The notes under the pieces are model-generated. The model saw only the letters and a list, made by a program, of their open reading frames with translations. It was not told the origin of the DNA and made no database searches. The translations under genes were made by a program, and so were the position numbers. Shown piece by piece: positions 1 to 64,000 of a DNA stretch of 64,000 bases (positions are counted from its first letter, which is position 1; each line of letters begins with the position of its first letter). Source of the stretch: Nitrosarchaeum sp. (GTDB lineage: Archaea; Thermoproteota; Nitrososphaeria; Nitrososphaerales; Nitrosopumilaceae); the NCBI GenBank assembly GCA_965223865.1, contig OZ245020.1, positions 224,001-288,000 of the forward strand, given 5' to 3'.

Positions 1-1
1 T

Positions 2-460
2 AATTCAAAAAATTTAACAAATGATAATCCTGCATTAAATTTAGCAGAGTGGATTTCAGGAATTCCTTTAATTTATTATCCTGCAGGATTGCAGGCAGCA
101 GCAATAAGATTCAAAAATTCATTACAAGAAAATGCGAAATTGCATGCAATCACTGAAGATATTGTTGAGTCTTCTCATAATGGGATTGTTTCATGGGAAC
201 GACAGAGTAATGTAATTCCAATAATGATTGAGGGTGCAGACGATTATATTAAAACAAAGGAGAGATGGAAAATTATTAAGAGATTTTTTGATGAAAAGAA
301 AATAAGTTATAGAGAAATTTTTTCCGGCAATGGCAGTATTCTTACAAAATTAGTAAGATTGGTGTATATTTTGGATTATGCTTCTATATACAAAGCTGCA
401 TTATTAGGAATTGATCCTACTCCTGTAAAATCAATTGAATTTATGAAAGATAAATTATAA
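2..460 (+). CDS. Bifunctional phosphoglucose/phosphomannose isomerase (SIS domain), C-terminal part; 5' end outside window
   Basis: Frame is open from base 2. RFKNSLQENAK, ESSHN and D-Y-A-S...GIDPTPV motifs match the archaeal PGI/PMI C-terminal SIS domain. Confidence 0.8.
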   Translation, partial: NSKNLTNDNPALNLAEWISGIPLIYYPAGLQAAAIRFKNSLQENAKLHAITEDIVESSHNGIVSWERQSNVIPIMIEGADDYIKTKERWKIIKRFFDEKKISYREIFSGNGSILTKLVRLVYILDYASIYKAALLGIDPTPVKSIEFMKDKL

Positions 461-631
461 TTTCTAACTTGAATTTTTTTGTTACTTTATTGGTATTTGT
501 AATATTTTCAAAACAGAACCTGAAATGCTGGGTTGATTAGTTAGAAAAGTGATTCAATACCATATTTGTAATCTATATGCTAAATGGCAAAATTTAATGG
601 TAATTACTAGAAATATTCCGTGTAAAGAATA

Positions 632-1027
632 ATGAATTCAAATTGGTTTAGAAGACGTTGGTTTGATTTTAGATTAGGGCATAGTGTCTATTTGATATTT
701 TTACTATCATTTTCAAATTTTATACTGATTTTCCATAGATTGTTAATAGAGAGAGTAGATTTTCTAAACAATATTTTTTCAGATTTATGGATGTTTATTC
801 TTCTATTTGTTGTTGTATATTTTCCAATAGCAATTGTAGTTGGAGCATGGCACAGAAAAACTCAGATAAAAATTGAAAATGAACAAGCACTTTTGAATAA
901 TCCATTCATGGCAAGAAATTTTAGAATGATGATCGATATTATTGAAGGAAAAGCATCAAAAGATGAAATTCAAAAATTTAGAGAGTTTTTGACTAAAATT
1001 GAAAAAAAATCAGATTATGATTTTTAG
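632..1027 (+). CDS. Hypothetical membrane protein (2 TM)
   Basis: 131-aa ORF with two hydrophobic segments and an ATG start after an AT-rich promoter region. Confidence 0.7.
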   Translation: MNSNWFRRRWFDFRLGHSVYLIFLLSFSNFILIFHRLLIERVDFLNNIFSDLWMFILLFVVVYFPIAIVVGAWHRKTQIKIENEQALLNNPFMARNFRMMIDIIEGKASKDEIQKFREFLTKIEKKSDYDF

Positions 1028-1148
1028 TTAAATTATAAACAAGAATATCATCAAATAACTGAATTCATTTTTTGTTTTATTTCACTAAGTTGTAATTTAC
1101 ATAGAAATAAAGTGCTATTGTATTTTTTAAAGATGAACCAAAATATGA

Positions 1149-3284
1149 TTAATTTAATTTGATTGATATTTGTTGATAGTCTTTGTTTACTTCATAAACA
1201 AAGACTCCTATCATTGGACCTGATTTTTCATTTATGTATCCAGGAGAAGAATAAACTAATTTTAAGGGTCCATTTCCATCAGAGGGAAACTTGATCTCTT
1301 TTACATAAATGGGTGTTAATCCAGGAAAGTAAGTATCAGATTGTATGTTACTATTTAGAAGATCAACATAACCAATAACGGTAAATGGAAACATTTGGCC
1401 TAATAGAGTATTGTTCCAAAAATAATCAGTTCCGCTTATTCCATCTGAATAAAGATATTTTTCTAGTGGTTCTTCAGCAATTCTCATAAACCACTGCTTT
1501 TTAGACTCATCTCCACCACCTTCAAGAAGATATAGAGATTCTTCTGAAATAACATCAATTTTTTGTCCTGCTACAAAGACTAGTACATAATCAGCATCCA
1601 TTTCTTCTAACATTCTCCAAGCCTCATCAGGGGGGCTAAGAAACATTTTTGCAATTTCAGAAATTTTTTTGGAATCTATTGTTGCATTGTCTGCTACAGT
1701 TGTCCTTTCTGATAACGTAGTAATCCAATACCCATAATCCCACCAACCAGCAATCACTGAATCCTCTGGAGTATTTTCCTTTATCCAATGTAAGGAATCT
1801 TTCCAATCATCAGTAACAATAGGGTATACAGATCCACCATTTAGAATCGTTGCAGGATTTTTTACACTGTCAATCCAATTTCCATTTGCCGGTATAATTA
1901 GTGGAGAAAAAAGTAGAATAGTTATCACTATAAAATATGAAATCTTTGCAGTACTTTTGATTTGGAGTTCAGGATTTCGTTGAAAAGTTTCTTTTGTAAG
2001 AAGAGATAAACCAAGGGATGCGAGAATTATGATTGAAACTGATGCAAAAACTTCTAGACGAACAAATGTTGAACTTACATATACTCCCATTAGGCCGATT
2101 ATCAGGGTAAATCCTATCAAATCATTATTTTGATTATTAAATTTTCTACGTAGAAGTAGCCATACTCCAATTCCAGCAAAAATTATCAATATTGAGTGAA
2201 AGAAGAATGATTGTGCTAAGTTTGTGGTGGCATGTTCTGAAACAGAATCAACTAGAGGATCGGTAGTAGTAAGGAATGGATTAATGGCATTAAGATATCG
2301 ATAGCTTGGTAGAGGTAAGAATTCAGTATCAATATTTACGACAATTAAAACAGAACCAATTGTTATGATTATAAATAGAAAAATTAGTCCATTCCTTGTT
2401 TGATTTTTAGTATTGCTAATCTTTTGAATAATTGTATTAGTTACTAGAAATATAGTTGGAACGATAAGTGAGAATCCTCCTAATCCAAAAACAAATTCCA
2501 TTCCTGGCCTCTCAAATAAACCAGCAGTAATCAGAAAAGAGGTTACAAACAGTGGAATGCTCCAGATTAAGAAAGAATGATCCTTTCTAAGAAAGGGAAG
2601 AACAAGAATAAAAATTCCAATAGGAATTACAAAAAATTGAATGCCACCCCAAGAAGATAATCCAAATGACAACAGAACTCCTCCTGCAACTAATTTTGAA
2701 ATTGTAACTTTCTTATTTTCAGATTTGATTCCGCTGAGAAACAGATACAATCCAAGTAATCCATAAAAAAGTCCCAAAGGTTCTGATTTGAACCAACCAA
2801 TTGTACCTCTAATTACGATTGGAATCGATACTGAGAAAAATAATGCAGCAAAGAGACCTGCGGTTGTTCCACCAATTACCCTAACTAGTGCAAAAATAAT
2901 AATTGTAGTCAAGGATCCAAATACTACCGGAAATAAGATGGTAAAATCATAAAGACTTGAATTTCCTCCAAAAAATTGATAGGTCAAAGCAGCAGTTATG
3001 TGAAGCATTGTTTGTGAAGTTGCAGAGACATCTCTTCCATTGGGATGCCAGCTCATATCATCGTGCCAACTAAAATATGCAGATGGACCGTTTTCTAGAA
3101 GATATTGAGTTGCTCTGAAATTAAAAAAAGGATCAAATTCGTTTAGTTCATATCCATACTCAGCCCCTTGGGAACGAATCATAAATGAAATTGAGAAGGC
3201 AATTATCAAAATTCCAATTACAAGTAAATGGCGTAACTTAAAGTCAAAATTTCCAATTTTGACTTGGTTAGAATATGAATGCAA
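1149..3284 (-). CDS. aglB: Oligosaccharyltransferase AglB (STT3 family)
   Basis: Multi-TM N-terminus with EFDPF, SVSEH, catalytic WWDYG and DNAT motifs. Confidence 0.95.
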   Translation of the reverse strand: MHSYSNQVKIGNFDFKLRHLLVIGILIIAFSISFMIRSQGAEYGYELNEFDPFFNFRATQYLLENGPSAYFSWHDDMSWHPNGRDVSATSQTMLHITAALTYQFFGGNSSLYDFTILFPVVFGSLTTIIIFALVRVIGGTTAGLFAALFFSVSIPIVIRGTIGWFKSEPLGLFYGLLGLYLFLSGIKSENKKVTISKLVAGGVLLSFGLSSWGGIQFFVIPIGIFILVLPFLRKDHSFLIWSIPLFVTSFLITAGLFERPGMEFVFGLGGFSLIVPTIFLVTNTIIQKISNTKNQTRNGLIFLFIIITIGSVLIVVNIDTEFLPLPSYRYLNAINPFLTTTDPLVDSVSEHATTNLAQSFFFHSILIIFAGIGVWLLLRRKFNNQNNDLIGFTLIIGLMGVYVSSTFVRLEVFASVSIIILASLGLSLLTKETFQRNPELQIKSTAKISYFIVITILLFSPLIIPANGNWIDSVKNPATILNGGSVYPIVTDDWKDSLHWIKENTPEDSVIAGWWDYGYWITTLSERTTVADNATIDSKKISEIAKMFLSPPDEAWRMLEEMDADYVLVFVAGQKIDVISEESLYLLEGGGDESKKQWFMRIAEEPLEKYLYSDGISGTDYFWNNTLLGQMFPFTVIGYVDLLNSNIQSDTYFPGLTPIYVKEIKFPSDGNGPLKLVYSSPGYINEKSGPMIGVFVYEVNKDYQQISIKLN

Positions 3285-3360
3285 TCATTTTCGTGTTACC
3301 TAGATTCTTTATTACGCTTTTGTAGAACTGATAACAAAAGTTGATAGATTGTAAATTGTT

Positions 3361-5040
3361 CTACATAACAGCTTGTGCTGCATCGTGGAACATCTGACTT
3401 TTTGCACAGCCAGCAGCAAGTTCATCACCTGCGCCACGTCTCATAAGACCTCTGTAAAGACCATCTTCTAGTTTGACACCTTCTCTTTGTTCCCATTCCT
3501 CTACTGTAATAGAGTATTTCTTTTGGATTCTATCTCTATACCATTCTGGAATTACATTAAATGCACAAAATGGAACTATTCTAAGGTCCGGAGTAAGATA
3601 GTGAATATCACATCTTTGTAACCTTTCCAAGTCTTCATTGTATTTGTCTTGAAAGTGCATCATACCAAGGAATAATCCTTTGACATGCCATGAACCAACT
3701 GCATCAAATGATCTCTTCATAAGGATATTACCAAACATCTTTGCCAAATCTAATCCTGCCGGTTGTTTCTTGGAATCAACAAATCCCTTGAGTTTTCTTA
3801 CAACTTCAAGCATTGTAAAGTACTTGTTTTTACCAGAACGAATCTCTTCTGCTTTATCTTCGAAGAGTTCTAGTATTCCTTGAATGTCACAGAATTTTGT
3901 TAATGGAACAAACTTCTTTGTTTCTTCATCTTCAAAGATGTATGTCCCTGCACCACAAGCAAAGTGAATTGATAATTCATACTTTGGTTTGCTTGAAAAT
4001 GCCTCAATTACATTTGTTAGTGGCATGCAACTTGGAACTGGGAACCAGTCATCAACTGTTACTTCACCATTTGTTTGCTCTTCAATTCTTTGGATACAAT
4101 CAGGAACTGTGATTCTATATTTTTCACGTTCGGATTTACCCATTCTACCAGTTAGTGATACTGGTTGGAAATTTACAGCATGAACCACATCCATGTTCTT
4201 TTGAGCATATCTGATTATTCCACCTAATTCATGATCATTAATTGATTTGATAACAGTTGGAACAAATACTACTGTAGTTCCTGTTTTTCTGCAACTATCA
4301 AGTGCATATGGAATTTCCCAGTGATTCTTTGGGTTTGTTCTTGCGGTTACACCATCAAAACTAAGATACAAGTTGTTACATCCGGCAAGTCTTACTTCTC
4401 TTGCAGCCTCTGGATCCATTGCATGTCTGATACCATTGGTGTTCATTTGTATGTGATCAACACCTTCTTCTTTCATAATTTTGATAACATCAGTAATATC
4501 ATCTCTAAGCATTGGTTCACCACCAGTAATTTGCATAGAGTTTCCTGGAATTGGTCTTTCAGCCTTTAGAGTTTTCATCATTGCTCTGACTTGAGTGTGA
4601 TCTGGTTCATACATGTAGGCGCCTTCAAGACCTTTCTTTACATAAAAAAAGCAATACCAACATGTCAAGTCACATCTATTGGTAACAATCATGTTTGCAA
4701 GTCCACTGTGAGATAGGTGGTTTGAACATAATCCGCAGTTATTTGGACATGAGCATTTGTCAATCATTACGTTTGGAGCATGAGCACCTTTGCCATCCAT
4801 CCAATAGGTACTGAATTTCTTGTACATCTCATAGGAACCAAAGTATAGTTCCTCACATTCTCCGTGGGTTGGACAAATCTTTGACATGTAGACTTTGTTA
4901 TCTCTTTCAAAGACTTCAGCGTCTAAAATCATGTTACAATCTGGACAAATACTTTGAGTAAATCTAATAGTGGATTTCTTTCCTAGACTTTTAGTGGATT
5001 GGTTTGAAATTTGAATTAGTGCCATGCCTACATTGGGCAA
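3361..5040 (-). CDS. tes: Radical SAM tetraether (GDGT) lipid synthase Tes / MJ0619 family
   Basis: N-terminal TQSICPDC...CPTHG, Cys cluster CPNNCGLC, CxxxCxxC (CDLTCWYC), C-terminal FQDKYN..ERLQRCDIHY..PFC. Confidence 0.85.
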   Translation of the reverse strand: MPNVGMALIQISNQSTKSLGKKSTIRFTQSICPDCNMILDAEVFERDNKVYMSKICPTHGECEELYFGSYEMYKKFSTYWMDGKGAHAPNVMIDKCSCPNNCGLCSNHLSHSGLANMIVTNRCDLTCWYCFFYVKKGLEGAYMYEPDHTQVRAMMKTLKAERPIPGNSMQITGGEPMLRDDITDVIKIMKEEGVDHIQMNTNGIRHAMDPEAAREVRLAGCNNLYLSFDGVTARTNPKNHWEIPYALDSCRKTGTTVVFVPTVIKSINDHELGGIIRYAQKNMDVVHAVNFQPVSLTGRMGKSEREKYRITVPDCIQRIEEQTNGEVTVDDWFPVPSCMPLTNVIEAFSSKPKYELSIHFACGAGTYIFEDEETKKFVPLTKFCDIQGILELFEDKAEEIRSGKNKYFTMLEVVRKLKGFVDSKKQPAGLDLAKMFGNILMKRSFDAVGSWHVKGLFLGMMHFQDKYNEDLERLQRCDIHYLTPDLRIVPFCAFNVIPEWYRDRIQKKYSITVEEWEQREGVKLEDGLYRGLMRRGAGDELAAGCAKSQMFHDAAQAVM

Positions 5041-5141
5041 TTTTCAGAAATAGTATATAATGCATTTCACACTTGCCCCCGTGTGGAATTTAGGATGTAA
5101 GCATATCTGATTTAAATATCAAAACTGATCGATTAGATCGC

Positions 5142-5912
5142 ATGAGCATATCTGATAAAACAAGGAAGGCTCTAGAGAAAATTGGTCTAACAAGTTATGA
5201 GATCAGGACATTTTCATCATTGTTAAAAGCTGGAGGGTTAACAGCATCAGATCTTAGCCAAAAATCAGGTGTGCCCTATTCAAAAATTTACGAGGTGCTT
5301 GGAACATTGGAGGATAAGGGTTGGATTGGTTCGGATGATTCAAGGCCAACAAAATATTTTGCAAAGTCACCTGCTACTGGATTAGAAACAACAAAACAGA
5401 AAATGGAAAATGATTTTTCACAAAATCAAAGCGTTATTTTAAATGAACTTGTTCCACTATATGAAAAAAGTGGAACAAGTGAGAGACCTGATATTTGGGT
5501 GTTATCTGGTGCAATAAATATTGCAGCAAAAATTTTGGAAATGGTAGAAACTTGTAGAAATGAAGTAATGATTGCATTGCCCGAAGCTGGTGAAGAACTA
5601 GTTAAACAAGCATTACCAAAATTACGTTCACTGCACGACAAAGGAGTAGACATTACAATTCTTACGTCAGATAAAATGAATAAAGAATCAATCAAAGCAA
5701 TTTCAAGGGTTGCAACTGTAAAAATCAAAAAAGGATTGTTTGGTGGAGGAATAATCTCAGATAAACGTTATGTAGTAATTTTATTAGGACCACCTGAAAT
5801 GGGAGGAGTAAATTCTTCAGAAGTTGTTGCGATTTGGGCAGATCATGCAGGACTAGCAAGATTTGCACGACTGTACTTTGAATATTTATTAAAAGATTCG
5901 AAGAAGGTATGA
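5142..5912 (+). CDS. TrmB family transcriptional regulator
   Basis: N-terminal wHTH LGLTSYE...SGVPYSKIYEVL followed by a PLD-like effector domain. Confidence 0.9.
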   Translation: MSISDKTRKALEKIGLTSYEIRTFSSLLKAGGLTASDLSQKSGVPYSKIYEVLGTLEDKGWIGSDDSRPTKYFAKSPATGLETTKQKMENDFSQNQSVILNELVPLYEKSGTSERPDIWVLSGAINIAAKILEMVETCRNEVMIALPEAGEELVKQALPKLRSLHDKGVDITILTSDKMNKESIKAISRVATVKIKKGLFGGGIISDKRYVVILLGPPEMGGVNSSEVVAIWADHAGLARFARLYFEYLLKDSKKV

Positions 5913-5913
5913 T

Positions 5914-6363
5914 ATGGACGAAGAAAACGAAGAGACTCTTTTTGTAGGAACTGCAGAAGCTGAACATGTAGAGATGTATCTTAAGGCAATTTGGCACATA
6001 AAGGAGAGAGGAGAAGAAGTTAAAATTAGTACTATTGCAAAAATGCTAAATGTAAGACAGCCAAGTGTTGTTCAAATGCTCAAAAAACTAAATGGTCAAA
6101 ATCTTGTAAATTACAACAAGGCAGGGGTTACACTTACTGAAGATGGTGAAAGAATAGGCGCTAGTATGATGAGAAATAGTAGATTACTTGAAGTTTTGAT
6201 GGATAGTGCACTCAAAGTTGAAATTGATGAAGAGATGGTTTGCGGAATTGAACATCACATGAATAAACAATTTACTGATGCACTTTGTACTATGCTAAAG
6301 CATCCAAGAATGTGCCCACATGATCATGAAATTCCAATGGGTGAATGCTGCAAGTTAGCATAA
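5914..6363 (+). CDS. DtxR/MntR family metal-dependent repressor
   Basis: EMYLKAIW, PSVVQMLKKL, IEHH and CPHDHEIP motifs. Confidence 0.9.
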   Translation: MDEENEETLFVGTAEAEHVEMYLKAIWHIKERGEEVKISTIAKMLNVRQPSVVQMLKKLNGQNLVNYNKAGVTLTEDGERIGASMMRNSRLLEVLMDSALKVEIDEEMVCGIEHHMNKQFTDALCTMLKHPRMCPHDHEIPMGECCKLA

Positions 6364-6419
6364 ATTCAAAGTAATTTTTTATCCCAAGAGATATATCATC
6401 TAGTAATTTAGAAAAAAAC

Positions 6420-6584
6420 ATGGCGTGTTTCTGTGGATGTGAAACATATCAAAAAGATGATAATGGTTTCAAAGTTGCTTGTGTAAAATGTGGTCATGGA
6501 CCGCAGAATCATGATAATGAGTTTAGAGAGGCTGCAAGAAAGAATGAATCACAAAGTCAGAAACGTGATGCAGATTTTGGATGA
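6420..6584 (+). CDS. Small Cys/His protein (54 aa; MACFCGC...CVKCGHGPQNH...), not in ORF track
   Basis: Translated by hand: ATG 6420 to TGA 6582-6584. CxCxC and CxxCxH...H motifs; fills the gap exactly up to the yjbQ stop. Confidence 0.7.
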   Translation: MACFCGCETYQKDDNGFKVACVKCGHGPQNHDNEFREAARKNESQSQKRDADFG

Positions 6585-7004
6585 TTATTCGCCAATTATT
6601 TTTACTAAAACTCTTTTTGGACGTCTACCATCAAATTCTCCATAGAAAATTTGTTCCCAAGGACCAAAATCTAGTTCTCCATTAGTAATTGCAACAACTA
6701 CTTCTCTTCCCATAACTTGTCGTTTAAGGTGAGCATCTGCATTGTCTTCACCAGTTTTGTTATGATCATACTGACTAATTGGTTCGTGTGGAGCTAGTCC
6801 TTCTAACCATTTTTCATAATCATTATGTAATCCAGTTTCATTGTCATTGATGAAAACACTTGCAGTTATGTGCATAGCATTAACAAGACAGAATCCCTCC
6901 TTCACTTTGCTTTTTGAAACTAATTTTCTAATATCAGGAGTGATATTCACAAAAGCTCTTCTAGTTTTTACATTAAATGTAAGATATTCTGTTAAGGATT
7001 TCAT
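6585..7004 (-). CDS. yjbQ: YjbQ / UPF0047 family protein
   Basis: [18 protein letters not shown] and [13 protein letters not shown] motifs. Confidence 0.92.
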
Positions 7005-7039
7005 GAAATTAAATCATTATAGAGGAATAAAAATTCTGA

Positions 7040-7099
7040 GCAGGCTCAGAACTCAAGATCCTCATCATCACTCAAAGGGATAGGTTCATCACTGCCTGC
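7040..7099 (-). ncRNA. C/D-box 2'-O-methylation guide sRNA
   Basis: Minus strand reads GCAGGC-A-GTGATGA(C)-ACCTATCCCT-TTGA(D')-GTG-ATGATGA(C')-GGATCTTGAGTT-CTGA(D)-GCCTGC. All four boxes are present with a 6-bp terminal stem, in an intergenic location. Confidence 0.85.
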
Positions 7100-7174
7100 A
7101 AGGCATGATTTGGGAAAATAGTAATTGAGTCTTTCAAGAAGCTTGATAAATGGCAAGTTGTTTATTCATTCAAA

Positions 7175-7591
7175 ATGGTAACGATAGATACTCCAGCCTC
7201 ACTTGAAAGTTTTAGGAGATTCATCATTTCTAGTACCTGTAAGTCCTATGCTCCTAGAAGTTATTTGGATGATTTTGAGGTATTTGCTGAAAGAGAAGAT
7301 AACCTAGGTTCAATCTATGTTGAAGCAGCAGATAAGGTTACTCTAAAAAAAATTCGCGATATTACATTTGTTAATGCTAGAGATGTTCTAGGAATTATTT
7401 ATAATTCAAAGAGTGGAAATACCTCACTGAGATGGCGTCAAATTAAAAGAAACCATGGAAAAGTTACAGGCGAGGCATCTGCAAATTCATTAACAAATCT
7501 TGCCGAAGCAGGAGTTCTAACCCTAGATTGGGTAGAAAGTTATCTAAAGAAAAAAACTGAAGAAACAAAGACAAATGAAGTTACAAGTTAA
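7175..7591 (+). CDS. Hypothetical protein
   Basis: 138-aa ORF with typical codon usage, co-oriented with pelota. Confidence 0.75.
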   Translation: MVTIDTPASLESFRRFIISSTCKSYAPRSYLDDFEVFAEREDNLGSIYVEAADKVTLKKIRDITFVNARDVLGIIYNSKSGNTSLRWRQIKRNHGKVTGEASANSLTNLAEAGVLTLDWVESYLKKKTEETKTNEVTS

Positions 7592-7623
7592 ACCCTTTTC
7601 TTTTCATAAATAAATCCCCTATC

Positions 7624-8676
7624 ATGATTACAAAAACAATTGATGAAAATTCTATTTCATTAATTCCAGAGGATTCAGATGATCTATTGAATGCTCGCAG
7701 AGTAATTAGGGAAGGTGATAAAGTGATTGGAGATACAACTAGAGTAATAAAACAAGATAAAGAATATGCAAGACCAGATAGGGGAGAAAGAATCAAGGTC
7801 CGTGTTGCTCTTACTGTAGAAAAAATTTCACTTGATGATGTTCTAGACAGATTAAGAATAAGTGGCACAATATTAGAATCAAGTAATGAGGCAGTACCTC
7901 ATGGTTCACATCATTCATTTATTCTTAAAGTAAATGACGGCATAACAATTTCAAAGAAAAAATGGTTGCCTATAGAAAAAAGTTTGATTCAATCAAACAA
8001 TAAACAAATAGGATTCGTTTTAGTTGCAATAGATACAGCCGAATGTGGTATTGCAAGATTAAAAGGTACTCACATAGAATTTATTCCAAATATCTATTCT
8101 GGTTCAGGTGGAAAACGCTACAAAACAAATTTCAATATAGAAAAATTCTTTGAACAAATACAACAAGCAGTATTATCTATAATTAGGGATAAAGATTCGA
8201 TAATTATTTTTGGTCCAGGGGAGACAAAAAAGAGATTTGCAAACTTTCTTCAAAAACTATCATCAGCACAAAAATATAAAATTCAAAGTATAGAAGGAAT
8301 TGATTCTGGAGGCGAGGACGGAATTTACACCTTTACAAAATCAAAAGCCATGAAAGAAGTAATGTCTGAGAGCAAATTAGCCAAAGTTTCTGAAATAATT
8401 GATGAGGTGATGAAAAGGGCCAATCAGAAAAGCAGGAAATTTACCATGGGTTTTGATGAAACCGTACAAGCAAATGAATTTGGTGCAATAGAATCCCTTG
8501 TTTTCTCAGATAGCGCAATTCAAACAAATGATGAATCAAAAGTAATTGAATTTTTGAATGAGGCTGAAAATAAAGGGGTTAAAACATACAGCGTAGATTC
8601 TTCTACCGATGTAGGGCTAAGAGTAACAGGCCTAGGAGGAATTATTTCCTTGTTACGGTATGCAATTGAAGCTTAA
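7624..8676 (+). CDS. pelA: mRNA surveillance protein Pelota (eRF1 family)
   Basis: PEDSDDL, RLRISGTI, GSHH, GPG and GLGGIISLLRY motifs. Confidence 0.93.
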   Translation: MITKTIDENSISLIPEDSDDLLNARRVIREGDKVIGDTTRVIKQDKEYARPDRGERIKVRVALTVEKISLDDVLDRLRISGTILESSNEAVPHGSHHSFILKVNDGITISKKKWLPIEKSLIQSNNKQIGFVLVAIDTAECGIARLKGTHIEFIPNIYSGSGGKRYKTNFNIEKFFEQIQQAVLSIIRDKDSIIIFGPGETKKRFANFLQKLSSAQKYKIQSIEGIDSGGEDGIYTFTKSKAMKEVMSESKLAKVSEIIDEVMKRANQKSRKFTMGFDETVQANEFGAIESLVFSDSAIQTNDESKVIEFLNEAENKGVKTYSVDSSTDVGLRVTGLGGIISLLRYAIEA

Positions 8677-8984
8677 CTTGTAGAATCTATTAGCCATTTT
8701 AGATATGGTTGGTTTATTGAAGATATATCGATCTCGGCAATTTCTGGTACCTGATATGGATGAGTCTCTTTGATTTTCTCTTTGAGAATTTTTTTGTTTT
8801 TGTAAGTAGTTTTAAAAATAGCAATAAACTCTGAGGAGTTTTCAATTTTTCCTTCCCAAGAATAGATAGAAGAAATTTTTGTGATGTTCACACAAGCTAC
8901 AAGTTTTTTCTTTACTAATTGATTGGCAATGGAGGTAATTGATTTTTTGTTGGGATAAGTTGAGATAATCATTATTGGTTTCAT
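8673..8984 (-). CDS. cutA: Divalent-cation tolerance protein CutA
   Basis: LVACVN, SIYSWEGKIE, HPYQVPEI and YLKWL motifs. Confidence 0.93.
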   Translation of the reverse strand: MKPIMIISTYPNKKSITSIANQLVKKKLVACVNITKISSIYSWEGKIENSSEFIAIFKTTYKNKKILKEKIKETHPYQVPEIAEIDISSINQPYLKWLIDSTS

Positions 8985-9027
8985 AGTAACCGATAAATGT
9001 ACGTAGTTTAAAAAATTAACAACTAGT

Positions 9028-10224
9028 TTGGAACTTGATTTTATTACAGAAAATTCGATTATCTATGTCTTAATAGCTTGGGTTGCAATTATTGTAACTG
9101 CCAAAGTTTTAAAATTAGAAAGATATGGTTTTGAATTAAAAAGTTACAGTCTAGTATACAAAAATAAACAGGTACAGTCGGTTCTCACAAAAATTTTAGG
9201 AAGAACAAGAAGAGGAATTAGAGTTTTTGCTGATGTCAGTGTAATAGCTGGCTTTATCATGATGGGGTTTGCTTTTTGGTTTTTACTATCAAATGTTTCA
9301 AAGTTTTTTGTAGAGCCCTCAGAATTTGCAGAATTAACAGTGCTAATACCAGGAGTTACTTTAACATCCTCAGCATCAATTGTTAATTTCTTGCTCTCTA
9401 TTCCGATTGTTTTGGTAATTCATGAAGGAGCACATGGAATTGTTGCTACTCTTGAAAAAATAAAGATCAAAACAGGAGGCTTTGCGATATTTATTGCAAT
9501 GTTTGCAGGATTTGTTGAACCAGATGAAGAAGAGTTTAATAAAGCAAAAAAGATTTCAAAACTAAGAGTAATTGGTGCTGGTGCCACATCAAATGTAATT
9601 TTTGCATTTGCATTAGGTGCAATTCTTCTAACAAATCCGTTTTTTGCAATGATCTTACCAGAGCCATTGTTAAGCACATTTTATGATTTACCTGAAGGTG
9701 TTCTGATTCTATCAATAATTGAAAATTCTGGTGCAGAAAAAGCTGGATTGCTTGCAAATGATATTATTACATCAATAAATGACGTCCAAATTTTTAGTCC
9801 GATAGATTTTCCTGCGCTGAATCCTGGAGATACTGCAAGTGTTTCAGTTCTTAGAGATGGTCAACCCTTAGATTTCTCAGTTGAAATTATTCCTTCAGAA
9901 GATGATCCAGAAAGAGGACTAATTGGAATAATGAGAGATAACTCATTTGCCTACAAACCTGTTCTTGATTTTATTGAATGGAACAATCCTCAAGTCTCTA
10001 TGTTCCTGTTATGGTTATGGATGATTTCATTTTTTATTGGAATAATCAATATGCTTCCACTACCAATACTTGATGGGGGTAAATTTATTCATACAATTAT
10101 TGATAAGAGAATTTCAGATAGTGCCGTAAATGGATTAATGTGGGGAATTTACGCATTTACATTTGCACTATTTGGCCTAAATATTGCATTATCATATGTA
10201 AAATCAGGCTGGTTTACAATATAG
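9028..10224 (+). CDS. Site-2 protease (M50) with PDZ domain
   Basis: HEGAH zinc motif, GFVEP, PDZ insert and NMLPLPILDGG. Confidence 0.93.
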   Translation: MELDFITENSIIYVLIAWVAIIVTAKVLKLERYGFELKSYSLVYKNKQVQSVLTKILGRTRRGIRVFADVSVIAGFIMMGFAFWFLLSNVSKFFVEPSEFAELTVLIPGVTLTSSASIVNFLLSIPIVLVIHEGAHGIVATLEKIKIKTGGFAIFIAMFAGFVEPDEEEFNKAKKISKLRVIGAGATSNVIFAFALGAILLTNPFFAMILPEPLLSTFYDLPEGVLILSIIENSGAEKAGLLANDIITSINDVQIFSPIDFPALNPGDTASVSVLRDGQPLDFSVEIIPSEDDPERGLIGIMRDNSFAYKPVLDFIEWNNPQVSMFLLWLWMISFFIGIINMLPLPILDGGKFIHTIIDKRISDSAVNGLMWGIYAFTFALFGLNIALSYVKSGWFTI

Positions 10225-10268
10225 AAAATTCCTAAAGAATCATTAATGAAAAAATAATACCTACCATA

Positions 10269-11180
10269 ATGAATTGTGACAGATGTGAAAATCAAGCAGT
10301 TTACACTCGTAAATATTCTGGAGAAAAATTATGTTCTTCATGTTTTTCCAAATCGATTTTAAGAAAAACCGCAAAAACGATTTCAAAATACAAAATGATT
10401 CAAAATAACGAACTTGTTGCAGTTGCAGTATCTGGTGGAAAGGATTCACTTGCATTACTTAAAATAATTAATGACATGTCTGCTACACATAATTTTAGAG
10501 TCAAGGCCATTACAATTGATGAAGGAATTCCTGGTTACAGAAATGAAGCCCTTGAGATTGTTGAGAACTTTTGTTCAGAATTAGGCATAGATCATAAAGC
10601 ATACTCTTACAAAGAATTATTTGATTTAACCTTGGATAATGCACTTGAATTACGAGAAAATGAAAACACTTCTTGTTCGATTTGTGGAACTCTAAGAAGA
10701 CGCGCAATTGATCATGCGGCAAAAGATATTGGTGCAGATGTGATTGCAACTGGCCACAATCTTGATGATACATTACAAACATTTGTAATCAATATGCTAT
10801 CAGGCGATACAAACAAAATCGGTTGGATGGATCCTGATAATTCTCAAAATTCTTTGAGAAAAATAAAACCATTTTGTGAAATTTATGAATCTGAAATTGT
10901 GTTTTATGCTTTTACAAACAATATTCCATTTCAATCAGAACCTTGTCCCCATATGAACGAAGGAATAAGAACTGAAATTAGAGAATTTCTAAATTCTTTG
11001 GAAAGTCAACATAGTGGAATTAAAAATAATTTGTATCAGTCTATTGTTAAAGTTTCACAAATTGTAAAGAATTCAGACTACAAGAAAAAGATACTTTGTC
11101 AAAAATGTGGTAATGAGTGTACTGGAAAAATATGTTCTGTTTGTAGTTTAGTTTTAAAACTAAAAGAAAATCAAACCTAA
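10269..11180 (+). CDS. tRNA 2-thiolation protein (TtuA/Ncs6 family)
   Basis: PP-loop SGGKDS, CSICG, TGHNLDD and N- and C-terminal Zn fingers. Confidence 0.9.
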   Translation: MNCDRCENQAVYTRKYSGEKLCSSCFSKSILRKTAKTISKYKMIQNNELVAVAVSGGKDSLALLKIINDMSATHNFRVKAITIDEGIPGYRNEALEIVENFCSELGIDHKAYSYKELFDLTLDNALELRENENTSCSICGTLRRRAIDHAAKDIGADVIATGHNLDDTLQTFVINMLSGDTNKIGWMDPDNSQNSLRKIKPFCEIYESEIVFYAFTNNIPFQSEPCPHMNEGIRTEIREFLNSLESQHSGIKNNLYQSIVKVSQIVKNSDYKKKILCQKCGNECTGKICSVCSLVLKLKENQT

Positions 11181-11211
11181 TGCAAATATAATATACATTT
11201 GTAGAAAAATC

Positions 11212-11527
11212 GGTAGTAGGTAGGATCGGGGTGCTAGCCGTGCCCTTTTCTGAAACCGGCTATATGCAGAGATCAGTAACTGTTGGGTAAATCTCTAGAT
11301 TGGTAATTCCCGCTTGGTGTGCGGAAATGAAATCACGCCGAGGCGGGTGGTTGCAGGACTAGAATTATCCGAAGGGATGACTTCTAAGACCGAACCATCG
11401 AAAGGGATGAGGTCCGGGAGGGAGCAATCCTAAGGTGGAGCATCCACGCTTCCTCGTCAACGTGGCGGATCTTGTATGCCTTGAAATGGGGCTATCTGTC
11501 TAGACTGGAACCAACAGATCTACTACC
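11212..11527 (+). ncRNA. ffs: Archaeal SRP (7S) RNA
   Basis: GC-rich intergenic ~316 nt with terminal helix GGTAGTAG/CTACTACC, helix-8 motif AGGTCCGGGAGGGAGCA and Alu-domain-like GAAACCGGCTATATGC. Confidence 0.9.
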
Positions 11528-11556
11528 TTTATTATTAAAAATAGATTTTCAATTGT

Positions 11557-11889
11557 ATGGAAGGTCTTGTGTCTTTTGGTAACAAAAGAAGATATAATGA
11601 TTTTAAGAGGCAAATCCCTCCTGCAACTCAACCCTTTTTCGATCTAATTAGAAAATATTGTCTTTCTTTAGGAGAAAATGTTGTAGAAGATGTTAGAATG
11701 CACAGAATTGTTTTTGGAAAATCAATAACCTTCAGATGGTTTGCAGATGTTAAACCAGAAAAAGATGGAATAATAATCAAAATTCAGAAAAACCGTAAGA
11801 TACCACCTGAAATTTTTCAGCTAAAAAATGATCAAAAAAATCTAGAATTCATGGATTTAATTAAAAATGCCTTTGAGGAAATTCGTTAG
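11557..11889 (+). CDS. Hypothetical protein (DUF5655-like)
   Basis: 110-aa ORF; FDLIRKYCLSLGENVVED...FADV pattern. Confidence 0.6.
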   Translation: MEGLVSFGNKRRYNDFKRQIPPATQPFFDLIRKYCLSLGENVVEDVRMHRIVFGKSITFRWFADVKPEKDGIIIKIQKNRKIPPEIFQLKNDQKNLEFMDLIKNAFEEIR

Positions 11890-12164
11890 TATAAAACATC
11901 AAATTTTGTAAATTCGCCTGTAAATTTTTCATTAATAATTTCTACATCTTCTACTCTAGCATTAGCTGGTCCTCCATGAGACCATTCAATTAATCGGCTA
12001 ACTTTTTCATCTTCACCCTCCAAAACAGCTTCAACTCTCCCATCTTTGAGATTTTTTACCCATCCAAATACACTATTTTTTTTTGCCATTACTTTAAGGG
12101 CTTGACGAAAAAATACTCCCTGAACTTTCCCGGTAACAAAGATTCGAATTCTTTGTTTTGACAT
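11886..12164 (-). CDS. acyP: Acylphosphatase
   Basis: VTGKVQGVFFR, GWVKNLKDGRVE and GPANARV motifs. Confidence 0.95.
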   Translation of the reverse strand: MSKQRIRIFVTGKVQGVFFRQALKVMAKKNSVFGWVKNLKDGRVEAVLEGEDEKVSRLIEWSHGGPANARVEDVEIINEKFTGEFTKFDVLY

Positions 12165-12214
12165 GAAAAAATTATTACATTTTGCTATTAATCAAGTTTA
12201 GGAAGGTTTTGAAA

Positions 12215-12949
12215 TTACTTTCTCTCTTTTATTCTTGCTCTACCAGTCTTTCTGGCAGCAATGCTTCCAACTTTAGCACCTGGAGGAGCATCTCTTGATA
12301 CAGTTGAACTTTGTCCTACATGTTGATGTCGTCCACCACCGTGTGGGTGTACATAAGCTGCTTGTGCAACACCCCTAACAATTGGGTATTTTTTTCCTTT
12401 TGCTTTAAAATTTCTCCATTTTCCACCAGCACTCATAAATGGTCTTTCACTAACACCGCCTCCAGCAAGAGTTCCAATCATTGCTCGATTTTTAGGATTA
12501 ACTGTAGTAAATTTTCCAGATGGAAGTTTTATGGTAACACCATCATCTCCATGAGAAAATATTGTTGCATTAGTTCCAGCAGATTTTACAATCGCACCGC
12601 CATCACCAAAATGCTTTTCTACATTACAAACAATAGTTCCATCTGGAATATTTTGAACGCTAATAACATTACCTTGTTCAATTTTTGATTTTAATCCAAA
12701 GTGTAAAGTTGAGCCCACCCTAGTTCCAAGAATTGCTGGAATAAATGACATCGAACCGTCTTCAAATCTAACTTTGGCAAGAGGTGCTTCTCTACCGCGT
12801 TCATGTACCAAGTCAATAACCAAGCCTTCATGTTGCTCAGAAAGTGAAAATCGTGGATATTTTGCCTTAGTTCCTACTTTACCAGTAGCTGTTGATCTAA
12901 ATTGAGAACCTCCACGGCCACGTCTTCTTACTAATGGTCTCTTACCCAA
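12215..12949 (-). CDS. rpl2: 50S ribosomal protein uL2
   Basis: MGKR...RRGRG and VRGVAQAAYVHPHGGG motifs. Confidence 0.97.
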   Translation of the reverse strand: MGKRPLVRRRGRGGSQFRSTATGKVGTKAKYPRFSLSEQHEGLVIDLVHERGREAPLAKVRFEDGSMSFIPAILGTRVGSTLHFGLKSKIEQGNVISVQNIPDGTIVCNVEKHFGDGGAIVKSAGTNATIFSHGDDGVTIKLPSGKFTTVNPKNRAMIGTLAGGGVSERPFMSAGGKWRNFKAKGKKYPIVRGVAQAAYVHPHGGGRHQHVGQSSTVSRDAPPGAKVGSIAARKTGRARIKERK

Positions 12950-13054
12950 GTAGATCGTTTTCTAATCATTAAGGATTTTAAGCTTGTGATTATACTCGTG
13001 TTATTTAGAGAAATTACCACAAAGATATAAAAATTAGACAGGGGATTTTTCTTT

Positions 13055-15241
13055 ATGAGTCAAAATGCACTTTCTCTCAAAGTTCTAGAAGCATATACAC
13101 GAGATGTTGGTAGAGGAGTAGCAAGAATTGACTATGATTCAATGGATACACTAAATGCCTCAACTGGAGATGTAATTGAGATTAAAGGTAAGAGAAGAAC
13201 AGTAGCAAAATGTCTTCCACTTTATCCTTCAGATGAAGGTAAAGGAATTATCAGAATTGATGGACTTGGTCGTAATAATTCAGGAATTGCAATAGGTGAT
13301 ACAATAACTGTAAGAAAAATTAAAGCAGTAGCAGCTGAAAAAGTCGTAGTAGCTCCCTTAGAAGCTATTCCTCCAATTGATGAGCGCTATCTTGCAGATG
13401 CATTAGAAAGCGTACCATTAATCAAAGGAGATAATGTAATGGTTCCATACTTTGGAGGCCGTTTAACTTTTCAAGTAATAGGTGTCACTCCAGCAGCTGA
13501 TGCAGTTCTAGTTACTCAAAAAACTGTTTTCCACATTGCCGAAAAAGGAGAAACATTGCGTGGTGTACCTCAAGTAACCTATGAAGACATTGGTGGATTA
13601 ACTGATGAAATCAAAAAAGTACGTGAAATGATTGAGTTACCTCTAAGACATCCAGAAATTTTTGAAAAACTAGGAATTGAAGCTCCAAAAGGGGTTTTGC
13701 TTTATGGTCCTCCAGGTACTGGTAAGACATTACTAGCTAAAGCAGTTGCAAATGAAAGTAATGCCCATTTCATTAGTATTTCAGGTCCTGAAATTATGAG
13801 TAAATTTTATGGTGAAAGTGAAGCAAGGTTAAGAGAAATTTTCAAGGAAGCTAGAGAAAAGGCTCCATCAATTATTTTCGTGGATGAAATTGATTCTATT
13901 GCTCCAAAAAGAGAAGAGGTTACAGGTGAAGTAGAGAGAAGAGTTGTTTCACAGATGTTATCTTTAATGGATGGATTAGAAGCTAGAGGTAAGGTAATTG
14001 TTATTTCAGCAACCAATAGACCAAACGCAATCGATCCTGCTCTTAGAAGACCAGGAAGATTTGATAGAGAGATAGAGATTAAGGTTCCAGACAAAAAGGG
14101 AAGAAAAGACATTCTTGCAATCCATAGCAGAAATATGCCATTATCAGATGATGTTAATCTTGATAAGATTTCATCTGTTAGCCATGGGTATGTAGGAGCT
14201 GACTTGGAATATCTCTGTAAGGAGGGAGCAATGAAATGTCTCAGAAGATTGCTTCCAGAACTAAACCTTGAAGAAGAAAAGATTCCACCTGAGACTCTTG
14301 ATAAGTTAGTTGTAAATCATGAAGACTTTCAAAAAGCACTGATTGAAGTTACACCCTCAGGAATGAGAGAAGTTTTCATTGAAAACCCAGATGTAAAATG
14401 GGAAGAAGTTGGTGGATTAGAAGATGTAAAACGTGAACTTCAAGAAGCTGTTGAATGGCCAATGAAGTATCCTGGATTATATGATAAATTAGGACATAAT
14501 ATGCCAAGAGGAATTTTGTTACACGGACCAAGTGGAACTGGAAAAACCTTACTGGCAAAAGCAGTTGCAACTCAAAGTGAAGCAAATTTTGTTTCAGTTA
14601 GAGGTCCTGAATTACTCTCCAAATGGGTAGGAGAATCAGAAAGAGGAATTAGAGAGATCTTCAAAAGAGCAAGACAATCAGCACCTTGTGTAGTATTCTT
14701 TGATGAAATTGATTCGATTGCTCCAATTAGAGGAGCAGGCGGAGAGACAGCAGTTACAGAAAGAGTTGTCAGTCAATTACTTACAGAGTTGGATGGAATG
14801 GAGAACATGCACGGAGTAGTTGTCTTAGCTGCTACAAATAGAGCAGATATGATTGATCCTGCATTATTACGACCAGGAAGATTTGATAAAATTATTCAGA
14901 TTCCACTGCCAGATAAAGAAAGTAGAAAGAGTATATTGAAGATCAACGCTGAAAAAATTCCAACAATTAGTGACAAAAACGATCCACAACATGTTGATTT
15001 TGAGAAACTTGCAGATATGACTGATGGGTTGAGTGGTGCCGATACAGCAGCTATTGCAAATACTGCAGTATCTTTAGTCATTCATGAATTCTTAGACTCT
15101 CATCCAGACGTTAAAGATGTTGAGAAAAAGAGCATTGATGCCAAAGTTACCATGAAACAATTTGAAGAGGCAGTAAAGAAAGTAAGAGAACAAAAAGACC
15201 TCAAGATGGGCGAAAAACTAGTAGCATCCTATTACAGGTAG
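13055..15241 (+). CDS. cdc48: CDC48/VCP AAA+ ATPase
   Basis: N-domain plus two AAA modules ([22 protein letters not shown]). Confidence 0.97.
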
Positions 15242-15274
15242 TTTTTATTAAATAGCCAAAACTAATCCTCGTAA

Positions 15275-16564
15275 ATGTCTGATTTTAGAGGGTATACTGG
15301 TAAATCACTGGAATTTCTAAAAAACAACAATATCAAGATAGGAGATTCTGTAAAAATTCTTGCAGATATTTCATATTCAGGAATTATTATGCCCAGATAT
15401 GAGCACAGTGATGACAAACACCTTGTTCTTAAACTAAAAAGTGGATACAACGTTGGATTAGAATTAGATAAAGTAGAAAAAGTAGAAAAAATTCCTTCTG
15501 ATGAAAAAAAGGTAGAGCATAAAAATAATATTGAAAAAAATCCTTCTTTACCTAAAATTCTTTTGTTATCTACAGGTGGAACAATTGCAAGTAAGGTAGA
15601 CTATAGAACAGGAGCAGTAACTCCTGTTTTAACAGCTGAGGAATTAAATTCCTCTGTTCCAGAACTTGCCAAAATAGCAAATATTGAGGCCGAAGTGTTA
15701 TTCTCTGAATATTCAGAAAATATTATGCCTGATCATTGGCTAAAAATTGCCGACAAACTAGATCAATACAGTAAATCAGATTATGCAGGAATTATTGTAG
15801 CGCATGGTACAGATACAATGCATTACACTTCGTCATTTCTATCATTTGCTTTATCAGGATATCCAATTCCAATAGCACTAGTTGGTTCGCAAAGATCTTC
15901 AGACCGTGCATCCTCTGATGCTGCACTAAATCTTATTGGAGCAGCTAGATTTCTTGTAGAATGTAAAACAAATGGAGTATACGTTGTAATGCATCAAGAT
16001 GAAAATGATGGAATAATTGCATGTCACTTTGGAACAAGAGTAAGAAAAAATCATACTAGTAAACGAGGTGCATTTCAAACAATAGGAGATGTTCCCGCCT
16101 TTACTGTTGAAAATGATAAAATTCATAGAAACAATATGAAAAACTTTTTTGAGAAAAAAGAATACCGACCTAAAATTAATCTTAAAACAAATGTTGCATT
16201 GATAAAATATTATCCAGGATTTGATCCGGAACTGTTAGAGAAAGTTTTAGAGATGAATTATCAAGCAATAATTCTTGAAGGGACAGGACTTGGGCATGTT
16301 GGTAAGACAATTTATGATAAAGTAAAAAAAGCAAATGAAAAAGGCATTTTTGTAGGCATGACATCGCAGTGTATTGACGGTAGAGTAAGAATGACAGTTT
16401 ATGAAAGCGGCAGAGATTTACTTGATTTAGGAATAATTCCTTTAGAAGATATGATTCCTGAAGTAGCCCTTGTAAAAGCCATGTGGGGATTGGGAAATTC
16501 TAACAATATAGAGGAACTAAGAAAAATTATGCTGGAAAATATTGCATCAGAGATATCAAATTGA
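15275..16564 (+). CDS. gatD: Glu-tRNA(Gln) amidotransferase subunit D
   Basis: LKLKSGYNVG, TGGTIAS, HGTDT and GSQRSSDR motifs; adjacent to gatE. Confidence 0.96.
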   Translation: MSDFRGYTGKSLEFLKNNNIKIGDSVKILADISYSGIIMPRYEHSDDKHLVLKLKSGYNVGLELDKVEKVEKIPSDEKKVEHKNNIEKNPSLPKILLLSTGGTIASKVDYRTGAVTPVLTAEELNSSVPELAKIANIEAEVLFSEYSENIMPDHWLKIADKLDQYSKSDYAGIIVAHGTDTMHYTSSFLSFALSGYPIPIALVGSQRSSDRASSDAALNLIGAARFLVECKTNGVYVVMHQDENDGIIACHFGTRVRKNHTSKRGAFQTIGDVPAFTVENDKIHRNNMKNFFEKKEYRPKINLKTNVALIKYYPGFDPELLEKVLEMNYQAIILEGTGLGHVGKTIYDKVKKANEKGIFVGMTSQCIDGRVRMTVYESGRDLLDLGIIPLEDMIPEVALVKAMWGLGNSNNIEELRKIMLENIASEISN

Positions 16565-16575
16565 GGTGATTATGA

Positions 16576-18480
16576 ATGTCTAGTTTTTCTATAGAAGATA
16601 TCGGATTAAAGGTTGGTCTTGAAATACATCAACAGTTAGCTACAAACAAAAAGCTATTTTGTAATTGTTTACCAGTAGAGTCAGAAGAATATACATTAAA
16701 TTTTCAGAGAAAATTAAGAGCAGTAAAAAGTGAATTAGGGCATTATGATCCGGCAGCATTATTTGAAAAATCAAAATCTAAAACAATCAGGTATTTTGCA
16801 AATCCTCAAAGTAGTTGTCTAGTTGAACAAGATGAAGAACCACCTCATGATTTAGATGAAGATGCAAAAAAATTGGCACTGGTTATTGCTTCATCATTAC
16901 ATTCACATGTCTTTTCAGAAATTTATCCCATGAGAAAAACTGTAATTGATGGTTCAAACACTACTGGATTTCAAAGAACCATGTTGATTTCTCAGGGAGG
17001 ATTCATTGAAGTAGATAATGAAAAAGTTGGTGTGCAGTCAATATGTTTGGAAGAAGATGCAGCAAAGCTTCTTGGTGACAAAGGTTCTATTCGAGAATAC
17101 AGTTTAGATCGTCTTGGAGTACCATTAGTGGAGATTGCTTTAGAGCCAGTACAAGGAGAGGCAAAAAAAATTAAAAATATCGCATTATCTCTTGGCAGAC
17201 TTTTACGCAGTACCAAAAAGGTTACACGCGGAATAGGATCAATTAGGCAAGACGTTAATGTATCTGTAAAAAATGGTGGAGGGGTTGCTGAAGTTAAAGG
17301 AGTTCAACAATTAGATCAATTAGAAAAAGTGGTAGAATTTGAGGCTAAAAGACAACATGGATTAGTAAAAATAGCTGAAAAAATACAAAAATCAAATTTT
17401 GAGGACATTTCAAAAGAAAGTGATGTTTTTGATATTACTGAAAAATGGAAGGAGTGCAAATCAAAAATTATTCAAAAAGCACTAAAGGAGAGTTTTAGAA
17501 TCAAAGTAATTCGCATAAAGAATTTTGCAGGAATGTTTGAATTTTCTCCATATGAAGGCATTAGATTAGGAAAAGAAATTGGGCAACTGGTAAAATTTTT
17601 TGGAATTGGTGGAGTCTTTCATTCGGATGAGTTACCAAACTATGGAATTGAGGAAAGTGATATTTCTGTTGTAAAAAATATAATTAAAACAAACAAAAAT
17701 GATGCATTTTTAATTATTGCAGCGCCATCAGAAAAAATTGATTTTGCAATAGATTCTATAATTAATAGAATAAGAGAGGCAAAAAAGGGCGTCCCTGCTG
17801 AAACCAGATTAGCCACTCAAATAGGAGAAACAGTATTTCTTCGACCTCGTCCAGGTGCATCAAGAATGTATCCTGAAACAGATATTCCTCCACTTATTAT
17901 TACACAAAAAGAGTTAGATTATGCAAAAAATAACATTCCAAAATCCTGGGATGAATCTCTTGCAGAAATAATTAGTAAATATAACTTGAATCAACAACTA
18001 GCTGAACAAATTTTTGATTCACAATATATTGAATTATTTGAAAAAATAACTCAAAGAGTTAAAGTAAATCCTACATTTGTTGCATCAATTCTTTGTTCCA
18101 CAATAACTAATCTAGAAAGAAATGGGTTGAATTCTCAATTATTATCAAACAATGAAATCTTAAAATCATTTGAGTTACTAGAATCTGAAAAAATTGCCAA
18201 AGAGTCAATAGAAATGATCTATGAAAATATTATGGCTGGAAAAGCAAATTCTATTGAAGAAGCAATGATAAATGTATCAATTGAGACTGTAAACAAGGAC
18301 GAATTAGAACAAATTTTGGAAAAAATTGTTGAGAGTAACAAGGATATGATTAAAAATCAAAAAGAAAGAGCAATTGGTCCATTAATGGGAATGACAATGA
18401 AGGAATTACGAGGAAAAGCATCAGGCGAGATGGTAAACTCTATACTTTTGAAAAAGATCAATAGCGTTTTAGAAAATTAA
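16576..18480 (+). CDS. gatE: Glu-tRNA(Gln) amidotransferase subunit E
   Basis: GLEIHQQL, DGSNTTGFQRT, HSDELP and RPRPGASRMYPETD motifs. Confidence 0.96.
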   Translation: MSSFSIEDIGLKVGLEIHQQLATNKKLFCNCLPVESEEYTLNFQRKLRAVKSELGHYDPAALFEKSKSKTIRYFANPQSSCLVEQDEEPPHDLDEDAKKLALVIASSLHSHVFSEIYPMRKTVIDGSNTTGFQRTMLISQGGFIEVDNEKVGVQSICLEEDAAKLLGDKGSIREYSLDRLGVPLVEIALEPVQGEAKKIKNIALSLGRLLRSTKKVTRGIGSIRQDVNVSVKNGGGVAEVKGVQQLDQLEKVVEFEAKRQHGLVKIAEKIQKSNFEDISKESDVFDITEKWKECKSKIIQKALKESFRIKVIRIKNFAGMFEFSPYEGIRLGKEIGQLVKFFGIGGVFHSDELPNYGIEESDISVVKNIIKTNKNDAFLIIAAPSEKIDFAIDSIINRIREAKKGVPAETRLATQIGETVFLRPRPGASRMYPETDIPPLIITQKELDYAKNNIPKSWDESLAEIISKYNLNQQLAEQIFDSQYIELFEKITQRVKVNPTFVASILCSTITNLERNGLNSQLLSNNEILKSFELLESEKIAKESIEMIYENIMAGKANSIEEAMINVSIETVNKDELEQILEKIVESNKDMIKNQKERAIGPLMGMTMKELRGKASGEMVNSILLKKINSVLEN

Positions 18481-18484
18481 TGTA

Positions 18485-18501
18485 TGCGGGAAGTGGGATT
18501 T
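18485..18501. repeat. Degenerate att site (copy of tRNA-Leu 3' end)
   Basis: TGCGGGAAGTGGGATTT versus TGCGGGAGGTGGGATTT at 50139-50155: 16/17 identical, same orientation. Confidence 0.8.
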
Positions 18502-18647
18502 AGGCTCTACATGTAGGGAATTAACATCATTTTCTAAAATTGTACAATGAAAAACCGTCTTGTTCATTTAAAGTCATATTTGTTTAAAAGGATAACGTTA
18601 TTGAGATTTGAAACTATAATTGAAATTTGATTGGAAGCACTACATGC

Positions 18648-20054
18648 TTAGGGGATGTAAACTGTATCCTCATCTATTTTGGTGTGTTTTGAAACCTTTG
18701 AATCTGTTTTCTTTTTTAGATCATCAAGATATCTGCTTATCATTGCAATTCCATCTACAATTTTTGGTGCATTGCTTTTAACAAACTCTATCTTATCTGA
18801 ACTTGTCTTGGGAGGATTATTGATATAATCCTCCATTGCCTTTTTGCCGTTATAATCAACAAATGCGATTCTGGCACTAAAGTCAGTTCTCTCCAAAACT
18901 AGGCTGTCACCTCCAACCAAGGCAGTATGATATGGATGCTGAATCAAGGATTCGGAGAATTTCTGTGAGGTTGTTATCTTGTTTGCAAGAAGATCATCTT
19001 TGTATGCATTAAAATTGGCCAACAGATAAAATGTAGATTCAGGCTTGGTGGTCTTTACTCCTTCAATCTCATTTAACGCATTGTATGTGTATCCTCCCAT
19101 AATTTGGTGAATTCTCCTTGTTATCTCAAAATATTCTTCCATCTCTATGCTTTCAGAAAAGCCTGCTATAGCAGCATGTTGAATTGGTGTGGAGGTAGCC
19201 GTATATTCAGTTGCAAGAATCTTCTTGAACTGTTGTTTGAGTTCAGTGGCGTGTTGTGGAAATATCACATATCCTAATCTGTATCCTCCAGCTGCATGAG
19301 ATTTTGAGAGACCATTTGTGACAAAAGTTCCCTCAGGATATATCTTTCCCATGCTTACAAATTTGTTGATGTCATATGTTGTAAGAGCATAAATCTCATC
19401 TGAAATAACAAGAATGTTATGCTTCCTGCAAACATCGGTTATCTCTTCTAATTCGAGTTGTGTGTACACCAGTCCAGTTGGGTTGTTTGGGTTATTTAGA
19501 ATCAAGATCTTTTGCCTGTCATGTAATCGCAAAGTAAGATGTTCGAGCTCATTTGGAGTTATCTTTCCAGTTTTGGCAACATGTAACATGTGATAATTTT
19601 TCTTTAAAAATCGGATCTGTGGCAAATATCCAAGCCATGCAGGAGTTGGAAGTATGACTGTACCATGTAAAATTTCCAACAGATTAAAGATAAGCTCCTT
19701 TGTTCCAGGTCCAACATAGACTCTCCTAGGATCAACATCTATCTGGAAATTCCTCTTATTATACTGGGATATTGCCTCTCTAAGATCTTGGATTCCTGAA
19801 ACGCCTGCATATGCCCCCTTGTCAGCATTTTCTATTAGTGCTTTTTTTACAGGTTCAGGTACAGGAAAAGGAGACTGACCAAAGGCAAAACCATAAAATC
19901 CAAAACTGCATTCAGGATGTGGACAATCTGAATGAAACTCTTGTAAGAAAGTGTTTAGCTTGAGATTTTCTGGCATCTCAATGTCTTCTACCTGTTGGTC
20001 AATTACGAATTTTGTCAAATCCTGTATCTCTTTATTCAGCCTCTTCAGAATCAA
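18648..20054 (-). CDS. PLP-dependent class I/II aminotransferase (start may be slightly downstream)
   Basis: GQSPFPVP, NNPNNPTG, SDEIY and GLSKSHAAGGYRLG (PLP-binding lysine). Confidence 0.9.
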   Translation of the reverse strand: MILKRLNKEIQDLTKFVIDQQVEDIEMPENLKLNTFLQEFHSDCPHPECSFGFYGFAFGQSPFPVPEPVKKALIENADKGAYAGVSGIQDLREAISQYNKRNFQIDVDPRRVYVGPGTKELIFNLLEILHGTVILPTPAWLGYLPQIRFLKKNYHMLHVAKTGKITPNELEHLTLRLHDRQKILILNNPNNPTGLVYTQLELEEITDVCRKHNILVISDEIYALTTYDINKFVSMGKIYPEGTFVTNGLSKSHAAGGYRLGYVIFPQHATELKQQFKKILATEYTATSTPIQHAAIAGFSESIEMEEYFEITRRIHQIMGGYTYNALNEIEGVKTTKPESTFYLLANFNAYKDDLLANKITTSQKFSESLIQHPYHTALVGGDSLVLERTDFSARIAFVDYNGKKAMEDYINNPPKTSSDKIEFVKSNAPKIVDGIAMISRYLDDLKKKTDSKVSKHTKIDEDTVYIP

Positions 20055-20115
20055 TCTGATATATTATCTTCACTATATCTTTCCAAAATTTGATTCATTC
20101 ATCTGAAATGGATTT

Positions 20116-20205
20116 TTAGTGAGTCTTTTCATGTGTTATTACTTTTTCAAAAGTATCAATATTTCTCTCCCAGTGAAAGATGCAATTCTTGCAATGATAT
20201 TTCAT
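20116..20205 (-). CDS. C2H2 zinc-finger microprotein (MKYHCKNCIFHWERNIDTFEKVITHEKTH)
   Basis: Hand translation. CxxC...HxxxH; paralogue at 24217-24366; ATGA overlap with the upstream ORF. Confidence 0.65.
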   Translation of the reverse strand: MKYHCKNCIFHWERNIDTFEKVITHEKTH

Positions 20206-20309
20206 TGTAACTTGTCCTCCCTTCTAAGAAATTGCTTTGAGACGCTAGCAATAGCATTGTAAATTCTGTATTCTGCAATGTACAATGAGGTCTTAATTGT
20301 TTCTAACAT
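20202..20309 (-). CDS. 35-aa microprotein (MLETIKTSLYIAEYRIY...)
   Basis: Homologous to 24363-24473 (MMLETIETSLYLLKYRVY...); preceded by AGGAGG. Confidence 0.55.
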   Translation of the reverse strand: MLETIKTSLYIAEYRIYNAIASVSKQFLRREDKLQ

Positions 20310-20473
20310 GTTTCAGGATCATCCTCCTTTGCAAGTATCCAAGACAGACCCATCATGTCCATGGCAGAAATATTGCCATCGGATGGGGAAAGGAGTCTAG
20401 TCTTCCTCTCCCCATCCATTACAAGAGATGACTGGTCGGATTTCTGAGTGTTTAGTATGATTTGTTGCATCAT
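20303..20473 (-). CDS. Leaderless 56-aa leader ORF containing a strong hairpin
   Basis: ATG lies ~23 nt below a TATA-like CTTAATAC. Homologous to 24474-24629. Hairpin at 20381-20417. Confidence 0.4.
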   Translation of the reverse strand: MMQQIILNTQKSDQSSLVMDGERKTRLLSPSDGNISAMDMMGLSWILAKEDDPETC

Positions 20474-20558
20474 GGAATGATTATGAAACAAGTCAGTATT
20501 AAGGCAGGAAAATTTTGATTTGAGATGATCCGTCGATAGCTGGTTGATTAAATTCTGA

Positions 20559-20879
20559 ATGAAATCAACCCTTACTTGGATTAATAGAAACGTCATCCGT
20601 GTTTGCAACAAGGTAAACAAAACCTTTGGAGGTGAAAACAACAATGTTGCCGACAAATCACTGTATACCGTGATTTTAGTAGCCACTATCTTGGCTTACC
20701 ACTTTCACACATCACACCTAAACCACGATGACAACGAACACGATCACAAAACCGACGTACTAAAGGTCAAAAACGTCTCGTGCGAAGGCGGTGCATGTGA
20801 TGAAAAAAACGATCATAACCATGATCACAAGAAGAGGAGAAAGACACAAACCATGAAAACATTTGGTTTGAACAAATAG
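20559..20879 (+). CDS. His-rich small protein with hydrophobic segment, possibly frameshifted at the 5' end
   Basis: LYTVILVATILA is followed by an H/D-rich tail. A GGAGGTGA RBS precedes an out-of-frame ATG at ~20644. T-rich terminator follows. Confidence 0.4.
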   Translation: MKSTLTWINRNVIRVCNKVNKTFGGENNNVADKSLYTVILVATILAYHFHTSHLNHDDNEHDHKTDVLKVKNVSCEGGACDEKNDHNHDHKKRRKTQTMKTFGLNK

Positions 20880-20946
20880 TTTTTCTCTATTTTTTTATTT
20901 TATACTACAATCAATGAAGCAACGATTCATTTTATTGATTGACAGG

Positions 20947-21210
20947 CTAGGCCACCACTATTACTGGCAACATATGCAACGCCCACCCAATCAATTCGCT
21001 TTTTTTGTGCTCCCACCTGTAGTGCTCAGCAGTGTGCCTCTTGTCTGCAAATCTTTCTGAATATGCACAAAATACGCACGAATCTGAGACATCACACAAG
21101 GCATGGATTATCTCTTCTCTGTGTCTTGCCAGATGGATAAGCCATTGGGTTTTGTCTGCTGTTACATGCCTCTCATTAAAGCAGTATGAGCACATGCCAG
21201 AGAGGTACAT
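20947..21210 (-). CDS. Tandem C2H2 zinc-finger protein (87 aa, start MYLSGM)
   Basis: CSYC...HLARH and CVFC...HYRWEH; TAATG overlap with the upstream Cys-rich ORF. Confidence 0.7.
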   Translation of the reverse strand: MYLSGMCSYCFNERHVTADKTQWLIHLARHREEIIHALCDVSDSCVFCAYSERFADKRHTAEHYRWEHKKSELIGWALHMLPVIVVA

Positions 21211-21380
21211 TATTGCTGTGCCACCTGAGATTTTTTCAGAGTCCAGAGATCTTGGTTGATTGCATGGCATTTGCAGTCTGGAGACTTTTCCTTGCAGGTT
21301 TTCTGATGCAGTTTTGCATCACATTTGTTGCATGAAGGATCTCTCCAAGACGCATTGTTTCCACAAGTTCCGCAGATCAT
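21210..21380 (-). CDS. Cys-rich microprotein (56 aa; MICGTC...CNKC...H...C...CKCH)
   Basis: Hand translation. Two CxxC plus CxCH; its stop overlaps the next start. Confidence 0.65.
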   Translation of the reverse strand: MICGTCGNNASWRDPSCNKCDAKLHQKTCKEKSPDCKCHAINQDLWTLKKSQVAQQ

Positions 21381-21737
21381 TTTTTGTATCTTCTAAAGAT
21401 TAATACTGTGTTTCCTGATAATTAAGGAGAATGAGAATTGATTTCATTTGAAATGAAAACAACTGGATTCATGCAAAAATAAAGTCATTATAAAAGCGGA
21501 TTAATTCATGATGTAAAGCAAAAAACGCTATTGGTTATTTACTCTTCATCAATTTTTGACTTTCTCTTTCTTCCCAAATTTGGACCTCCAAAGAAATCAT
21601 AACTATACAGGATAAAATCTAGAATGTTTTTGATAATAGTCAAAATGAAATCAACTGATTGTTCTCGTTTTGTATCAGTACAATTTCAAAATGTCTTTTT
21701 TAGACAAAGGTAACTCAAAGTGATTGAATGAAAATGA

Positions 21738-21920
21738 ATGCCAAACATAATGAGAAAAAGTGGTGGAAAAAATCCAGACAAAATTGCAGATACTGTGGAA
21801 ATGCTGTTGATGAAACACACGTATACTGTTCAAGAGAATGTGAAAAGAGAGATGGCGCCTGGAATTTTAATTAAGAAACATGAAGAAAAAGAAGAGGAAA
21901 AAATTATTTGCAGCCGATGA
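21738..21920 (+). CDS. Hypothetical 60-aa protein
   Basis: ORF track; heads a run of co-oriented small ORFs. Confidence 0.4.
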   Translation: MPNIMRKSGGKNPDKIADTVEMLLMKHTYTVQENVKREMAPGILIKKHEEKEEEKIICSR

Positions 21921-21926
21921 AACAGA

Positions 21927-22025
21927 ATGAATGTAAAGTGTAAAAACTGTGGAAAAGATTTTGAATTATTTAATTCGGAATTTTGTAGTATGTAATGCAG
22001 TAAAAGATACTATCTAAATATGTGA
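21927..22025 (+). pseudogene. TRASH/MYM-like zinc-finger microprotein with internal stop (CKNC...FCSM*CS)
   Basis: In-frame TAA inside the FCSxxC motif; intact paralogue at 25635-25739. Confidence 0.55.
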
Positions 22026-22031
22026 TAAGAG

Positions 22032-22208
22032 ATGCCAGGATATCTTGGAAATAAATCAACTAATATAGTGCATCTCCTGTCTGAAATGAAAAAAGAGTGT
22101 AAAATTGTAGAAATAAAAATGGAAGACAGGCAATATTTTACTCCTGATAATCTGAACACTGCTGAAAAACAGAATTTTTCCCCATGCAGATGGTGTATAA
22201 AAAACTAA
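22032..22208 (+). CDS. Ada metal-binding-domain-like microprotein (58 aa)
   Basis: YLGNKSTNIVH...C...YF...A...FSPCRWC matches the stand-alone Ada-type Zn domain pattern. Confidence 0.65.
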   Translation: MPGYLGNKSTNIVHLLSEMKKECKIVEIKMEDRQYFTPDNLNTAEKQNFSPCRWCIKN

Positions 22209-22439
22209 ATTGGGATGTCTTGGACAAGCATATCCTTAATGAAGTATAACAATGACTCTTGAATCTCTAGTTAAAATTGGACGTATAGACATGTAACCTC
22301 GAAAATGGCTAATAGCAAAGAAGGTAAAGTAAACAGCATAGTTATTCCTCAACACATATTTTTAATCTGAATTTTTACTCCTTTTGTTTACTTTATTGGA
22401 TTATCACTGGCTAATTAGATAGATCACTTCTCAGATAAA

Positions 22440-22502
22440 ATGGCAAAAGCAAAGAAAGCCTCAACAACCAAGAAAACTGCAGCAAAGAAGACCAAGAAGT
22501 AA
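22440..22502 (+). CDS. Lys/Ala-rich 20-aa peptide MAKAKKASTTKKTAAKKTKK (histone H1-like composition)
   Basis: Clean ATG..TAA with strongly biased composition, followed by a T-rich terminator. Confidence 0.55.
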   Translation: MAKAKKASTTKKTAAKKTKK

Positions 22503-23404
22503 ATCTGATCTTCTAACCTTTTTTCTACTTTCTTACAATTATGAAATGAAAATACTCATCTGATACAGATTTTATGGTTGCAACAATTATTGCAATGATG
22601 ACAAGATAAGATGAGCCAACTTTTCACAAAGTTAATTAACTTGAGTTAATCCTGCATTTTCATGATAGGGTTCTGTCACAAATGTCACCGTTCGGGGATT
22701 GAGGTTCTAAAAACTACAGTTTTGCTAAGTGAAGTTGGAGCTGTAGATATTCCACTATGTGTTAATTGTAGAGAGAATTGATTTTCAACTAGGTGTGAAA
22801 GTAATGGAAAACTGTGTAGTTTGTGGCAAAAAGACCTACGAAAATAATAACAATTATTGTTCTTACCAGTGTGAGTTTTTTGCATCTTGCACAGGAAGGA
22901 AATTCTACAATAAAAAAGAACTGCAATAGTTTTACTTATTCAACAAGATAACCACACTGGAATTACTGTCATTTTAGATTCTCATTTGTATCTGGATTAA
23001 AATTTTGTTTATTATTTATCAACGAATGTTGAGGTTGAAAATTAACTACTCTTTCTAAGAAAAGCAATAATGATAAAGGAATTTTTTGAGTTCATTTGGG
23101 ATTTGATATCAGGAAACTAATTTTTTCTCATCCTATATTTCAATTTAGACTGTTTACATAGATACTCCGGTATTTTTTACCTAGTTTTTAAGATAATATT
23201 TTTCAGAGCATTCCTTGCAGCAAAATTCACTTGTGAATAATTCGAATTTTTTGTTACAATTTTTACAGTTTGTTATCATTTTTGTACATGATGTGCAATG
23301 AATCTAGTATAAGAACTTGATAGCAATGGAGTATTTGTGAATGGGTGGGTTGAAACTGTTTACTTGTCTACTATAATACATAGTTTCATTTCTGAAAATT
23401 TGGC

Positions 23405-23938
23405 ATGGCACACACTAAACCAGTAGTTGAAATAGTCAATGTAGTAGCTTCGGCAACAATCGAGCAAAGACTAGATCTTTTAGATATAACAAAAAAATTT
23501 CCAGATGTAGAATATAACCCTGACCAATTTCCGGGAGCAGTTTTCAGGCTTCATAACCCAAAGACTGCCACACTGCTATTTGGTTCAGGAAAGATGGTGT
23601 GTACAGGTGCAAAATCAGCAGAGATGGCCATCAAGGCAGTTAACACCGTTGTTCAAAAGCTAAGAAAAGGCAAGATCAAAATCAAAAACGAACCAATAGT
23701 CACAGTACAAAATATTGTATCATCGATTAATCTGGGAGGAAAGGTCAGTCTGGAACAAGCAGCTAGAACGTTACCAAGAAGCATGTACGAGCCCGAACAA
23801 TTTCCAGGAATGATTCACAGAATGCTTGATCCAAAAACGGTAATTCTGATTTTTGCATCAGGAAAGCTAGTATGCGTTGGAGCAAAAAGAGAGGAAGAAA
23901 TACACCGTTCTGTAAACAATATTCACAGTGAACTTTAG
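23405..23938 (+). CDS. tbp: TATA-box binding protein (island copy; TAG truncates the C-terminal ~9 aa)
   Basis: NVVAS, YNPDQFPG and GSGKMVCTGAKS, with a second repeat YEPEQFPG. The frame continues EKNLMDYD* to 23965 after the TAG. Confidence 0.92.
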   Translation: MAHTKPVVEIVNVVASATIEQRLDLLDITKKFPDVEYNPDQFPGAVFRLHNPKTATLLFGSGKMVCTGAKSAEMAIKAVNTVVQKLRKGKIKIKNEPIVTVQNIVSSINLGGKVSLEQAARTLPRSMYEPEQFPGMIHRMLDPKTVILIFASGKLVCVGAKREEEIHRSVNNIHSEL

Positions 23939-24093
23939 GAGAAAAATCTGATGGATTATGACTAACTGAAATTAATAATAAAATTATACAAAATCAATCC
24001 GACTTGTCCTACGAAATAGACGATAATATGCTCACGTGGAATAAAGAATCATCAAAAAATCTACTATATGTTAAAATGCTAATAATCATCAAA

Positions 24094-24216
24094 TCATTTT
24101 GATGTTATGTGGATAATTTTTTGGCATCTCACACATTCGTATATGTCCTTGAATCCTCCCATCTTGACTTTTGAATCGTGAGGGCAAGTATCTTGAGTTA
24201 CTGTTCTGTATGCCAA
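24094..24216 (-). CDS. 40-aa zinc-ribbon microprotein (CPH...YECVRC)
   Basis: TTG start immediately after the upstream stop, GGAGA upstream, CxH...CxxC motif. Confidence 0.6.
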   Translation of the reverse strand: MAYRTVTQDTCPHDSKVKMGGFKDIYECVRCQKIIHITSK

Positions 24217-24366
24217 TTAATTTTCTATCTCCATCATCATATTCTCTTTTGATAATTTATCATCTGAAATGGATTTTTTGTGAGTTTTTTCATGAGCAAT
24301 TACTTTTTCAAATGTATCAATGTTACCTTCCCAATGGAATTTACAATTTTTGCAATTATACTTCAT
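24217..24366 (-). CDS. C2H2 zinc-finger microprotein (MKYNCKNCKFHWEGNIDTFEKVIAHEKTH...)
   Basis: Paralogue of 20116-20205, with mostly synonymous or conservative differences. Confidence 0.65.
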   Translation of the reverse strand: MKYNCKNCKFHWEGNIDTFEKVIAHEKTHKKSISDDKLSKENMMMEIEN

Positions 24367-24473
24367 TTTGATTCCTCGTAATTTCTTCGAAATTGATGTA
24401 AGAAACTAGTACTGGAATAATAAACTCTGTATTTTAGCAAATATAATGAGGTCTCAATTGTTTCTAGCATCAT
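24363..24473 (-). CDS. 36-aa microprotein, paralogue of 20202-20309
   Basis: MMLETIETSLY...; ATGA overlap with the downstream ORF. Confidence 0.55.
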   Translation of the reverse strand: MMLETIETSLYLLKYRVYYSSTSFLHQFRRNYEESK

Positions 24474-24629
24474 TCAAAATTGTACTCCTTTGCAAAGATC
24501 CATGATAATCCCATCTACTCCAGTTATTTCACTCATAATGGTTGGAAGAGGGTTTTTGGCCTCACTTCCAACCAAAGATGACAGTACGGTTTTCTGGCTA
24601 TGTGTGTTTAACATTATTTGTTGTGTCAT
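24474..24629 (-). CDS. Leaderless 51-aa leader ORF containing a hairpin, paralogue of 20303-20473
   Basis: TATA-like CTTAATAC ~22 nt upstream; hairpin at 24539-24574; 3' part is in a different frame from copy 1. Confidence 0.35.
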   Translation of the reverse strand: MTQQIMLNTHSQKTVLSSLVGSEAKNPLPTIMSEITGVDGIIMDLCKGVQF

Positions 24630-25029
24630 GGAATGAGTATGGAATACGCGGTATTAAGACAAGATAATTTTGCTCAAAGATTATCCAAAGAAAACTAGTT
24701 GATTTCGTGCGCGACAAAGTCAACTCGTATAAAACAAGAAGACATGATAATGAAAGAACATATTCAATTTTACATTTTTCTGATGATTAAATTATCCACA
24801 TTGTTTATATCATTGAATTGGTTTGAACCCTTGCCGTCATAAGGTTTGTAGGTACAACCTAGTTGGCAAAATCCACACGGAATGAAAAACCTTCGAAACA
24901 ACTAACTAGTATCGATAATTTTCTTTCATAGACTTGCGTTTCTTCCTGTTTTGTTTTAGATCTTCATCATATTTAGGAAAAAGACTTTCAAATCTGGAAT
25001 CTAATGATTCTTCTGAACTTTCTAGCATC

Positions 25030-25239
25030 TCAATAACCGTATCTGTTTTCAGTCTTCAGAATCTCCTTGTATTTTTTGTAGTGTTCACTGCACAGAATTC
25101 TATCATCTGCATCTTTTCTTATCATTGCCTTCTTGTAACATGAAACATTTTTTTCTATGTCATAAAAGTTGCATTGGCCAGTAGTGTGTAAATCAGATGA
25201 ATTGCCTGATCTAGACTTCATAGAGTGTCTGTCTATCAT
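25030..25239 (-). CDS. Small C-x10-C-x15-C-xx-H protein, possibly frameshifted at the 3' end
   Basis: CNFYDIEKNVSC...LCSEH; an alternative frame continues to ~24905. Confidence 0.5.
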   Translation of the reverse strand: MIDRHSMKSRSGNSSDLHTTGQCNFYDIEKNVSCYKKAMIRKDADDRILCSEHYKKYKEILKTENRYGY

Positions 25240-25316
25240 AGTTTTACAGTTTTAATATATGAAAAGCATATTGTGTTGAATCTACATGAAATCAAGTAGT
25301 TGATTTTATTTTGGTT

Positions 25317-25430
25317 CTATGCAACTTTTATTCCCAGTCCTCGTTCATGGGACTGCTGACAGTAAGGTCAGTCTGGTTGGAGAAAATTAGCTTTATGGAC
25401 CCTGCAATAGTGAGATGTCTTTGGCTTCAC
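25317..25430 (-). pseudogene. Zinc-finger microprotein with TGA at a Cys position (CRVH...D*PYC)
   Basis: GTG start overlaps the upstream stop; in-frame TGA at 25368-25370 in a would-be CPYC. Confidence 0.5.
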
Positions 25431-25522
25431 TTCCATTTTCCTATGTGGCATTCGCATTCACAACCATCCACACACCTCATTCTTGCACAATCACTGCAAC
25501 GACTGTTTTTTGAATGGTTCAA
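25427..25522 (-). CDS. Metallothionein-like 31-aa peptide (CSDC..RC..GCECECH)
   Basis: GGAGG RBS, TTG start, 6 Cys plus His. Confidence 0.55.
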   Translation of the reverse strand: MNHSKNSRCSDCARMRCVDGCECECHIGKWK

Positions 25523-25634
25523 TACTCGTTTCCTCCAGCGCTTGGCCAAAATGAATTTTTTCTGATATTTAAGGAGAATTGTATTTGACTTTCTTCAGTA
25601 TAAAATCAAGTTCTCAAGGATTAATCAAGAAATG

Positions 25635-25739
25635 TCATTTCGGTTTATTTTCAAAACCAAAAGCTACAGCACATGCCAAACTGCAAAACTCACTCTGTCT
25701 TGACGAATAATCCTTGTCACAGTGTTTGCATTTTTTCAT
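25635..25739 (-). CDS. TRASH/MYM-like zinc-finger microprotein (MKKCKHC...EFCSLAC)
   Basis: CxxC...FCSxxC, 34 aa; paralogue at 21927. Confidence 0.65.
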   Translation of the reverse strand: MKKCKHCDKDYSSRQSEFCSLACAVAFGFENKPK

Positions 25740-26014
25740 TTTTACAACATAATCATATTGTCTGGCTTTAAATGCGGACGTAACTTGATTAATGCCGATT
25801 TAAGCTCATCTAGTTGATTTTAAATTATTGCATAGGCAGCTAACATCGTGACTGTAGCTGGATGTTGGATTCTCCAGATGATGTAACGTTTATGATATTA
25901 CTATTATTGATTTTCAAAAATTTCATAGATGTGTCCAGTAAACATATAATTGAAAAGTATGAAAAAATAAACTTTTGAAAAGATAATTCAGTTTTACAAA
26001 ATCAATTTTCAAAA

Positions 26015-26236
26015 ATGAGTTCTTACAATACACAATTTAAGGATGAAATTTCTCATTTATTTATGGTATCAATAAATGAACTACGGGTGTGCAAATCATG
26101 TGGAAATGTATTTTCTAAAAAGGCAGGATCTACATTAATAATTGAATGTCCTCAATGCAAGCAAACTAATTTTGAACCCATCAAAATGGAATCTGATTTA
26201 GAAACTGAAAAAGTATATCTGGATGAATTAGATTGA
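26015..26236 (+). CDS. Zinc-ribbon protein
   Basis: CKSCG...CPQC motif. Confidence 0.65.
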   Translation: MSSYNTQFKDEISHLFMVSINELRVCKSCGNVFSKKAGSTLIIECPQCKQTNFEPIKMESDLETEKVYLDELD

Positions 26237-26263
26237 AAATCCAAGTAATAATAGATCTATAAC

Positions 26264-26422
26264 TTGTTCTCTCCTGAATCTAATGGTCCTGTCAATGAAG
26301 TAAAGAGAAAAGTAGTAAAACAAAACTTGATCAAAAGCGATCTTTCCTCTTTGCTTGTAGGTTCTATTGCTGCCACTATTGCATATTGGATAGGACTAAT
26401 GCTGGGAGAATTTGTATCATAA
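26264..26422 (+). pseudogene. Possible C-terminal fragment of a VIT1/CCC1 family transporter
   Basis: K..VKQNLIKS...LLVGSIAATIAYWIG resembles the last TM helix of VIT1 proteins; no upstream part present. Confidence 0.4.
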
Positions 26423-26513
26423 ATAAGATATTAGTAATTTTATGCCAACTCCATCTTGTTAATTTTTTGTAGTTATTGATGATCTAATATGTTGATTAAT
26501 AGAAAATTAAGAA

Positions 26514-26930
26514 CTATGTATCTCTTGGCTGGACATAGTCTTTTTTCACAATCAATACATCAAACCCTTCATCCTTTGTTGGTGTTTCAAGCTCTTTTAG
26601 CTGCTTGTTTATTACAACTAGTGGAAACTGTTCGTTTCTTCTCGTTCTTCTTTGGTGAAGCAAACTAATAGATGTGTTCATAAAAATTCCAATTACCTTG
26701 GCATTGTATTTTTTGGCAAGGTCTATGTGCTGTTTTCGTATATTTTGAGTGAGGTTTGTATCATCTACCACAACACTGTTTCCTTCTTTGAGGCATTCTT
26801 CAATGTACTCTAATTCTTTTTTCCTGATATTGTCAAAATATGATAATCTAACTACCTCATGATCAAAATTGGACCTAACATAGGTGGTTTTGCCACTTAA
26901 TGCCACTCCAATCATAAGCACATAATCCAT
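26514..26930 (-). CDS. P-loop kinase (AAA_33 / polynucleotide-kinase-like)
   Basis: GVALSGKTT, SVVVDDTN...R and EGFD motifs. Confidence 0.85.
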   Translation of the reverse strand: MDYVLMIGVALSGKTTYVRSNFDHEVVRLSYFDNIRKKELEYIEECLKEGNSVVVDDTNLTQNIRKQHIDLAKKYNAKVIGIFMNTSISLLHQRRTRRNEQFPLVVINKQLKELETPTKDEGFDVLIVKKDYVQPRDT

Positions 26931-27046
26931 TTTCTTAATTTCTTGTTACCGTGTTTCTAATTTTAAATGAATATGACAAGCAAGATGTCATGAGATTCAT
27001 TACAAATCAAAGAACATCATATTCTCAGATTCTTTGTTATGATTGC

Positions 27047-28702
27047 CTATTCCATTCCCATTCCAGGTGGCATTCCGCCCATTCCTCCTTGAGGAGGTGG
27101 CATAGAAGATCTGGAGGATGCTACAACATTGTCTATTCTCAGTATCATGTTTGCAGTCTCTGTGGCAGATTTTATTATCTGCTCTTTGACCTTTACTGGC
27201 TCTATTATTCCCAATTTTTCAAAATCAGCTATTTTTCCATTAACCACGTCAACTCCCGTAAATCTTTCATCTGCACTTTGTTTTGATCTAAGTTGTGTAA
27301 TTGCATCAATAGGGTTCATTCCTGCATTTCTTGCAAGTGCAAGAGGGATTGATTCCATGGCATCTGCAAATTTCTCAACTGCAAGCTGTTCTCTTCCAGA
27401 CAACGATTTTGCCCATTCTCTTAGTTTTAGCGCAATAAATGCCTCGGGTGCGCCTCCTCCATAAACAATCTTTGGTTTTTCAATTACATCCTTTACAACC
27501 ATCAATGCGTCATGCATTGATCTGTCAGCCTCATCTATTACTCTCTGGGATCCACCTCTCACAAGGATGCTTATTGCCTTTGGATTCTTGCATCCTTCAA
27601 TGAATACCCAGTTGTCCTCTTCGATTCTTTTTTCCTCAACATTGTCTGCAGAACCCAAATCTGATTCTGTTAGATCATCGACTCTCCCTACTATTCTGCC
27701 CCCAGTGGCTTTTGCAAGCTTTGTCATGTCGCTTTCCTTGATTCTTCTTACTGCAAGCATTCCTTCCTTGCTCATGTAATGCTGAATGATGTCATCGATT
27801 CCCTTTTGGCATAAAATCACGTTAGTACCAGTTGATTTTATCTTGCTTACAATGTCTTTTAGGATTTGACTCTCTTCTTCCATGAATGACTTTATCTGGT
27901 TGGGAGACGATATGTTCAGTTTTGCCTCAAACTCTGTCTTTTTTATCTCAAGTGCATCGTTGATTAGCGCAATCTTTGCATTCTCGATTCTTCGTGGCAT
28001 GCCACTATGAACTATCTCTTTGTCAAGTACGATACCGCTTACAAGCTCACTGTCTGAAACTGAACCTCCTGTCTTTTTTTCCACCTTTATGTTGTCCAAG
28101 TTTACTTTGAATGCACCGTTTTTTTCCTCAATTACCTTCAATGATGCATCGACCACCAACTTTGCAAGATCTGTTGCTTCTATGGATACAAGTTTTGTTT
28201 GCATTGAGGTGTTTGCAATCTTTTCTAGAATATCCTTGTTCTTAGGATCAATACTTGTTGTGATTTCAGATAAAAACTCTACTGCCTTTCTTGATGCCTT
28301 TTTGTAGCCATCTGCAATGATTACTGGATGAATTTCATCGTCAATTAATGATTCGGCCTTTTCAAGCAACGCTCCTGCAAGAACTACTGCAGATGTTGTA
28401 CCATCTCCCACCTCACTATCTGTTGCCTTTGCAACTTCAACCATCATCTTGGCAGCAGGATGTTGAACATCAATCTCTTTGAGAATAGTTGCACCATCAT
28501 TAGTGATAGTTACATCTCCCAATGAATCAACTAACATCTTGTCCATTCCTCTAGGACCAAGACTTGTCTGAATTATTTCTGCAATAAGCTTTGCAGCTCT
28601 GATGTTGTTTCGTTGGGCATCACGTCCATGAGATTGTTTTGTTCCCTCCTTTAGTAAAATTACAGGAACTCCTTCTGAAGTGGTTCCAATCTGTTGTGAC
28701 AT
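27047..28702 (-). CDS. ths: Thermosome (group II chaperonin) subunit
   Basis: [22 protein letters not shown] and GGM-rich C-terminal tail. Confidence 0.96.
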
Positions 28703-28861
28703 TTAGGTTTCTGGTTTTCTGCAATGTTGTATTTATTCTGATGTTACGATTGTCATTTGTGATACAACAAGCACAAGAGAACTGAGAAAACCAAAATTGA
28801 TAATCTGCATGTGTATTTAATTATGATTTTTGTGTAGTGTGTCCTGCATTGAACTTTGGTT

Positions 28862-28940
28862 TAGTGCAACGCACGGAAACGTAGGGTGTTAACCCAATGC
28901 GATGTACTTTGGTATGCCGTGTATTGCGTTTCCGTGACTA
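28862..28940 (+). ncRNA. Candidate structured RNA/DNA element (3-way junction) between thermosome and hsp20
   Basis: CACGGAAACG/CGTTTCCGTG 10-bp stem enclosing GGGT-GTTA-ACCC and a G.U-containing hairpin. Confidence 0.35.
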
Positions 28941-29119
28941 AGATATAATATGACAGGTTTACTGACATTTCATCATTGTAAATGTCTGATATGAATGAGT
29001 GTTGCAACCATATTTCATGAGACTAGTGGATTTTGGTAATAAATCCAGGATAAAAAGTAAAAATCAAAATTGAAAATATGCGATACGTAAAAATCTGCTT
29101 TTTGATATATCGCTGCTTA

Positions 29120-29608
29120 ATGACTAATAACGAAAACAACGACAAAGAGAAAAAAGAGATTGTGCCATTTTGGCGTTCTGGATTTGATGAATTAGATCGA
29201 GTCTTTGATAATTTCAAAAGAGATTTTGAACATGCATTTGCTCCTGCCTTTGCTGCAAAGCCACTTCATCTGTTTGAGGCCACAACAGCATGTGACTTGG
29301 TAGATGAGGGAGACAAATTTGTGGTTACTGCAGACATGCCCCGAATAAAAAAAGAAGAGATAAACCTCAATGTAGGTGATGACTATATTGACATCTCAGC
29401 CGAACATAAGGAATCTGAAGAAGAAAAGAAGAAAAAATACATCAAAAAAGAACACAGCGAAGTATCAATTCACAGAAGGATTTCTCTTCCTGACAGGGTA
29501 AAGTCATCTGATGTCAAAGCCAAACTAAACAATGGGATATTGACAGTAGAGATTCCAAAGGAAAAGCCTACTCCAGAGCCAAAGACTACCAAAATCAAGA
29601 TAGAGTAA
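29120..29608 (+). CDS. Small heat-shock protein Hsp20
   Basis: Alpha-crystallin domain: DLVDEGDKFVVTADMP...AKLNNGILTVEIPK. Confidence 0.93.
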   Translation: MTNNENNDKEKKEIVPFWRSGFDELDRVFDNFKRDFEHAFAPAFAAKPLHLFEATTACDLVDEGDKFVVTADMPRIKKEEINLNVGDDYIDISAEHKESEEEKKKKYIKKEHSEVSIHRRISLPDRVKSSDVKAKLNNGILTVEIPKEKPTPEPKTTKIKIE

Positions 29609-29780
29609 CAATATCCAAAAACCATTATTTTTTAATTCTTGAAAAAATATCGGAAAATGCCGAAAAGATAATCTCTGAAATTGAACTGTTGATGTATAAC
29701 AAACAAATTTTGTATTAATGTCAGAAGATAAAATGTGAAATACTGTGATTCTCATTATTCTTTAGTATACTGAAATTAAT

Positions 29781-30026
29781 CTAGTTTGAACCAATCAGGG
29801 TCAAGGTGGAATTGACACCATTGATGTATCTGATCTTTGTGTGTACCATGTTTTTTAGTTGTTCATGTGGAATGCTTACCTGTACCAAAACATCATAGAT
29901 TCCTTGAACAGGTATTACATCTGAAATACACGGTATGTTTTTGAGCTCTTTTATTACACTGTTTCTTTTTGTCTCATTACATGTCAACAAAACAAACGAT
30001 GTGCGGTTGTTTTTTGACTCTGACAA
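29781..30026 (-). CDS. Stand-alone Lrp/AsnC ligand-binding domain protein
   Basis: FVLLTC...VQGIYDVLV...KIRYINGVNSTLT pattern. Confidence 0.8.
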   Translation of the reverse strand: MSESKNNRTSFVLLTCNETKRNSVIKELKNIPCISDVIPVQGIYDVLVQVSIPHEQLKNMVHTKIRYINGVNSTLTLIGSN

Positions 30027-30080
30027 GCTTGTAGTTATTATGTTTCTGAATGGTTAAGAGATTTTCTATATAATAAAAGG

Positions 30081-30120
30081 TGCAGTTTAGAGTAGTTTTG
30101 AGTAGTTTGGTGCAGTTTTA
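30081..30120. repeat. Four imperfect 10-bp tandem repeats
   Basis: TGCAGTTTAG AGTAGTTTTG AGTAGTTTGG TGCAGTTTTA. Confidence 0.6.
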
Positions 30121-30216
30121 GAAAACATTGCAAGCATCTAGGTTAATTTTGAATTATGGAATATTATTTGCAATGATATGTTTTGCCAAAAATATTGGCT
30201 TATCTTCTGGAAAATC

Positions 30217-30468
30217 TCAGTCATAAATACGTCTTCTATGATCAACTTCTACTACAAAAATTATCATCTTTCCCTGCTGTAAATCCATAATAACTCGATA
30301 ATTGCCTACACGCATCCTAAAGAATGCAGAATCAGATAGCTTTCTTACTGCAACAAACGGATTGTCTGTTATTTCCAGTACAGCATCTTTTATTCTTCTT
30401 GCTTGTTTTTTATCTAATTTTTTTAGCTGCCTAACTGACCTAAAAGACCACAAGACACTCCAGGTCAT
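30217..30468 (-). CDS. RelE/ParE family toxin
   Basis: QLKKLDK...RI, FRMRVGNYRVI and VDHRRRIY motifs. Confidence 0.9.
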   Translation of the reverse strand: MTWSVLWSFRSVRQLKKLDKKQARRIKDAVLEITDNPFVAVRKLSDSAFFRMRVGNYRVIMDLQQGKMIIFVVEVDHRRRIYD

Positions 30469-30698
30469 TATAGTCCCAATTCTTTGTTTAGCTGCTCAGT
30501 AGTGTATACTCTGCCTGCCTTGATGTCTGCTATTGCCTCTTCAATGTTTTTTATTGTTTGAGGCGAGAGTTCATCATCATAGTCTCTTTTTTGAATCAGC
30601 CTTTGGATTATCTGATCAAATGTCTCATTTGGGTATAGTTTTTGTTTTTCCAAGACATCCTTTGTTTTTTTGTCCAGTTGGATTGTGGTTCGTACCAT
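30468..30698 (-). CDS. Antitoxin (RHH-like N-terminus) of a type II TA pair
   Basis: TTIQLD...ETFDQIIQRL and IKAGRVYTTEQLNKELGL; its stop overlaps the toxin start. Confidence 0.85.
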   Translation of the reverse strand: MVRTTIQLDKKTKDVLEKQKLYPNETFDQIIQRLIQKRDYDDELSPQTIKNIEEAIADIKAGRVYTTEQLNKELGL

Positions 30699-30722
30699 GG
30701 CATACTATAGCATACCATGGTA
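30693..30722. promoter_or_regulatory. Putative TA autoregulatory operator (three 10-bp palindromic units over the start codon)
   Basis: TACCATGGCA TACTATAGCA TACCATGGTA. Confidence 0.6.
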
Positions 30723-30803
30723 TAAAAATCATTAGGTAAATTTCAGTCACATAATATCTTGAAAAAGTTGTAAAATGTACCCAGAAATGATGTTCATATA
30801 TCA

Positions 30804-32113
30804 TCATACTTTGGCACCAATTGATGCCAAGACACTCAGAAATTCCTCTTCTGCTATTTGCTTAGAATCTGCATCATCTTGTGCAAGCATTACCGGGGTT
30901 GTAACTCCACTCCACTTGTCATTGAGTTGTTCATAGGGTATCTTTGCAGCCCATCGTCTTTTGTTGTTTCTGTTTGTTACAAGAATGATCATTGGGATGT
31001 GCAGCTTTTTGGCCAAGATGATCTCTGGCACACAGTCATCAGCTGAGATTCTGCGTTGCTTTCTTTTTGGTTGATCCTTTAGCGTAAATGATTTGTTGGA
31101 GTCTACTGCAACTATCTCTGTAGTACTTTCTTCTCCAGTACCATCAACATCATAACAGATGATTCTCTTCTTTTTTATTATAAAATCAGGCTGTCCTGCA
31201 CCATGGCCGTCAGTTACCTCAAAACCTACATCTCGCAAATATTGTGCCATCTCCTCTTGCTTTTTGTGACCTATGATACGGTTTGCAATGCCGTCCTGTG
31301 TAGTCAGAATAGTCTCTGTGTTTGAGTCATTTGCAGAGAATCATCATCTGGGATATTTCTTACATCATTATCAGAATCAGAAATTTTCTTGTTTTGTGCA
31401 TTGAGTGCCTCAGTTTGTGACAATAATATCTCATACTGGTTTGGATTCTGTGCAAACCATTGCTGAACTGTCTTGAGAATATCATTTTGTTTTTGTTGGC
31501 TCTCAATTAGTTGATCAATCTTTTCATCTTGTATCTTTTGGTGTGTTGCTCTTTGTTCTTCATTTATGTTAAATTGAGATATTTTGTCTTGTATATTTTG
31601 CTGGTTTTCTGTAATTTTTTTAATTTCAGGGATTATGGTATCAGTTAGTTTCATTGCAAAATTTTCCAGTTTCTCTTCTGTTCTGTCTTGCATTTTTTCT
31701 GCAAATTCATCTAGTGTTGGCGTGATGATTGTGTTCACCTGCTTGGCTATCTTGGTACCGTCTGTTCTTAGTCCTGCATCCTCTTCTTGTCCAATACTTT
31801 CTCCAAACGAGACCAACTTGAAGAACAAAAACCACAACAATACAACAAAGGAAATTGCAATTGGTATGATAGCATATTCTTGGTTGATTCCATTATTGCC
31901 ATCAAATATGGTTTCCAGTGGGAATAACAGCAAACTATGATGATACAGTACAACAAAGGTTATTGCAACTGCAGAAACTGTGGGAGCTGCAAATCTGGCC
32001 AGAATTCTGATGATTCCACTTGCAGAGTATCCCTTGAGCGCACCTGCAAACAAGGGAATTACTCCCAAAACCACCAAAATTATCACATCAAAAAGAAGAT
32101 TACTATCATTCAT
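30804..32113 (-). pseudogene. Membrane-anchored coiled-coil protein fused to a PD-(D/E)XK (Hjc-like) nuclease, split by a frameshift near 31305-31340
   Basis: 31304-32113 has 3 TM segments plus a Q/K-rich coiled coil. The overlapping frame is open as ...ANDSNTETILTTQDGIANRIIGHKKQEEMAQYLRDVGFEV...GQPDFII... Confidence 0.6.
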
Positions 32114-32294
32114 CGTATGGCACCTCCTTTTCTTCTTCTTTTGCAGAATCAAGCAATACCCGTCGGACTTTGGCCTGGTGTGCCAGTAATGCATTCCTAA
32201 AGGAAGCAATCTCAAAGCCAAGCTCAAGTATTTTTTGCCGTATATTGATTAGATCACTTTGCATTATGGTCATCGTCATGACTGGCTTTTTCAT
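32106..32294 (-). CDS. Small helical protein (62 aa) upstream of the membrane nuclease
   Basis: Overlaps the next start and contains its GGAGGTG RBS. Confidence 0.55.
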   Translation of the reverse strand: MKKPVMTMTIMQSDLINIRQKILELGFEIASFRNALLAHQAKVRRVLLDSAKEEEKEVPYDE

Positions 32295-32362
32295 GACATA
32301 CTATAGTGAGCGTTTTATAAGAAAAAACAGGCACCTAAAATACGAACAGCTAGGAATGATTT

Positions 32363-33550
32363 ATGCGCATGACCCATGGAAGAAGCAAATCAGCTGCAGG
32401 AGGTGGAAAGACACGGTTAAACTTTAGCATTGATGCAGATCTTTCAGTAATTTTGGATATATTCGCAAAAGAGACCCAAATGAACAAGAGCCAGATTCTC
32501 AACAATATAATCAGGCCAATGCTTGCGATGTTTGCCAAGACTCCAGCTGTGGAAGTTGAAGGGGTAATCACAAACAGGATTGAGGCAGAACACAAAAACC
32601 AAGAAAAGAAAAACGTCAGAATCCTACGTGAACTTCGTACGATAGTGAAGGAAGCAAAAAATTTGCAAGAGATTTCTTCCCCAGACATAGAAAATAACAC
32701 AGCATTACAACAAAAAGAAAAGTCATTTTCACGGATGGCAACAATAAATGCACAGATTGCCTCAGATGCACAAACTGCAGTAAGAATGTTGCAGAACGTA
32801 CTGTATGTCTTGGATACAATAGCAGACATGACACGACATACTGCGTTTGTGGCAAGTACAGAGACAAGATGTCATGCATACATTGCAGAACTGCAAAAAA
32901 CACTGGAAAATCATAGACCGACAGAACCCAAAACAGACAATTGGTTTATGCAAGCGATAAACAGGAAAAGAAAAGAAGCAAGCATTTACAACAGTCAACA
33001 ACAACTCAGACCAATCCCTCTTTTTGAGTTTAGAGAGGAATTCTCAGATATAGTACTTGACATGAGAAACAGATGTCTGGAAATGTGCAACAGAATGCAA
33101 CAAAAGAGAACATACGAGGAAGATGCAATATTTGAATGCTGCAGATATGCCTCTGCGTCAATCAACGAGATATGCAGAAAAGACACAGATCTGGTCATTG
33201 ATTCATACAAATATAATGAATCTGCTGGAATCCTAAATGTGGATGTATCAGAGCTGAAGATGCTTCAAAAATATAGCATTGACAAGGTATACTGTGATGG
33301 AGAACCGTGTAAATTTAACATCATAGAACGAGAACAGAATGAATCTGTCCATCCTACCTCCGATTTTATGATTCAATTCAAACCTTGCAACAAATTTCCT
33401 GAAAATGATGACAATACAAAACACACTATAACAATAATGCTGTCCGGATGCATGGAATTCTCCTATGATATTATATACAAAAGACAATCTGAGAAAAACG
33501 CTTCATTTATTGACTATCATGTAAATGTAATACCTGATTTTGAATTATAA
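32363..33550 (+). CDS. Protein with N-terminal ribbon-helix-helix (CopG-like) domain and coiled coil
   Basis: TRLNFSIDADLSVILDIFAKETQMNKSQILNNII fits an RHH pattern; the remainder is unrecognised. Confidence 0.65.
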   Translation: MRMTHGRSKSAAGGGKTRLNFSIDADLSVILDIFAKETQMNKSQILNNIIRPMLAMFAKTPAVEVEGVITNRIEAEHKNQEKKNVRILRELRTIVKEAKNLQEISSPDIENNTALQQKEKSFSRMATINAQIASDAQTAVRMLQNVLYVLDTIADMTRHTAFVASTETRCHAYIAELQKTLENHRPTEPKTDNWFMQAINRKRKEASIYNSQQQLRPIPLFEFREEFSDIVLDMRNRCLEMCNRMQQKRTYEEDAIFECCRYASASINEICRKDTDLVIDSYKYNESAGILNVDVSELKMLQKYSIDKVYCDGEPCKFNIIEREQNESVHPTSDFMIQFKPCNKFPENDDNTKHTITIMLSGCMEFSYDIIYKRQSEKNASFIDYHVNVIPDFEL

Positions 33551-33810
33551 TGTTAAGATGATATTTTCTAGATTTCACACAATATCTTATCTAAAACGTC
33601 AGATTAATTTAACGTGACTTTAATTATTTTTTAATAATAAATCTACTTATGACCGATTTAAAAAAGGAAACAATGTTTAAAGAAATTACGGATCTTGAAC
33701 AAATAATTTACTTTAAGCAAGAATTAGATAATAACAATAACGACAATTTGGGATTTAAATAAAGAAACAACAGAATATAATATATTTACTTCGTAGTTTA
33801 TAGCCATAAC

Positions 33811-35007
33811 ATGCTAAAAGCTAGACATAGCAACGAATTTGGTGGTAAACCAATTGATAATACATTGAATGTTTTAGTGGTTGACAATAATACACTTTTA
33901 ATCAATTTATTAGAAAAATCACTAATTCAAGATAGTGTCAATATTTCTGCAGTTACAAACATAGACGATGCAATACAGTTGCTAAAAGAGAAAATTTTTG
34001 ATGCAGTATTGTGTGATGGTCCTATTGACAACTATTCCAAAGAAACAATTCTGGAGATATTTGAACAGAACAATTTTCTTCGAGATCAAAGAATTGTACT
34101 TTTTAGTGGGTTTACACAACCTGATTTCATTGAAAAATGGAAAAGAAAAGGATTATACAGTCATATAAAAAAACCAACATCTAGAAAAAAAATATTAGAA
34201 TTTTTACAAGCAACAAAAAATGATCCCAACTTAAAAAAAGTCAATTCTCAAACTATTCATGAACAAATTAAGGAGGAAGCTACACCAGAACAGCTAGCTA
34301 AAGTAGAGGAATTAACAAAACAAATTGAAGAATTAGAATCACAATCGACAAAACCAACTCCAAGTATAGAAAGTACACACAAAGCAGAGATTGATTTAGA
34401 ATCAGCTGAACAAACTATAGAAGATGAAACGGAGGAGGAAGCTACACCAGAACAGCTAGCTAAAGTAGAGGAATTAACAAAACAAATTGAAGAATTAGAA
34501 TCACAATCGACAAAACCAACTCCAAGTATAGAAAGTACACACAAAGCAGAGATTGATTTAGAATCAGCTGAACAAACTATAGAAGATGAAACGGAGGAGG
34601 AAGCTACACCAGAACAGCTAGCTAAAGTAGAGGAATTAACAAAACAAATTGAAGAATTAGAATCACAATCGACAAAACCAACTCCAAGTATAGAAAGTAC
34701 ACACAAAGCAGAGATTGATTTAGAATCAGCTGAACAAACTACGTTTGAAACTCAATCTAATAGTGAATTTAAAAATATTTTATCTAAATTAGCTTCTATA
34801 AAAAATCAATTTCTATATAACACATCAGATACATCAGATATAGGCCACACACAAATTATTGAAGAGTTATTTAATCTTAAGAAAGAGATAGGTAAAATAA
34901 GAAGAAAAGTTTACAGATCGCATACAAAACAAAAACGTAGTAAATCTACATCAACACAAAACAAGAAAACAAAAAAACAACATTTATCTAAAAAGAAACA
35001 TAAGTAG
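33811..35007 (+). CDS. Response regulator receiver domain + acidic 54-aa tandem repeats + basic tail
   Basis: VLVVDNN...FDAVLCD...FSG...IKKP, then three EEATPEQLAKVEEL... repeats. Confidence 0.8.
   Translation: MLKARHSNEFGGKPIDNTLNVLVVDNNTLLINLLEKSLIQDSVNISAVTNIDDAIQLLKEKIFDAVLCDGPIDNYSKETILEIFEQNNFLRDQRIVLFSGFTQPDFIEKWKRKGLYSHIKKPTSRKKILEFLQATKNDPNLKKVNSQTIHEQIKEEATPEQLAKVEELTKQIEELESQSTKPTPSIESTHKAEIDLESAEQTIEDETEEEATPEQLAKVEELTKQIEELESQSTKPTPSIESTHKAEIDLESAEQTIEDETEEEATPEQLAKVEELTKQIEELESQSTKPTPSIESTHKAEIDLESAEQTTFETQSNSEFKNILSKLASIKNQFLYNTSDTSDIGHTQIIEELFNLKKEIGKIRRKVYRSHTKQKRSKSTSTQNKKTKKQHLSKKKHK
34272..34741 (+). repeat. 162-bp perfect tandem repeat, ~2.9 copies
   Basis: GCTACACCAG recurs at 34279, 34441 and 34603; the copies appear identical. 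Confidence 0.95.
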
Positions 35008-35398
35008 TTTTTATCATATGCAAGATTTGATTACACTATAAAGAAAATTTTTGCTAACAACTCTTAAATTACTTTTTATATGTAGAATGAAATGCCAATA
35101 AATCTACAATTGTTTACCAGTAGACTTTGGTTAATGTTCAATCATATCTTTTACGATTACTTCATTTTTTGAGTTTTCATTGTAATATTTTGATTATGAT
35201 GAAACGTATTTGTTAATTATAAATAGATTTAACATACGATAAAACGTCAGAAAAAGTTTTTTTGAGAATATACAAAAGATTTTGAGAAAAGAGTTTCCCA
35301 AAGATTTGAAGTTAGATAAATGTGGAAAATGAATTTTAACAGTTACTGATGTTAGATTACTAACATTTATTTTATAAAATATGTATATAATTGGAATA

Positions 35399-35794
35399 AT
35401 GAGTAAAGGTTATGATGACATATCACTTCCTACAGAAAACATAATAATCAATAAAAAATTGATGGTTTATGGTGCAATTGGTATATCAATAATAATTTTA
35501 ACAATTATTATGATTCCTCTACTTCCAAAAAGCTTGGATGATAAAATCAATATTCTTTATGATGATGCGCAAAATTATCTAAATGATGGAAATTTGTTAC
35601 AAGCTAAATTAATTTATTCAAAAATAATCGAACTAAAACCAAATGAAGAAAAGGCATGGCATGAAAAAGGAAAGATACTTGTGAGAACAAATTCCTGTAC
35701 TGAAGCAGTGAATCACTACGAGAATTATATAATAAACTTCCCAGATTCATCACGTGGCGCAGAAGGATTTGAACTTGCTAAATTGTGTAAATAG
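35399..35794 (+). CDS. Membrane-anchored TPR protein
   Basis: One TM segment, then A..Y..GN...A...Y..IIEL.P...AW..KG TPR pattern. Confidence 0.75.
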   Translation: MSKGYDDISLPTENIIINKKLMVYGAIGISIIILTIIMIPLLPKSLDDKINILYDDAQNYLNDGNLLQAKLIYSKIIELKPNEEKAWHEKGKILVRTNSCTEAVNHYENYIINFPDSSRGAEGFELAKLCK

Positions 35795-35962
35795 AATATT
35801 AAGTATGGAGAATTTTGTACTAAATATCACTAGTGGCACAAAATCAATAACCAATTAAGTTTTACAAAAGATGTACATTCTATTAGAGTTATTCAAAACA
35901 ATTGATGTCGTACCGTTGTATAACATTCATTATTACACATTGGTGTTACTAAAAGTTAAAAA

Positions 35963-36727
35963 CTATGCGGGAGTCATTTCTTCATATTCAACACTGTTAC
36001 CATTATCATCGTTATTATTTTCTAGGGGTTCAGCAGATATGGATGAGTTTAAGACATTTTTTGATATCTCAACTAAATCTTTGAATGATGTGAGGATGTG
36101 GTTTATGCTAGTAGTTAAATTAACACTATAGTTATTGACTAATGTCAATTTTGTATTATATGATTTTTCGACTTGTGAAAAGTCTTTATCTATCTTTTCT
36201 TTTTTACTAAGACAAAAACTTGTAAATTCTTCTGCTGCTTTTAGTTCAGATTCTAATCGTTCTACTGTGGTAGTCTTTCTAATTAGAGCAGGTTTTAGAG
36301 CTTCTATAGCAATTTCTGCCTCATTTGTATCAAGATTTGAAGCAATATTTGTGATATTCTCTATAGCTTGTTTTATTATATTCAGATCACTTTTTGCCAT
36401 TTCAGCTTTTTTCTGTAAATCTCTTTTTTCTATTACTGCTTTTTCTGATTCAATTGATGCTTTTCTTTTTTCATAACTTTTTTCTTGTAAGATTGATTGT
36501 AATTCATCAACTTCAGTTTTATTTTTTAATACAATATTTCTGGATTTGGTAATAGCCTGTAGTACATCATCAATACTAGCCTTAAAATAAATCTCCAATC
36601 GTTTTTCATCTGAAATTAACTGTATTTCTTTAAGGGTATTTTCAATTTCAGATAGTTGAAAATCATTAAAACGTCTATTCTCTCCTATATCATTTGATTT
36701 TGTCTCACTTACTGTATACAATTCCAC
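35963..36727 (-). CDS. Coiled-coil hypothetical protein
   Basis: 254 aa, E/K-rich heptads. Confidence 0.7.
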   Translation of the reverse strand: MELYTVSETKSNDIGENRRFNDFQLSEIENTLKEIQLISDEKRLEIYFKASIDDVLQAITKSRNIVLKNKTEVDELQSILQEKSYEKRKASIESEKAVIEKRDLQKKAEMAKSDLNIIKQAIENITNIASNLDTNEAEIAIEALKPALIRKTTTVERLESELKAAEEFTSFCLSKKEKIDKDFSQVEKSYNTKLTLVNNYSVNLTTSINHILTSFKDLVEISKNVLNSSISAEPLENNNDDNGNSVEYEEMTPA

Positions 36728-36888
36728 ATGTCTATCAATTTAACATTAATATTCTTTATTATTGTGCTCAACACGATAAGAACATTTATGTGCAACAAAA
36801 CATTTGGTTTTATCATATTCACATTTGCATCCACAATTTCTTTATGTTCAAAAGTAAAATATTATCTATTGAAACAAAATGTTGGGCT

Positions 36889-37911
36889 TTATATCTTGTA
36901 TAATCTACTTTCTGCCCAATTTGCTTGATTAACTTCAAATCTACTGCTACAGGAATTACATTCCAGTTTATGATCTAGAGTAGAGAATTTATCATTACAA
37001 TTATTGCACACATAATAATTTTCTAGCCTTTGGTAATCAACTCCAAGTATTTTTAGTTCTTTACTGCACTTAGAACATTTACCATTTACATAGTTTTTAG
37101 CAGGTTCTACGTTGCCACATTCATGATGTTCAATTAATGGTTCTTTAGAAAAAATTTTACTACTACAGGTAGGACAAGAAAAAGTAGATACTAGATTAGA
37201 AGACGAACATCGATTACATATAGGTTCATTACATGTTCCAATATTCTTTATAGTACTTGAGGTTTCCAATTCTCTTATATTTTTGTCAATGATATTTTTT
37301 TCAATTTTTAACATATCTGAAATACGATTATTACTTAGCAATCCATATGTCAATAATGAAATTATTTTTTCTTTGGTATCAGGTTGTTGTTGAGGTTTGT
37401 TAGTGATGATATTCTTTTCTTGTTTTATTTTTTCAATTACTTCTTTTAGTCTATCTAAGTTTAGTGGTTTCTGAACATAATCATAAATTCCCATGTTAAG
37501 TAGTTCTATTATCCTTTTGTCTGATTTTTCTAATGCAGATAGCAATATTATTATCGCTCGTGGATATATTTCAAAAAGCTTTGATACCATCTTCTTTGGT
37601 TGAATATCACCTAAGCTGTCACCTAACACTATAGATACAATTTTTTGTTCTTCTTTTATCAAATTTTCATAATATGCCAATCCACCATTTCCGGTACTTG
37701 CCAGATGTATCTCTTTAAAACCCAGAGTAGAAAAATACTTTTGAAGGGTAGATGAAACTGAAATACTATCCTCAATTATTAAAATCGAGTCAATACTAAA
37801 AATATTATCTTCAAGTGCATTAAGCTGAGCAATATCAATACTCTTTTTTTTTAACTGCTCAACAATGTCGATATCTTCTTGTTGTCTTTTAATAGGTGGT
37901 ATGCTTTCCAT
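36889..37911 (-). CDS. Response regulator: REC + wHTH + TackOD1-like multi-zinc-ribbon output domain
   Basis: ILIIED...DYVQKP, then CNRC, CPTC, EHHECG, CSKC, LGVDY, CNNC and CNSC. Confidence 0.8.
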   Translation of the reverse strand: MESIPPIKRQQEDIDIVEQLKKKSIDIAQLNALEDNIFSIDSILIIEDSISVSSTLQKYFSTLGFKEIHLASTGNGGLAYYENLIKEEQKIVSIVLGDSLGDIQPKKMVSKLFEIYPRAIIILLSALEKSDKRIIELLNMGIYDYVQKPLNLDRLKEVIEKIKQEKNIITNKPQQQPDTKEKIISLLTYGLLSNNRISDMLKIEKNIIDKNIRELETSSTIKNIGTCNEPICNRCSSSNLVSTFSCPTCSSKIFSKEPLIEHHECGNVEPAKNYVNGKCSKCSKELKILGVDYQRLENYYVCNNCNDKFSTLDHKLECNSCSSRFEVNQANWAESRLYKI

Positions 37912-38016
37912 GATAATTCATTATTTCCTAATTTTTTTATGTTGTGTTACTCATTATCTTCACTCTTTTAATGTTTTATATGCATTGTCAGTAATAGCAA
38001 AAAATTTTGCAAAAAA

Positions 38017-40407
38017 CTAGCTCCATTTAATGCCCTTTTTGAATACTGCTTTTAGATTAGCCTTAAATATTATAAATTTCAGTAATGGCCTATAACATAA
38101 TGCCATTATTGGCACCAACCAAACAAGATGATAATTTTTCTTAGCTGAAAGAATATTTGAGAAGAAAAATGTAGCAAATTCCATCATAATGAACAAAAGT
38201 GAAGTTAAGATTATAACATTAGACAAGCTATGAACATCAATAACACCAAATATTGAGAAGAATACCAGTCCAATGACGTACGCAACAAAGAGGATGTTCA
38301 AAACAAAATCAAACACAAACATGCTTAGTTTAGTAGGACGAGTTCTGGGTGAATTTCTTTTTGTTATGCCATGTTTTCTTAAGGTAGTATACTCTCCAAA
38401 GGCCCATCTTTCTCGTTGTTTAATCCATGCGCTTAGATTACTTGGACAATAAGTCCATGCTATTGCATCACCTAAAAATTGGATATTATTTTTACCACTA
38501 TCTTTGCGTTTAAGCATTTTTAGTGTCAGATCAAAGTCCTCAGTTATTGTATCTTTATCATACTTTCCTACACTTTCAAAGACATTTCTTCTAAAAACTC
38601 CAAAGGCTCCAGATATGATTGCAACTATAGTTGTAAATCCTAAAGTAGAGAATCTTCGCCCCAACTCCATTGCAACAAGGTATTCGTAGGATTGAAGTTT
38701 TGTAAGTAAATTATGAACAGGTCTTCCATCAGAGCCAGGATCCCCCCCAGCTATTCTTACATTTCCAGCAACAGCCATAACAGCATCGTCCTTAAAACGA
38801 TTAACAATTCGATGAAGTGACTGTGGTTCTATTACAGTGTCTCCATCCATACATAAGATAAGATCTCCTGTGGCATATACAGAACCATAATTCAGTGCTG
38901 TTGCCTTTGAACCACTAGCTTGATTGCGATGGATTAGTTTTATTAAGCCTTGATCACTAAATTTTTTAGCAATAAGATACGTATTATCTGTAGATCCATC
39001 GTCAATCACAATAATTTCTTTGTTGCTATATTCTGTTCCCAGTACAGAATTAATAGAATTTTCTAATCCTGCCTCCTCATTATGAGCAGGAATCATAATT
39101 GTAATTTTTGGGTGATAAAAAGAATCATGTAATATTTGATGTTTTGTTCTAGACGCAAAGGTTACAATAATTTTTGATATCAAAATGATATAATCAAGAG
39201 TAAGTGGAAATATCAACATTAAAATTAAGATCAGTGGGTCCCATATGAAAAATAGTTGCAACCAATCAACAAATAGTTCTGGTGATGTGTCAACAAATTG
39301 ATAAGGAATCCTCAAATTTGTGGTTGCTAAAACAGCTCCATTGTTTTTGTCTTCTATATGTAGTGTATTATAATCTGAAAGAGGTTGTTGTAAGGTATCA
39401 GTATTGATCTCCACACATAAAGTTCGGTTTCCTCTTTTGTCATTAAGCTGACCTACCTCAATTCTGTCTGAAAAATTATTTCCACTTAGAAAAATATATG
39501 GATCAGGGTTGGACACCATCTTAGTTGAACCATCAAGTCCTTCAGTCAGTTTTATGTAATCATTTTTGTCATATGATAGATTAAATGTAGATACTCTTAC
39601 CTGAAGAAAGTTTTCAAATACGGCAGTTTCAACTCGCCCTGTAGATATTCCTTTTTGACCTTCTATGTATCCAATCTTACGTGATTTATCATAGAAATCC
39701 ACAGAACAAATATCCATACCAGGTGACATATTAGACAAAGTTATACGTCCTGATGTGATGGGTGAAGCATCAGTGAAAGGTATTGCATAAAATAATTGTT
39801 CAGGAAAGATTGAAAGCCACTCATTAAATAAATTTGGATTTTGGAGTTTAATTTTTACAATTGTTTTTTGATTATCATCTCTAATTTCAATTAATCTAAT
39901 CTCATTTAGAGAAATATTGTTTGGAATTTTATGTTCACTATAATCGGAATGTGTTCTTAGTTTTCCTTCGAGTGGGATTTCTCGATAATCATTAGTGATG
40001 ATAAAGGTTGAAAGATTACTTGATTCATTTATCTGGTTATCTGAAATTATAAACTGTTCTAGTTTTAAAAACAGTTTTCCATTATCTGATAAAATTTTAG
40101 CTATACCACTTGCTTGATTATTATCTACACCTTTAAGAAATCCTAGTCTATGAATATTTTCATTGTAAGTAAATTCAGACAATTCATCTTTGTATTTATT
40201 TTCATAGTATATTCTAGAACTTTCATCCATATTTCCAAAAATTTCATATTGTTCTCTAGCTGATTTTTCAATTATTTTTGAGAAAGATAGTATATCATTA
40301 CTGTTATTACTTAGTGTTTGAGCTACACTGTTTTGTAATGGGTAAATTGCTAAAACAATCAACATGCACACAAATCCTGTAAAAGTTATTTTGACAAATA
40401 AATTCAA
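38017..40407 (-). CDS. Processive GT2 glycosyltransferase (PgaC/cellulose-synthase-like) with a large extracellular N-terminus, possibly DM13-like repeats
   Basis: IPAHNEE, DDGSTD, KATALN, DGD, TED and QRERW motifs, C-terminal TMs, and an N-terminal signal/TM plus ~350-aa extracellular region. Confidence 0.85.
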   Translation of the reverse strand: MNLFVKITFTGFVCMLIVLAIYPLQNSVAQTLSNNSNDILSFSKIIEKSAREQYEIFGNMDESSRIYYENKYKDELSEFTYNENIHRLGFLKGVDNNQASGIAKILSDNGKLFLKLEQFIISDNQINESSNLSTFIITNDYREIPLEGKLRTHSDYSEHKIPNNISLNEIRLIEIRDDNQKTIVKIKLQNPNLFNEWLSIFPEQLFYAIPFTDASPITSGRITLSNMSPGMDICSVDFYDKSRKIGYIEGQKGISTGRVETAVFENFLQVRVSTFNLSYDKNDYIKLTEGLDGSTKMVSNPDPYIFLSGNNFSDRIEVGQLNDKRGNRTLCVEINTDTLQQPLSDYNTLHIEDKNNGAVLATTNLRIPYQFVDTSPELFVDWLQLFFIWDPLILILMLIFPLTLDYIILISKIIVTFASRTKHQILHDSFYHPKITIMIPAHNEEAGLENSINSVLGTEYSNKEIIVIDDGSTDNTYLIAKKFSDQGLIKLIHRNQASGSKATALNYGSVYATGDLILCMDGDTVIEPQSLHRIVNRFKDDAVMAVAGNVRIAGGDPGSDGRPVHNLLTKLQSYEYLVAMELGRRFSTLGFTTIVAIISGAFGVFRRNVFESVGKYDKDTITEDFDLTLKMLKRKDSGKNNIQFLGDAIAWTYCPSNLSAWIKQRERWAFGEYTTLRKHGITKRNSPRTRPTKLSMFVFDFVLNILFVAYVIGLVFFSIFGVIDVHSLSNVIILTSLLFIMMEFATFFFSNILSAKKNYHLVWLVPIMALCYRPLLKFIIFKANLKAVFKKGIKWS

Positions 40408-40539
40408 TATTTGTGGTTCAAAAAGCTTGTTTATTAATTAATTAGGAAATATATAGGTAGTTCTATTTGAAAGTAATAATTTTACTTAACTATAGGTCAA
40501 TAATATTTTTAAGGCGATATTAGGGACTAAAACTAACGA

Positions 40540-41622
40540 TTGAAATTTTTAAAAGAATTTGTATTTTTGATTATGATAGTAGGTTTAGCAACTCCTGCGG
40601 GGGATGTATCTGCATTTATGTTAGGTGATGCAGATCCTTTCCTCAATAACATATGGTTGGAGCCAAGATATTTAGTACCGGGAGACATAGTTAGCATAAA
40701 CTCTTCAATATACAACCTAGGTACACAATCAACAAATTCTGTAACGGATGTAGTTACAATTGGTTATTTTTTGGATGGAGATTTAATTAAAATTGATATA
40801 CTCCCAGATATTGTTCCCGGAGAAAATAACGGAGTAAAGATTACAACAGGTCCCATATGGACTGCAATTGATGGAATTCACACTGTTACCGTAATTTTAA
40901 ATTATCATGATACTTTATCACACTTAACTGACAATCTTGAAAATAACATAATGCAAAAAGTATACTATATTGGTGATTGGGAGAATCCAAATCCACGTAT
41001 ATCAGCTGAATTATTTCAAGAATATAACCGAGATAGAGATAAGCAAAACATACAGATTACCGGTAAAGTTGATTTGCCACTAGATGTACTAAAATCAAAT
41101 CCTAAAGTCATCATACAATTTGGGGATGACGACAGTTATAATAATATAGATAACTTCAAACAACATTATACCGTTCCAATAGATCTAGATACGAGATCTT
41201 TTTATTTCAAAGAAACTCATCAATATTTTCAAACCACAATCCCCATTACTATATCCTATTCTACTGACAGAGGTGAAAGTTATGAATACAAATTACAAAC
41301 ATACCCAATCAAACTAAACGAGAATAACTCAGCTTGGATCTTACAGGAATCTACAGATAGTTTTAGATCTCAGAAATTTCTTGTGGTCATATATGATGAA
41401 TCTTATAATTTGATCAAGAAGGTTGAGACATATAATATACCTGACATAACAACAGAAAATACTGTCAATAGTTATGTTTCTGTAATACTACCAGGGGATC
41501 AACTGTATAATATGGAAGTGTATTCAGAAAGAGGAGATTTGATTTATGCATCATCAAAGTTCTTACAGGCGAATAATATAGTGATAGATGATCTAAATCA
41601 AAAATGGAGAGAATCTAATTGA
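40540..41622 (+). CDS. Secreted protein with CARDB/Ig-like domain
   Basis: Signal peptide; PGDIVSINSSIYNLG...W...G.HTVTVILN...ENN. Confidence 0.7.
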   Translation: MKFLKEFVFLIMIVGLATPAGDVSAFMLGDADPFLNNIWLEPRYLVPGDIVSINSSIYNLGTQSTNSVTDVVTIGYFLDGDLIKIDILPDIVPGENNGVKITTGPIWTAIDGIHTVTVILNYHDTLSHLTDNLENNIMQKVYYIGDWENPNPRISAELFQEYNRDRDKQNIQITGKVDLPLDVLKSNPKVIIQFGDDDSYNNIDNFKQHYTVPIDLDTRSFYFKETHQYFQTTIPITISYSTDRGESYEYKLQTYPIKLNENNSAWILQESTDSFRSQKFLVVIYDESYNLIKKVETYNIPDITTENTVNSYVSVILPGDQLYNMEVYSERGDLIYASSKFLQANNIVIDDLNQKWRESN

Positions 41623-42626
41623 GGACATCTGCTGTATTATCATCATCATTGTTGATGGTCATTATGCTTATTATGATTACACCGATTATTTCAACAGACA
41701 TTAAAAGCGCTTATGGTAGTATAACGGCTAGTAAAAATTTTTGTGGGCAATTTTCAACCCATCCTGAGTGTACAGGATGGAGAAAGATTCCTGTTATGGA
41801 TAATTTTTGGTTTTGTGAATATATAGATCTGCCATCAGTATGTAAAAATCCACCAAACCCTCAAAAAGAAATATCCCCATTAGAAGCAGACTATTGTTGC
41901 CGAATTTACGAAGATAATGATGAGACATTAAATGACCTATCTTCGCTTTATTATGATCTTGTTTTTGAGGATACAAGCAAAAAAGGAAGAGAGTTACCAG
42001 AAGCATATCCAATTAATGAGTTAGTAGTATGGACTGAAAAGGATCATTACAAGTTTAGAGATAGGGTTAATGTATATGGCAAATTTGATTTTGGAGATCC
42101 TGTTATTCAGAAAGCAAACAGGTCAGTAGATATTTTATTTAATGGAAACAAAGTAGTACCAAACTTAACTGTAGAACCAAATGGATGGTTTTCAGGATAT
42201 TTTTATATATCTGATCCTCGCTTTTATTACACCGGGATAAGTAGAATTGATGTTACATATTTTCATTCACCAACAGTGTATGATCAAGATATACGTGCAG
42301 TAGCTTCATACAAATTTACCACAGGTGGAATTCAGGAACCAAAAGATCCATTCTCAATTAAAATCAGTTTAGATAGTGAATCTGGTTTAAAAAAAAGAAT
42401 ATCCTATGAGATAGATTCTAAAAGTGCATTATCACTGCACCAAAAAACTAACAGTGTAACAAGGTTAATTAATCCTGACGGAATTGTTTTTGCGATGCCT
42501 TATATTTCAATGGATAATTTAGAACACTACATAGATGAAATTTCTAATTTTCAGACTGGAACTTACACTATTACAATGACATTAGGTGACTTTAACATTA
42601 GTAAAAGCTTTGAGAAGAAAAATTAA
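41619..42626 (+). CDS. Secreted protein with Cys-rich N-terminus and Ig-like domains
   Basis: Signal peptide, 6 Cys, VWTEKDHYKFRDRVNVYG; overlaps the upstream stop. Confidence 0.7.
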   Translation: MRTSAVLSSSLLMVIMLIMITPIISTDIKSAYGSITASKNFCGQFSTHPECTGWRKIPVMDNFWFCEYIDLPSVCKNPPNPQKEISPLEADYCCRIYEDNDETLNDLSSLYYDLVFEDTSKKGRELPEAYPINELVVWTEKDHYKFRDRVNVYGKFDFGDPVIQKANRSVDILFNGNKVVPNLTVEPNGWFSGYFYISDPRFYYTGISRIDVTYFHSPTVYDQDIRAVASYKFTTGGIQEPKDPFSIKISLDSESGLKKRISYEIDSKSALSLHQKTNSVTRLINPDGIVFAMPYISMDNLEHYIDEISNFQTGTYTITMTLGDFNISKSFEKKN

Positions 42627-42707
42627 AAATAGATAAACGATTATCACTTGTAAATATTTTCCAACATTTGTAAAGAACGTTATCATCAAAAAAGCTGAGG
42701 TAGAACA

Positions 42708-42980
42708 CTAGTTTTTTAGCACCTCTACTATTACCTCGTACGTAATTTCATCATCTGTGATGTGATGTTTTGCAATAGAATTTTCCTTAAATTTTTTATT
42801 TGTATGAACAATTCTGTATTTTAAACCGTTTAAAAGAATTGTTTGGTTTTCAAGTTTGTCAGGTAATACGTTATTTGTTTTGTCTTTGATTATTTGTATC
42901 TCATTTAGGGATCTAATCTTTGCCAGAGGTTTTCTTTTTGGGTTTTTGTCCCAAAAATCATAAAATATAATTCTAGACAT
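42708..42980 (-). CDS. Hypothetical protein
   Basis: 90-aa ATG ORF. Confidence 0.5.
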   Translation of the reverse strand: MSRIIFYDFWDKNPKRKPLAKIRSLNEIQIIKDKTNNVLPDKLENQTILLNGLKYRIVHTNKKFKENSIAKHHITDDEITYEVIVEVLKN

Positions 42981-43582
42981 GGATTTCTTAATTTATTATT
43001 TGGTTTATATGATTTCAAGTTTATTGTGCTATTTAAATAATCAATTGCTTTTTCATCTGTTTATTTTTTAGTTTTCCTGAGTGTATGTTTCTTCATTTTA
43101 TTTTTGTTAAATCTTAATTGGTTGATCAATTTTTTCTACATGTTATGCTGATGCCGGTCTCTGTTCTCTTCTTTTTCATCAAAATAGTCCATTATCTGCC
43201 ATGATCATAACCTGTACCCTATGCAAAAAGCACTACCACTAGACGTTTGCAGGTTATGGATGATGATTCTTGGCATCATAGAAAGTAATGCTAGCAGGTC
43301 AAGGAAATAAGAATTGACGAAAAAGATTGGAATTAGACTAGACAACCAATTGTTGTTATTTCATGAAATTAGTTTTAATTTACTTGTCTGATTTGATAAT
43401 TATAGTATATAAATGGACTATTTTTTGAAAATAACGGCGATGACTTGTTCATTAAATTCAACTTGGCTTGCTAAGCCATAATTTAAACAGTTTTTTTAAA
43501 ATGATAATTTCCAGTTACAATAAAGATCATTTGAGAGGGCTTCATAAAATATCTTAAATTCTACTGTTTCCAATCAGTTTCT

Positions 43583-44902
43583 GTGAGAAAGGAGATCTTT
43601 TCTGTTTTGGTTATTACGATTTTACTTTCATCTGCAATCACTCCGTTGAATATTTTGCCTGATGCCGAGGCCTTAAAATCTCAGGGCGTGGCAAGTGGCA
43701 ACTATGGTTCAGCCACAAGAGACAAGGTTTGTGGGGATAGATTATGTTCTGAAATTGAGAAGGAAGAAAAAGAATCCAAATCTGAAAAAACATCCAAAGG
43801 AACCAATAAGGATAAAGAAAAGAAAAAGAAAATTCCGCAAGAACCACAACCACAAGTTGGCCAAGTATGCACATTAGAGCACATGCCAGTATGCGGTGTT
43901 GACAACAAGACCTATGGGAATATGTGCATGCTAGAGGTTTCAGGTACAGAACTTGCATATGAGGGAGAATGCAAAAAAACAATTTCTTCTCCAATCTCTG
44001 AAGAAGTTTTACAATATACGAAAGAACCACCAATTATTGACACTCAAAAAGGATATTTTGTTACAGAGATTGCAGATGGTCTTTATTGGTTGATGGATGG
44101 AACCTACCAGACAATGTTTATGACTACGGGACAAGGAGTCATTGCAGTTGATGCCCCACAATCATTAGGTAAAAAATATCTTCAAGCAATTTCAGATGTT
44201 ACTGATGAACCTGTCACCCATGTGATATACAGTCATCCTCACACAGATCATATCGGTGCAGCTGGAATGATATTTCCTGAAGATGCCACAGTAATTGCAC
44301 AAAAACAGGCAGCAGGCCATTTAGTGATGAAAAACGATCCAAATAGACCTGCTCCAACCATATCCTTTGATGAACAGTACACACTGAAAGTTGGAAACCA
44401 GACCCTTGAGCTATACCATATAGGCAACTTTCACTCCAAGGGAGATATCATAATTTATGCACCAGAACAAAAGATTGCAATGATTGTAGACTTTTTCCAT
44501 CCCGAAGCAGCACCATTCAAAAACTTTGGGATAACTCAAGACATGGGAGTACATCTTGCAACACATGATGTTCTGTTAGAGATGTTTGATGATGACGTGT
44601 TGTTTGTTTCAGGGCATGAGTCAATACTTGGAACAAAACAACACATTCAAGAGTACAAGCAGTTTACAAATGACGTTCTAAACAATGCGTATGCGGCATT
44701 TGGCAAGGTCAACTTTGATGAGATTGTAGAGAAATATGGTTCTAACGGAAGCAGTTATGTTGTATTTAATGGGTATATGGATGCACTCTCAAATTCCTGT
44801 GTGAGTGATACGGTTGAGCAGTGGAGCGGAAAGATAGATGGCTTGGAGGTCTTTTTAGAAGACAATTGTATGACCATGGTAATTTATGCAATGGTTGACT
44901 AG
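43583..44902 (+). CDS. Secreted metallo-beta-lactamase-fold protein with Kazal-type domain
   Basis: Signal peptide, VCGDRLC motif, Kazal CTLEHMPVCGVDNKTYGNMC...EGEC, and MBL SHPHTDH...H...GH. Confidence 0.85.
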   Translation: MRKEIFSVLVITILLSSAITPLNILPDAEALKSQGVASGNYGSATRDKVCGDRLCSEIEKEEKESKSEKTSKGTNKDKEKKKKIPQEPQPQVGQVCTLEHMPVCGVDNKTYGNMCMLEVSGTELAYEGECKKTISSPISEEVLQYTKEPPIIDTQKGYFVTEIADGLYWLMDGTYQTMFMTTGQGVIAVDAPQSLGKKYLQAISDVTDEPVTHVIYSHPHTDHIGAAGMIFPEDATVIAQKQAAGHLVMKNDPNRPAPTISFDEQYTLKVGNQTLELYHIGNFHSKGDIIIYAPEQKIAMIVDFFHPEAAPFKNFGITQDMGVHLATHDVLLEMFDDDVLFVSGHESILGTKQHIQEYKQFTNDVLNNAYAAFGKVNFDEIVEKYGSNGSSYVVFNGYMDALSNSCVSDTVEQWSGKIDGLEVFLEDNCMTMVIYAMVD

Positions 44903-44904
44903 AC

Positions 44905-44961
44905 AATAGTTCACATTAGATAGAATAAAATAGTTCACATTAGATAGAATAAAACAGTTCA
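44905..44961. repeat. 24-bp tandem repeat (2 copies plus a partial)
   Basis: AATAGTTCACATTAGATAGAATAA at 44905 and 44929. Confidence 0.85.
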
Positions 44962-45079
44962 ATTCAGATATTCTTAACAAATACTTGGTAGTGGTCTAAT
45001 TTGTTAGAAACACTAGAAAAGAGATTTACTTTTTTGATCTGGATAAAATCTTTTAAATTGAGAACCATGCCTCTTAGCA

Positions 45080-46411
45080 ATGAATAGAACTCTAAAATAC
45101 TTGGCAATACTGGCTTTAGTACCACTGTTTACTGCAGGTATGACTTCAAACTACTTTACTGAGGCAGATGCTACCACCAAAAGTCAAGGCTCCAATGCGC
45201 CTGGGCGGGTGGGAGCTAATTCATACGGTTCTGCAAATAACGGAATAGTCTGCGGAGATGTTCTGTGTAAAGACTATCCTGGTGGCAGGGCAGGTTGGGA
45301 AGAAGATCAAAAGGCTCAATCTAGTACCGTAACACCACGACCTGTTCCACAAGAACGTGAGGTACCTGTAACACAAGAAACTGAAGAAGAAAAAACAGTT
45401 GCAAGTACAACAACAGTACGAGATACTTCAGAATCTAAGGATATGGGCTCAGTGCTCAAGATGTCAAGAGCAAACATTCCTGCCGAAATTCCTATGCACA
45501 TGGGATACTACAATGGTGGTGAGGTTTACTATATCATCACCGATTCCAGTGATCCAACACACGCAGATCTAATCACTGAAAATCAGGGTTGGAAAGTAGA
45601 GTTAGCTCCCCTGTTAGCAAATGCTCCGGCAGAGGCGCTATCAAAAACATACATGTTTACAAACGGCATTGAAGGCGACGGAGTACATGGATTCCAAGGA
45701 GAGGTGTTTACTAGCACACCTGCACAACCAGAAATCTACAGTGCATTGACTTCTCATGTTCACGTCACATGGAATGAGGGCAAACAACCAAGATTACTTG
45801 ATTCTGAAGAGATGGTAATGGCAGCTGCAGACAATGGCAATGTCACACTTACTGATCTTAAAGTAGTTTTGAACATGCCACAAATTGTTTGGCCAGAAGG
45901 TCAGATGATTGTAAAAGAAGACAAGACATTAACTGACGAAACACCCTATGGAGGAGGACAAGTACTTGATATCAATACGGAAGAAAAGACGGTAACTTTC
46001 ATTGCACATAGAGGCTGGGGTCCAGACGGTAGAACCATCTACTATATCGTAACTGATGCAACACCAAGCGGTCCAGCTGGAATGATGGGAGTAGTGGACG
46101 CGCCAACATCTGCCAGTCTGATTGCAAATTCAGCAGCGGTTGATCTGTTTCAGTTCAAAGATGGCCTTGCAGGCACGGGTCCTTTGGGATTTCAACCAGG
46201 CATTGCAGCTGGAGCACCAGGTGATGAAAACTATAGTCCAATGTGGAGAATCTTCATGATAGGATGGGCTGATCCTGCAAATGCTCAACTGCTTGAAACC
46301 ATAGATGACATCAATGCATACAAAGAAGCTGGTCTAATAGACATAGGTATTGCAAGGCCAATGGATAGCGATCATATCGTAAACTGTCCATTCATCGATC
46401 CGTTCCAATAA
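45080..46411 (+). CDS. Secreted protein with an internally duplicated domain (YYIxTD...YSxxW...NxP; DUF7482-like)
   Basis: Signal peptide, VCGDVLC motif and two homologous halves; T-rich terminator follows. Confidence 0.7.
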   Translation: MNRTLKYLAILALVPLFTAGMTSNYFTEADATTKSQGSNAPGRVGANSYGSANNGIVCGDVLCKDYPGGRAGWEEDQKAQSSTVTPRPVPQEREVPVTQETEEEKTVASTTTVRDTSESKDMGSVLKMSRANIPAEIPMHMGYYNGGEVYYIITDSSDPTHADLITENQGWKVELAPLLANAPAEALSKTYMFTNGIEGDGVHGFQGEVFTSTPAQPEIYSALTSHVHVTWNEGKQPRLLDSEEMVMAAADNGNVTLTDLKVVLNMPQIVWPEGQMIVKEDKTLTDETPYGGGQVLDINTEEKTVTFIAHRGWGPDGRTIYYIVTDATPSGPAGMMGVVDAPTSASLIANSAAVDLFQFKDGLAGTGPLGFQPGIAAGAPGDENYSPMWRIFMIGWADPANAQLLETIDDINAYKEAGLIDIGIARPMDSDHIVNCPFIDPFQ

Positions 46412-46653
46412 GCAGGAACACAAATCATTTTTTTATTTTTTAGGTTTTTTAAATTAACTACGTGTATGCGTGTTATGACTTCACAACACATACACGAATG
46501 AACAATTGTCTAGACAACATTAGAAGCAATCTAGCAAGATGCATGACAGACTATACAATTTAAGTAAATCTCCAAAATCAATCTCAATAATGTTCAGAAA
46601 GAAATAGAAGAAGAACTAGAAATATTCAACACATGATATTTTCCTAAAACCTG

Positions 46654-47298
46654 TCAATATTCAGTTGAATACATTGACTTGCCTGCACTTGCTGGAACAG
46701 AAGGGAACTTGTCACCTATCTGTGTCTCTGCAACCGCCGCCGCCTCACTTAATATAGCATCAGTCTCCTGTGATGACATTCCAGAATCCCCAAAGGAGTA
46801 ATCATCACCTAGTGTACCAGGCATCATGTCTCCAAGCATGTTTCCCATAGATTCTAGCTCTTGGCTTGCCTGAGGCATTATGCTGTTCATTGCAGGAACG
46901 ACTGCCTTCATCGTGTGTACTGCCGGTTGCATAGACACAATCGCATCTCCTATAGTGCTTACAGTAGATAGTCTTAACTGTGTCCTGTCTACTGCAGTTC
47001 TCATGTTTCCTACCATCTTGTTTGTCTTTCTTATTTGTGCCAGCTCGTTTGCCAGGATTTTGCTGGTACGCATATCCTTGTTTTTTTGAGCTTCTACAAT
47101 TCTATGAAATAATTTGTCATCCTTTTGATTTAACTGACTAGAAGTACTGTCTAATTTTGATATTGGTCTGTTCAGACCTCTTATTGCATGCTCCACACGT
47201 GGTTTGAGTGGTGCCTCTTTTTTGAACATGCCTGAAATCTTATCTCCAAGTCCTTCTGTGGGAGGTCTATTCCATGCTTGTCCAAAATTGGCCATCAT
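46654..47298 (-). CDS. ESCRT-III / Snf7 family protein (CdvB-like)
   Basis: PLKPRV, KDDKLFHRIVEA, LANELAQIRK, QLRLSTV...GD, MP.A..EL and AILSEA motifs. Confidence 0.88.
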   Translation of the reverse strand: MMANFGQAWNRPPTEGLGDKISGMFKKEAPLKPRVEHAIRGLNRPISKLDSTSSQLNQKDDKLFHRIVEAQKNKDMRTSKILANELAQIRKTNKMVGNMRTAVDRTQLRLSTVSTIGDAIVSMQPAVHTMKAVVPAMNSIMPQASQELESMGNMLGDMMPGTLGDDYSFGDSGMSSQETDAILSEAAAVAETQIGDKFPSVPASAGKSMYSTEY

Positions 47299-47389
47299 AA
47301 TATGATATGGAAAATTCTGATTTAGCAAACCAAGTTGAATTTAATGGACAAGTTTGATCGTTTTTCTAACTAAATTCTATCTGGTTTGC

Positions 47390-48058
47390 TCAGTCATATA
47401 CTGCCGTAGTTTTGGCATTGTTGTCTGATTCTGTATTTACTTCAGAGGGCACATCTGGAAGTCTCTCTTCTAGGTCTTTTCCTAGCATGGCATTTGCCTC
47501 TTGCAGTATGGAATCCATCTCTACTCCTGACAATGCATTTACATCAAACTGATCTGTGTTGCTTTCACCTAACGTACCAGTCATCATCTCACCTAACATT
47601 TCACTCATTTGATTTAGTTCTCCGTCTGACTCAGGCATAATTCTATCAAGGGATGGTTTTAGTGAACTTACAATGGATGCCGCAGGTTCCATAGCTATCA
47701 TTGCCTCACCAAAGTCTTCCACGGTTGTCAGTCTTAGCTTGATCTTCTCCAGTGCAAGCCTTGCGTTTTCTATCATCTTTTCTTGCTTGCGCATCTCTGC
47801 AAGTTCGGTGGCAAGGATTGATGCCTTTTGCATCTCATTATTTTTTTGTGCATCTATAATCTTCTCAAATACTGACTGGTTTTGCTGTTGCATCTTTTGG
47901 TACATGGAATCTAGTTTGGTCAAAGGTATATTTAGCTGCTTTATTGCCTCTATGATTCTTGGCTTTAGTGGGGCTTCCTTGCGCATCAGATGACGCAGTT
48001 TTTGGCTTGTAGAGTGTGATGAGGAACGTTGCCAGTTCTTTTCAAAAAAATGCCCCAT
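47390..48058 (-). CDS. ESCRT-III / Snf7 family protein (CdvB-like), tandem paralogue
   Basis: PLKPRI, FEKIIDA, LATELAEMRK, KLRLTTVEDFGE and SILQEA motifs. Confidence 0.88.
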   Translation of the reverse strand: MGHFFEKNWQRSSSHSTSQKLRHLMRKEAPLKPRIIEAIKQLNIPLTKLDSMYQKMQQQNQSVFEKIIDAQKNNEMQKASILATELAEMRKQEKMIENARLALEKIKLRLTTVEDFGEAMIAMEPAASIVSSLKPSLDRIMPESDGELNQMSEMLGEMMTGTLGESNTDQFDVNALSGVEMDSILQEANAMLGKDLEERLPDVPSEVNTESDNNAKTTAVYD

Positions 48059-48347
48059 GTCATGCGTCAGAGATTATCTTTTAAGTCACGCAAGTAAACC
48101 AAATTTGATTTAGTTGATCGTTATGTTGATTTTCAGTATCCAGAAATTTAGTATTCTCGTAATCGTCAATTTTATATCCTCATATGTCCCTCATGGTGTG
48201 AGTTTCAATACATGCATGCAACAAGTACTATCCTACTATCTTCTTAGCCACATTCTATTTTGACCAGGTGTTCTTTTCGATCCTGTTGTCTTTTGTGACT
48301 TTTTCTTATTTAATTGTAGATAATTTTCATTATGTATTGATTTATTC

Positions 48348-48618
48348 ATGGATTCAATTGGGAATCATGGGATTTAGAACCCATAATTCATAGAAAACCA
48401 AAATCTAGAACTACGTCAAAAACAAAAACTGTATCAAAATCAGCTTCGCCTACAAAAAAGTGATTAAAACAAGGAAAAAATCAACTGCTTCAAAAACAAA
48501 AAATCCAGCTGCTACCAGAAAAAAATCAACAACTAGCGACAAAAGACGTGCTACTTCAAAAACAAAACCAAAGACAACAAGCAGAAAAACCAATTCTAAG
48601 AACACAAGACGAAGATAG
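48348..48618 (+). pseudogene. Degraded Lys/Ser/Thr/Arg-rich basic protein
   Basis: Frames ...RKPKSRTTSKTKTVSKSASPTKK* and ...KTRKKSTASKTKNPAATRKKSTT...RRR* join across an A-run frameshift. Confidence 0.45.
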
Positions 48619-48849
48619 ATTCTGGTTAAATCTATTTTTTCTATATGTGTCTGAAACTCATTCAGATCAATATTACTCAGTTAATACTTGAATAAGATTG
48701 GACAGTGGCATGTCAAAAGCAAACAAATCCACAACGTTAGTTGTCAAAACCACTGCCCTAGGCATCTATTATGTCATTTAAAGATCGATCTGAATTTCAG
48801 GTATAGGTCATGCTTAGATTCATAACATGCTGATTTTGCTTTCTGTCAT

Positions 48850-49068
48850 ATGGTCTGTAAGGGAACCTGCACTAGGTACAAGGCAGAAAAACCTGGCCAA
48901 TTTGGCAGTAGGTATGAACACGGGCAGAAACGATGCTCAATATGCGATGTCTTTGTGAATTGGGATGGAAAAAAGTGCCCATGTTGTGGAATGACCTTGA
49001 GAACAAGACCAAAAGGGACCCAAACAAGGGCATATCTTGCAGAGATAAGAAATGTCAAGAGAATCTAA
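48850..49068 (+). CDS. Cys-rich zinc-finger protein
   Basis: CKGTC...RY..GQKRCSIC...CPCCG..LRTRP, a pattern I recognise from thaumarchaeal small proteins. Confidence 0.75.
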   Translation: MVCKGTCTRYKAEKPGQFGSRYEHGQKRCSICDVFVNWDGKKCPCCGMTLRTRPKGTQTRAYLAEIRNVKRI

Positions 49069-49120
49069 TGTAATGCTTAAATGCAAATTTTGCAAATCAA
49101 ATCACTAAAATGAAGTTTGG

Positions 49121-49400
49121 TTGTTAACCAGTCGATTGGTCAAGGTGGAATTGACGCCATTGATGTATTTGATCTTTGTATTTACCATGTTCTTTAGTTG
49201 CTCATGTGGAATGCTTGTACCAAAACATCATAGATTCCTAGAACATGTATTACAACTGAAATATACGGTTGCTTTTGAGCTCTTTTATTACACCATTTCT
49301 TTTTGTCTCATTACATGTTAACAAAACAAACAATATGTTATCATTTTTTTGACTTTGATGAGCCTGTACTATGTTTCTAAACAGTTAAGAGATTTTCTAC
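49121..49400 (-). pseudogene. Frameshifted duplicate of the Lrp/AsnC gene at 29781-30026 plus its upstream region
   Basis: Colinear similarity from GGTCAAGGTGGAATTGAC to GTTAAGAGATTTTCTA, with 4-bp and 1-bp deletions. Confidence 0.8.
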
Positions 49401-49532
49401 ATACTATCATTGGATTACTTATATGCTGTACAACATAAATTGTGATAAAATTACTTTTTGCATTTTTCGTTTGAAATTAATAGATACTTAAAACCTATGA
49501 ATTATTAATTATGGCATAAGACTTGACGATTT

Positions 49533-49718
49533 GTGAATGAATCTATTATCAGAGATTTGGAAGAAAAAGACCTTGAAAATGGCTTTCTTGAATCCTTAAA
49601 ATCATTGACAACGGTCGGAGACATTGACCCTTCTGATGCAATACAGAGATTCAGGGAAATCAGTTCAGACTCAAACTATGTAATCAAAGTAGCCGAAGTT
49701 GACGGAAAAATTGTAGGT
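49533..49718 (+). pseudogene. Truncated GNAT (glucosamine-6-phosphate N-acetyltransferase-like), N-terminal half
   Basis: IIRDLEEKDLENGFLESL...VAEVDGKIVG, then abruptly reads antisense integrase sequence. Confidence 0.75.
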
Positions 49719-50081
49719 GCCCTGTCACTGCCAGTCTTTTTTGCATGTGGGATTATCTTGGATATCTTTGACCAGTTTATTCCATCTTCAACGTCATTCA
49801 TCTCAAAAAAGTGCTTTAGTGCAGCTCTTGTCTGCTGTAGGGTAGAACCGCTAACCTTGGACTTGCGCTCCTCAATGTAATCTATAATCATGTGCTGAAC
49901 AGCCTCTTGGGATTCTTTTTTGCCTTTTGAAGTAACTTGTCAGCTGTCATGTCATTGTGAAATTCCAAGAACTGCACAAGCTTTTTACAGTACGACTCTT
50001 TTGTGATTCTGAATGAAATCCCTTTAGGAAGTTCCTGACTGACTTGCTGTTGATGTTTTCTTGGATCTCTTGTGGAATCAT
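49712..50081 (-). pseudogene. Tyrosine integrase N-terminal fragment (2 frameshifts, catalytic domain deleted)
   Basis: ...TKESYCKKLVQFLEF...IIDYIEE...LKHFFEMNDV..INWSKISKIIP...DRAPT; lies directly downstream of the tRNA 3' end. Confidence 0.75.
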
Positions 50082-50138
50082 TTTAGAACAATATTTCTCC
50101 ACATGTCAAAATATTAAGTATTTCCACTCTATATGTAG

Positions 50139-50223
50139 TGCGGGAGGTGGGATTTGAACCCACGAACTCCTAGAAGATAAGGATCTGAACCTTACGCCGT
50201 TGACCAGGCTGGGCGACTCCCGC
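50139..50223 (-). tRNA. tRNA-Leu(CAG)
   Basis: GCGGGAG acceptor stem, anticodon arm TAAGG-TTCAGAT-CCTTA, long variable arm and GTTCAAATC T-loop. Confidence 0.93.
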
Positions 50224-50528
50224 AATCTGGAATTTTGAAATCTAGAATAAGTTTCTTTATTATACTGTTTTAGTGTCAAACTAACAAAAAGGTAAATGTT
50301 TGAAAAATGGAATTTAGCGAAGTATATTGTAATAATTGCAAAAAAGTTCTTGGAAGATACAACATAAAATTTTACACAGAAGATAAAATCAGTGAGTTGA
50401 TGAAAACAAGTCATGTAACTCATGTTAGAAATGGGCATCATGTAATAATTCGAAAAATCGAAAAATAACGATCTTAAGAGCATTTAATTGGTTTCTTCAA
50501 ATAATTTACAAATATTTTTTTAATTTAT

Positions 50529-51608
50529 TTAATCAAGTGATTTTTGAAATTCATCTAAGAGACTTTTTTGATGTTTATTGAGTTTTTTTGGTATATTTAC
50601 AACAATTCGAACATATTGGTCGCCTCTTCCTCTAGAATTTAGATGAGGAACGCCTTTTCCTTTTAGTTTTATTATAGTATTAGGTTGGCTTCCAGATTCC
50701 ACCTTGATTTTTTCAGTACCATCTAGAGTTGGAACTACAATCTCACGTCCTAAAGCAGCATCAACCATGGAGACATCTTGATCATAAAAGATGTCCCTCT
50801 CATCTCTCTTGAATTGAGGATGAGGCTGAACTCTAATTCTTACAATTAAATCTCCATTTACTCCTCCAGGGATTTCATTTCCTTCATTTGGAATTGTGTA
50901 ATCTCCTGAATCTACACCTGCTGGAATATCAAATGATATTTTTTTAGTGCCTTTTTTCTTTGTTTTTCCTTTACATTCACTGCAAGGAGTCTCTATAATA
51001 GAGCCTTGGCCTTGACAAGTTGAACAAGGCTCAACTGTAACAAAAGATGCAAATCCCATACTTCGGCTTTTACGAACTTGACCTTGGCCATTACAAGCTG
51101 AACAAGTATTCTTGTTTGTGCCTGGTTTACATCCTGAACCATTACATCCATCACACTTGATCTCTTTTTGTAGTTCAATTTCCATTTTTTTGCCATGTAA
51201 AACATCTTCAAGGGTAATTGAGGTTTCATAAAGAATATCAGAACCACGTTGTTGTCTGGAACTAAATCCTCCTCGTCCAAAAATTGATTCAAAAATGGAG
51301 TCAAATCCGCCACCACCTCTTCCAAATAAATCACTAAAGTCACCTCTTGCTCCCTGGAAAATATCATCACTGCTGTATCTTCCGTCTACTCCTTGATGAC
51401 CATATTGATCATACACTTTACGTTTTTCAGGATCAGATAGAACACCATATGCTTCAGAAATTTCTTTGAAATGCTCACCTGCCTCAGCTGATTGATTACG
51501 ATCTGGATGAAATTTTAAAGCTAGTTTTCTGTATTGTTTTTTGATTTCATCCGAAGAGCTTGTTTTTGAAACTCCTAAAACTTCATAGTAATCACGTTTT
51601 GCTGACAT
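50529..51608 (-). CDS. dnaJ: Chaperone DnaJ
   Basis: J-domain HPD, G/F region and CxxCxGxG repeats. Confidence 0.97.
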
Positions 51609-51652
51609 TGATATCCCTTAATTATAATTGAAATAACGAGCTATTTGTAGAC

Positions 51653-53494
51653 TTAGTTACTTTTTGTTTCATCACTAGATGATTGAGAGGTGTTTTGTTG
51701 TCCTTCTCCTGCACTTTGTTGTCCTTCAGCTCCTGGTGGAGGAGCAGCATTTTTGTAAAGTTCAGTTGTAACTTCATTGACAATTGCCTTTAGAGAATCA
51801 AGTTTTGATTTTAATTCTTCAGGTTCCTTGTCTAGAAACTCTTTGACTTCTTTTACTGAATCAGTGATTTTGATTCCTTGTTCTTGGGAAATTTTATCTT
51901 TAAGGTTGTGATTTACTAATTTCTCAGTTGTGTAGATGTAGCTTTCAGCTTCATTTCTAAGATCAATTTTTTCCTTCTTCTTTTTATCCTCCTCAGAGAA
52001 TTTTTCTGCATCTTCTTTTAGTTTTTCAATTTCATCTTTAGATAATTTTGAGGTCGACTCTATGGTAATTTTTGCTTCTTTTTGTGTACCAAGATCCTTT
52101 GCAGTTACATTGATAATTCCATTTGCATCAATATCGAATTTAACTTCAATTTGAGGAATTCCTCGTGGTGCTGGTGGTAAATCAGTGAGGTTAAAGCTTC
52201 CTAGAGAAACATTGTCTGTAGCCATTGGTCGTTCACCTTGAACAACATGTATGGTTACTGCCGTTTGATTATCAGCAGCAGTTGTGAACACCTTACTTTT
52301 TGAAGTTGGAATAGTAGTATTTCTTTCAATTAATGGCTCCCTTACGCCACCTAGGGTTTCTATTCCTAAAGTTAATGGTGTTACATCTAATAATACAATA
52401 TCACTAGCAACATCTCCGGCAATAATTCCTGCCTGAATTGCTGCACCCATTGCTACTGCTTCCATAGGATCGACTCCAGATTCTGGTTCTTTTCCTACAA
52501 CTTCACCAACAAATTTTTTGACTAGTGGAATTCTTGTTGGACCACCAACCATGACAATTTTATTAATATCCGATGTTGATAGTTTTGCATCTTGTATGGC
52601 TTTGTCAATTGAGGATCTACATTTCTCTACAATTGGTCCAATAAGTTCATCTAATTTTGCTCGAGTAACTCTTAATTCAAGATTCTTTGCACCTGAAGAA
52701 TCCTGAGCAATGAATGGAAGGTTAATGTCAGTTTCCATTACTGTTGATAGTTCAATTTTTGCTTTTTCTGCTGCTTCTCTAATTCTTGTCATAGCTGTGT
52801 TATCTTGTGAAAGGTCAATTCCTTCCTTTTTCTTGAATTCGTCATTAATGTAATCAATTACAGCTTTATCCATATCAGTTCCACCCAATTGTGTATCACC
52901 AGAAGTACTCATTACTTCAAAGACACCACCACCCATTTCCATAATAGTAACATCTAATGTTCCACCACCAAAATCAAAGACAAGAATTTTCATATCTTGT
53001 TTTGCCTTGTCTAATCCAAATGCAAGTGATGCTGCAGTTGGTTCATTGATTATTCTTACTACATCAAGTCCGGCAATAGTACCAGCATCTTTTGTTGCTT
53101 GACGTTGGTTATCATCAAAATATGCAGGAACAGTAATCACTGCTTTTTCTACAGTTTCGCCTACGAAAGCTTCTGCATCTTTCTTTATTTTCTGAAGAAT
53201 AAAAGCAGAAATTTGTTGAGGTTTGTATTCTTTATCTTGAATTTTGAATGTATGTTCAGAGCCCATCTTTCGTTTTGCAGCTACAATTGTATTATCAGGA
53301 TTAGTTACTGCTTGTCTTCGGGCAGGCTCACCAACTAAAAGATCGCCATCTTTTGAGAATGCTACAACTGAAGGAAATGCCTTTCCTCCTACTGTTGCGC
53401 CTTCAGCTGCAGGAATTATGGTTGGTTTACCACCCATCATTACTGCAGCAGCCGAGTTACTCGTTCCTAAATCGATTCCTATTACTTTAGCCAT
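51653..53494 (-). CDS. dnaK: Chaperone DnaK (Hsp70)
   Basis: [21 protein letters not shown] and GIETLGG motifs. Confidence 0.98.
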
Positions 53495-53500
53495 ATTATT

Positions 53501-54013
53501 TCATCCTTTTTTTGTAATTTCTACTAGCGTCGGTCTAATCACCCTCTCATGAGAAATATATCCTTTCCTGATTTCTTTGGTTATGGTATTTTCATCAAGA
53601 TCAGTATCATTAACAATTGAAATAGCCTCATGAAGATTTGGATCAAAGATCTCTCCTATCGCATCAATTGGAGTTACATTATATTTTGATAAAAGAGAAT
53701 CCATATTTTTCAAAATAGAATCTAATCCTACTGTATCAATCTTATTTTTAGAAAATGCCTCTTTAGCTCTAACAAAATCATCATGAATTTTTAAAAATTC
53801 TAACATAAACTCGTCGAGTTTTGAATTTATACCTCTTTCAATGTCCGACTCTACTTTTTTGGTAAGATTTTGGTAATCAGCTAAGATATGTTTAATTTTT
53901 TCTTCAGAATCAATGACTTTTTGTTTTTCTAATTCTAGTAGATTCTCCAATTCTTCAATAGATGATTCATCTGGATTTTCTAAACTGGATTCTGAATTGT
54001 TTTCATTAGACAT
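53501..54013 (-). CDS. grpE: Nucleotide exchange factor GrpE
   Basis: ADYQN, FDPNLHEAI and KGY...VIRP motifs; operon with dnaK/dnaJ. Confidence 0.93.
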   Translation of the reverse strand: MSNENNSESSLENPDESSIEELENLLELEKQKVIDSEEKIKHILADYQNLTKKVESDIERGINSKLDEFMLEFLKIHDDFVRAKEAFSKNKIDTVGLDSILKNMDSLLSKYNVTPIDAIGEIFDPNLHEAISIVNDTDLDENTITKEIRKGYISHERVIRPTLVEITKKG

Positions 54014-54048
54014 TTTAACCAGAATATTTGTTAAGCTAATTTATACTC

Positions 54049-55188
54049 TTATTGGATAGTTTCGCATAAGGGGTTTGCCTTTACAATAATTAGATCTGAA
54101 TCTTGTTTAGTTTTTTGAATATTTTCAAAATCCGATTTTGAGCAAGTTACAACTATTGTGGTTTTATCGCTATGAAACAAATCAAAGTTTGGATCTTCAT
54201 AAGCTTCAACATCGCCAATATAATCACGTAGTTTAGAAGTTAAATTTTGAAGCATTTCAATTTTATCTCCACGCATTTCATGTTGATCAAGTGTCCAAGA
54301 AAGAGCAATTTTTGTTCTACTTGCTTTAAGATCATTTTTCTTTAGTGTAGATCGAATTTCATCAATTAGTCGTTTGATATATCCATCAATTCCCTTGACA
54401 CTTCCATTGATAAGATACATGAGCGTGTTTGTACCCTCAAATGATGAGCCTAGTGATTTTAAATCAAATAGTCCGCTGACCATGTTGTCTAGGTAAATTT
54501 CTTGGAATTCATCTGAGGAAAGATCTCTTTTTGTAATCTCATCTTTTGTAAATTTGCATACCTCAAGAATACTACACAAACTTGAAAATCTAGATAATAC
54601 GTCAATTGCGTGAAAATGTTCAGACGATGAGATTGCTACAAATTTTTTTTCTTTTTTTGATGTGGTTAAGAGTTCTGCTAATTTTGGATCTTCTTTACCG
54701 TTGTAGGATCCAATAATTTTTGGTTGCTCGTTAATATCTTGTAATGGATAATAAAAATAAGATATTTGTTTTCCAACTTCTAATCCTGTTATATGTTCTA
54801 AAAGTGAGATGTTTTCATTATTTCCACCAAATCCTGTTGGAAGTGTATAAACTACAGAGCTATTTTTTTTAAGAGAACTCGTAGCATCCTTGAATTTTGA
54901 ATGTATCTCAGTTTTGATATCTTGTCCTGTCTTTCGAATTCTAGGAGTAAAGAAGAGATATTGTGCCTTTGAAATTGCTACATTAATTGGCTCCATTGCC
55001 AGGAGAGGTTCATCTTCTTTGAGTGAGGAGACATTTGGATATGTTTTTGCTATTTCGGCTTTGAGAGATATTGCTGATGGTGTTGATTCATCAATAATAT
55101 GCACATCTGCACCCTTGATTGCCATTTGAGATGCAATGGAATATCCTTCGGTGCTAAGTCCATAAACAACAACTTTTGCTCCCCCCAT
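54049..55188 (-). CDS. Nucleotide-sugar dehydrogenase-like protein lacking canonical catalytic motifs
   Basis: Rossmann-like start KVVVYGLSTEG, EPLL and a UDP-binding-domain-like C-terminus; no GGHC. Confidence 0.55.
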   Translation of the reverse strand: MGGAKVVVYGLSTEGYSIASQMAIKGADVHIIDESTPSAISLKAEIAKTYPNVSSLKEDEPLLAMEPINVAISKAQYLFFTPRIRKTGQDIKTEIHSKFKDATSSLKKNSSVVYTLPTGFGGNNENISLLEHITGLEVGKQISYFYYPLQDINEQPKIIGSYNGKEDPKLAELLTTSKKEKKFVAISSSEHFHAIDVLSRFSSLCSILEVCKFTKDEITKRDLSSDEFQEIYLDNMVSGLFDLKSLGSSFEGTNTLMYLINGSVKGIDGYIKRLIDEIRSTLKKNDLKASRTKIALSWTLDQHEMRGDKIEMLQNLTSKLRDYIGDVEAYEDPNFDLFHSDKTTIVVTCSKSDFENIQKTKQDSDLIIVKANPLCETIQ

Positions 55189-55251
55189 TGCAGTTGGCTA
55201 GGTAATAGAGTAAGAAAAACTTATTGAACTTGCAAAAATGATGAAAAATGT

Positions 55252-56265
55252 TTGAAAATTTGGATTGATATTCTTACTCCAAAACAATTACTATTTGCAG
55301 AGTCAATAATTGAGAAACTATCCAAAAAGCATCGCATTTTGTGTACCTCTAGATCGTATGAAGAAGTGTCAAATTTGGCAAAAATCAGGAAATTTAGTCT
55401 AATTTATGCAGGAAAACATGGTGGAATTGAAAGATCTAAGAAGTTAAAGGCAAGTAATCTTCGTGTGAAAAAACTGATTCCTATAATTGAGAAATTTGGG
55501 CCAGAGTTGACAATCAGTTTCTGCTCCCCAGAAGCAGCTAGAATTTCATTTGGGTTAGGAATTAGACATATTGCATTTTGTGATAGTCCACATGCAGAGG
55601 CAGTTATGAGATTGACTGTTCCTTTAATTCAAAAGATGCTAATACTATGGATAATTCCCAAAAAAGAGTTTTCAAAGTATGGAATCGATCAAAAAAATAT
55701 AATTTCATACAAAGCAATTGATGCACATATCACCATCAAAAGGAAAATTGTTCAAAAATCCAATTTGTTTAAAAAAAATAAAAAAAATATTTTGATTAGA
55801 GTTGAAGAAGAAGAAGCCGCATATGCCTCAAAACAAAACAAGAGCATTCCAATAATTAATGCAATTATAAGAAATTTTGATGAAGATATTGTGATTTTAG
55901 CTAGATACAAAAACCAAAGAGAAAATCTCAAGAGAAAATTTGGAGATAAAGTTACAGTTTTGAAAATGGCATATGATGGTAAAACGTTACTAGAAAATAC
56001 AGATGTGTTTATTGGATCTGGTGGAACTATGACTGGAGAATCTGCAATACTTGGAATACCTACAATTTCATACAATGCCGTACCAAATATAATTGAGAAA
56101 TATCTGGTGAAAAATAATCTTGTTAAAAGAGAAACAGATCATCAAAAAATTGTCAAAATTCTAGAGAAAATTTTCAAATCATCAAAAAAAGAATACAAAC
56201 TCAAAGCAGCAAGATTTTCAAATTCTATGGAAGATCCTATTGAAAAGTTAATCAAGATAATTTGA
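55252..56265 (+). CDS. DUF354 family protein (GT-B fold)
   Basis: MKIWIDI.TP, GKHGG and GSGGTM..ESA.LG.PTIS motifs. Confidence 0.85.
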   Translation: MKIWIDILTPKQLLFAESIIEKLSKKHRILCTSRSYEEVSNLAKIRKFSLIYAGKHGGIERSKKLKASNLRVKKLIPIIEKFGPELTISFCSPEAARISFGLGIRHIAFCDSPHAEAVMRLTVPLIQKMLILWIIPKKEFSKYGIDQKNIISYKAIDAHITIKRKIVQKSNLFKKNKKNILIRVEEEEAAYASKQNKSIPIINAIIRNFDEDIVILARYKNQRENLKRKFGDKVTVLKMAYDGKTLLENTDVFIGSGGTMTGESAILGIPTISYNAVPNIIEKYLVKNNLVKRETDHQKIVKILEKIFKSSKKEYKLKAARFSNSMEDPIEKLIKII

Positions 56266-56338
56266 GAAGATGTGAAATTATCAACCAGAATTTTCTAAAT
56301 AAAAAGTTCATTAAGGGAAATACAGTGCTCGATTTAGC

Positions 56339-56411
56339 AGCCCGGTAGTGTAGCGGTCAAGCATAGGGGCCTTTGGAGCCCTTGACCCCAGTTCGAGTCT
56401 GGGCCGGGCTA
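56339..56411 (+). tRNA. tRNA-Gln(TTG)
   Basis: AGCCCGG/CCGGGCT acceptor, GGGGC-CTTTGGA-GCCCT anticodon arm and GTTCGAGT T-loop. Confidence 0.93.
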
Positions 56412-56454
56412 CTACTTTTGAAATTCTCAACATGAATAAAGTGGTAAATTCATC

Positions 56455-57207
56455 TTGAAATTGAATCAAATGACAGATATTATTCTAGGAATGGGAGAGG
56501 TAGGCTCTACCCTATTTGAGTTGCTAACAGAGAGAGGTTTTGATTGCGTAGGAATTGATATCGACAAATCAAAGGAAAAAAATTTAGAATTAAACAAAAA
56601 TCCTCAAATTTTGCATATTTGTTTGCCAGGAGAATCAGATGAATTTGAAAATATGGTATTAGAAAAGATCAAAGAAAATCAAAGCTTACAAGCTGTAATT
56701 ATTCATTCAACTGTTAAACCCGGAACAACAAAAAGTATTCAAGACAAAACTGACATTCCTGTATTTTATTCTCCAGTAAGAGGAGTACACACAAGATTCC
56801 TAGAAGATTTCAAAAGATATACAAAATTTGTTGCATGTGATTGTAAAGTTAATGAGAATATCAGATCAGAAATTGAGAAAAGATTTCAAAAAGTTCAATG
56901 GATGTCAAATACAAAGACTGTAGAACTTGCAAAAATTCTAGTGGATACTAGCTACTATGGTTGGCTAATTAATTATGCTCAAATAACTAAAATGATTTGT
57001 GAAAAAGAAGGAGTAGATTTTGATGAGATGTGGAAATTTTCAGATGAGATTCAAGAGTTTTTAGGAAATAGACCAAAACTGATTCCTGGAATTATTGGGG
57101 GACATTGCGTAATTCCAAATTTAGATTTGATAGACTATGATGAATTAAAGACAATAAAAGATCTAAATGATATTTTTAAAAAATTCAAAGAAAAATCAAA
57201 AGTCTAA
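56455..57207 (+). CDS. Short UDP-glucose/GDP-mannose dehydrogenase family protein
   Basis: GMGEVG, HSTVKPGTT, SPVRG, ELAK and PGIIGGHCVIPN; lacks the C-terminal domain. Confidence 0.8.
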   Translation: MKLNQMTDIILGMGEVGSTLFELLTERGFDCVGIDIDKSKEKNLELNKNPQILHICLPGESDEFENMVLEKIKENQSLQAVIIHSTVKPGTTKSIQDKTDIPVFYSPVRGVHTRFLEDFKRYTKFVACDCKVNENIRSEIEKRFQKVQWMSNTKTVELAKILVDTSYYGWLINYAQITKMICEKEGVDFDEMWKFSDEIQEFLGNRPKLIPGIIGGHCVIPNLDLIDYDELKTIKDLNDIFKKFKEKSKV

Positions 57208-57957
57208 TCGTGTTAATAATTTAGTTGCAACAAGAAATAGAATGGTAGTAAGAACAACTAAAACTCCCATCTCAATAATTACAAATTCAGTGATATTACC
57301 AAAAATTCCTCCTCTAATTACATCGACAAGATAAGTTAATGGATTTACATAAAAAGCAGTAGAGAGTGGTTCAGGTGTTCCTTCTACAGGATAAAATGCT
57401 GTACTAACAAAAGCAAAAAAAAGAAATGCAGTATTAATAATTACATTAAAGCCCTCACTTGAGCGCAATCTAGTTGAAATTATCGAAGCTAAAGAACCAA
57501 AAAGAATCGAGCCTGTAATGGCGGCAAAAATAATCATTGGAATTGTATAAATAGAAAATTCTAATGAATCAAAAAATACGGGATATCCTACTAGTGCAAT
57601 TAGTGTAGCACTGATCAATCCAACAATTCCAATGGTGCAGATATTACTGAACACATAATGAGCCCGAGTAAATGGTCCAGACATTATTTGTTCAAACATT
57701 CCGTGCCTACGATCATTCCAAATTATTATTCCAGATACTAAAGTACTGTTCATAATGTTAAATCCAATCATTCCTGAGGCAAGAAAAGCAGGATATGCAA
57801 TGTCTTTGGTTCCAAATGGAACCTCTTTGATTAATGAAGTATATGCAAAACCTGCCACAAAAATATAGATTAATGGAAACATTATCTGCCAAATCAGAAA
57901 ACCAGGATTTAGTGAAATTGTTAGATTTCGATTTACTAGTCTAATGATTGGATGCAT
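57196..57957 (-). CDS. ABC-2 type transporter permease
   Basis: Six TMs; STAFYP and NPLTYLVD motifs. Confidence 0.9.
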   Translation of the reverse strand: MHPIIRLVNRNLTISLNPGFLIWQIMFPLIYIFVAGFAYTSLIKEVPFGTKDIAYPAFLASGMIGFNIMNSTLVSGIIIWNDRRHGMFEQIMSGPFTRAHYVFSNICTIGIVGLISATLIALVGYPVFFDSLEFSIYTIPMIIFAAITGSILFGSLASIISTRLRSSEGFNVIINTAFLFFAFVSTAFYPVEGTPEPLSTAFYVNPLTYLVDVIRGGIFGNITEFVIIEMGVLVVLTTILFLVATKLLTRLDF

Positions 57958-58882
57958 TATCCTCCACCATTTTTAGAAATATTTCTTCAAGATTTGTTGG
58001 AACTGCAGAAAGGTCTTCAATTTCAATCTGGTTTTCATTTAGAGCCTTGAGGACTTGAAGCAACACTAGTTCTGACTCATGTGAATGAATTGTAATGTTT
58101 GTTCCATTGTTAAAGTCTATTTGACAATCTTTGATACCTGAAAGAATTTCAGAAATTTGATCTTCTTTTGTAGAGATGTGAATCTTGATTGTTCTTTCTT
58201 TGCCAAATTTATTTTTTAGAGATTCTGGAGAGTCTACTGTGAGTATTTTTCCTTTATCAATTATTGCAATCTCATCGCATAGATATTCTGCTTCAGTCAA
58301 AACATGAGTGGTGTAAAAAATTGTTAGTCCACCTGTTTTTACTTTATTTTTTATATAATCCATTAACTTTCTTCTTGCACTAGGATCCAAACCTACTGTT
58401 GGTTCATCTAAAAATAATAATTCCATATCATGCATAAATTCACGTGCAACCTGAACTCGTCTTCTCTGACCAATTGAGAGATCTTCGTTTCTTTTTTTTC
58501 GAATTTCACTTAGATCAAAGTCTTTGATTAGCTGTTCCATCCTTTCTTTTCTTTTTTCTTTTGGTACATCCCACATCATACCATATTTTTCAAGAGATTT
58601 TTCAACAGAAAGAGTAGGCTCGTAGCTTGGTTGCTGTAAGACAACTCCTATTTTGTGGCGTACATCTAATGGATTTTTGATAGCATCAACTCCTAAAATG
58701 TCAAGTGAACCCTCAGAAGGTGGAATTAAAGTTGTTAGTAATTTTATTGTAGTTGATTTTCCGGCTCCGTTTGGGCCTAAGAAGCCAAAGACTTGGCCAG
58801 ATTTTACTGATAAACTAATGTTATTTACTGCTCTAACTGAACCATATGATTTTTTTAGGTTTTTAGCTGAAATACAACTCAC
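57941..58882 (-). CDS. ABC transporter ATP-binding protein (DrrA-like)
   Basis: GPNGAGKST, LSIGQ and LDEPTVGLD motifs. Confidence 0.93.
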   Translation of the reverse strand: MSCISAKNLKKSYGSVRAVNNISLSVKSGQVFGFLGPNGAGKSTTIKLLTTLIPPSEGSLDILGVDAIKNPLDVRHKIGVVLQQPSYEPTLSVEKSLEKYGMMWDVPKEKRKERMEQLIKDFDLSEIRKKRNEDLSIGQRRRVQVAREFMHDMELLFLDEPTVGLDPSARRKLMDYIKNKVKTGGLTIFYTTHVLTEAEYLCDEIAIIDKGKILTVDSPESLKNKFGKERTIKIHISTKEDQISEILSGIKDCQIDFNNGTNITIHSHESELVLLQVLKALNENQIEIEDLSAVPTNLEEIFLKMVEDNASNH

Positions 58883-59154
58883 GAAGCGTTTTCCAGTCTT
58901 CTTACTAAAGTAGTTAATGTGTTCAATCTGGGTAATGCTAATTTAGAACCAGAAATTCAGGTGTTAATGAATTCATTGACAAAGAGTAAAAATAGAAATC
59001 TCCCCGATTTATGCCTGATGATACGACGTTTCTCGTAAAGGTTAAGATGTAAAATTGTTCAATATTTGGTTCAAATTTGAATAGGAGCACAACGTGCATG
59101 GGGATATAGTTAGATGTGTAGTTTTAAGACCCACGTGGAAAATTCAAAAATAGG

Positions 59155-60252
59155 TCAACTCGTTGTGTAATATTCTGCTTTTTTTCGTCCACTCTCGGTA
59201 AGAAGCAAGTTTTCTTGATCTTTCTTTTCTATCAGTTTTTTCTCTAGTGCAAATTCACATACTTTTTTCGAATATTCAGTCGTCCATCCCAAAGCATTAG
59301 ACACGCTTGAAGGAGTCACATTACGATGTGATTCAATTTCGTCATTTACATGAGTTAACATGATCCCAACATCTATTTCGAATCGCTGTTTTGAAATACG
59401 TCTCCATCTGCTTATCAAACCTCTGTGTGGTGCCAATACCCAGATTAATCCAAACATAATGCCTGCCATCGTTGCCATTGATCCTGCTATGGACACATCA
59501 GCTAAAATTGCAAACAGATATCCTGTAACAGCACTAATAATTCCCAAACTAACTGAAAGTATGATCATACGAGATAATCTATCTGTTAACAGATATGCTG
59601 CAGCTGCTGGGACTATGAAAAATGCAATTACTAAAATGGCACCAACAGATTCAAAAGCAACAACCGCTGTTGTAGCTACCATTATCATCAGCAAATAATG
59701 AATCAATACAGGCATCAACCCAACACCTACCGCAAGCGATGCATCAAACGTACTAATCTTTAGTTCCTTGTATAGAATCGCAATGAAGGAAATATTTGCA
59801 ATTGCCAAGCTGCCAAGAACCCAGAGGGATTTAGAACCTATGTTAATTTCATCCACATACAACGTATCAAATGGCACGAACTCAATCGAACCATACAGGA
59901 CATGTTGTGCATCTATGTGTACGTTGCCAGCTTGTGTGACGAGTATTACACCAATGGCAAAAAGGAACGGAAATACTATTCCAATTGAGCTGTCCTGTCT
60001 TAGTTTACCTGTACGATATAGCAATTCTACCAATGAAACTGTAAGTATACCTGATAATACTCCTCCAACAATTACTGGTACAGTCTCCCTTCCTCCAACT
60101 GCAAACACAGCAATAACAATTCCCAACAACACGGCATGACTTATTGCGTCAGACATCATTGCCATCTGCCTTAACACTAAAAATACTCCAATTGAAGCGC
60201 AATTTGCTGCAACCAACACAGCGGTTCCAATTATGATTAGATCACTGGACAC
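59155..60252 (-). CDS. Mn/Zn ABC transporter permease (TroD/MntD-like) with C-terminal wHTH
   Basis: DAISHAVLLG, LYGSIEF and FESVGAIL motifs; soluble tail ending LTESGRKKA. Confidence 0.9.
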   Translation of the reverse strand: MSSDLIIIGTAVLVAANCASIGVFLVLRQMAMMSDAISHAVLLGIVIAVFAVGGRETVPVIVGGVLSGILTVSLVELLYRTGKLRQDSSIGIVFPFLFAIGVILVTQAGNVHIDAQHVLYGSIEFVPFDTLYVDEINIGSKSLWVLGSLAIANISFIAILYKELKISTFDASLAVGVGLMPVLIHYLLMIMVATTAVVAFESVGAILVIAFFIVPAAAAYLLTDRLSRMIILSVSLGIISAVTGYLFAILADVSIAGSMATMAGIMFGLIWVLAPHRGLISRWRRISKQRFEIDVGIMLTHVNDEIESHRNVTPSSVSNALGWTTEYSKKVCEFALEKKLIEKKDQENLLLTESGRKKAEYYTTS

Positions 60253-60258
60253 TTCTTA

Positions 60259-61209
60259 TCAACTCCTTGACTTTTTCTTCTCCGAAATGTTGGTAATTTT
60301 GTCTGAGTTGTTTTGATATTGTCTTTTCTTACGAATATACTGGAATAGATAACCTTGTTTAGGGGAAAACATCAATGAAATGCCCAATATGGCAGTAATC
60401 GTAATTACAATAACCGGCCCTGTTGACATTCCCTCTGTTGTGCTACTTATCATAGAACCAATAATTCCGCTTATGCCTCCAAATATTGCAGAAAGAACCA
60501 ACATGCTTTTCAGGCTAGAAATCCATTGTCTTGCTGCGGCTGCAGGTGCTATGAGCATTGCCACCATTAGAACCACGCCAACTGTGTGCAGACCAATGAC
60601 AACTGCTACAACTATTACTGATGTCAGTAAGGCACTAAGGTATTTGGTTGGAAACCCCAAACTCTGTCCAAATGCACTATCAAATGTTGCAATTTTGAAC
60701 TCTTTGAAGAATACTATCAGAACTACAAAACATCCTGCAGCTAAAATTCCTAGGTTTATAACGTCTGTCTCTATCAATGCAGCTGCTTGTCCAAAAAGAA
60801 ATCTATCCAATCCTCCCTGACTTGCCCCTCCAATACTCTGCAGATATGTAAGAAGAATGATACCTAAACCAAAGAAAACAGAAAGTGTTATCCCAAGTGC
60901 TGCATCTTGCTTTATTCTTGTTGTGCTTGTGATTCCTAATGTAACAATCCCACCAAACCATGCAAACACTGCAGCACCCAACATCAAGAGCAGAGAGTCT
61001 TTTGTTCCGACAAAAAGATATGCAATTCCGATTCCTGGCAAAGCAGCATGAGATAAAGCATCACCAAACAAGCTCTGTTTTCTCAGAACAGTAAAACACC
61101 CTAGCGCCCCACTAGTTATTCCCAAAATAGCTGAGCCAAGGGCTACGTATCTGAGAGTGTAATCAGTGAAGATTCCAATGAAGATAGAAAATATTTCTTC
61201 AAGAACCAT
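60259..61209 (-). CDS. Mn/Zn ABC transporter permease (TroC/MntC-like)
   Basis: GDALSHAALPG, FLFGQAA and APAAAARQW motifs. Confidence 0.92.
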   Translation of the reverse strand: MVLEEIFSIFIGIFTDYTLRYVALGSAILGITSGALGCFTVLRKQSLFGDALSHAALPGIGIAYLFVGTKDSLLLMLGAAVFAWFGGIVTLGITSTTRIKQDAALGITLSVFFGLGIILLTYLQSIGGASQGGLDRFLFGQAAALIETDVINLGILAAGCFVVLIVFFKEFKIATFDSAFGQSLGFPTKYLSALLTSVIVVAVVIGLHTVGVVLMVAMLIAPAAAARQWISSLKSMLVLSAIFGGISGIIGSMISSTTEGMSTGPVIVITITAILGISLMFSPKQGYLFQYIRKKRQYQNNSDKITNISEKKKSRS

Positions 61210-61229
61210 TTTAACATCTATTTTACATG

Positions 61230-62000
61230 TTATCGAAGAGACACACGTTGTTTTTCCTGATAAGCCCTATCCAAGTTTTCCTTGGTAAACACTTCCTTTA
61301 TTGGACCTGTGGCCACCAAACTCCTGTTTAGCATTACAACCCAGTCAAAATACTTGTCCACTGTTTGAAGATCGTGATGAACCATTACAATGGTTTTTCC
61401 TTCCTTTCTGATGTTCTCAAGTATTGAGAGTATGGTCTCCTCTGTTATGGCATCAACTCCGTTTAATGGTTCGTCCATAAGGTAGATTTGAGGATCCTGT
61501 GCCAAAGCTCTTGCAACAAACACTCTTTGCTGCTGGCCACCAGATAACTGTCCAATCTGTCGGTCTGCATAATCTTCTAATCCTACCTTTGTTAGGCACT
61601 CTCTTGCCTTCTCTCTTGTTTGGGAATTGGGGCGTCGTAACCATCCAAGTTTCCCATAAAGTCCCATTTCTACAACATCTAATGCATCAGTTGGAAAATC
61701 CCAATCAACAGAACCTCTCTGCGGAACATAAGCCACTTTGCTTCTCTGTCTTGAATATGGTTTACCGTAAACGTTTACTTTGCCCGCAGTAATTGGAACT
61801 AAATTCATAACTGCTTTAATCAGAGTTGACTTGCCTGCTCCGTTAGGACCCACAATTGCAATCATCTTTCCCTCTGGAAAATTAAGATCTATATTCCACA
61901 ATGCAGGTTCGGTACGATATGTGACCGACAGATTCCTTATCTTAATTGGATGTGTTTTTCCTTCTGTCGAGTTTTTTTGGTCTGATTTCTGTTCCATCAT
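61230..62000 (-). CDS. Mn/Zn ABC transporter ATPase (TroB/MntB-like)
   Basis: GPNGAGKST, YVPQRGSVDWDFP and LSGGQQQR motifs. Confidence 0.94.
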   Translation of the reverse strand: MMEQKSDQKNSTEGKTHPIKIRNLSVTYRTEPALWNIDLNFPEGKMIAIVGPNGAGKSTLIKAVMNLVPITAGKVNVYGKPYSRQRSKVAYVPQRGSVDWDFPTDALDVVEMGLYGKLGWLRRPNSQTREKARECLTKVGLEDYADRQIGQLSGGQQQRVFVARALAQDPQIYLMDEPLNGVDAITEETILSILENIRKEGKTIVMVHHDLQTVDKYFDWVVMLNRSLVATGPIKEVFTKENLDRAYQEKQRVSLR

Positions 62001-62971
62001 TTTAATGCCTGCACAATTGTATCTACGTTGTGTGTGAATGCTCCAATGTAGGTTCCTTCATGAGTTCCTTTTTCTCCTATTGCATCTGAAAATAGTTCTC
62101 CACCAATTATGACATCATGTCCTTTATCTTGGACGGCTGCTTTTAGAGCCTCTATCGTTGCAGGAGAAATTGAGGTTTCAACAAACACAGCTTTTATCTT
62201 TCTCTTAGTTATTTCGTCAGCTAAATTCTGAATCTCTCTTATTCCGGCTTCACTATCGGTGCTCCAACCTTGTATTGCCATTTCCTCCAAACCATAGGTA
62301 TGACCAAAATACTGAAATGCATCATGAGCAGTTACAAGGACTCTTTGTTCTTTTGGAATGGTATTCATCTTCTCCAAACTGTCCTCGTTAAGCTCACGTA
62401 AGTAAGTTAGATATTCTTCAAGATTCTCCTCATACATTTGAGAATTTTCAGGATCGTATTCACTCAATCCCGTTGCTACGACCTTAGCTGCTTCCATCCA
62501 CAATTCAGCATTCCACCAAATATGAGGATCAAAATGACCTGCGGTATCTAGACTAAGTAGTGATTCATTCGAAATATTTTCAGAAACTGCCCACACTGCA
62601 GTTCCTTCTCTTCCTATTTTGACAAAGATGTCCCCCATCTTGCCTTCCAAGTCTAGGCCGTTGTAAAATACAATATCTGCCTCCTGAAGTTTCTTTACGT
62701 CACTTGCGCTAGGACGATATAAGTGAGGATCCACTCCAGGTCCCATTAGTCCCGTAACCAACACACGGTCTCCTCCAATATTTTCCACGAGATCCGTTAT
62801 CACGTTAGTTGTTGTTGTAACAATAACTTTCTCAGAATCGTTTGCAGAATGTTCTACATCTGCAACATTCATTTCACTAGCATCATTGTTGTTTTGAACA
62901 AAAACAGTTGAAGAAATTCCTGCTATTATGACCACAATTGCAATAGATAATATCAAAATTGATTTTTTCAT
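61997..62971 (-). CDS. Mn/Zn ABC transporter substrate-binding protein (TroA/MntA-like)
   Basis: GVDPHLY, DPHIW, TAHDAF and ELFSD metal ligands. Confidence 0.94.
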   Translation of the reverse strand: MKKSILILSIAIVVIIAGISSTVFVQNNNDASEMNVADVEHSANDSEKVIVTTTTNVITDLVENIGGDRVLVTGLMGPGVDPHLYRPSASDVKKLQEADIVFYNGLDLEGKMGDIFVKIGREGTAVWAVSENISNESLLSLDTAGHFDPHIWWNAELWMEAAKVVATGLSEYDPENSQMYEENLEEYLTYLRELNEDSLEKMNTIPKEQRVLVTAHDAFQYFGHTYGLEEMAIQGWSTDSEAGIREIQNLADEITKRKIKAVFVETSISPATIEALKAAVQDKGHDVIIGGELFSDAIGEKGTHEGTYIGAFTHNVDTIVQALK

Positions 62972-63000
62972 AATTGAATAAGCAACGAATTAGGTTTATT

Positions 63001-63024
63001 TAAATTTAGCCTAGGCTAAATTTA
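63001..63024. promoter_or_regulatory. DtxR/MntR-type operator palindrome
   Basis: Perfect 24-bp inverted repeat TAAATTTAGCCTAGGCTAAATTTA, 30 bp upstream of the troA-like start. Confidence 0.85.
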
Positions 63025-63073
63025 TTAGCCTGACGCAAATCTATAAAAAATACATAGTGTAGATTTGTTATAC

Positions 63074-63565
63074 TCAAAAGTTGGATTTTTGAAATTCTGA
63101 GACAAGTCCAGGTTTTGATTTTAGAAACAGAATGAATTTTTTTAGCTGTTTTGTTGTTTTTGGATTAAGATGATGCTCTATTCCCTCAACATCTTGGTTT
63201 GCAGTATGACTATCTACTCCAAGCATCTCAAAGAATTCCAAGAGATCGCTGTGTTTTTGTCTTATCTCATTTGCTATGTTTTTTCCTAATTTAGTAAGAT
63301 GCAATCCTTGATATTTTTCATATTCAATATACTCTAACTCATCTAATCTGCGCAGCATCTTGGTAACACTAGGAGGACTGACATCCATGTAGTTTGATAT
63401 GTCCATTGGGATGGCATATCCTTTTAATTCAATCAATTCGGAGATTACTTCCAAATAATCTTCCATTCTAGAGGTGAATTTTGAGTCTTCATGAACTCTC
63501 ACTTTTTTTATTGACTCTAATCGCTCTCCTTTTTTACTGCTTTTTTTATTTAGTGAGTTCATCAT
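63074..63565 (-). CDS. mntR: MntR/DtxR family regulator
   Basis: MEDYLEVI, VSPPSVTKML and DVEGIEHH motifs; adjacent to the Mn ABC operon. Confidence 0.9.
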   Translation of the reverse strand: MMNSLNKKSSKKGERLESIKKVRVHEDSKFTSRMEDYLEVISELIELKGYAIPMDISNYMDVSPPSVTKMLRRLDELEYIEYEKYQGLHLTKLGKNIANEIRQKHSDLLEFFEMLGVDSHTANQDVEGIEHHLNPKTTKQLKKFILFLKSKPGLVSEFQKSNF

Positions 63566-63841
63566 TAGGATATGATTTGCTTAGATTTTTAATTTATCTG
63601 TCCAAAACGTCTTTTCTTACAAAAAAATCAAAAATCTTGTTATCTTTTGGAAGGATGTTCAATTAGTCGGTTAGAAAAATTTTGAAAATAAATGGATTTA
63701 CACTCGTAATGAGATTCTAGATTTTTATTTCAAGATGATACATCAAGTATTTGGTTTGATACATTTTGATGTTTTAAAAAAATAAAATAAGATTATAGAC
63801 TCTTCTGTATTTTTAATATCATCTTTAGCAATTATGGTTTT

Positions 63842-64000
63842 ATGAGCAACCAACAACTACAAGAAACAAGACCTTGGGTCATAATCACGGTGTTTAAAGA
63901 AAACACAACTACAAGAGACCTTCAGAGAATTTCCCCAGAGATTCAAAATCTAATAGACGAATGGCAAAGTAATGGAAAGATAATGTGGTCTGGTGCATTT
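63842..64000 (+). CDS. Partial ORF (runs off window), possibly YciI-like
   Basis: MSNQQLQETRPWVII...EWQSNGKIMWSGAF is open to the window end. Confidence 0.55.
   Translation, partial: MSNQQLQETRPWVIITVFKENTTTRDLQRISPEIQNLIDEWQSNGKIMWSGAF

Follow-up and report, generated by a model that had tools for sequence, protein, structure and literature searches.

An undescribed small-gene family of Nitrosopumilaceae with a covarying hairpin inside its reading frame

In the stretch of Nitrosarchaeum sp. DNA analysed here (the window; 64,000 nucleotides, numbered from its first letter), a unit of three micro-ORFs with an internal RNA hairpin occurs twice, and the question is whether this unit is a regulatory leader, a source of small proteins or both. 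Both window copies are paralogous members of an undescribed small-gene family.

The two window copies

Repeats D2 (20099-20361 with 24260-24522, 263 nt, 75% identity) and D9 (20445-20488 with 24601-24644, 82% identity) pair the copies within the window, and their full alignment has a mean column identity of 80%, in agreement with the sequence-only reading of two diverged minus-strand copies. That reading also held that each copy has a TATA-like box (CTTAATAC, 22 nt above the ATG in copy 1 and 23 nt in copy 2), three abutting or overlapping ORFs and a hairpin at the same ORF position, and all of these are present in both. In copy 1 the leader and mid ORFs share 7 nt, and in copy 2 the mid ORF begins directly after the leader; the mid and finger ORFs are joined by an ATGA overlap in copies 1 and 2 alike. 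The features are as follows.

20543..20569, minus: class-A upstream palindrome of copy 1, GTTGATTT-N11-AAATCAAC; regex match C1:244543-244569, starting 96 nt above the ATG
20496..20503, minus: TATA-like CTTAATAC of copy 1, read in the sequence above the ATG at 20473; putative promoter
20303..20473, minus: copy 1 small ORF ("leader"), MMQQIILN...AMDMMGLSWILAKEDDPETC and stop, 56 aa; GLSWIF micro-protein family, profile match 2.9e-30
20381..20417, minus: copy 1 RNA hairpin, predicted 14-bp stem and divergent 9-nt loop, at the ORF place of the family hairpin
20202..20309, minus: copy 1 mid micro-ORF, MLETIKTSLY..., 35 aa, overlapping the leader stop; AAGGAGGA upstream
20116..20205, minus: copy 1 C2H2-type mini zinc finger, 29 aa, TAA-truncated with the stop inside the match; start overlaps the mid stop
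18648..19976, minus: class I/II aminotransferase downstream of copy 1 (PF00155, E 1.6e-45)
24698..24724, minus: class-A palindrome of copy 2; regex match C1:248698-248724, at -95
24651..24658, minus: TATA-like CTTAATAC of copy 2, above the ATG at 24629; putative promoter
24474..24629, minus: copy 2 small ORF, frameshifted after ...EITGVD, the conserved MGLSWIF motif lying in another frame
24539..24574, minus: copy 2 family-type hairpin, 10-bp lower stem, bulged A, CCAAAAA loop
24363..24473, minus: copy 2 mid micro-ORF, MMLETIETSLY..., 36 aa
24217..24366, minus: copy 2 C2H2-type mini zinc finger, 49 aa; ORF with a predicted beta-beta-alpha fold
24094..24216, minus: zinc-ribbon-like ORF with Cys after copy 2, 40 aa; Pfam matches sub-threshold only
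21437..21463, minus: related palindrome above a 56-aa Cys-rich ORF (21210-21380); regex, repeat D8
25584..25610, minus: related palindrome above a Cys-rich ORF (25427-25549); regex, repeat D8

The gene after copy 1 is thus the PLP aminotransferase that had been proposed there, and the 40-aa zinc-ribbon-like sequence after copy 2 also follows copy g4a of genome G004. The cassette had been described as present twice; the genome holds two further leader and mid copies (C1:~777.6-778.0 kb and ~1003.3-1003.6 kb) plus four mini members of the leader family.

Both window copies are partly degenerate. The difference in leader frame between them, noted earlier, is real, but it is a frameshift lesion in copy 2: the conserved C-terminal motif (MGLSWIFAKEYNFE and stop) is out of frame, and the copy 2 leader gives two partial profile matches. 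Contigs from three DNA runs spanning 20000-24800 showed zero differences, and no indel in the copy 2 leader. Copy 1 has an intact leader (dN/dS 0.41 against G004); its loop diverges from the family loop, covariance model R1 has no match there, and a TAA stop, absent from copy 2, shortens its finger to 29 aa. The mid ORF of copy 4 is frameshifted.

The micro-protein family and its companions

The "leader" is a conserved micro-protein that occurs in long forms of 41-73 aa and mini forms of 24-27 aa, with a core motif (A)MDxxGLSW(I/V)F followed by acidic residues and a C-terminal form AMDxxGLSWIF. We recovered 85 non-redundant family ORFs, and a profile search returned 327 database proteins at E<=1e-3, many of them already called and labelled "hypothetical protein", contrary to the expectation that standard gene calling would miss them. 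No Pfam or Rfam family fits the leader, as anticipated, and every match in an Rfam scan of positions 19500-25500 lay far under the gathering score (best E 1.4). Members are found in 46 of 180 Nitrosopumilaceae genomes and in none of 120 genomes from 14 other families of the same class; among the families searched, the family is restricted to Nitrosopumilaceae, a family of ammonia-oxidising archaea. Four long and four mini members are present in the host genome. The four minis lack an internal hairpin and are stand-alone genes; of the three examined, two have a T-tract right after the stop.

The small ORF is open, with its C-terminal motif intact, in six of seven copies across two genomes, which supports its coding status. 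Third codon positions of the motif vary freely, glycine being written GGA 13, GGT 7, GGG 3 and GGC 1 times, with four codons for Leu, four for Ser and three for Ile. The proposed dN/dS check adds support with its values for the leader (mostly 0.25-0.47, range 0.15-0.82) and for the finger (0.08-0.20); the mid peptide has 1.07 (copy 1 against its G004 counterpart). Because it is a conserved micro-protein, encoded also by stand-alone genes of 24-27 aa, the leader is more than an attenuator peptide.

The cassette of leader, mid peptide and finger was confidently found in only two Nitrosarchaeum genomes, where the next cistron is a 35-51-aa peptide and the C2H2-type mini zinc finger follows in four of seven copies. 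The mid peptide has confident matches in only 2 of the 301 genomes searched, and the cassette of three ORFs is therefore not what is conserved. The finger is an independent, widespread family, present in 100 of 301 genomes and often elsewhere in the genome. An AF2 model of the copy 2 finger has a beta-beta-alpha fold (pLDDT ~90 over residues 1-30); a fold search gave C2H2 fingers as top rows (r.m.s.d. 2.0-2.3 Å over 28-32 columns) with nothing at E<=0.001, and comparison with Pfam zf-C2H2 gave no match at E<=1. Its spacing is C-X2-C-X16-H-X3-H, as against X12 in classical fingers.

The hairpin and its place in the transcript

Read from its base, the family hairpin has a lower stem of 11 bp, then a U.U mismatch, a G-C pair and a bulged A, and finally two further pairs under the CCAAAAA loop; it is located about 50 nt into the long-form ORF, within the variable N-terminal half. 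Both window copies fold strongly: copy 1 at -26.5 kcal/mol (z -5.5, 0 of 200 shuffles as good) and copy 2 at -17.6 kcal/mol (z -4.3, 1 of 200), the latter being the top R1 match in the genome (69.1 bits). Copy 1 keeps a strong stem with the loop lost, which simple loop-recognition models do not explain.

The covariation claimed from two copies was borne out in a deeper alignment. Across 27 sequences gathered solely through the protein profile, pairing extends to 87.3% of cells, compared with 74.7+-1.1 in shuffles; two-sided change is seen at 13 of 14 pairs (pair 23-33, for example, is GC in 11, UG in 11, UA in 4 and CG in 1, with zero unpaired). The covariation score is 0.427, against 0.214+-0.018 when shuffled, with 0 of 500 shuffles reaching it and slid controls at most 0.176, statistics that are inflated by kinship among the sequences and by rows picked by loop similarity. 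A 39-sequence set gives the same picture, and among 13 new metagenome variants 72 of the 91 outer-stem cells left free by the search pattern are paired. Members L070 and L100 share the loop and have wholly different stems. Compensatory changes preserve the hairpin even at the cost of amino-acid changes, and a constraint at the RNA level is further supported by its frozen synonymous sites (GGA 14/14, GTT 17/18, AGT 18/20, GCC 20/21, AAA 24/24) and by an excess of G.U over A.C cells. It is not essential to the family, since 45 of the 85 ORFs are without the canonical loop and the minis without an internal hairpin; sub-families there have only short or different predicted hairpins. Searches for a consistent downstream complement of the loop, for a binding partner or alternative structure, and for a terminator/antiterminator alternative found none.

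Upstream of 81 family ORFs, three motifs keep a constant spacing to the ATG. Motif A, the palindrome of the window copies, is found at -96/-95 in 18 of them, motif B in 43 (mostly at -56) and motif C in 7 (at -47), and CTTAATA lies within -36..-18 of most putative class-A promoters. Downstream, the next ORF (>=30 aa) starts within +35 nt at 30 of 50 loci and within +150 nt at 41 of 50; a Shine-Dalgarno-like motif precedes it at 20 of these 41 loci, against a background of 3.6%. A T5+ tract follows the small-ORF stop at 3 of the 41 loci with a near ORF, against 5 of the 9 without. From the near downstream ORFs and the Shine-Dalgarno motifs, the small ORF would usually be the first cistron of an operon. 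Compact genomes often place co-directional genes close together, and regulation cannot be read from position by itself. The genes behind the promoter, small ORF and hairpin include fn3 secreted proteins, riboflavin synthase, Usp, CDGSH, Fer4_19, DUF6659 and others; of the proposed portable regulatory module, what stands is this combination preceding unrelated genes, and not the three-ORF cassette.

Function and likeness to known systems

On balance, the family probably combines a cis-acting RNA hairpin with a leaderless first cistron that codes for a trans-acting micro-protein. The mRNA would be leaderless, with the small ORF opening a polycistronic transcript; the hairpin may serve as a protein-binding site, or as a gate on ribosome transit or RNA decay, and would set micro-protein output and, through translational coupling, that of the downstream cistrons. 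The micro-protein itself would work in trans.

A purely cis-acting leader, in which the nascent W-I-F and acidic tail stall the ribosome near the stop and, with the hairpin, control the next cistron without any trans function, is unlikely. It would suit a first cistron ahead of diverse genes, a motif that in many members lies 7-14 residues short of the stop, a next start that overlaps or abuts the stop at many loci, and a second micro-ORF joined by ATGA overlap ahead of fn3 genes; the motif may also resemble SecM/MifM-type arrest motifs. Against it stand the four stand-alone minis, two of the three examined having a T-tract, the T-tracts at 5 of the 9 long-member loci lacking a near ORF, the position of the hairpin upstream of the putative stall site with no competing structure found, and the lack of runs of regulatory codons. 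A trans-acting dual-function RNA, both mRNA and small regulatory RNA, whose loop (GCCAAAAAC) would seed pairing with other mRNAs, is improbable: loop nucleotides are conserved over variable stems, the family is multi-copy with its own putative promoters, and a near-unchanged hairpin is common to otherwise unlike contigs of one sample, but in an AT-rich genome an A-rich loop of 7 nt will meet many complements by chance, and most members are joined to downstream cistrons. We regard as very improbable that the inverted repeat acts as DNA, either as a site of recombination or as the operator of a dimeric transcription factor. Half-sites that evolve together can look like covariation, and a GTTGA...TCAAC-flavoured palindrome does lie above the promoter in class-A members; yet sense-strand cells are of G.U type in 44 cases and of A.C type in 19, conservation of loop over arms is the reverse of an operator, and the element lies ~50-90 nt inside a transcribed ORF. 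Operators are not known to have 14 contiguous pairs round a 7-nt centre. The lesions described above and the mid-peptide dN/dS would also fit window copies that are decaying duplicates that now do little, irrespective of the family's role elsewhere, a reading as improbable as the dual-function RNA given that promoter, palindrome, start region and finger are still conserved, the copy 1 leader is intact with the dN/dS given above, and the copy 2 hairpin is the best model match in the genome.

Also quite unlikely is a micro-protein that imitates the C-terminal tail of ribosomal stalk protein aP1, binds aEF1A/aEF2 and modulates translation, its synthesis gated by the hairpin. The host aP1 ends in EEAAMEGLSSLFG, and all 30 parsed Nitrosopumilaceae aP1 proteins end in A(M/I)EGL(S/A)(S/A)LFG, to be compared with xAMDxxGLSWIF. 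In Pyrococcus horikoshii aP1, as outlined in PMC4267659, the aEF1A-binding face consists of L100, L103, S104, L106 and F107, and mutants L103S, L106S and F107S abolish binding. The family shares AM(E/D)..GLS.(L/I)F and retains hydrophobic residues, L, S, I and F at the matching factor-binding positions, but profile-profile comparison (hhalign) aligns only 6 columns and is not significant (P 0.059, probability 0.9%), and the loose motif also matches 4 unrelated sites in six-frame translation. The family motif is internal and carries an invariant Trp with no aP1 counterpart, whereas in the account of PMC4267659 the aP1 motif is C-terminal and its terminal carboxylate forms a salt bridge.

The closest known systems include the leaderless short-ORF attenuators of mycobacteria (polycysteine sORFs, "ribulon"), described in bioRxiv 10.1101/834739 as present in many copies per genome ahead of different operons, with RNA structure and ribosome position governing the next cistron. 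Those are bacterial and, by that description, defined by Cys codon runs with the peptide not conserved, whereas the archaeal family has a conserved peptide motif, structure inside the ORF and no sensory codons seen. Sinorhizobium peTrpL, as presented in PMC7298713, is also a small 5'-leader ORF whose peptide has its own function; it belongs to another domain of life, has no sequence relation to the family, and its attenuator has the terminator/antiterminator not found here. The finger was compared with the small archaeal zinc-finger regulators Brz (PMC2253796) and the Haloferax micro-proteins (PMC6562870), the latter described as C(P)XCG type, unlike the C2H2-type mini finger. With classical C2H2 fingers, including the small archaeal and viral ones covered in PMC3541406, it shares a single Cys2-His2 set, a predicted beta-beta-alpha fold and a stand-alone micro-protein form, differing in its X16 spacing; zinc and nucleic-acid binding are putative.

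A micro-protein gene family restricted to the Nitrosopumilaceae

Two related units lie on the minus strand of the window:

20097–20575, minus strand, copy 1 unit, a diverged version of the copy 2 unit
about 24258–24730, minus strand, copy 2 unit, a diverged version of the copy 1 unit

Both are present as the sequence-only reading described them. The window repeat search gives 75% identity over the 263 nt of repeat D2 and 82% in repeat D9, mean column identity in the full alignment is 80%, and the hairpins of both copies fold stably (copy 1, −26.5 kcal/mol, z −5.5; copy 2, −17.6 kcal/mol, z −4.3). Each copy opens with an 8+11+8-nt palindrome, GTTGAYTT-N11-AARTCAAC, followed by a conserved stretch closing with CTTAATAC, 22–23 nt upstream of an ATG. 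Following this are a small first ORF, the leader (56 aa in copy 1, 51 aa in copy 2), a second or mid ORF of 35–36 aa starting MLETI.TSLY, which in copy 1 overlaps the stop of the first (ATGTTAG) and in copy 2 abuts it, and a Cys2-His2 finger ORF, the ATG of which overlaps the TGA of the mid ORF in each copy. Downstream of copy 1 is a class I/II aminotransferase (PF00155, E 1.6e-45), a 40-aa Cys-containing ORF comes after copy 2, and a TBP gene sits between the two. In one sample, the contigs of three DNA runs span 20000–24800 and show no difference. An origin from a virus or mobile element was rejected: the hairpin pattern had no matches in viral contigs, and genes of housekeeping type (CDC48, GatD/GatE, thermosome and Hsp20) occupy the flanks. 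On the opposite strand, a His-rich 106-aa ORF (20559–20879, plus strand; HDDNEHDH...NDHNHDH) has its ATG within the copy 1 palindrome, and shows a weak, sub-threshold match to a ZIP transporter loop.

Elsewhere in this 2.01-Mb genome are two extra leader and mid copies without a finger (contig C1, ~777.6 kb and ~1003.3 kb), and a second Nitrosarchaeum genome (G004) holds three copies. Six of the seven copies of the two genomes have an open first ORF; in copy 2 it is frameshifted after EITGVD, with the conserved tail readable in another frame. Copy 4 carries a frameshift in the mid ORF, and in copy 1 a TAA cuts the finger short.

The leader recurs beyond the genus. A six-sequence leader profile matched 45 of 301 genomes, and 8 of 27 genera, of the taxonomic family, and the matched places yielded 85 non-redundant ORFs, 81 of them full-length (41–73 aa, median 55). 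With a 74-sequence profile, matches were found in 46 of 180 Nitrosopumilaceae genomes and in none of 120 genomes from 14 other families of the class, so that the leader, which the sequence-only reading took as part of a regulatory module, is also a conserved protein of a family-restricted gene family. A profile search of a large protein collection gave 327 relatives at E ≤ 1e-3; the 120 listed are all annotated as hypothetical proteins of Nitrosopumilus, Nitrosarchaeum or Nitrosopumilaceae, with an empty precomputed Pfam column throughout. Homologues are on public record for Nitrosopumilus adriaticus (NADRNF5_1101) and N. ureiphilus. The 74-sequence alignment shows a conserved core, (A)MDxxGLSW(I/V)F with acidic residues after it, and a variable N-terminal half. 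Within the core, codons differ freely at their third positions, the pattern expected of a translated gene.

Barely more than this core are four mini members in the genome, of 24–27 aa (for example, M.NQS..WEEV.GLSWIF.(D/E)(D/E/N)(N)(E)-stop). Their own upstream motif was seen in all three examined, and a T-tract directly after the stop in two of these. Two mini members (C1 ~745.2 kb, plus strand, and ~1982.5 kb, minus strand) share a GC-rich hairpin ~110–160 nt upstream, GGAT(T/G)GGGC...GCCCA(A/T)(T/C)C with a T-rich run after it, which may be the terminator of the preceding gene or a separate element.

The inability to assign the module to a known family was borne out: a Pfam HMM search at E ≤ 1 found nothing for the leader (submitted as 55 aa) or either mid peptide, and Rfam release 15 gave eight matches off the hairpins, the best of which (E 1.4) scored 22.1 bits where the gathering score is 53. 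The Protein Atlas gave no usable match for the query (best score 0.86). A literature search, supplementary files being outside its scope, found nothing on the GLSWIF micro-gene family, and the accessible part of PMC5069720 makes no mention of it. The original observation is confirmed and extended; the family offers a covarying RNA structure absent from Rfam and a conserved micro-protein without a Pfam family.

The reading as a portable regulatory module is partly right: the three-ORF cassette is not itself the portable unit, which consists of the promoter, small ORF and hairpin. Confident matches to the mid peptide are confined to this genome and G004 (2 of 301 genomes); four other matches are marginal. 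Selection on the separate ORFs is evident for the finger, whose dN/dS of 0.08–0.20 indicates strong purifying selection; dN/dS of the mid peptide runs from 0.11 to 1.07. The finger family occurs in 100 of 301 genomes (one unpublished genome, G275, included) and 12 of 27 genera, in up to seven copies. This genome also has finger-only genes, which lie on contig C1 near 1.56 Mb in a separate island made up of tiny Cys-rich ORFs; three finger genes are found there between 1.560 and 1.566 Mb, together with several Cys-rich mini-proteins such as MICNKCYNEHHDQCMGKAGMFDCSCKCFKK.

Invariant in the finger alignment are C5, C8, H25 and H29, giving a spacing of C-X2-C-X16-H-X3-H. Classical C2H2 fingers have the spacing Cys-X2-4-Cys-X12-His-X3-5-His, so the X16 of this finger departs from the X12 of Pfam zf-C2H2, whereas the ββα fold of the classical fingers is also predicted for it (AF2 model with strands 2–4 and 11–13 and helix 20–30; pLDDT 87–92 for residues 1–30). 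A Foldseek search with this model gave no match at E ≤ 0.001, C2H2 fingers being among the top rows; Pfam gave no significant match (only a sub-threshold HHA), and a profile search of the PDB nothing below E 0.09.

A covarying RNA hairpin embedded in the coding sequence

Inside the leader ORF of 40 of the 85 family members is a hairpin of 36–40 nt, starting mostly 42–57 nt past the A of the ATG, with the consensus CUGGUUGGAAG-U-G-A-(U/G)G-CCAAAAA-C(G/C/A)-C-U-CUUCCAACCAG. In 27 distinct, mutually related sequences, fetched via the protein profile alone and with hairpin rows picked by loop likeness, 87.3% of cells are paired (74.7 ± 1.1 in shuffles), 13 of 14 pairs show two-sided changes, and the covariation score is 0.427 against 0.214 ± 0.018 in shuffles, matched by none of 500. 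Slid controls scored at most 0.176, and adding 12 pattern-fetched sequences left the outcome the same. The covariation noticed between the two window copies thus persists in a deeper alignment, and the hairpin is a selected RNA structure embedded in an ORF.

One pair is formed by the third base of an Asp/Glu codon and the first base of an Ala/Pro/Thr codon (GC 11, UG 11, UA 4, CG 1); as it is unpaired in none of the sequences, the amino acids change together in a way that preserves the RNA pair. Synonymous sites within the hairpin are near-invariant (Gly GGA 14/14, Val GTT 17/18, Ser AGT 18/20, Ala GCC 20/21 and Lys AAA 24/24), and the same amino acids use three or four codons each when they occur in the C-terminal core. 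Protein and RNA constraints overlap here, the RNA prevailing over the amino-acid sequence, and the GLSWIF family is an example of both acting on one sequence. The same loop is carried by wholly different stems in two members. The excess of G·U over A·C cells (44 versus 19) points to sense-strand RNA.

In this genome a covariance model matches only cassette copies, missing copy 1 because its loop has diverged; a hit at C1:511147 has no stem and was discarded as spurious. Across 151 genomes the model matches in 18, and all matches examined fall in family ORFs, new sub-types among them. Thirteen more variants came from metagenomes, with 72 of 91 outer-stem cells paired, these cells being unconstrained by the search pattern; one of the 13 resembles a chance match. 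For the other half of the family, predicted hairpins are only short or different.

Several candidate identities or extensions of the hairpin were rejected. The loop has no consistent downstream complement in 42 loci with which to form a pseudoknot, a 5′ hairpin covering the start codon is predicted in some copies and is not conserved, and the defining sequence features of integron attC sites, K-turns, C/D boxes, BHB motifs and tRNA-anticodon mimics are not visible in the hairpin. Contigs of the sample assembly (runs X1–X4) break at the hairpin of copy 2 (24539–24575), and 3.6–4.3 kb contigs from other loci or organisms have only its 33–37 nt in common, with one mismatch.

Upstream motifs and first-cistron position

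Among 81 family ORFs with sufficient upstream sequence, palindrome A starts at −96/−95 in 18, motif B (AAGGCATGCCACAAA) is present in 43, mostly at −56, and a third motif lies at −47 in 7; 13 have none of the three. These motifs stand at fixed distances from the ATG, and a TATA-like box follows at about −30 to −23. Spacing this rigid fits a transcription start at the ATG, from which we infer leaderless transcription. Palindromes related to that of the window copies lie at 21437–21463 and 25584–25610, upstream of two other tiny Cys-rich ORFs.

At 50 non-redundant loci (1.5-kb flanks, next ORF of at least 30 aa), the next ORF starts within +35 nt of the small-ORF stop in 30 and within +150 nt in 41. 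An SD-like motif at −20 to −4, often GGAGGAGGUG, precedes 20 of these 41 near ORFs (3.6% at random ATGs), and a tract of at least five Ts after the small-ORF stop is found in 3 of the 41, versus 5 of the 9 loci without a near ORF. The small ORF usually stands in first-cistron position, before cistrons that are coupled to it or SD-led. The tail past GLSWIF in several members doubles as the SD of the next cistron (KEDD = AAGGAGGAUGAU, KRRCI-stop = AAGAGGAGGUGU...). At five loci (L032, L034, L035, L038 and L040) a second conserved micro-ORF, M(R/K)K.GH..F.S..LE.FK-stop, lies between the family ORF and genes for fn3 or other secreted proteins, and is joined to the main gene by an ATGA overlap. The tail (I/L)LE.(F/Y/L)K-stop also closes some long family members and 45-aa mid peptides.

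The next genes are diverse, among them four fn3-repeat proteins, riboflavin synthase, Usp, zf-CDGSH, Fer4_19, DUF6659, SHOCT, Fic and GNAT; many others lack a Pfam match and have N-terminal hydrophobic stretches, read by eye as putative signal peptides. A tiny Cys-rich ORF at 25427–25549 (minus strand; ...RCSDCARMRCVDGCECECH...) has a counterpart at locus L043 of another genus, where RCQDCMRIKCTKGCICDCH is placed 3 nt downstream of a family member; this suggests a recurrent link between the GLSWIF family and Cys-rich mini-proteins.

Possible modes of action

The hairpin would be a cis-acting element that affects how the first cistron is translated or how stable it is and, via this cistron, would influence the rest of the operon; the GLSWIF micro-protein would act in trans, because the mini members stand alone. 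A trp-type leader-peptide attenuator likewise has a short 5′ ORF ahead of regulated genes (here 41 of 50 loci, 20 of the 41 SD-led). Such an attenuator also has mutually exclusive terminator and antiterminator structures, with a U-tract after the terminator, and runs of codons for the sensed amino acid. The sequences read here show no T-run past the hairpin, and the 74-sequence leader alignment has no sensory codon runs. By analogy, the closest working counterpart is the mycobacterial leaderless sORF attenuator, which is defined by sensory codons and an RBS-sequestering duplex (10.1101/834739). The sORF of that system starts at the mRNA 5′ end, a position that the fixed motifs (−96, −56 and −47) and the TATA-like box fit; by inspection, the hairpin 3′ arm CUCUUCC could pair with GGAGGAG, one of the pairs being G·U.

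A different possible role, acting on translation at large, is suggested by a resemblance noticed post hoc, by inspection, between the GLSWIF core and the tail of the ribosomal stalk protein aP1. This tail is AMEGLSSLFG in 21 of the 30 genomes parsed and conforms to A(M/I)EGL(S/A)(S/A)LFG in all of them. The hydrophobic face through which Pyrococcus aP1 binds aEF1A (L100/L103/S104/L106/F107; PMC4267659) is, by the same post hoc inspection, matched by the core. The aP1 motif, however, is the extreme C-terminus with a free carboxylate, whereas 2–17 residues follow the F of the family, and hhalign of the family against the aP1 tail is not significant (P 0.059 over 6 columns). We consider it improbable that the micro-proteins are stalk-tail decoys that titrate translational GTPases and throttle translation, their synthesis gated by the hairpin and three promoter-operator classes; if they were, they would form a family-specific, multi-copy translation-control system in ammonia-oxidising archaea.

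In the sea, as in many soils and sediments, Nitrosopumilaceae rank with the most abundant archaea. To our knowledge, almost nothing has been established about post-transcriptional control in this group, and we know of no genetic system for it. Occurring one to eight times per genome and preceding secreted and stress-related genes, the hairpin, micro-protein and three rigidly spaced promoter-operator motifs offer a compact, testable way into regulons, leaderless operon translation and small-protein function.

Other repeats are present in the window. A second diverged direct-repeat pair of ~280 nt (29799–30075 and 49138–49406; repeat families D3–D5 and D10) is 19.3 kb apart, with 85–92% identity in blocks, and three tandem 162-nt units with 95% identity (34249–34741) fall within an ORF at 33811–35007 that carries a response-regulator receiver domain.

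Follow-up and report, generated by a model that had tools for sequence, protein, structure and literature searches.

Published work on the Cdv proteins of Thaumarchaeota describes three CdvB paralogues, whose separate roles are little understood according to passages of two articles (PMC3684127 and PMC8970359). According to a portion of PMC3684127, two of the three share ~50% identity, with the third at ~30% to them, and a passage of PMC8970359 describes the winged-helix domain as missing from all Thaumarchaeota. The thaumarchaeal integrative elements treated in part of PMC6563490 form arrays through repeated use of one site and carry stress-related or auxiliary cargo. In the full-text literature, which covers subscription papers only partly and included term look-ups in PMC6563490, PMC10936438 and PMC5797428, we found no report of island-borne or element-linked CdvB in these archaea. 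Here we describe a locus that would add a fourth layer to the three CdvB paralogues, namely fast-evolving accessory ESCRT-III genes of the flexible genome. It lies in a 64-kb stretch of DNA from an ammonia-oxidising archaeon (C1:224001-288000), the whole of which we refer to as the window, and consists of two genes, A and B. On balance, we consider it probable that these genes form a conserved accessory ESCRT-III cassette, carried as cargo of an old, immobile island and serving membrane remodelling other than core division.

Gene A (46654..47298, minus strand; 213/214 aa) and gene B (47390..48058, minus strand; 222 aa) correspond to two listed open reading frames on the same strand, 46654-47328(-) and 47390-48058(-). 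Alignment with orthologues places the start of gene A at the ATG pair 47298/47295 (MMANFGQ/MANFGQ): the orthologues in G006, G352, G401, L074 and L076 are 79-92% identical, and every one of them begins with M(A/T)(N/S)F. The upstream TTG at 47328 is an unlikely start, given the same alignment. Both products exceeded the gathering cut-off of Pfam Snf7 (PF03357; 27.3 bits), A with 44.1 bits (E = 2e-11) and B with 31.8 bits (E = 1e-7). The original prediction had been of two adjacent, clearly diverged Snf7-family genes, and the divergence was rightly called, because A and B are only 40% identical over 201 residues. We annotated A, from the Pfam match and the orthologue alignment, as an accessory CdvB/ESCRT-III paralogue, and B, from the Pfam match together with profile and fold matches, as a divergent one. 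For B, 19 orthologue clusters at 66-84% identity were found. In pairwise comparison with orthologues, A gave a dN/dS of 0.07-0.16 and B one of 0.085-0.21; A and B are under purifying selection. With these low ratios and no internal stop in either frame, the view that both genes are intact also held.

The assignment of B to the ESCRT-III family extends to its predicted fold. Its profile matched PDB 9s97 ('Cell division protein B2') over the full length (5-213 on 7-214; E = 1e-33). An AF2 model obtained with an alignment of 77 sequences (18 sequences had given a pLDDT of 59.7) has a core at residues 31-162 with pLDDT 71-94 and helices at 31-72, 76-112, 116-140, 144-162 and 181-199, that is, a predicted helical hairpin (alpha1-alpha2) and alpha3-alpha5 core. 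In a Foldseek search of the PDB with this model, CdvB2 or CdvB accounted for each of the top 11 matches (E ≤ 1e-4), and IST1, CHMP1B and CHMP3 came next. The fold was modelled for B, and the 40% identity of A to B spans the whole ESCRT-III core. Near the C-terminus, both sequences carry the MIM2 core of an MIT-interacting motif (hydrophobic-P-x-hydrophobic-P), LPDVP in B and FPSVP (within KFPSVP) in A, so that the motifs suggested beforehand were found in both. The first proline of this motif never varies among 77 Nitrosopumilales CdvB paralogues, and conservation of the second is at least 90%. B matches the motif expression of PMC8970359, in which x is charged; A carries Ser at x, like the aligned CdvB2 chain. 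Against NCBIfam NF041005 (the CdvB1/B2 equivalog), the two proteins scored 132.5 and 129.7 bits over the whole model, below the cut-off of 350, and against NCBIfam CdvB they scored 59.8 and 78.1 bits, below the cut-off of 370. At 213-222 aa, both end soon after the proline motif and have no C-terminal winged-helix domain; judged by that CdvA-binding domain, they are not CdvB in the strict crenarchaeal sense.

B is followed by A in all seven loci with visible downstream DNA (the window, G352, G401, L074, L076, L071 and L072; the cassette DNA of G352 is metagenome contig L073 and was counted once), and the spacing between the genes is 90-103 nt in five genomes. B then A is a conserved two-gene cassette. 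The spacer (47299..47389, minus strand) contains a block upstream of A, with AAAACGATCAA at ~47354-47364 and ATTAAATTCAACTT at ~47332-47345, that is conserved in five of six A upstream regions. The region upstream of B (48059..48127, minus strand) contains the block AACATAAYGATCAACTAAATCAA at ~48105-48127 and, at ~48073-48084, a TATA-like box, TTAAA(A/G). Both are conserved in 5/5 B upstream regions, each of another genome, and the region is a putative promoter. A shared regulon defined by an upstream A(A/T)AA(C/T)GATCA box was not supported, with 48 sites genome-wide and 38-58 in five shuffles.

Decay is evident around the cassette and, in places, within it: neighbouring island genes have decayed, B is broken in G006, and on metagenome contigs L071 and L072 A and B are each split into two open reading frames. 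It is nevertheless very improbable, in our estimate, that A and B here survive only as non-functional leftovers of island decay, with frames open by chance, given that both frames are intact, that dN/dS is 0.07-0.21 across genera at dS ~1, and that the upstream blocks have been kept.

The cassette lies in a composite island of 31.6 kb (18502..50138) that extends from GatE to tRNA-Leu and consists of at least three pieces. That this is an integrated island, as originally proposed, is shown by G003 and G005 of the same genus, in which it is absent and GatE directly abuts tRNA-Leu; G004 retains part of the island, and G006 has other content there. The integration target is tRNA-Leu(CAG) (50138..50223, minus strand; ARAGORN and Rfam), whose 3′ terminus forms the proximal, 17-nt att copy (50139-50155; repeat search). 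A distal att-like copy, TGCGGGAAGTGGGATTT (18485..18501, plus strand), with 16/17 matches, lies just past the GatE stop codon, exactly at the border set by the empty sites; apart from it and the proximal copy, the window has no match with ≤3 mismatches (0.05 expected by chance). The same degenerate copy also occurs in G004 and G006; with the distal att copy common to three species, the island is old in this genome. The 17-mer is, moreover, the listed att site of a thaumarchaeal integrative element at tRNA-Leu (PMC6563490, supplement file 3, row 54, in the part of that source drawn on here).

Insertion at a tRNA 3′ end, att repeats and empty sites are all features of a tRNA-targeting element; the functional integrase is missing. 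What remains is a frameshifted tyrosine-integrase pseudogene (49709..50102, minus strand) that covers the N-terminal 124 of 389 aa and is cut at 49709. In tblastn searches, the intact G006 integrase matched it at aa 55-124 (90%) and, in another frame, at aa 20-61 (79%), and found no further integrase copy in the genome. Besides this stump, the description of the island as decaying is upheld by an acetyltransferase-like fragment (49533-49708; a putative GNAT N-terminus by eye, with no Pfam match at E ≤ 1e-4) and by a degenerate second Lrp/AsnC-like small gene (49138..49406). The latter forms a direct repeat of ~270 nt, 85-92% identical and 19.3 kb apart, with an intact copy (29781-30026) that matches Pfam AsnC_trans_reg (E = 1e-4). 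A zinc-ribbon open reading frame of 72 aa (48850..49068, plus strand), with zero Pfam or PHROG family matches, is a recurrent companion of such elements: a homologue of 67% identity lies in the tRNA-Ser element of G352, and others lie beside A in L076 and in islands of G001, G372 and G004. A Pfam scan of the island revealed no capsid, packaging or conjugation domain, comparison of 30 island open reading frames with PHROG gave two families only, an integrase and one of unknown function, with no capsid, packaging or conjugation gene, and IMG/VR held no viral contig encoding a relative of B. Judged from its gene content, the island does not appear to be a provirus or conjugative element.

Within the island, A and B belong to a 6.6-kb sub-segment (43066..49708) that is missing from the closest relative, G004. 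This sub-segment also holds genes for an MBL/Kazal protein and a DUF7482 protein, a basic open reading frame, the zinc-ribbon frame, the AsnC-like remnant and the acetyltransferase-like fragment. By blastn, 33740-43065 and 49709-57140 of the window match G004 at 91-93%, with 1.6 kb of other DNA between them; the closest relative has the island without A and B. An intact integrase directly adjoins A in G006, at the same position as the stump here. G352, of another genus, carries an IS, B and A as a 3,468-bp insertion that is absent from seven relatives; its flanks showed no clean target-site duplication. The G352 cassette lies beside, not inside, an att-bounded element: a tRNA-Ser att repeat downstream of A was sought there and not found, and the cassette is a separate insertion. 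G401 has no integrase or tRNA within 10 kb of the cassette. In all, the cassette is found in three distinct genomic settings, and relatives show empty sites. The proposal that these genes are mobile therefore stands for the past, with patchy distribution, three contexts with empty sites, and the tRNA, att and integrase association; as a statement about this genome it is historical, because the island is old and its integrase dead.

Such associations raise the question of whether ESCRT-III is a tool of a selfish element, which would hijack host CdvC for DNA-vesicle budding or skew host division. The cassette is tied to integrases, att sites and an IS in several genomes and to recurrent small element genes (zinc ribbon, 70-76-aa open reading frames, AsnC-type regulators), and an A-like four-gene module is duplicated within G376 (99.97% identity over 2,914 bp). 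Passages in two sources describe ESCRT-dependent Sulfolobus vesicles that carry and transfer DNA (10.1101/2021.02.09.430445) and vesicle-like structures in cultured Nitrosarchaeum haohaiensis, an ammonia-oxidising archaeon (PMC12097351). However, no replication, packaging, capsid or conjugation gene lies alongside the cassette, the 30 island open reading frames have no viral-family match besides an integrase, IMG/VR holds no B relative, and the cassette has been kept by purifying selection although the island integrase is dead, which suggests a benefit to the host. We hold this possibility to be quite doubtful. A more specific version seems to us no less doubtful: B-A would be a portable, self-sufficient budding module, both genes being carried by integrative elements of Nitrosopumilaceae, with B as the nucleator (Gly2-Phe-Phe N-terminus) and A as the filament subunit, the elements would borrow only host CdvC, and the vesicles would export element DNA. 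If true, it would mean that marine ammonia oxidisers have a virus-free, ESCRT-driven route of gene transfer, and that an archaeal mobile element encodes ESCRT-III instead of hijacking it.

We then placed A and B among the CdvB paralogues of the family. The genome has six Snf7 genes. In a CdvB tree of 67 rows, three of these fall in three core clades, which are represented in every relative placed in the tree, and A, B and a third copy (C1:1716918) share one accessory clade (support 100/99*) that branches from the core-III comb. The A-like clade has 8 rows (support 100/99*), and the B clade has a stem of 0.91 (support 100/100*). A and B lie outside all three core clades and are not members of a core orthogroup; their maximum identity to any core paralogue in relatives is 48% for A and 42% for B. 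Orthologues of B were found in 3/401 family genomes including this one, and in 3/246 high-quality genomes, and A-type genes (≥76% identity) in 8/401 family genomes; these figures are lower bounds, because MAG-based genomes under-sample islands. The B orthologues came from whole-genome searches; a search of genome contigs with B gave only two spurious bacterial matches. The B subfamily occurs solely alongside its partner A. Four genomes (G001, G372, G376 and G407) have A-type genes but no B, and in G006 the B gene is breaking down; a heteropolymer of A and B is therefore not a requirement.

The separate clade, the count of six genes and the patchy presence among relatives agree with the original view that A and B are accessory rather than core: the core paralogues are three other genes, and island-free relatives have no CdvB at this locus. 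In the explanation that we favour as probable, A and B are duplicates of the best-conserved of the core thaumarchaeal CdvB paralogues and now have their place in the flexible genome. The raised GC of A (0.43) and B (0.42) against the genome (0.34) was considered as a foreign signature and rejected, because core paralogue III has the same level (0.42). Synonymous divergence between genera, with dS of 0.9-1.25 for A and B versus 0.2-3.3 for core paralogues of the same genomes, does not tell transfer apart from vertical descent accompanied by losses.

Vertical descent is part of another reading, in which A and B are extra cytokinesis subunits, sub-functionalised duplicates in the Cdv ring that are often lost and whose position in a variable region is incidental. 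In its favour, the origin of both genes lies in a core division paralogue, and no family feature has been lost, the CdvC-docking motif included; a passage of PMC8970359 reports that crenarchaeal CdvB1 and CdvB2, themselves paralogues, act together in division. G000 and G006 share the position of A, and its dS of 0.56 is of the order seen for core paralogues (0.14-0.89), which fits vertical descent within the genus. Yet A-type genes are missing from 393/401 and B from 398/401 family genomes, so division has no need of them; the closest relative, G004, has neither, and the three contexts of the cassette are unrelated and its empty sites clean. This reading therefore appears to us unlikely.

The original observation that the window holds neither cdvA nor cdvC/vps4 was confirmed over its 64 kb; the genome has a single CdvA at C1:~1.633 Mb and a single CdvC (MIT+AAA+Vps4_C) at C1:~1.128 Mb. 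The AAA protein in the window (13055-15241) has two AAA domains of the CDC48 type and is not a Vps4. Each of six genomes checked has one CdvC (Vps4_C gene). With a single CdvC per genome checked and the conserved C-terminal proline motif, use of the host Vps4 by A and B is plausible.

For an accessory, non-division cassette, we propose the following course. A and B would each be made from their own promoter and would bind membranes through a conserved N-terminal aromatic motif, MG(H/N)FF.K.W in B and MANFGQ.W in A. They would polymerise through their five-helix ESCRT-III core, with B probably an optional partner or nucleator of A, and the single CdvC/Vps4 of the cell would remodel the polymer by docking on the C-terminal hydrophobic-P-x-hydrophobic-P motif. 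The role would most likely lie outside the core division ring, in envelope repair or outward vesicle budding, and may benefit some strains while being losable. Polymerisation, the A-B partnership, CdvC dependence and the physiological role are all predicted here, as are the co-polymerisation, stress repair and vesicle transfer of the original proposal. Natural presence/absence pairs, namely this genome versus its sister species G004 and G401 versus G407, bear on non-division ESCRT-III in abundant marine ammonia oxidisers, be it in vesicles, envelope repair or mobile-element interplay.

Copolymers of two diverged ESCRT-III paralogues, recycled by Vps4, are formed by CHMP2A-CHMP3 and by IST1-CHMP1B; the resemblance of A and B to these pairs is a functional analogy, with weaker fold matches and identities of 13-17%. 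The bacterial PspA/LiaH envelope-stress systems, under two-component control, are members of the ESCRT-III superfamily that act in membrane repair. A context of this kind is seen where A-type genes adjoin a histidine kinase, a receiver and a fibronectin-type surface protein (G006, G001 and G407), a block absent from this genome; the Pfam scan gave no PspA_IM30 match at E ≤ 1, and Vipp1 fold matches had low probability. At the level of the island, the closest likeness is to the elements of Krupovic et al. 2019 (PMC6563490), such as NitDev-E4 at tRNA-Leu(TAG), which in the part of that article concerned integrate by a tyrosine recombinase at the tRNA-Leu 3′ end, as here; the att site given there, AAATCCCACCTCCCGCA, equals the 17-mer at this locus in reverse complement. 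Unlike the elements described there, the island has an integrase stump and is made up of three or more pieces.

At the level of the proteins, crenarchaeal CdvB1/CdvB2 (PDB 9s97-9s99, 'CdvB2 filament') share with A and B a five-helix core and the lack of a winged-helix domain, and the FPSLPS of the CdvB2 chain aligns with LPEVPS in the B-family profile, where A has FPSVP. Identity is ~30%, and A and B differ in being thaumarchaeal, accessory and island-borne. The three paralogues described in that portion of PMC3684127 probably match the three core clades of our tree, with the Nmar tags mapped by description alone. Of the two core types that are close to each other, one is the branching point of the accessory clade. 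Nmar_0816 has been expressed in yeast as a GFP fusion (PMC3684127). The core CdvB proteins of Nitrosopumilus maritimus (Nmar_0816, Nmar_0029 and Nmar_0061) resemble A and B in family, length, N-terminal aromatic motif and C-terminal proline motif; unlike them, A and B form a tandem pair and are missing from the majority of genomes.

The window corresponds to G000:C1:224001–288000 of the source genome. In it, gene B (47390–48058, minus strand, 222 aa) lies upstream of gene A, whose adjoining ORF is listed as 46654–47328 on the same strand; by alignment with its orthologues, A begins at one of the paired ATG codons 47298/47295 and encodes 213/214 aa. Both products score above the Pfam Snf7 threshold of 27.3 bits (A, 44.1; B, 31.8) and match the NCBIfam CdvB1/B2 model along its full length at 132 and 130 bits, respectively, far under its equivalog cut-off of 350 bits; the two share 40% identity. 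A profile built from 18 B-family sequences matched PDB entry 9s97, “Cell division protein B2” (E = 1e-33, residues 5–213), as well as a CdvB chain (9s9j) and CHMP2A (7zcg). The AF2 model of B, built from 77 sequences, showed the five-helix ESCRT-III layout with a core pLDDT of 71–94, and a Foldseek search with it returned 11 matches at E ≤ 1e-4, all of them chains of the CdvB2 filament or of S. islandicus CdvB; IST1, CHMP1B and CHMP3 came next. Profile matches and fold therefore make membership of A and B in the ESCRT-III/Snf7 family secure.

Both genes carry conserved terminal motifs. The N-terminal aromatic motif is invariant at M1, G2, F4, F5, K7 and W9 in all 18 B sequences and at M1, F4 and W8 in all ten A sequences, and the C-terminal proline motif reads LPDVP in B and FPSVP in A; in the 77 paralogues compared, its first proline is invariant and its second at least 90% conserved. 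Selection is purifying on both, with dN/dS of 0.07–0.16 for A and 0.085–0.21 for B at dS ~1. Separate conserved blocks precede A and B, with a common ACGATCA core ~57–66 nt before the start codon, and a TATA-like TTAAA(A/G) box lies ~20 nt ahead of the ATG of B. The short upstream motif showed no genome-wide enrichment. The A(A/T)AA(C/T)GATCA box preceding A and B was also observed 22–68 nt upstream of two zinc-ribbon family genes outside the window (G000:C1:649306 and C1:1873169 of the source genome; M[VT]C[KQ]GTC.RYK...). GC content was not informative for either gene.

The pair sits on an island. In two relatives of the same genus (G003 and G005), the end of GatE (at window 18501) lies directly against tRNA-Leu (at window 50133), which marks 18502–50138 (31.6 kb) as DNA inserted at the tRNA-Leu(CAG) 3′ end. 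Together with the Snf7 matches, these empty sites confirm the original prediction of an ESCRT-III gene pair on an integrated island. As an att repeat, the 3′-terminal 17 nt of the tRNA (50139–50155) recur with one mismatch at 18485–18501, the sole other match of this 17-mer within the window. Read as its reverse complement, this 17-mer is the att site listed (PMC6563490, supplement file 3, row 54) for NitDev-E4, an integrative element at tRNA-Leu(TAG) in Nitrosotalea. The degenerate distal att copy recurs unchanged beside GatE in G004, the closest relative (91–95% nucleotide identity), and in G006, another member of the genus, which dates the first integration to before the source species and these two diverged. 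A tyrosine integrase stump adjoins the tRNA, cut at 49709, frameshifted and retaining aa 1–124 of 389; in G006 an intact integrase occupies the corresponding place, immediately next to A. Neither viral nor conjugative hallmark genes were found within the island, and IMG/VR contigs contained no relative of B.

Segments 33740–43065 and 49709 onward are shared by G004, which lacks 18522 to ~31780 and a 6.6-kb piece (43066–49708); the island is thus assembled from three or more parts. The 6.6-kb piece encodes a secreted MBL/Kazal protein, a DUF7482 protein, A, B, a lysine-rich ORF and a zinc-ribbon ORF, and also contains a degenerate copy of an Lrp/AsnC-like gene and a short fragmentary ORF interpreted as acetyltransferase-like.

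The island also holds extra housekeeping and stress paralogues (18648–29608): an aminotransferase (18648–20054), a TBP (23405–23938), a thermosome subunit (27047–28702) and an Hsp20 (29078–29608). Their best nucleotide matches elsewhere in the source genome and in G003–G006 reach only 73–81%, so they are additional copies rather than displaced core genes. A ParE-toxin-domain ORF and an upstream DUF7557 ORF (30217–30698) are likely a toxin–antitoxin pair. A 398-aa response-regulator ORF (33811–35007) contains a 162-nt unit repeated three times in tandem (34249–34741, 95% identity), an array that G004 also has. The MBL/Kazal ORF (43583–44902) joins a Kazal-type inhibitor domain to a metallo-beta-lactamase-fold domain behind an N-terminus that is hydrophobic and, by eye, signal-peptide-like; it was not called a resistance gene, every NCBIfam beta-lactamase match being far below cut-off. 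The spacer between it and the DUF7482 gene contains a perfect 24-nt tandem duplication (44905–44952). Upstream of the zinc-ribbon ORF, a putative 52-aa lysine/threonine/serine-rich ORF (48460–48618) includes three copies of a 17-nt repeat. Outside the island, in the window's core part, archaeal SRP RNA was recognized at 11214–11525 (Rfam RF01857, 114 bits).

The source genome encodes six Snf7-type genes, one CdvA and one CdvC with MIT, AAA and Vps4_C domains, the latter two distant from the window; CdvC is single in 6/6 genomes checked, whatever the number of accessory copies. Among 40 relatives searched, 17 of 24 same-family genomes have three matches, and none of the 40 has a match above 42% identity to B except for a 64-residue fragment in G006. 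An IQ-TREE phylogeny of 67 rows (from 12 genomes, with 17 B orthologues from the database added; the short rows G006_L041, 141 aa, G352_L047, 95 aa, and P0020, 129 aa, were left out) recovered three core clades, typified by C1:1411965, C1:343790 and C1:318777. According to PMC3684127, N. maritimus has three CdvB paralogues, two of them nearer to each other, a description that our three core clades fit. The C1:318777 clade is extremely conserved (96–100% amino-acid identity across genera), and its members lie ~24–37 kb from C1:343790-type genes in at least nine genomes. For C1:318777–319427 and its orthologues, dS was 0.05–0.4, versus 0.2 to >3 for the other core paralogues, unusually low values that suggest codon bias or very strong constraint. 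A, B and C1:1716918 form one accessory clade (support 100/99) branching off the comb formed by the most conserved core type, with B on a long stem (0.91, support 100/100) and A grouped with seven other rows (100/99). The pair thus lies outside the core clades; A and B are neither the genome's sole orthologues of core paralogues nor syntenic in island-free relatives, which supports their reading as accessory, and their mobility is supported in the sense of once mobile.

Orthologues of B are rare, with 19 clusters (66–84% identity) among 5.8 billion proteins, all labelled Nitrosopumilus or without a name. B occurs in 3/401 family species genomes, namely the source genome and two of another genus (G352 and G401), A-type genes (≥76% identity; ~42 database clusters) in 8/401, and any accessory-clade member (E ≤ 1e-58 with A) in 22/401; these prevalences are lower bounds because islands assemble poorly in MAGs. 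At all seven loci with visible downstream DNA (the window, G352, whose DNA is also metagenome contig L073, G401, L074, L076, L071 and L072), B is followed on the same strand by an A-type gene at a spacing of 90–103 nt; L075 stops at B. In metagenome contigs L071 (1859–3249) and L072 (454–1844), both genes fall into two ORFs apiece, which could reflect true pseudogenisation or an error of assembly. A-type genes occur without B in G001, G372, G376 and G407, the last syntenic with the G401 locus yet without B, and in G006 B has an internal deletion and A is intact.

Downstream of tRNA-Ser(GCT), G352 carries two insertions not in relatives: a 4.95-kb element with an integrase fragment, a zinc-ribbon ORF homologue and a degenerate att copy, and, 150 nt beyond it, a separate 3,468-bp insertion comprising an IS4/5 transposase, B and A. 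The flanks are adjacent in seven relatives, three of which were checked at the sequence level. The genes in G401 and G407 have one unknown gene on each side, and neither an integrase nor a tRNA occurs within 10 kb of them. Recurrent companions of accessory CdvB genes in several genomes are the zinc-ribbon ORF, 70–82-aa and 72–73-aa ORFs and an AsnC-type regulator, and the small companion genes also surround C1:1716918, the third accessory copy. G376 contains a four-gene module twice, 99.97% identical over 2,914 bp (L082 9538–12451 and L083 9495–12407, ~410 kb apart), in which an A-like CdvB gene is accompanied by ORFs of 82 and 73 aa and an AsnC-type regulator; C1:1716918 is embedded in the same module.

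A-type genes adjoin a two-component system and a surface protein in three genomes. The linked block, which encodes a 286–289-aa unknown protein, a receiver, a HAMP/Cache histidine kinase and a large fibronectin-type-III protein, was observed in G006, G001 and G407, spanning two genera (L025 9317–16198, L085 8009–14492 and L087 1599–8627), and is missing from the source genome. We propose that A and B would bind membrane directly and polymerise, with B as an optional specialised partner of A, and that the single host CdvC would turn over the polymer. We favour a role in membrane remodelling outside the division ring, in repair or vesicle budding, because most relatives divide without A and B and because the genes travel with the flexible genome. 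In contrast to crenarchaeal CdvB, A and B lack the winged-helix domain, which PMC8970359 describes as missing in all Thaumarchaeota. The evidence supports A and B as accessory and once-mobile genes of the ESCRT-III/CdvB family.
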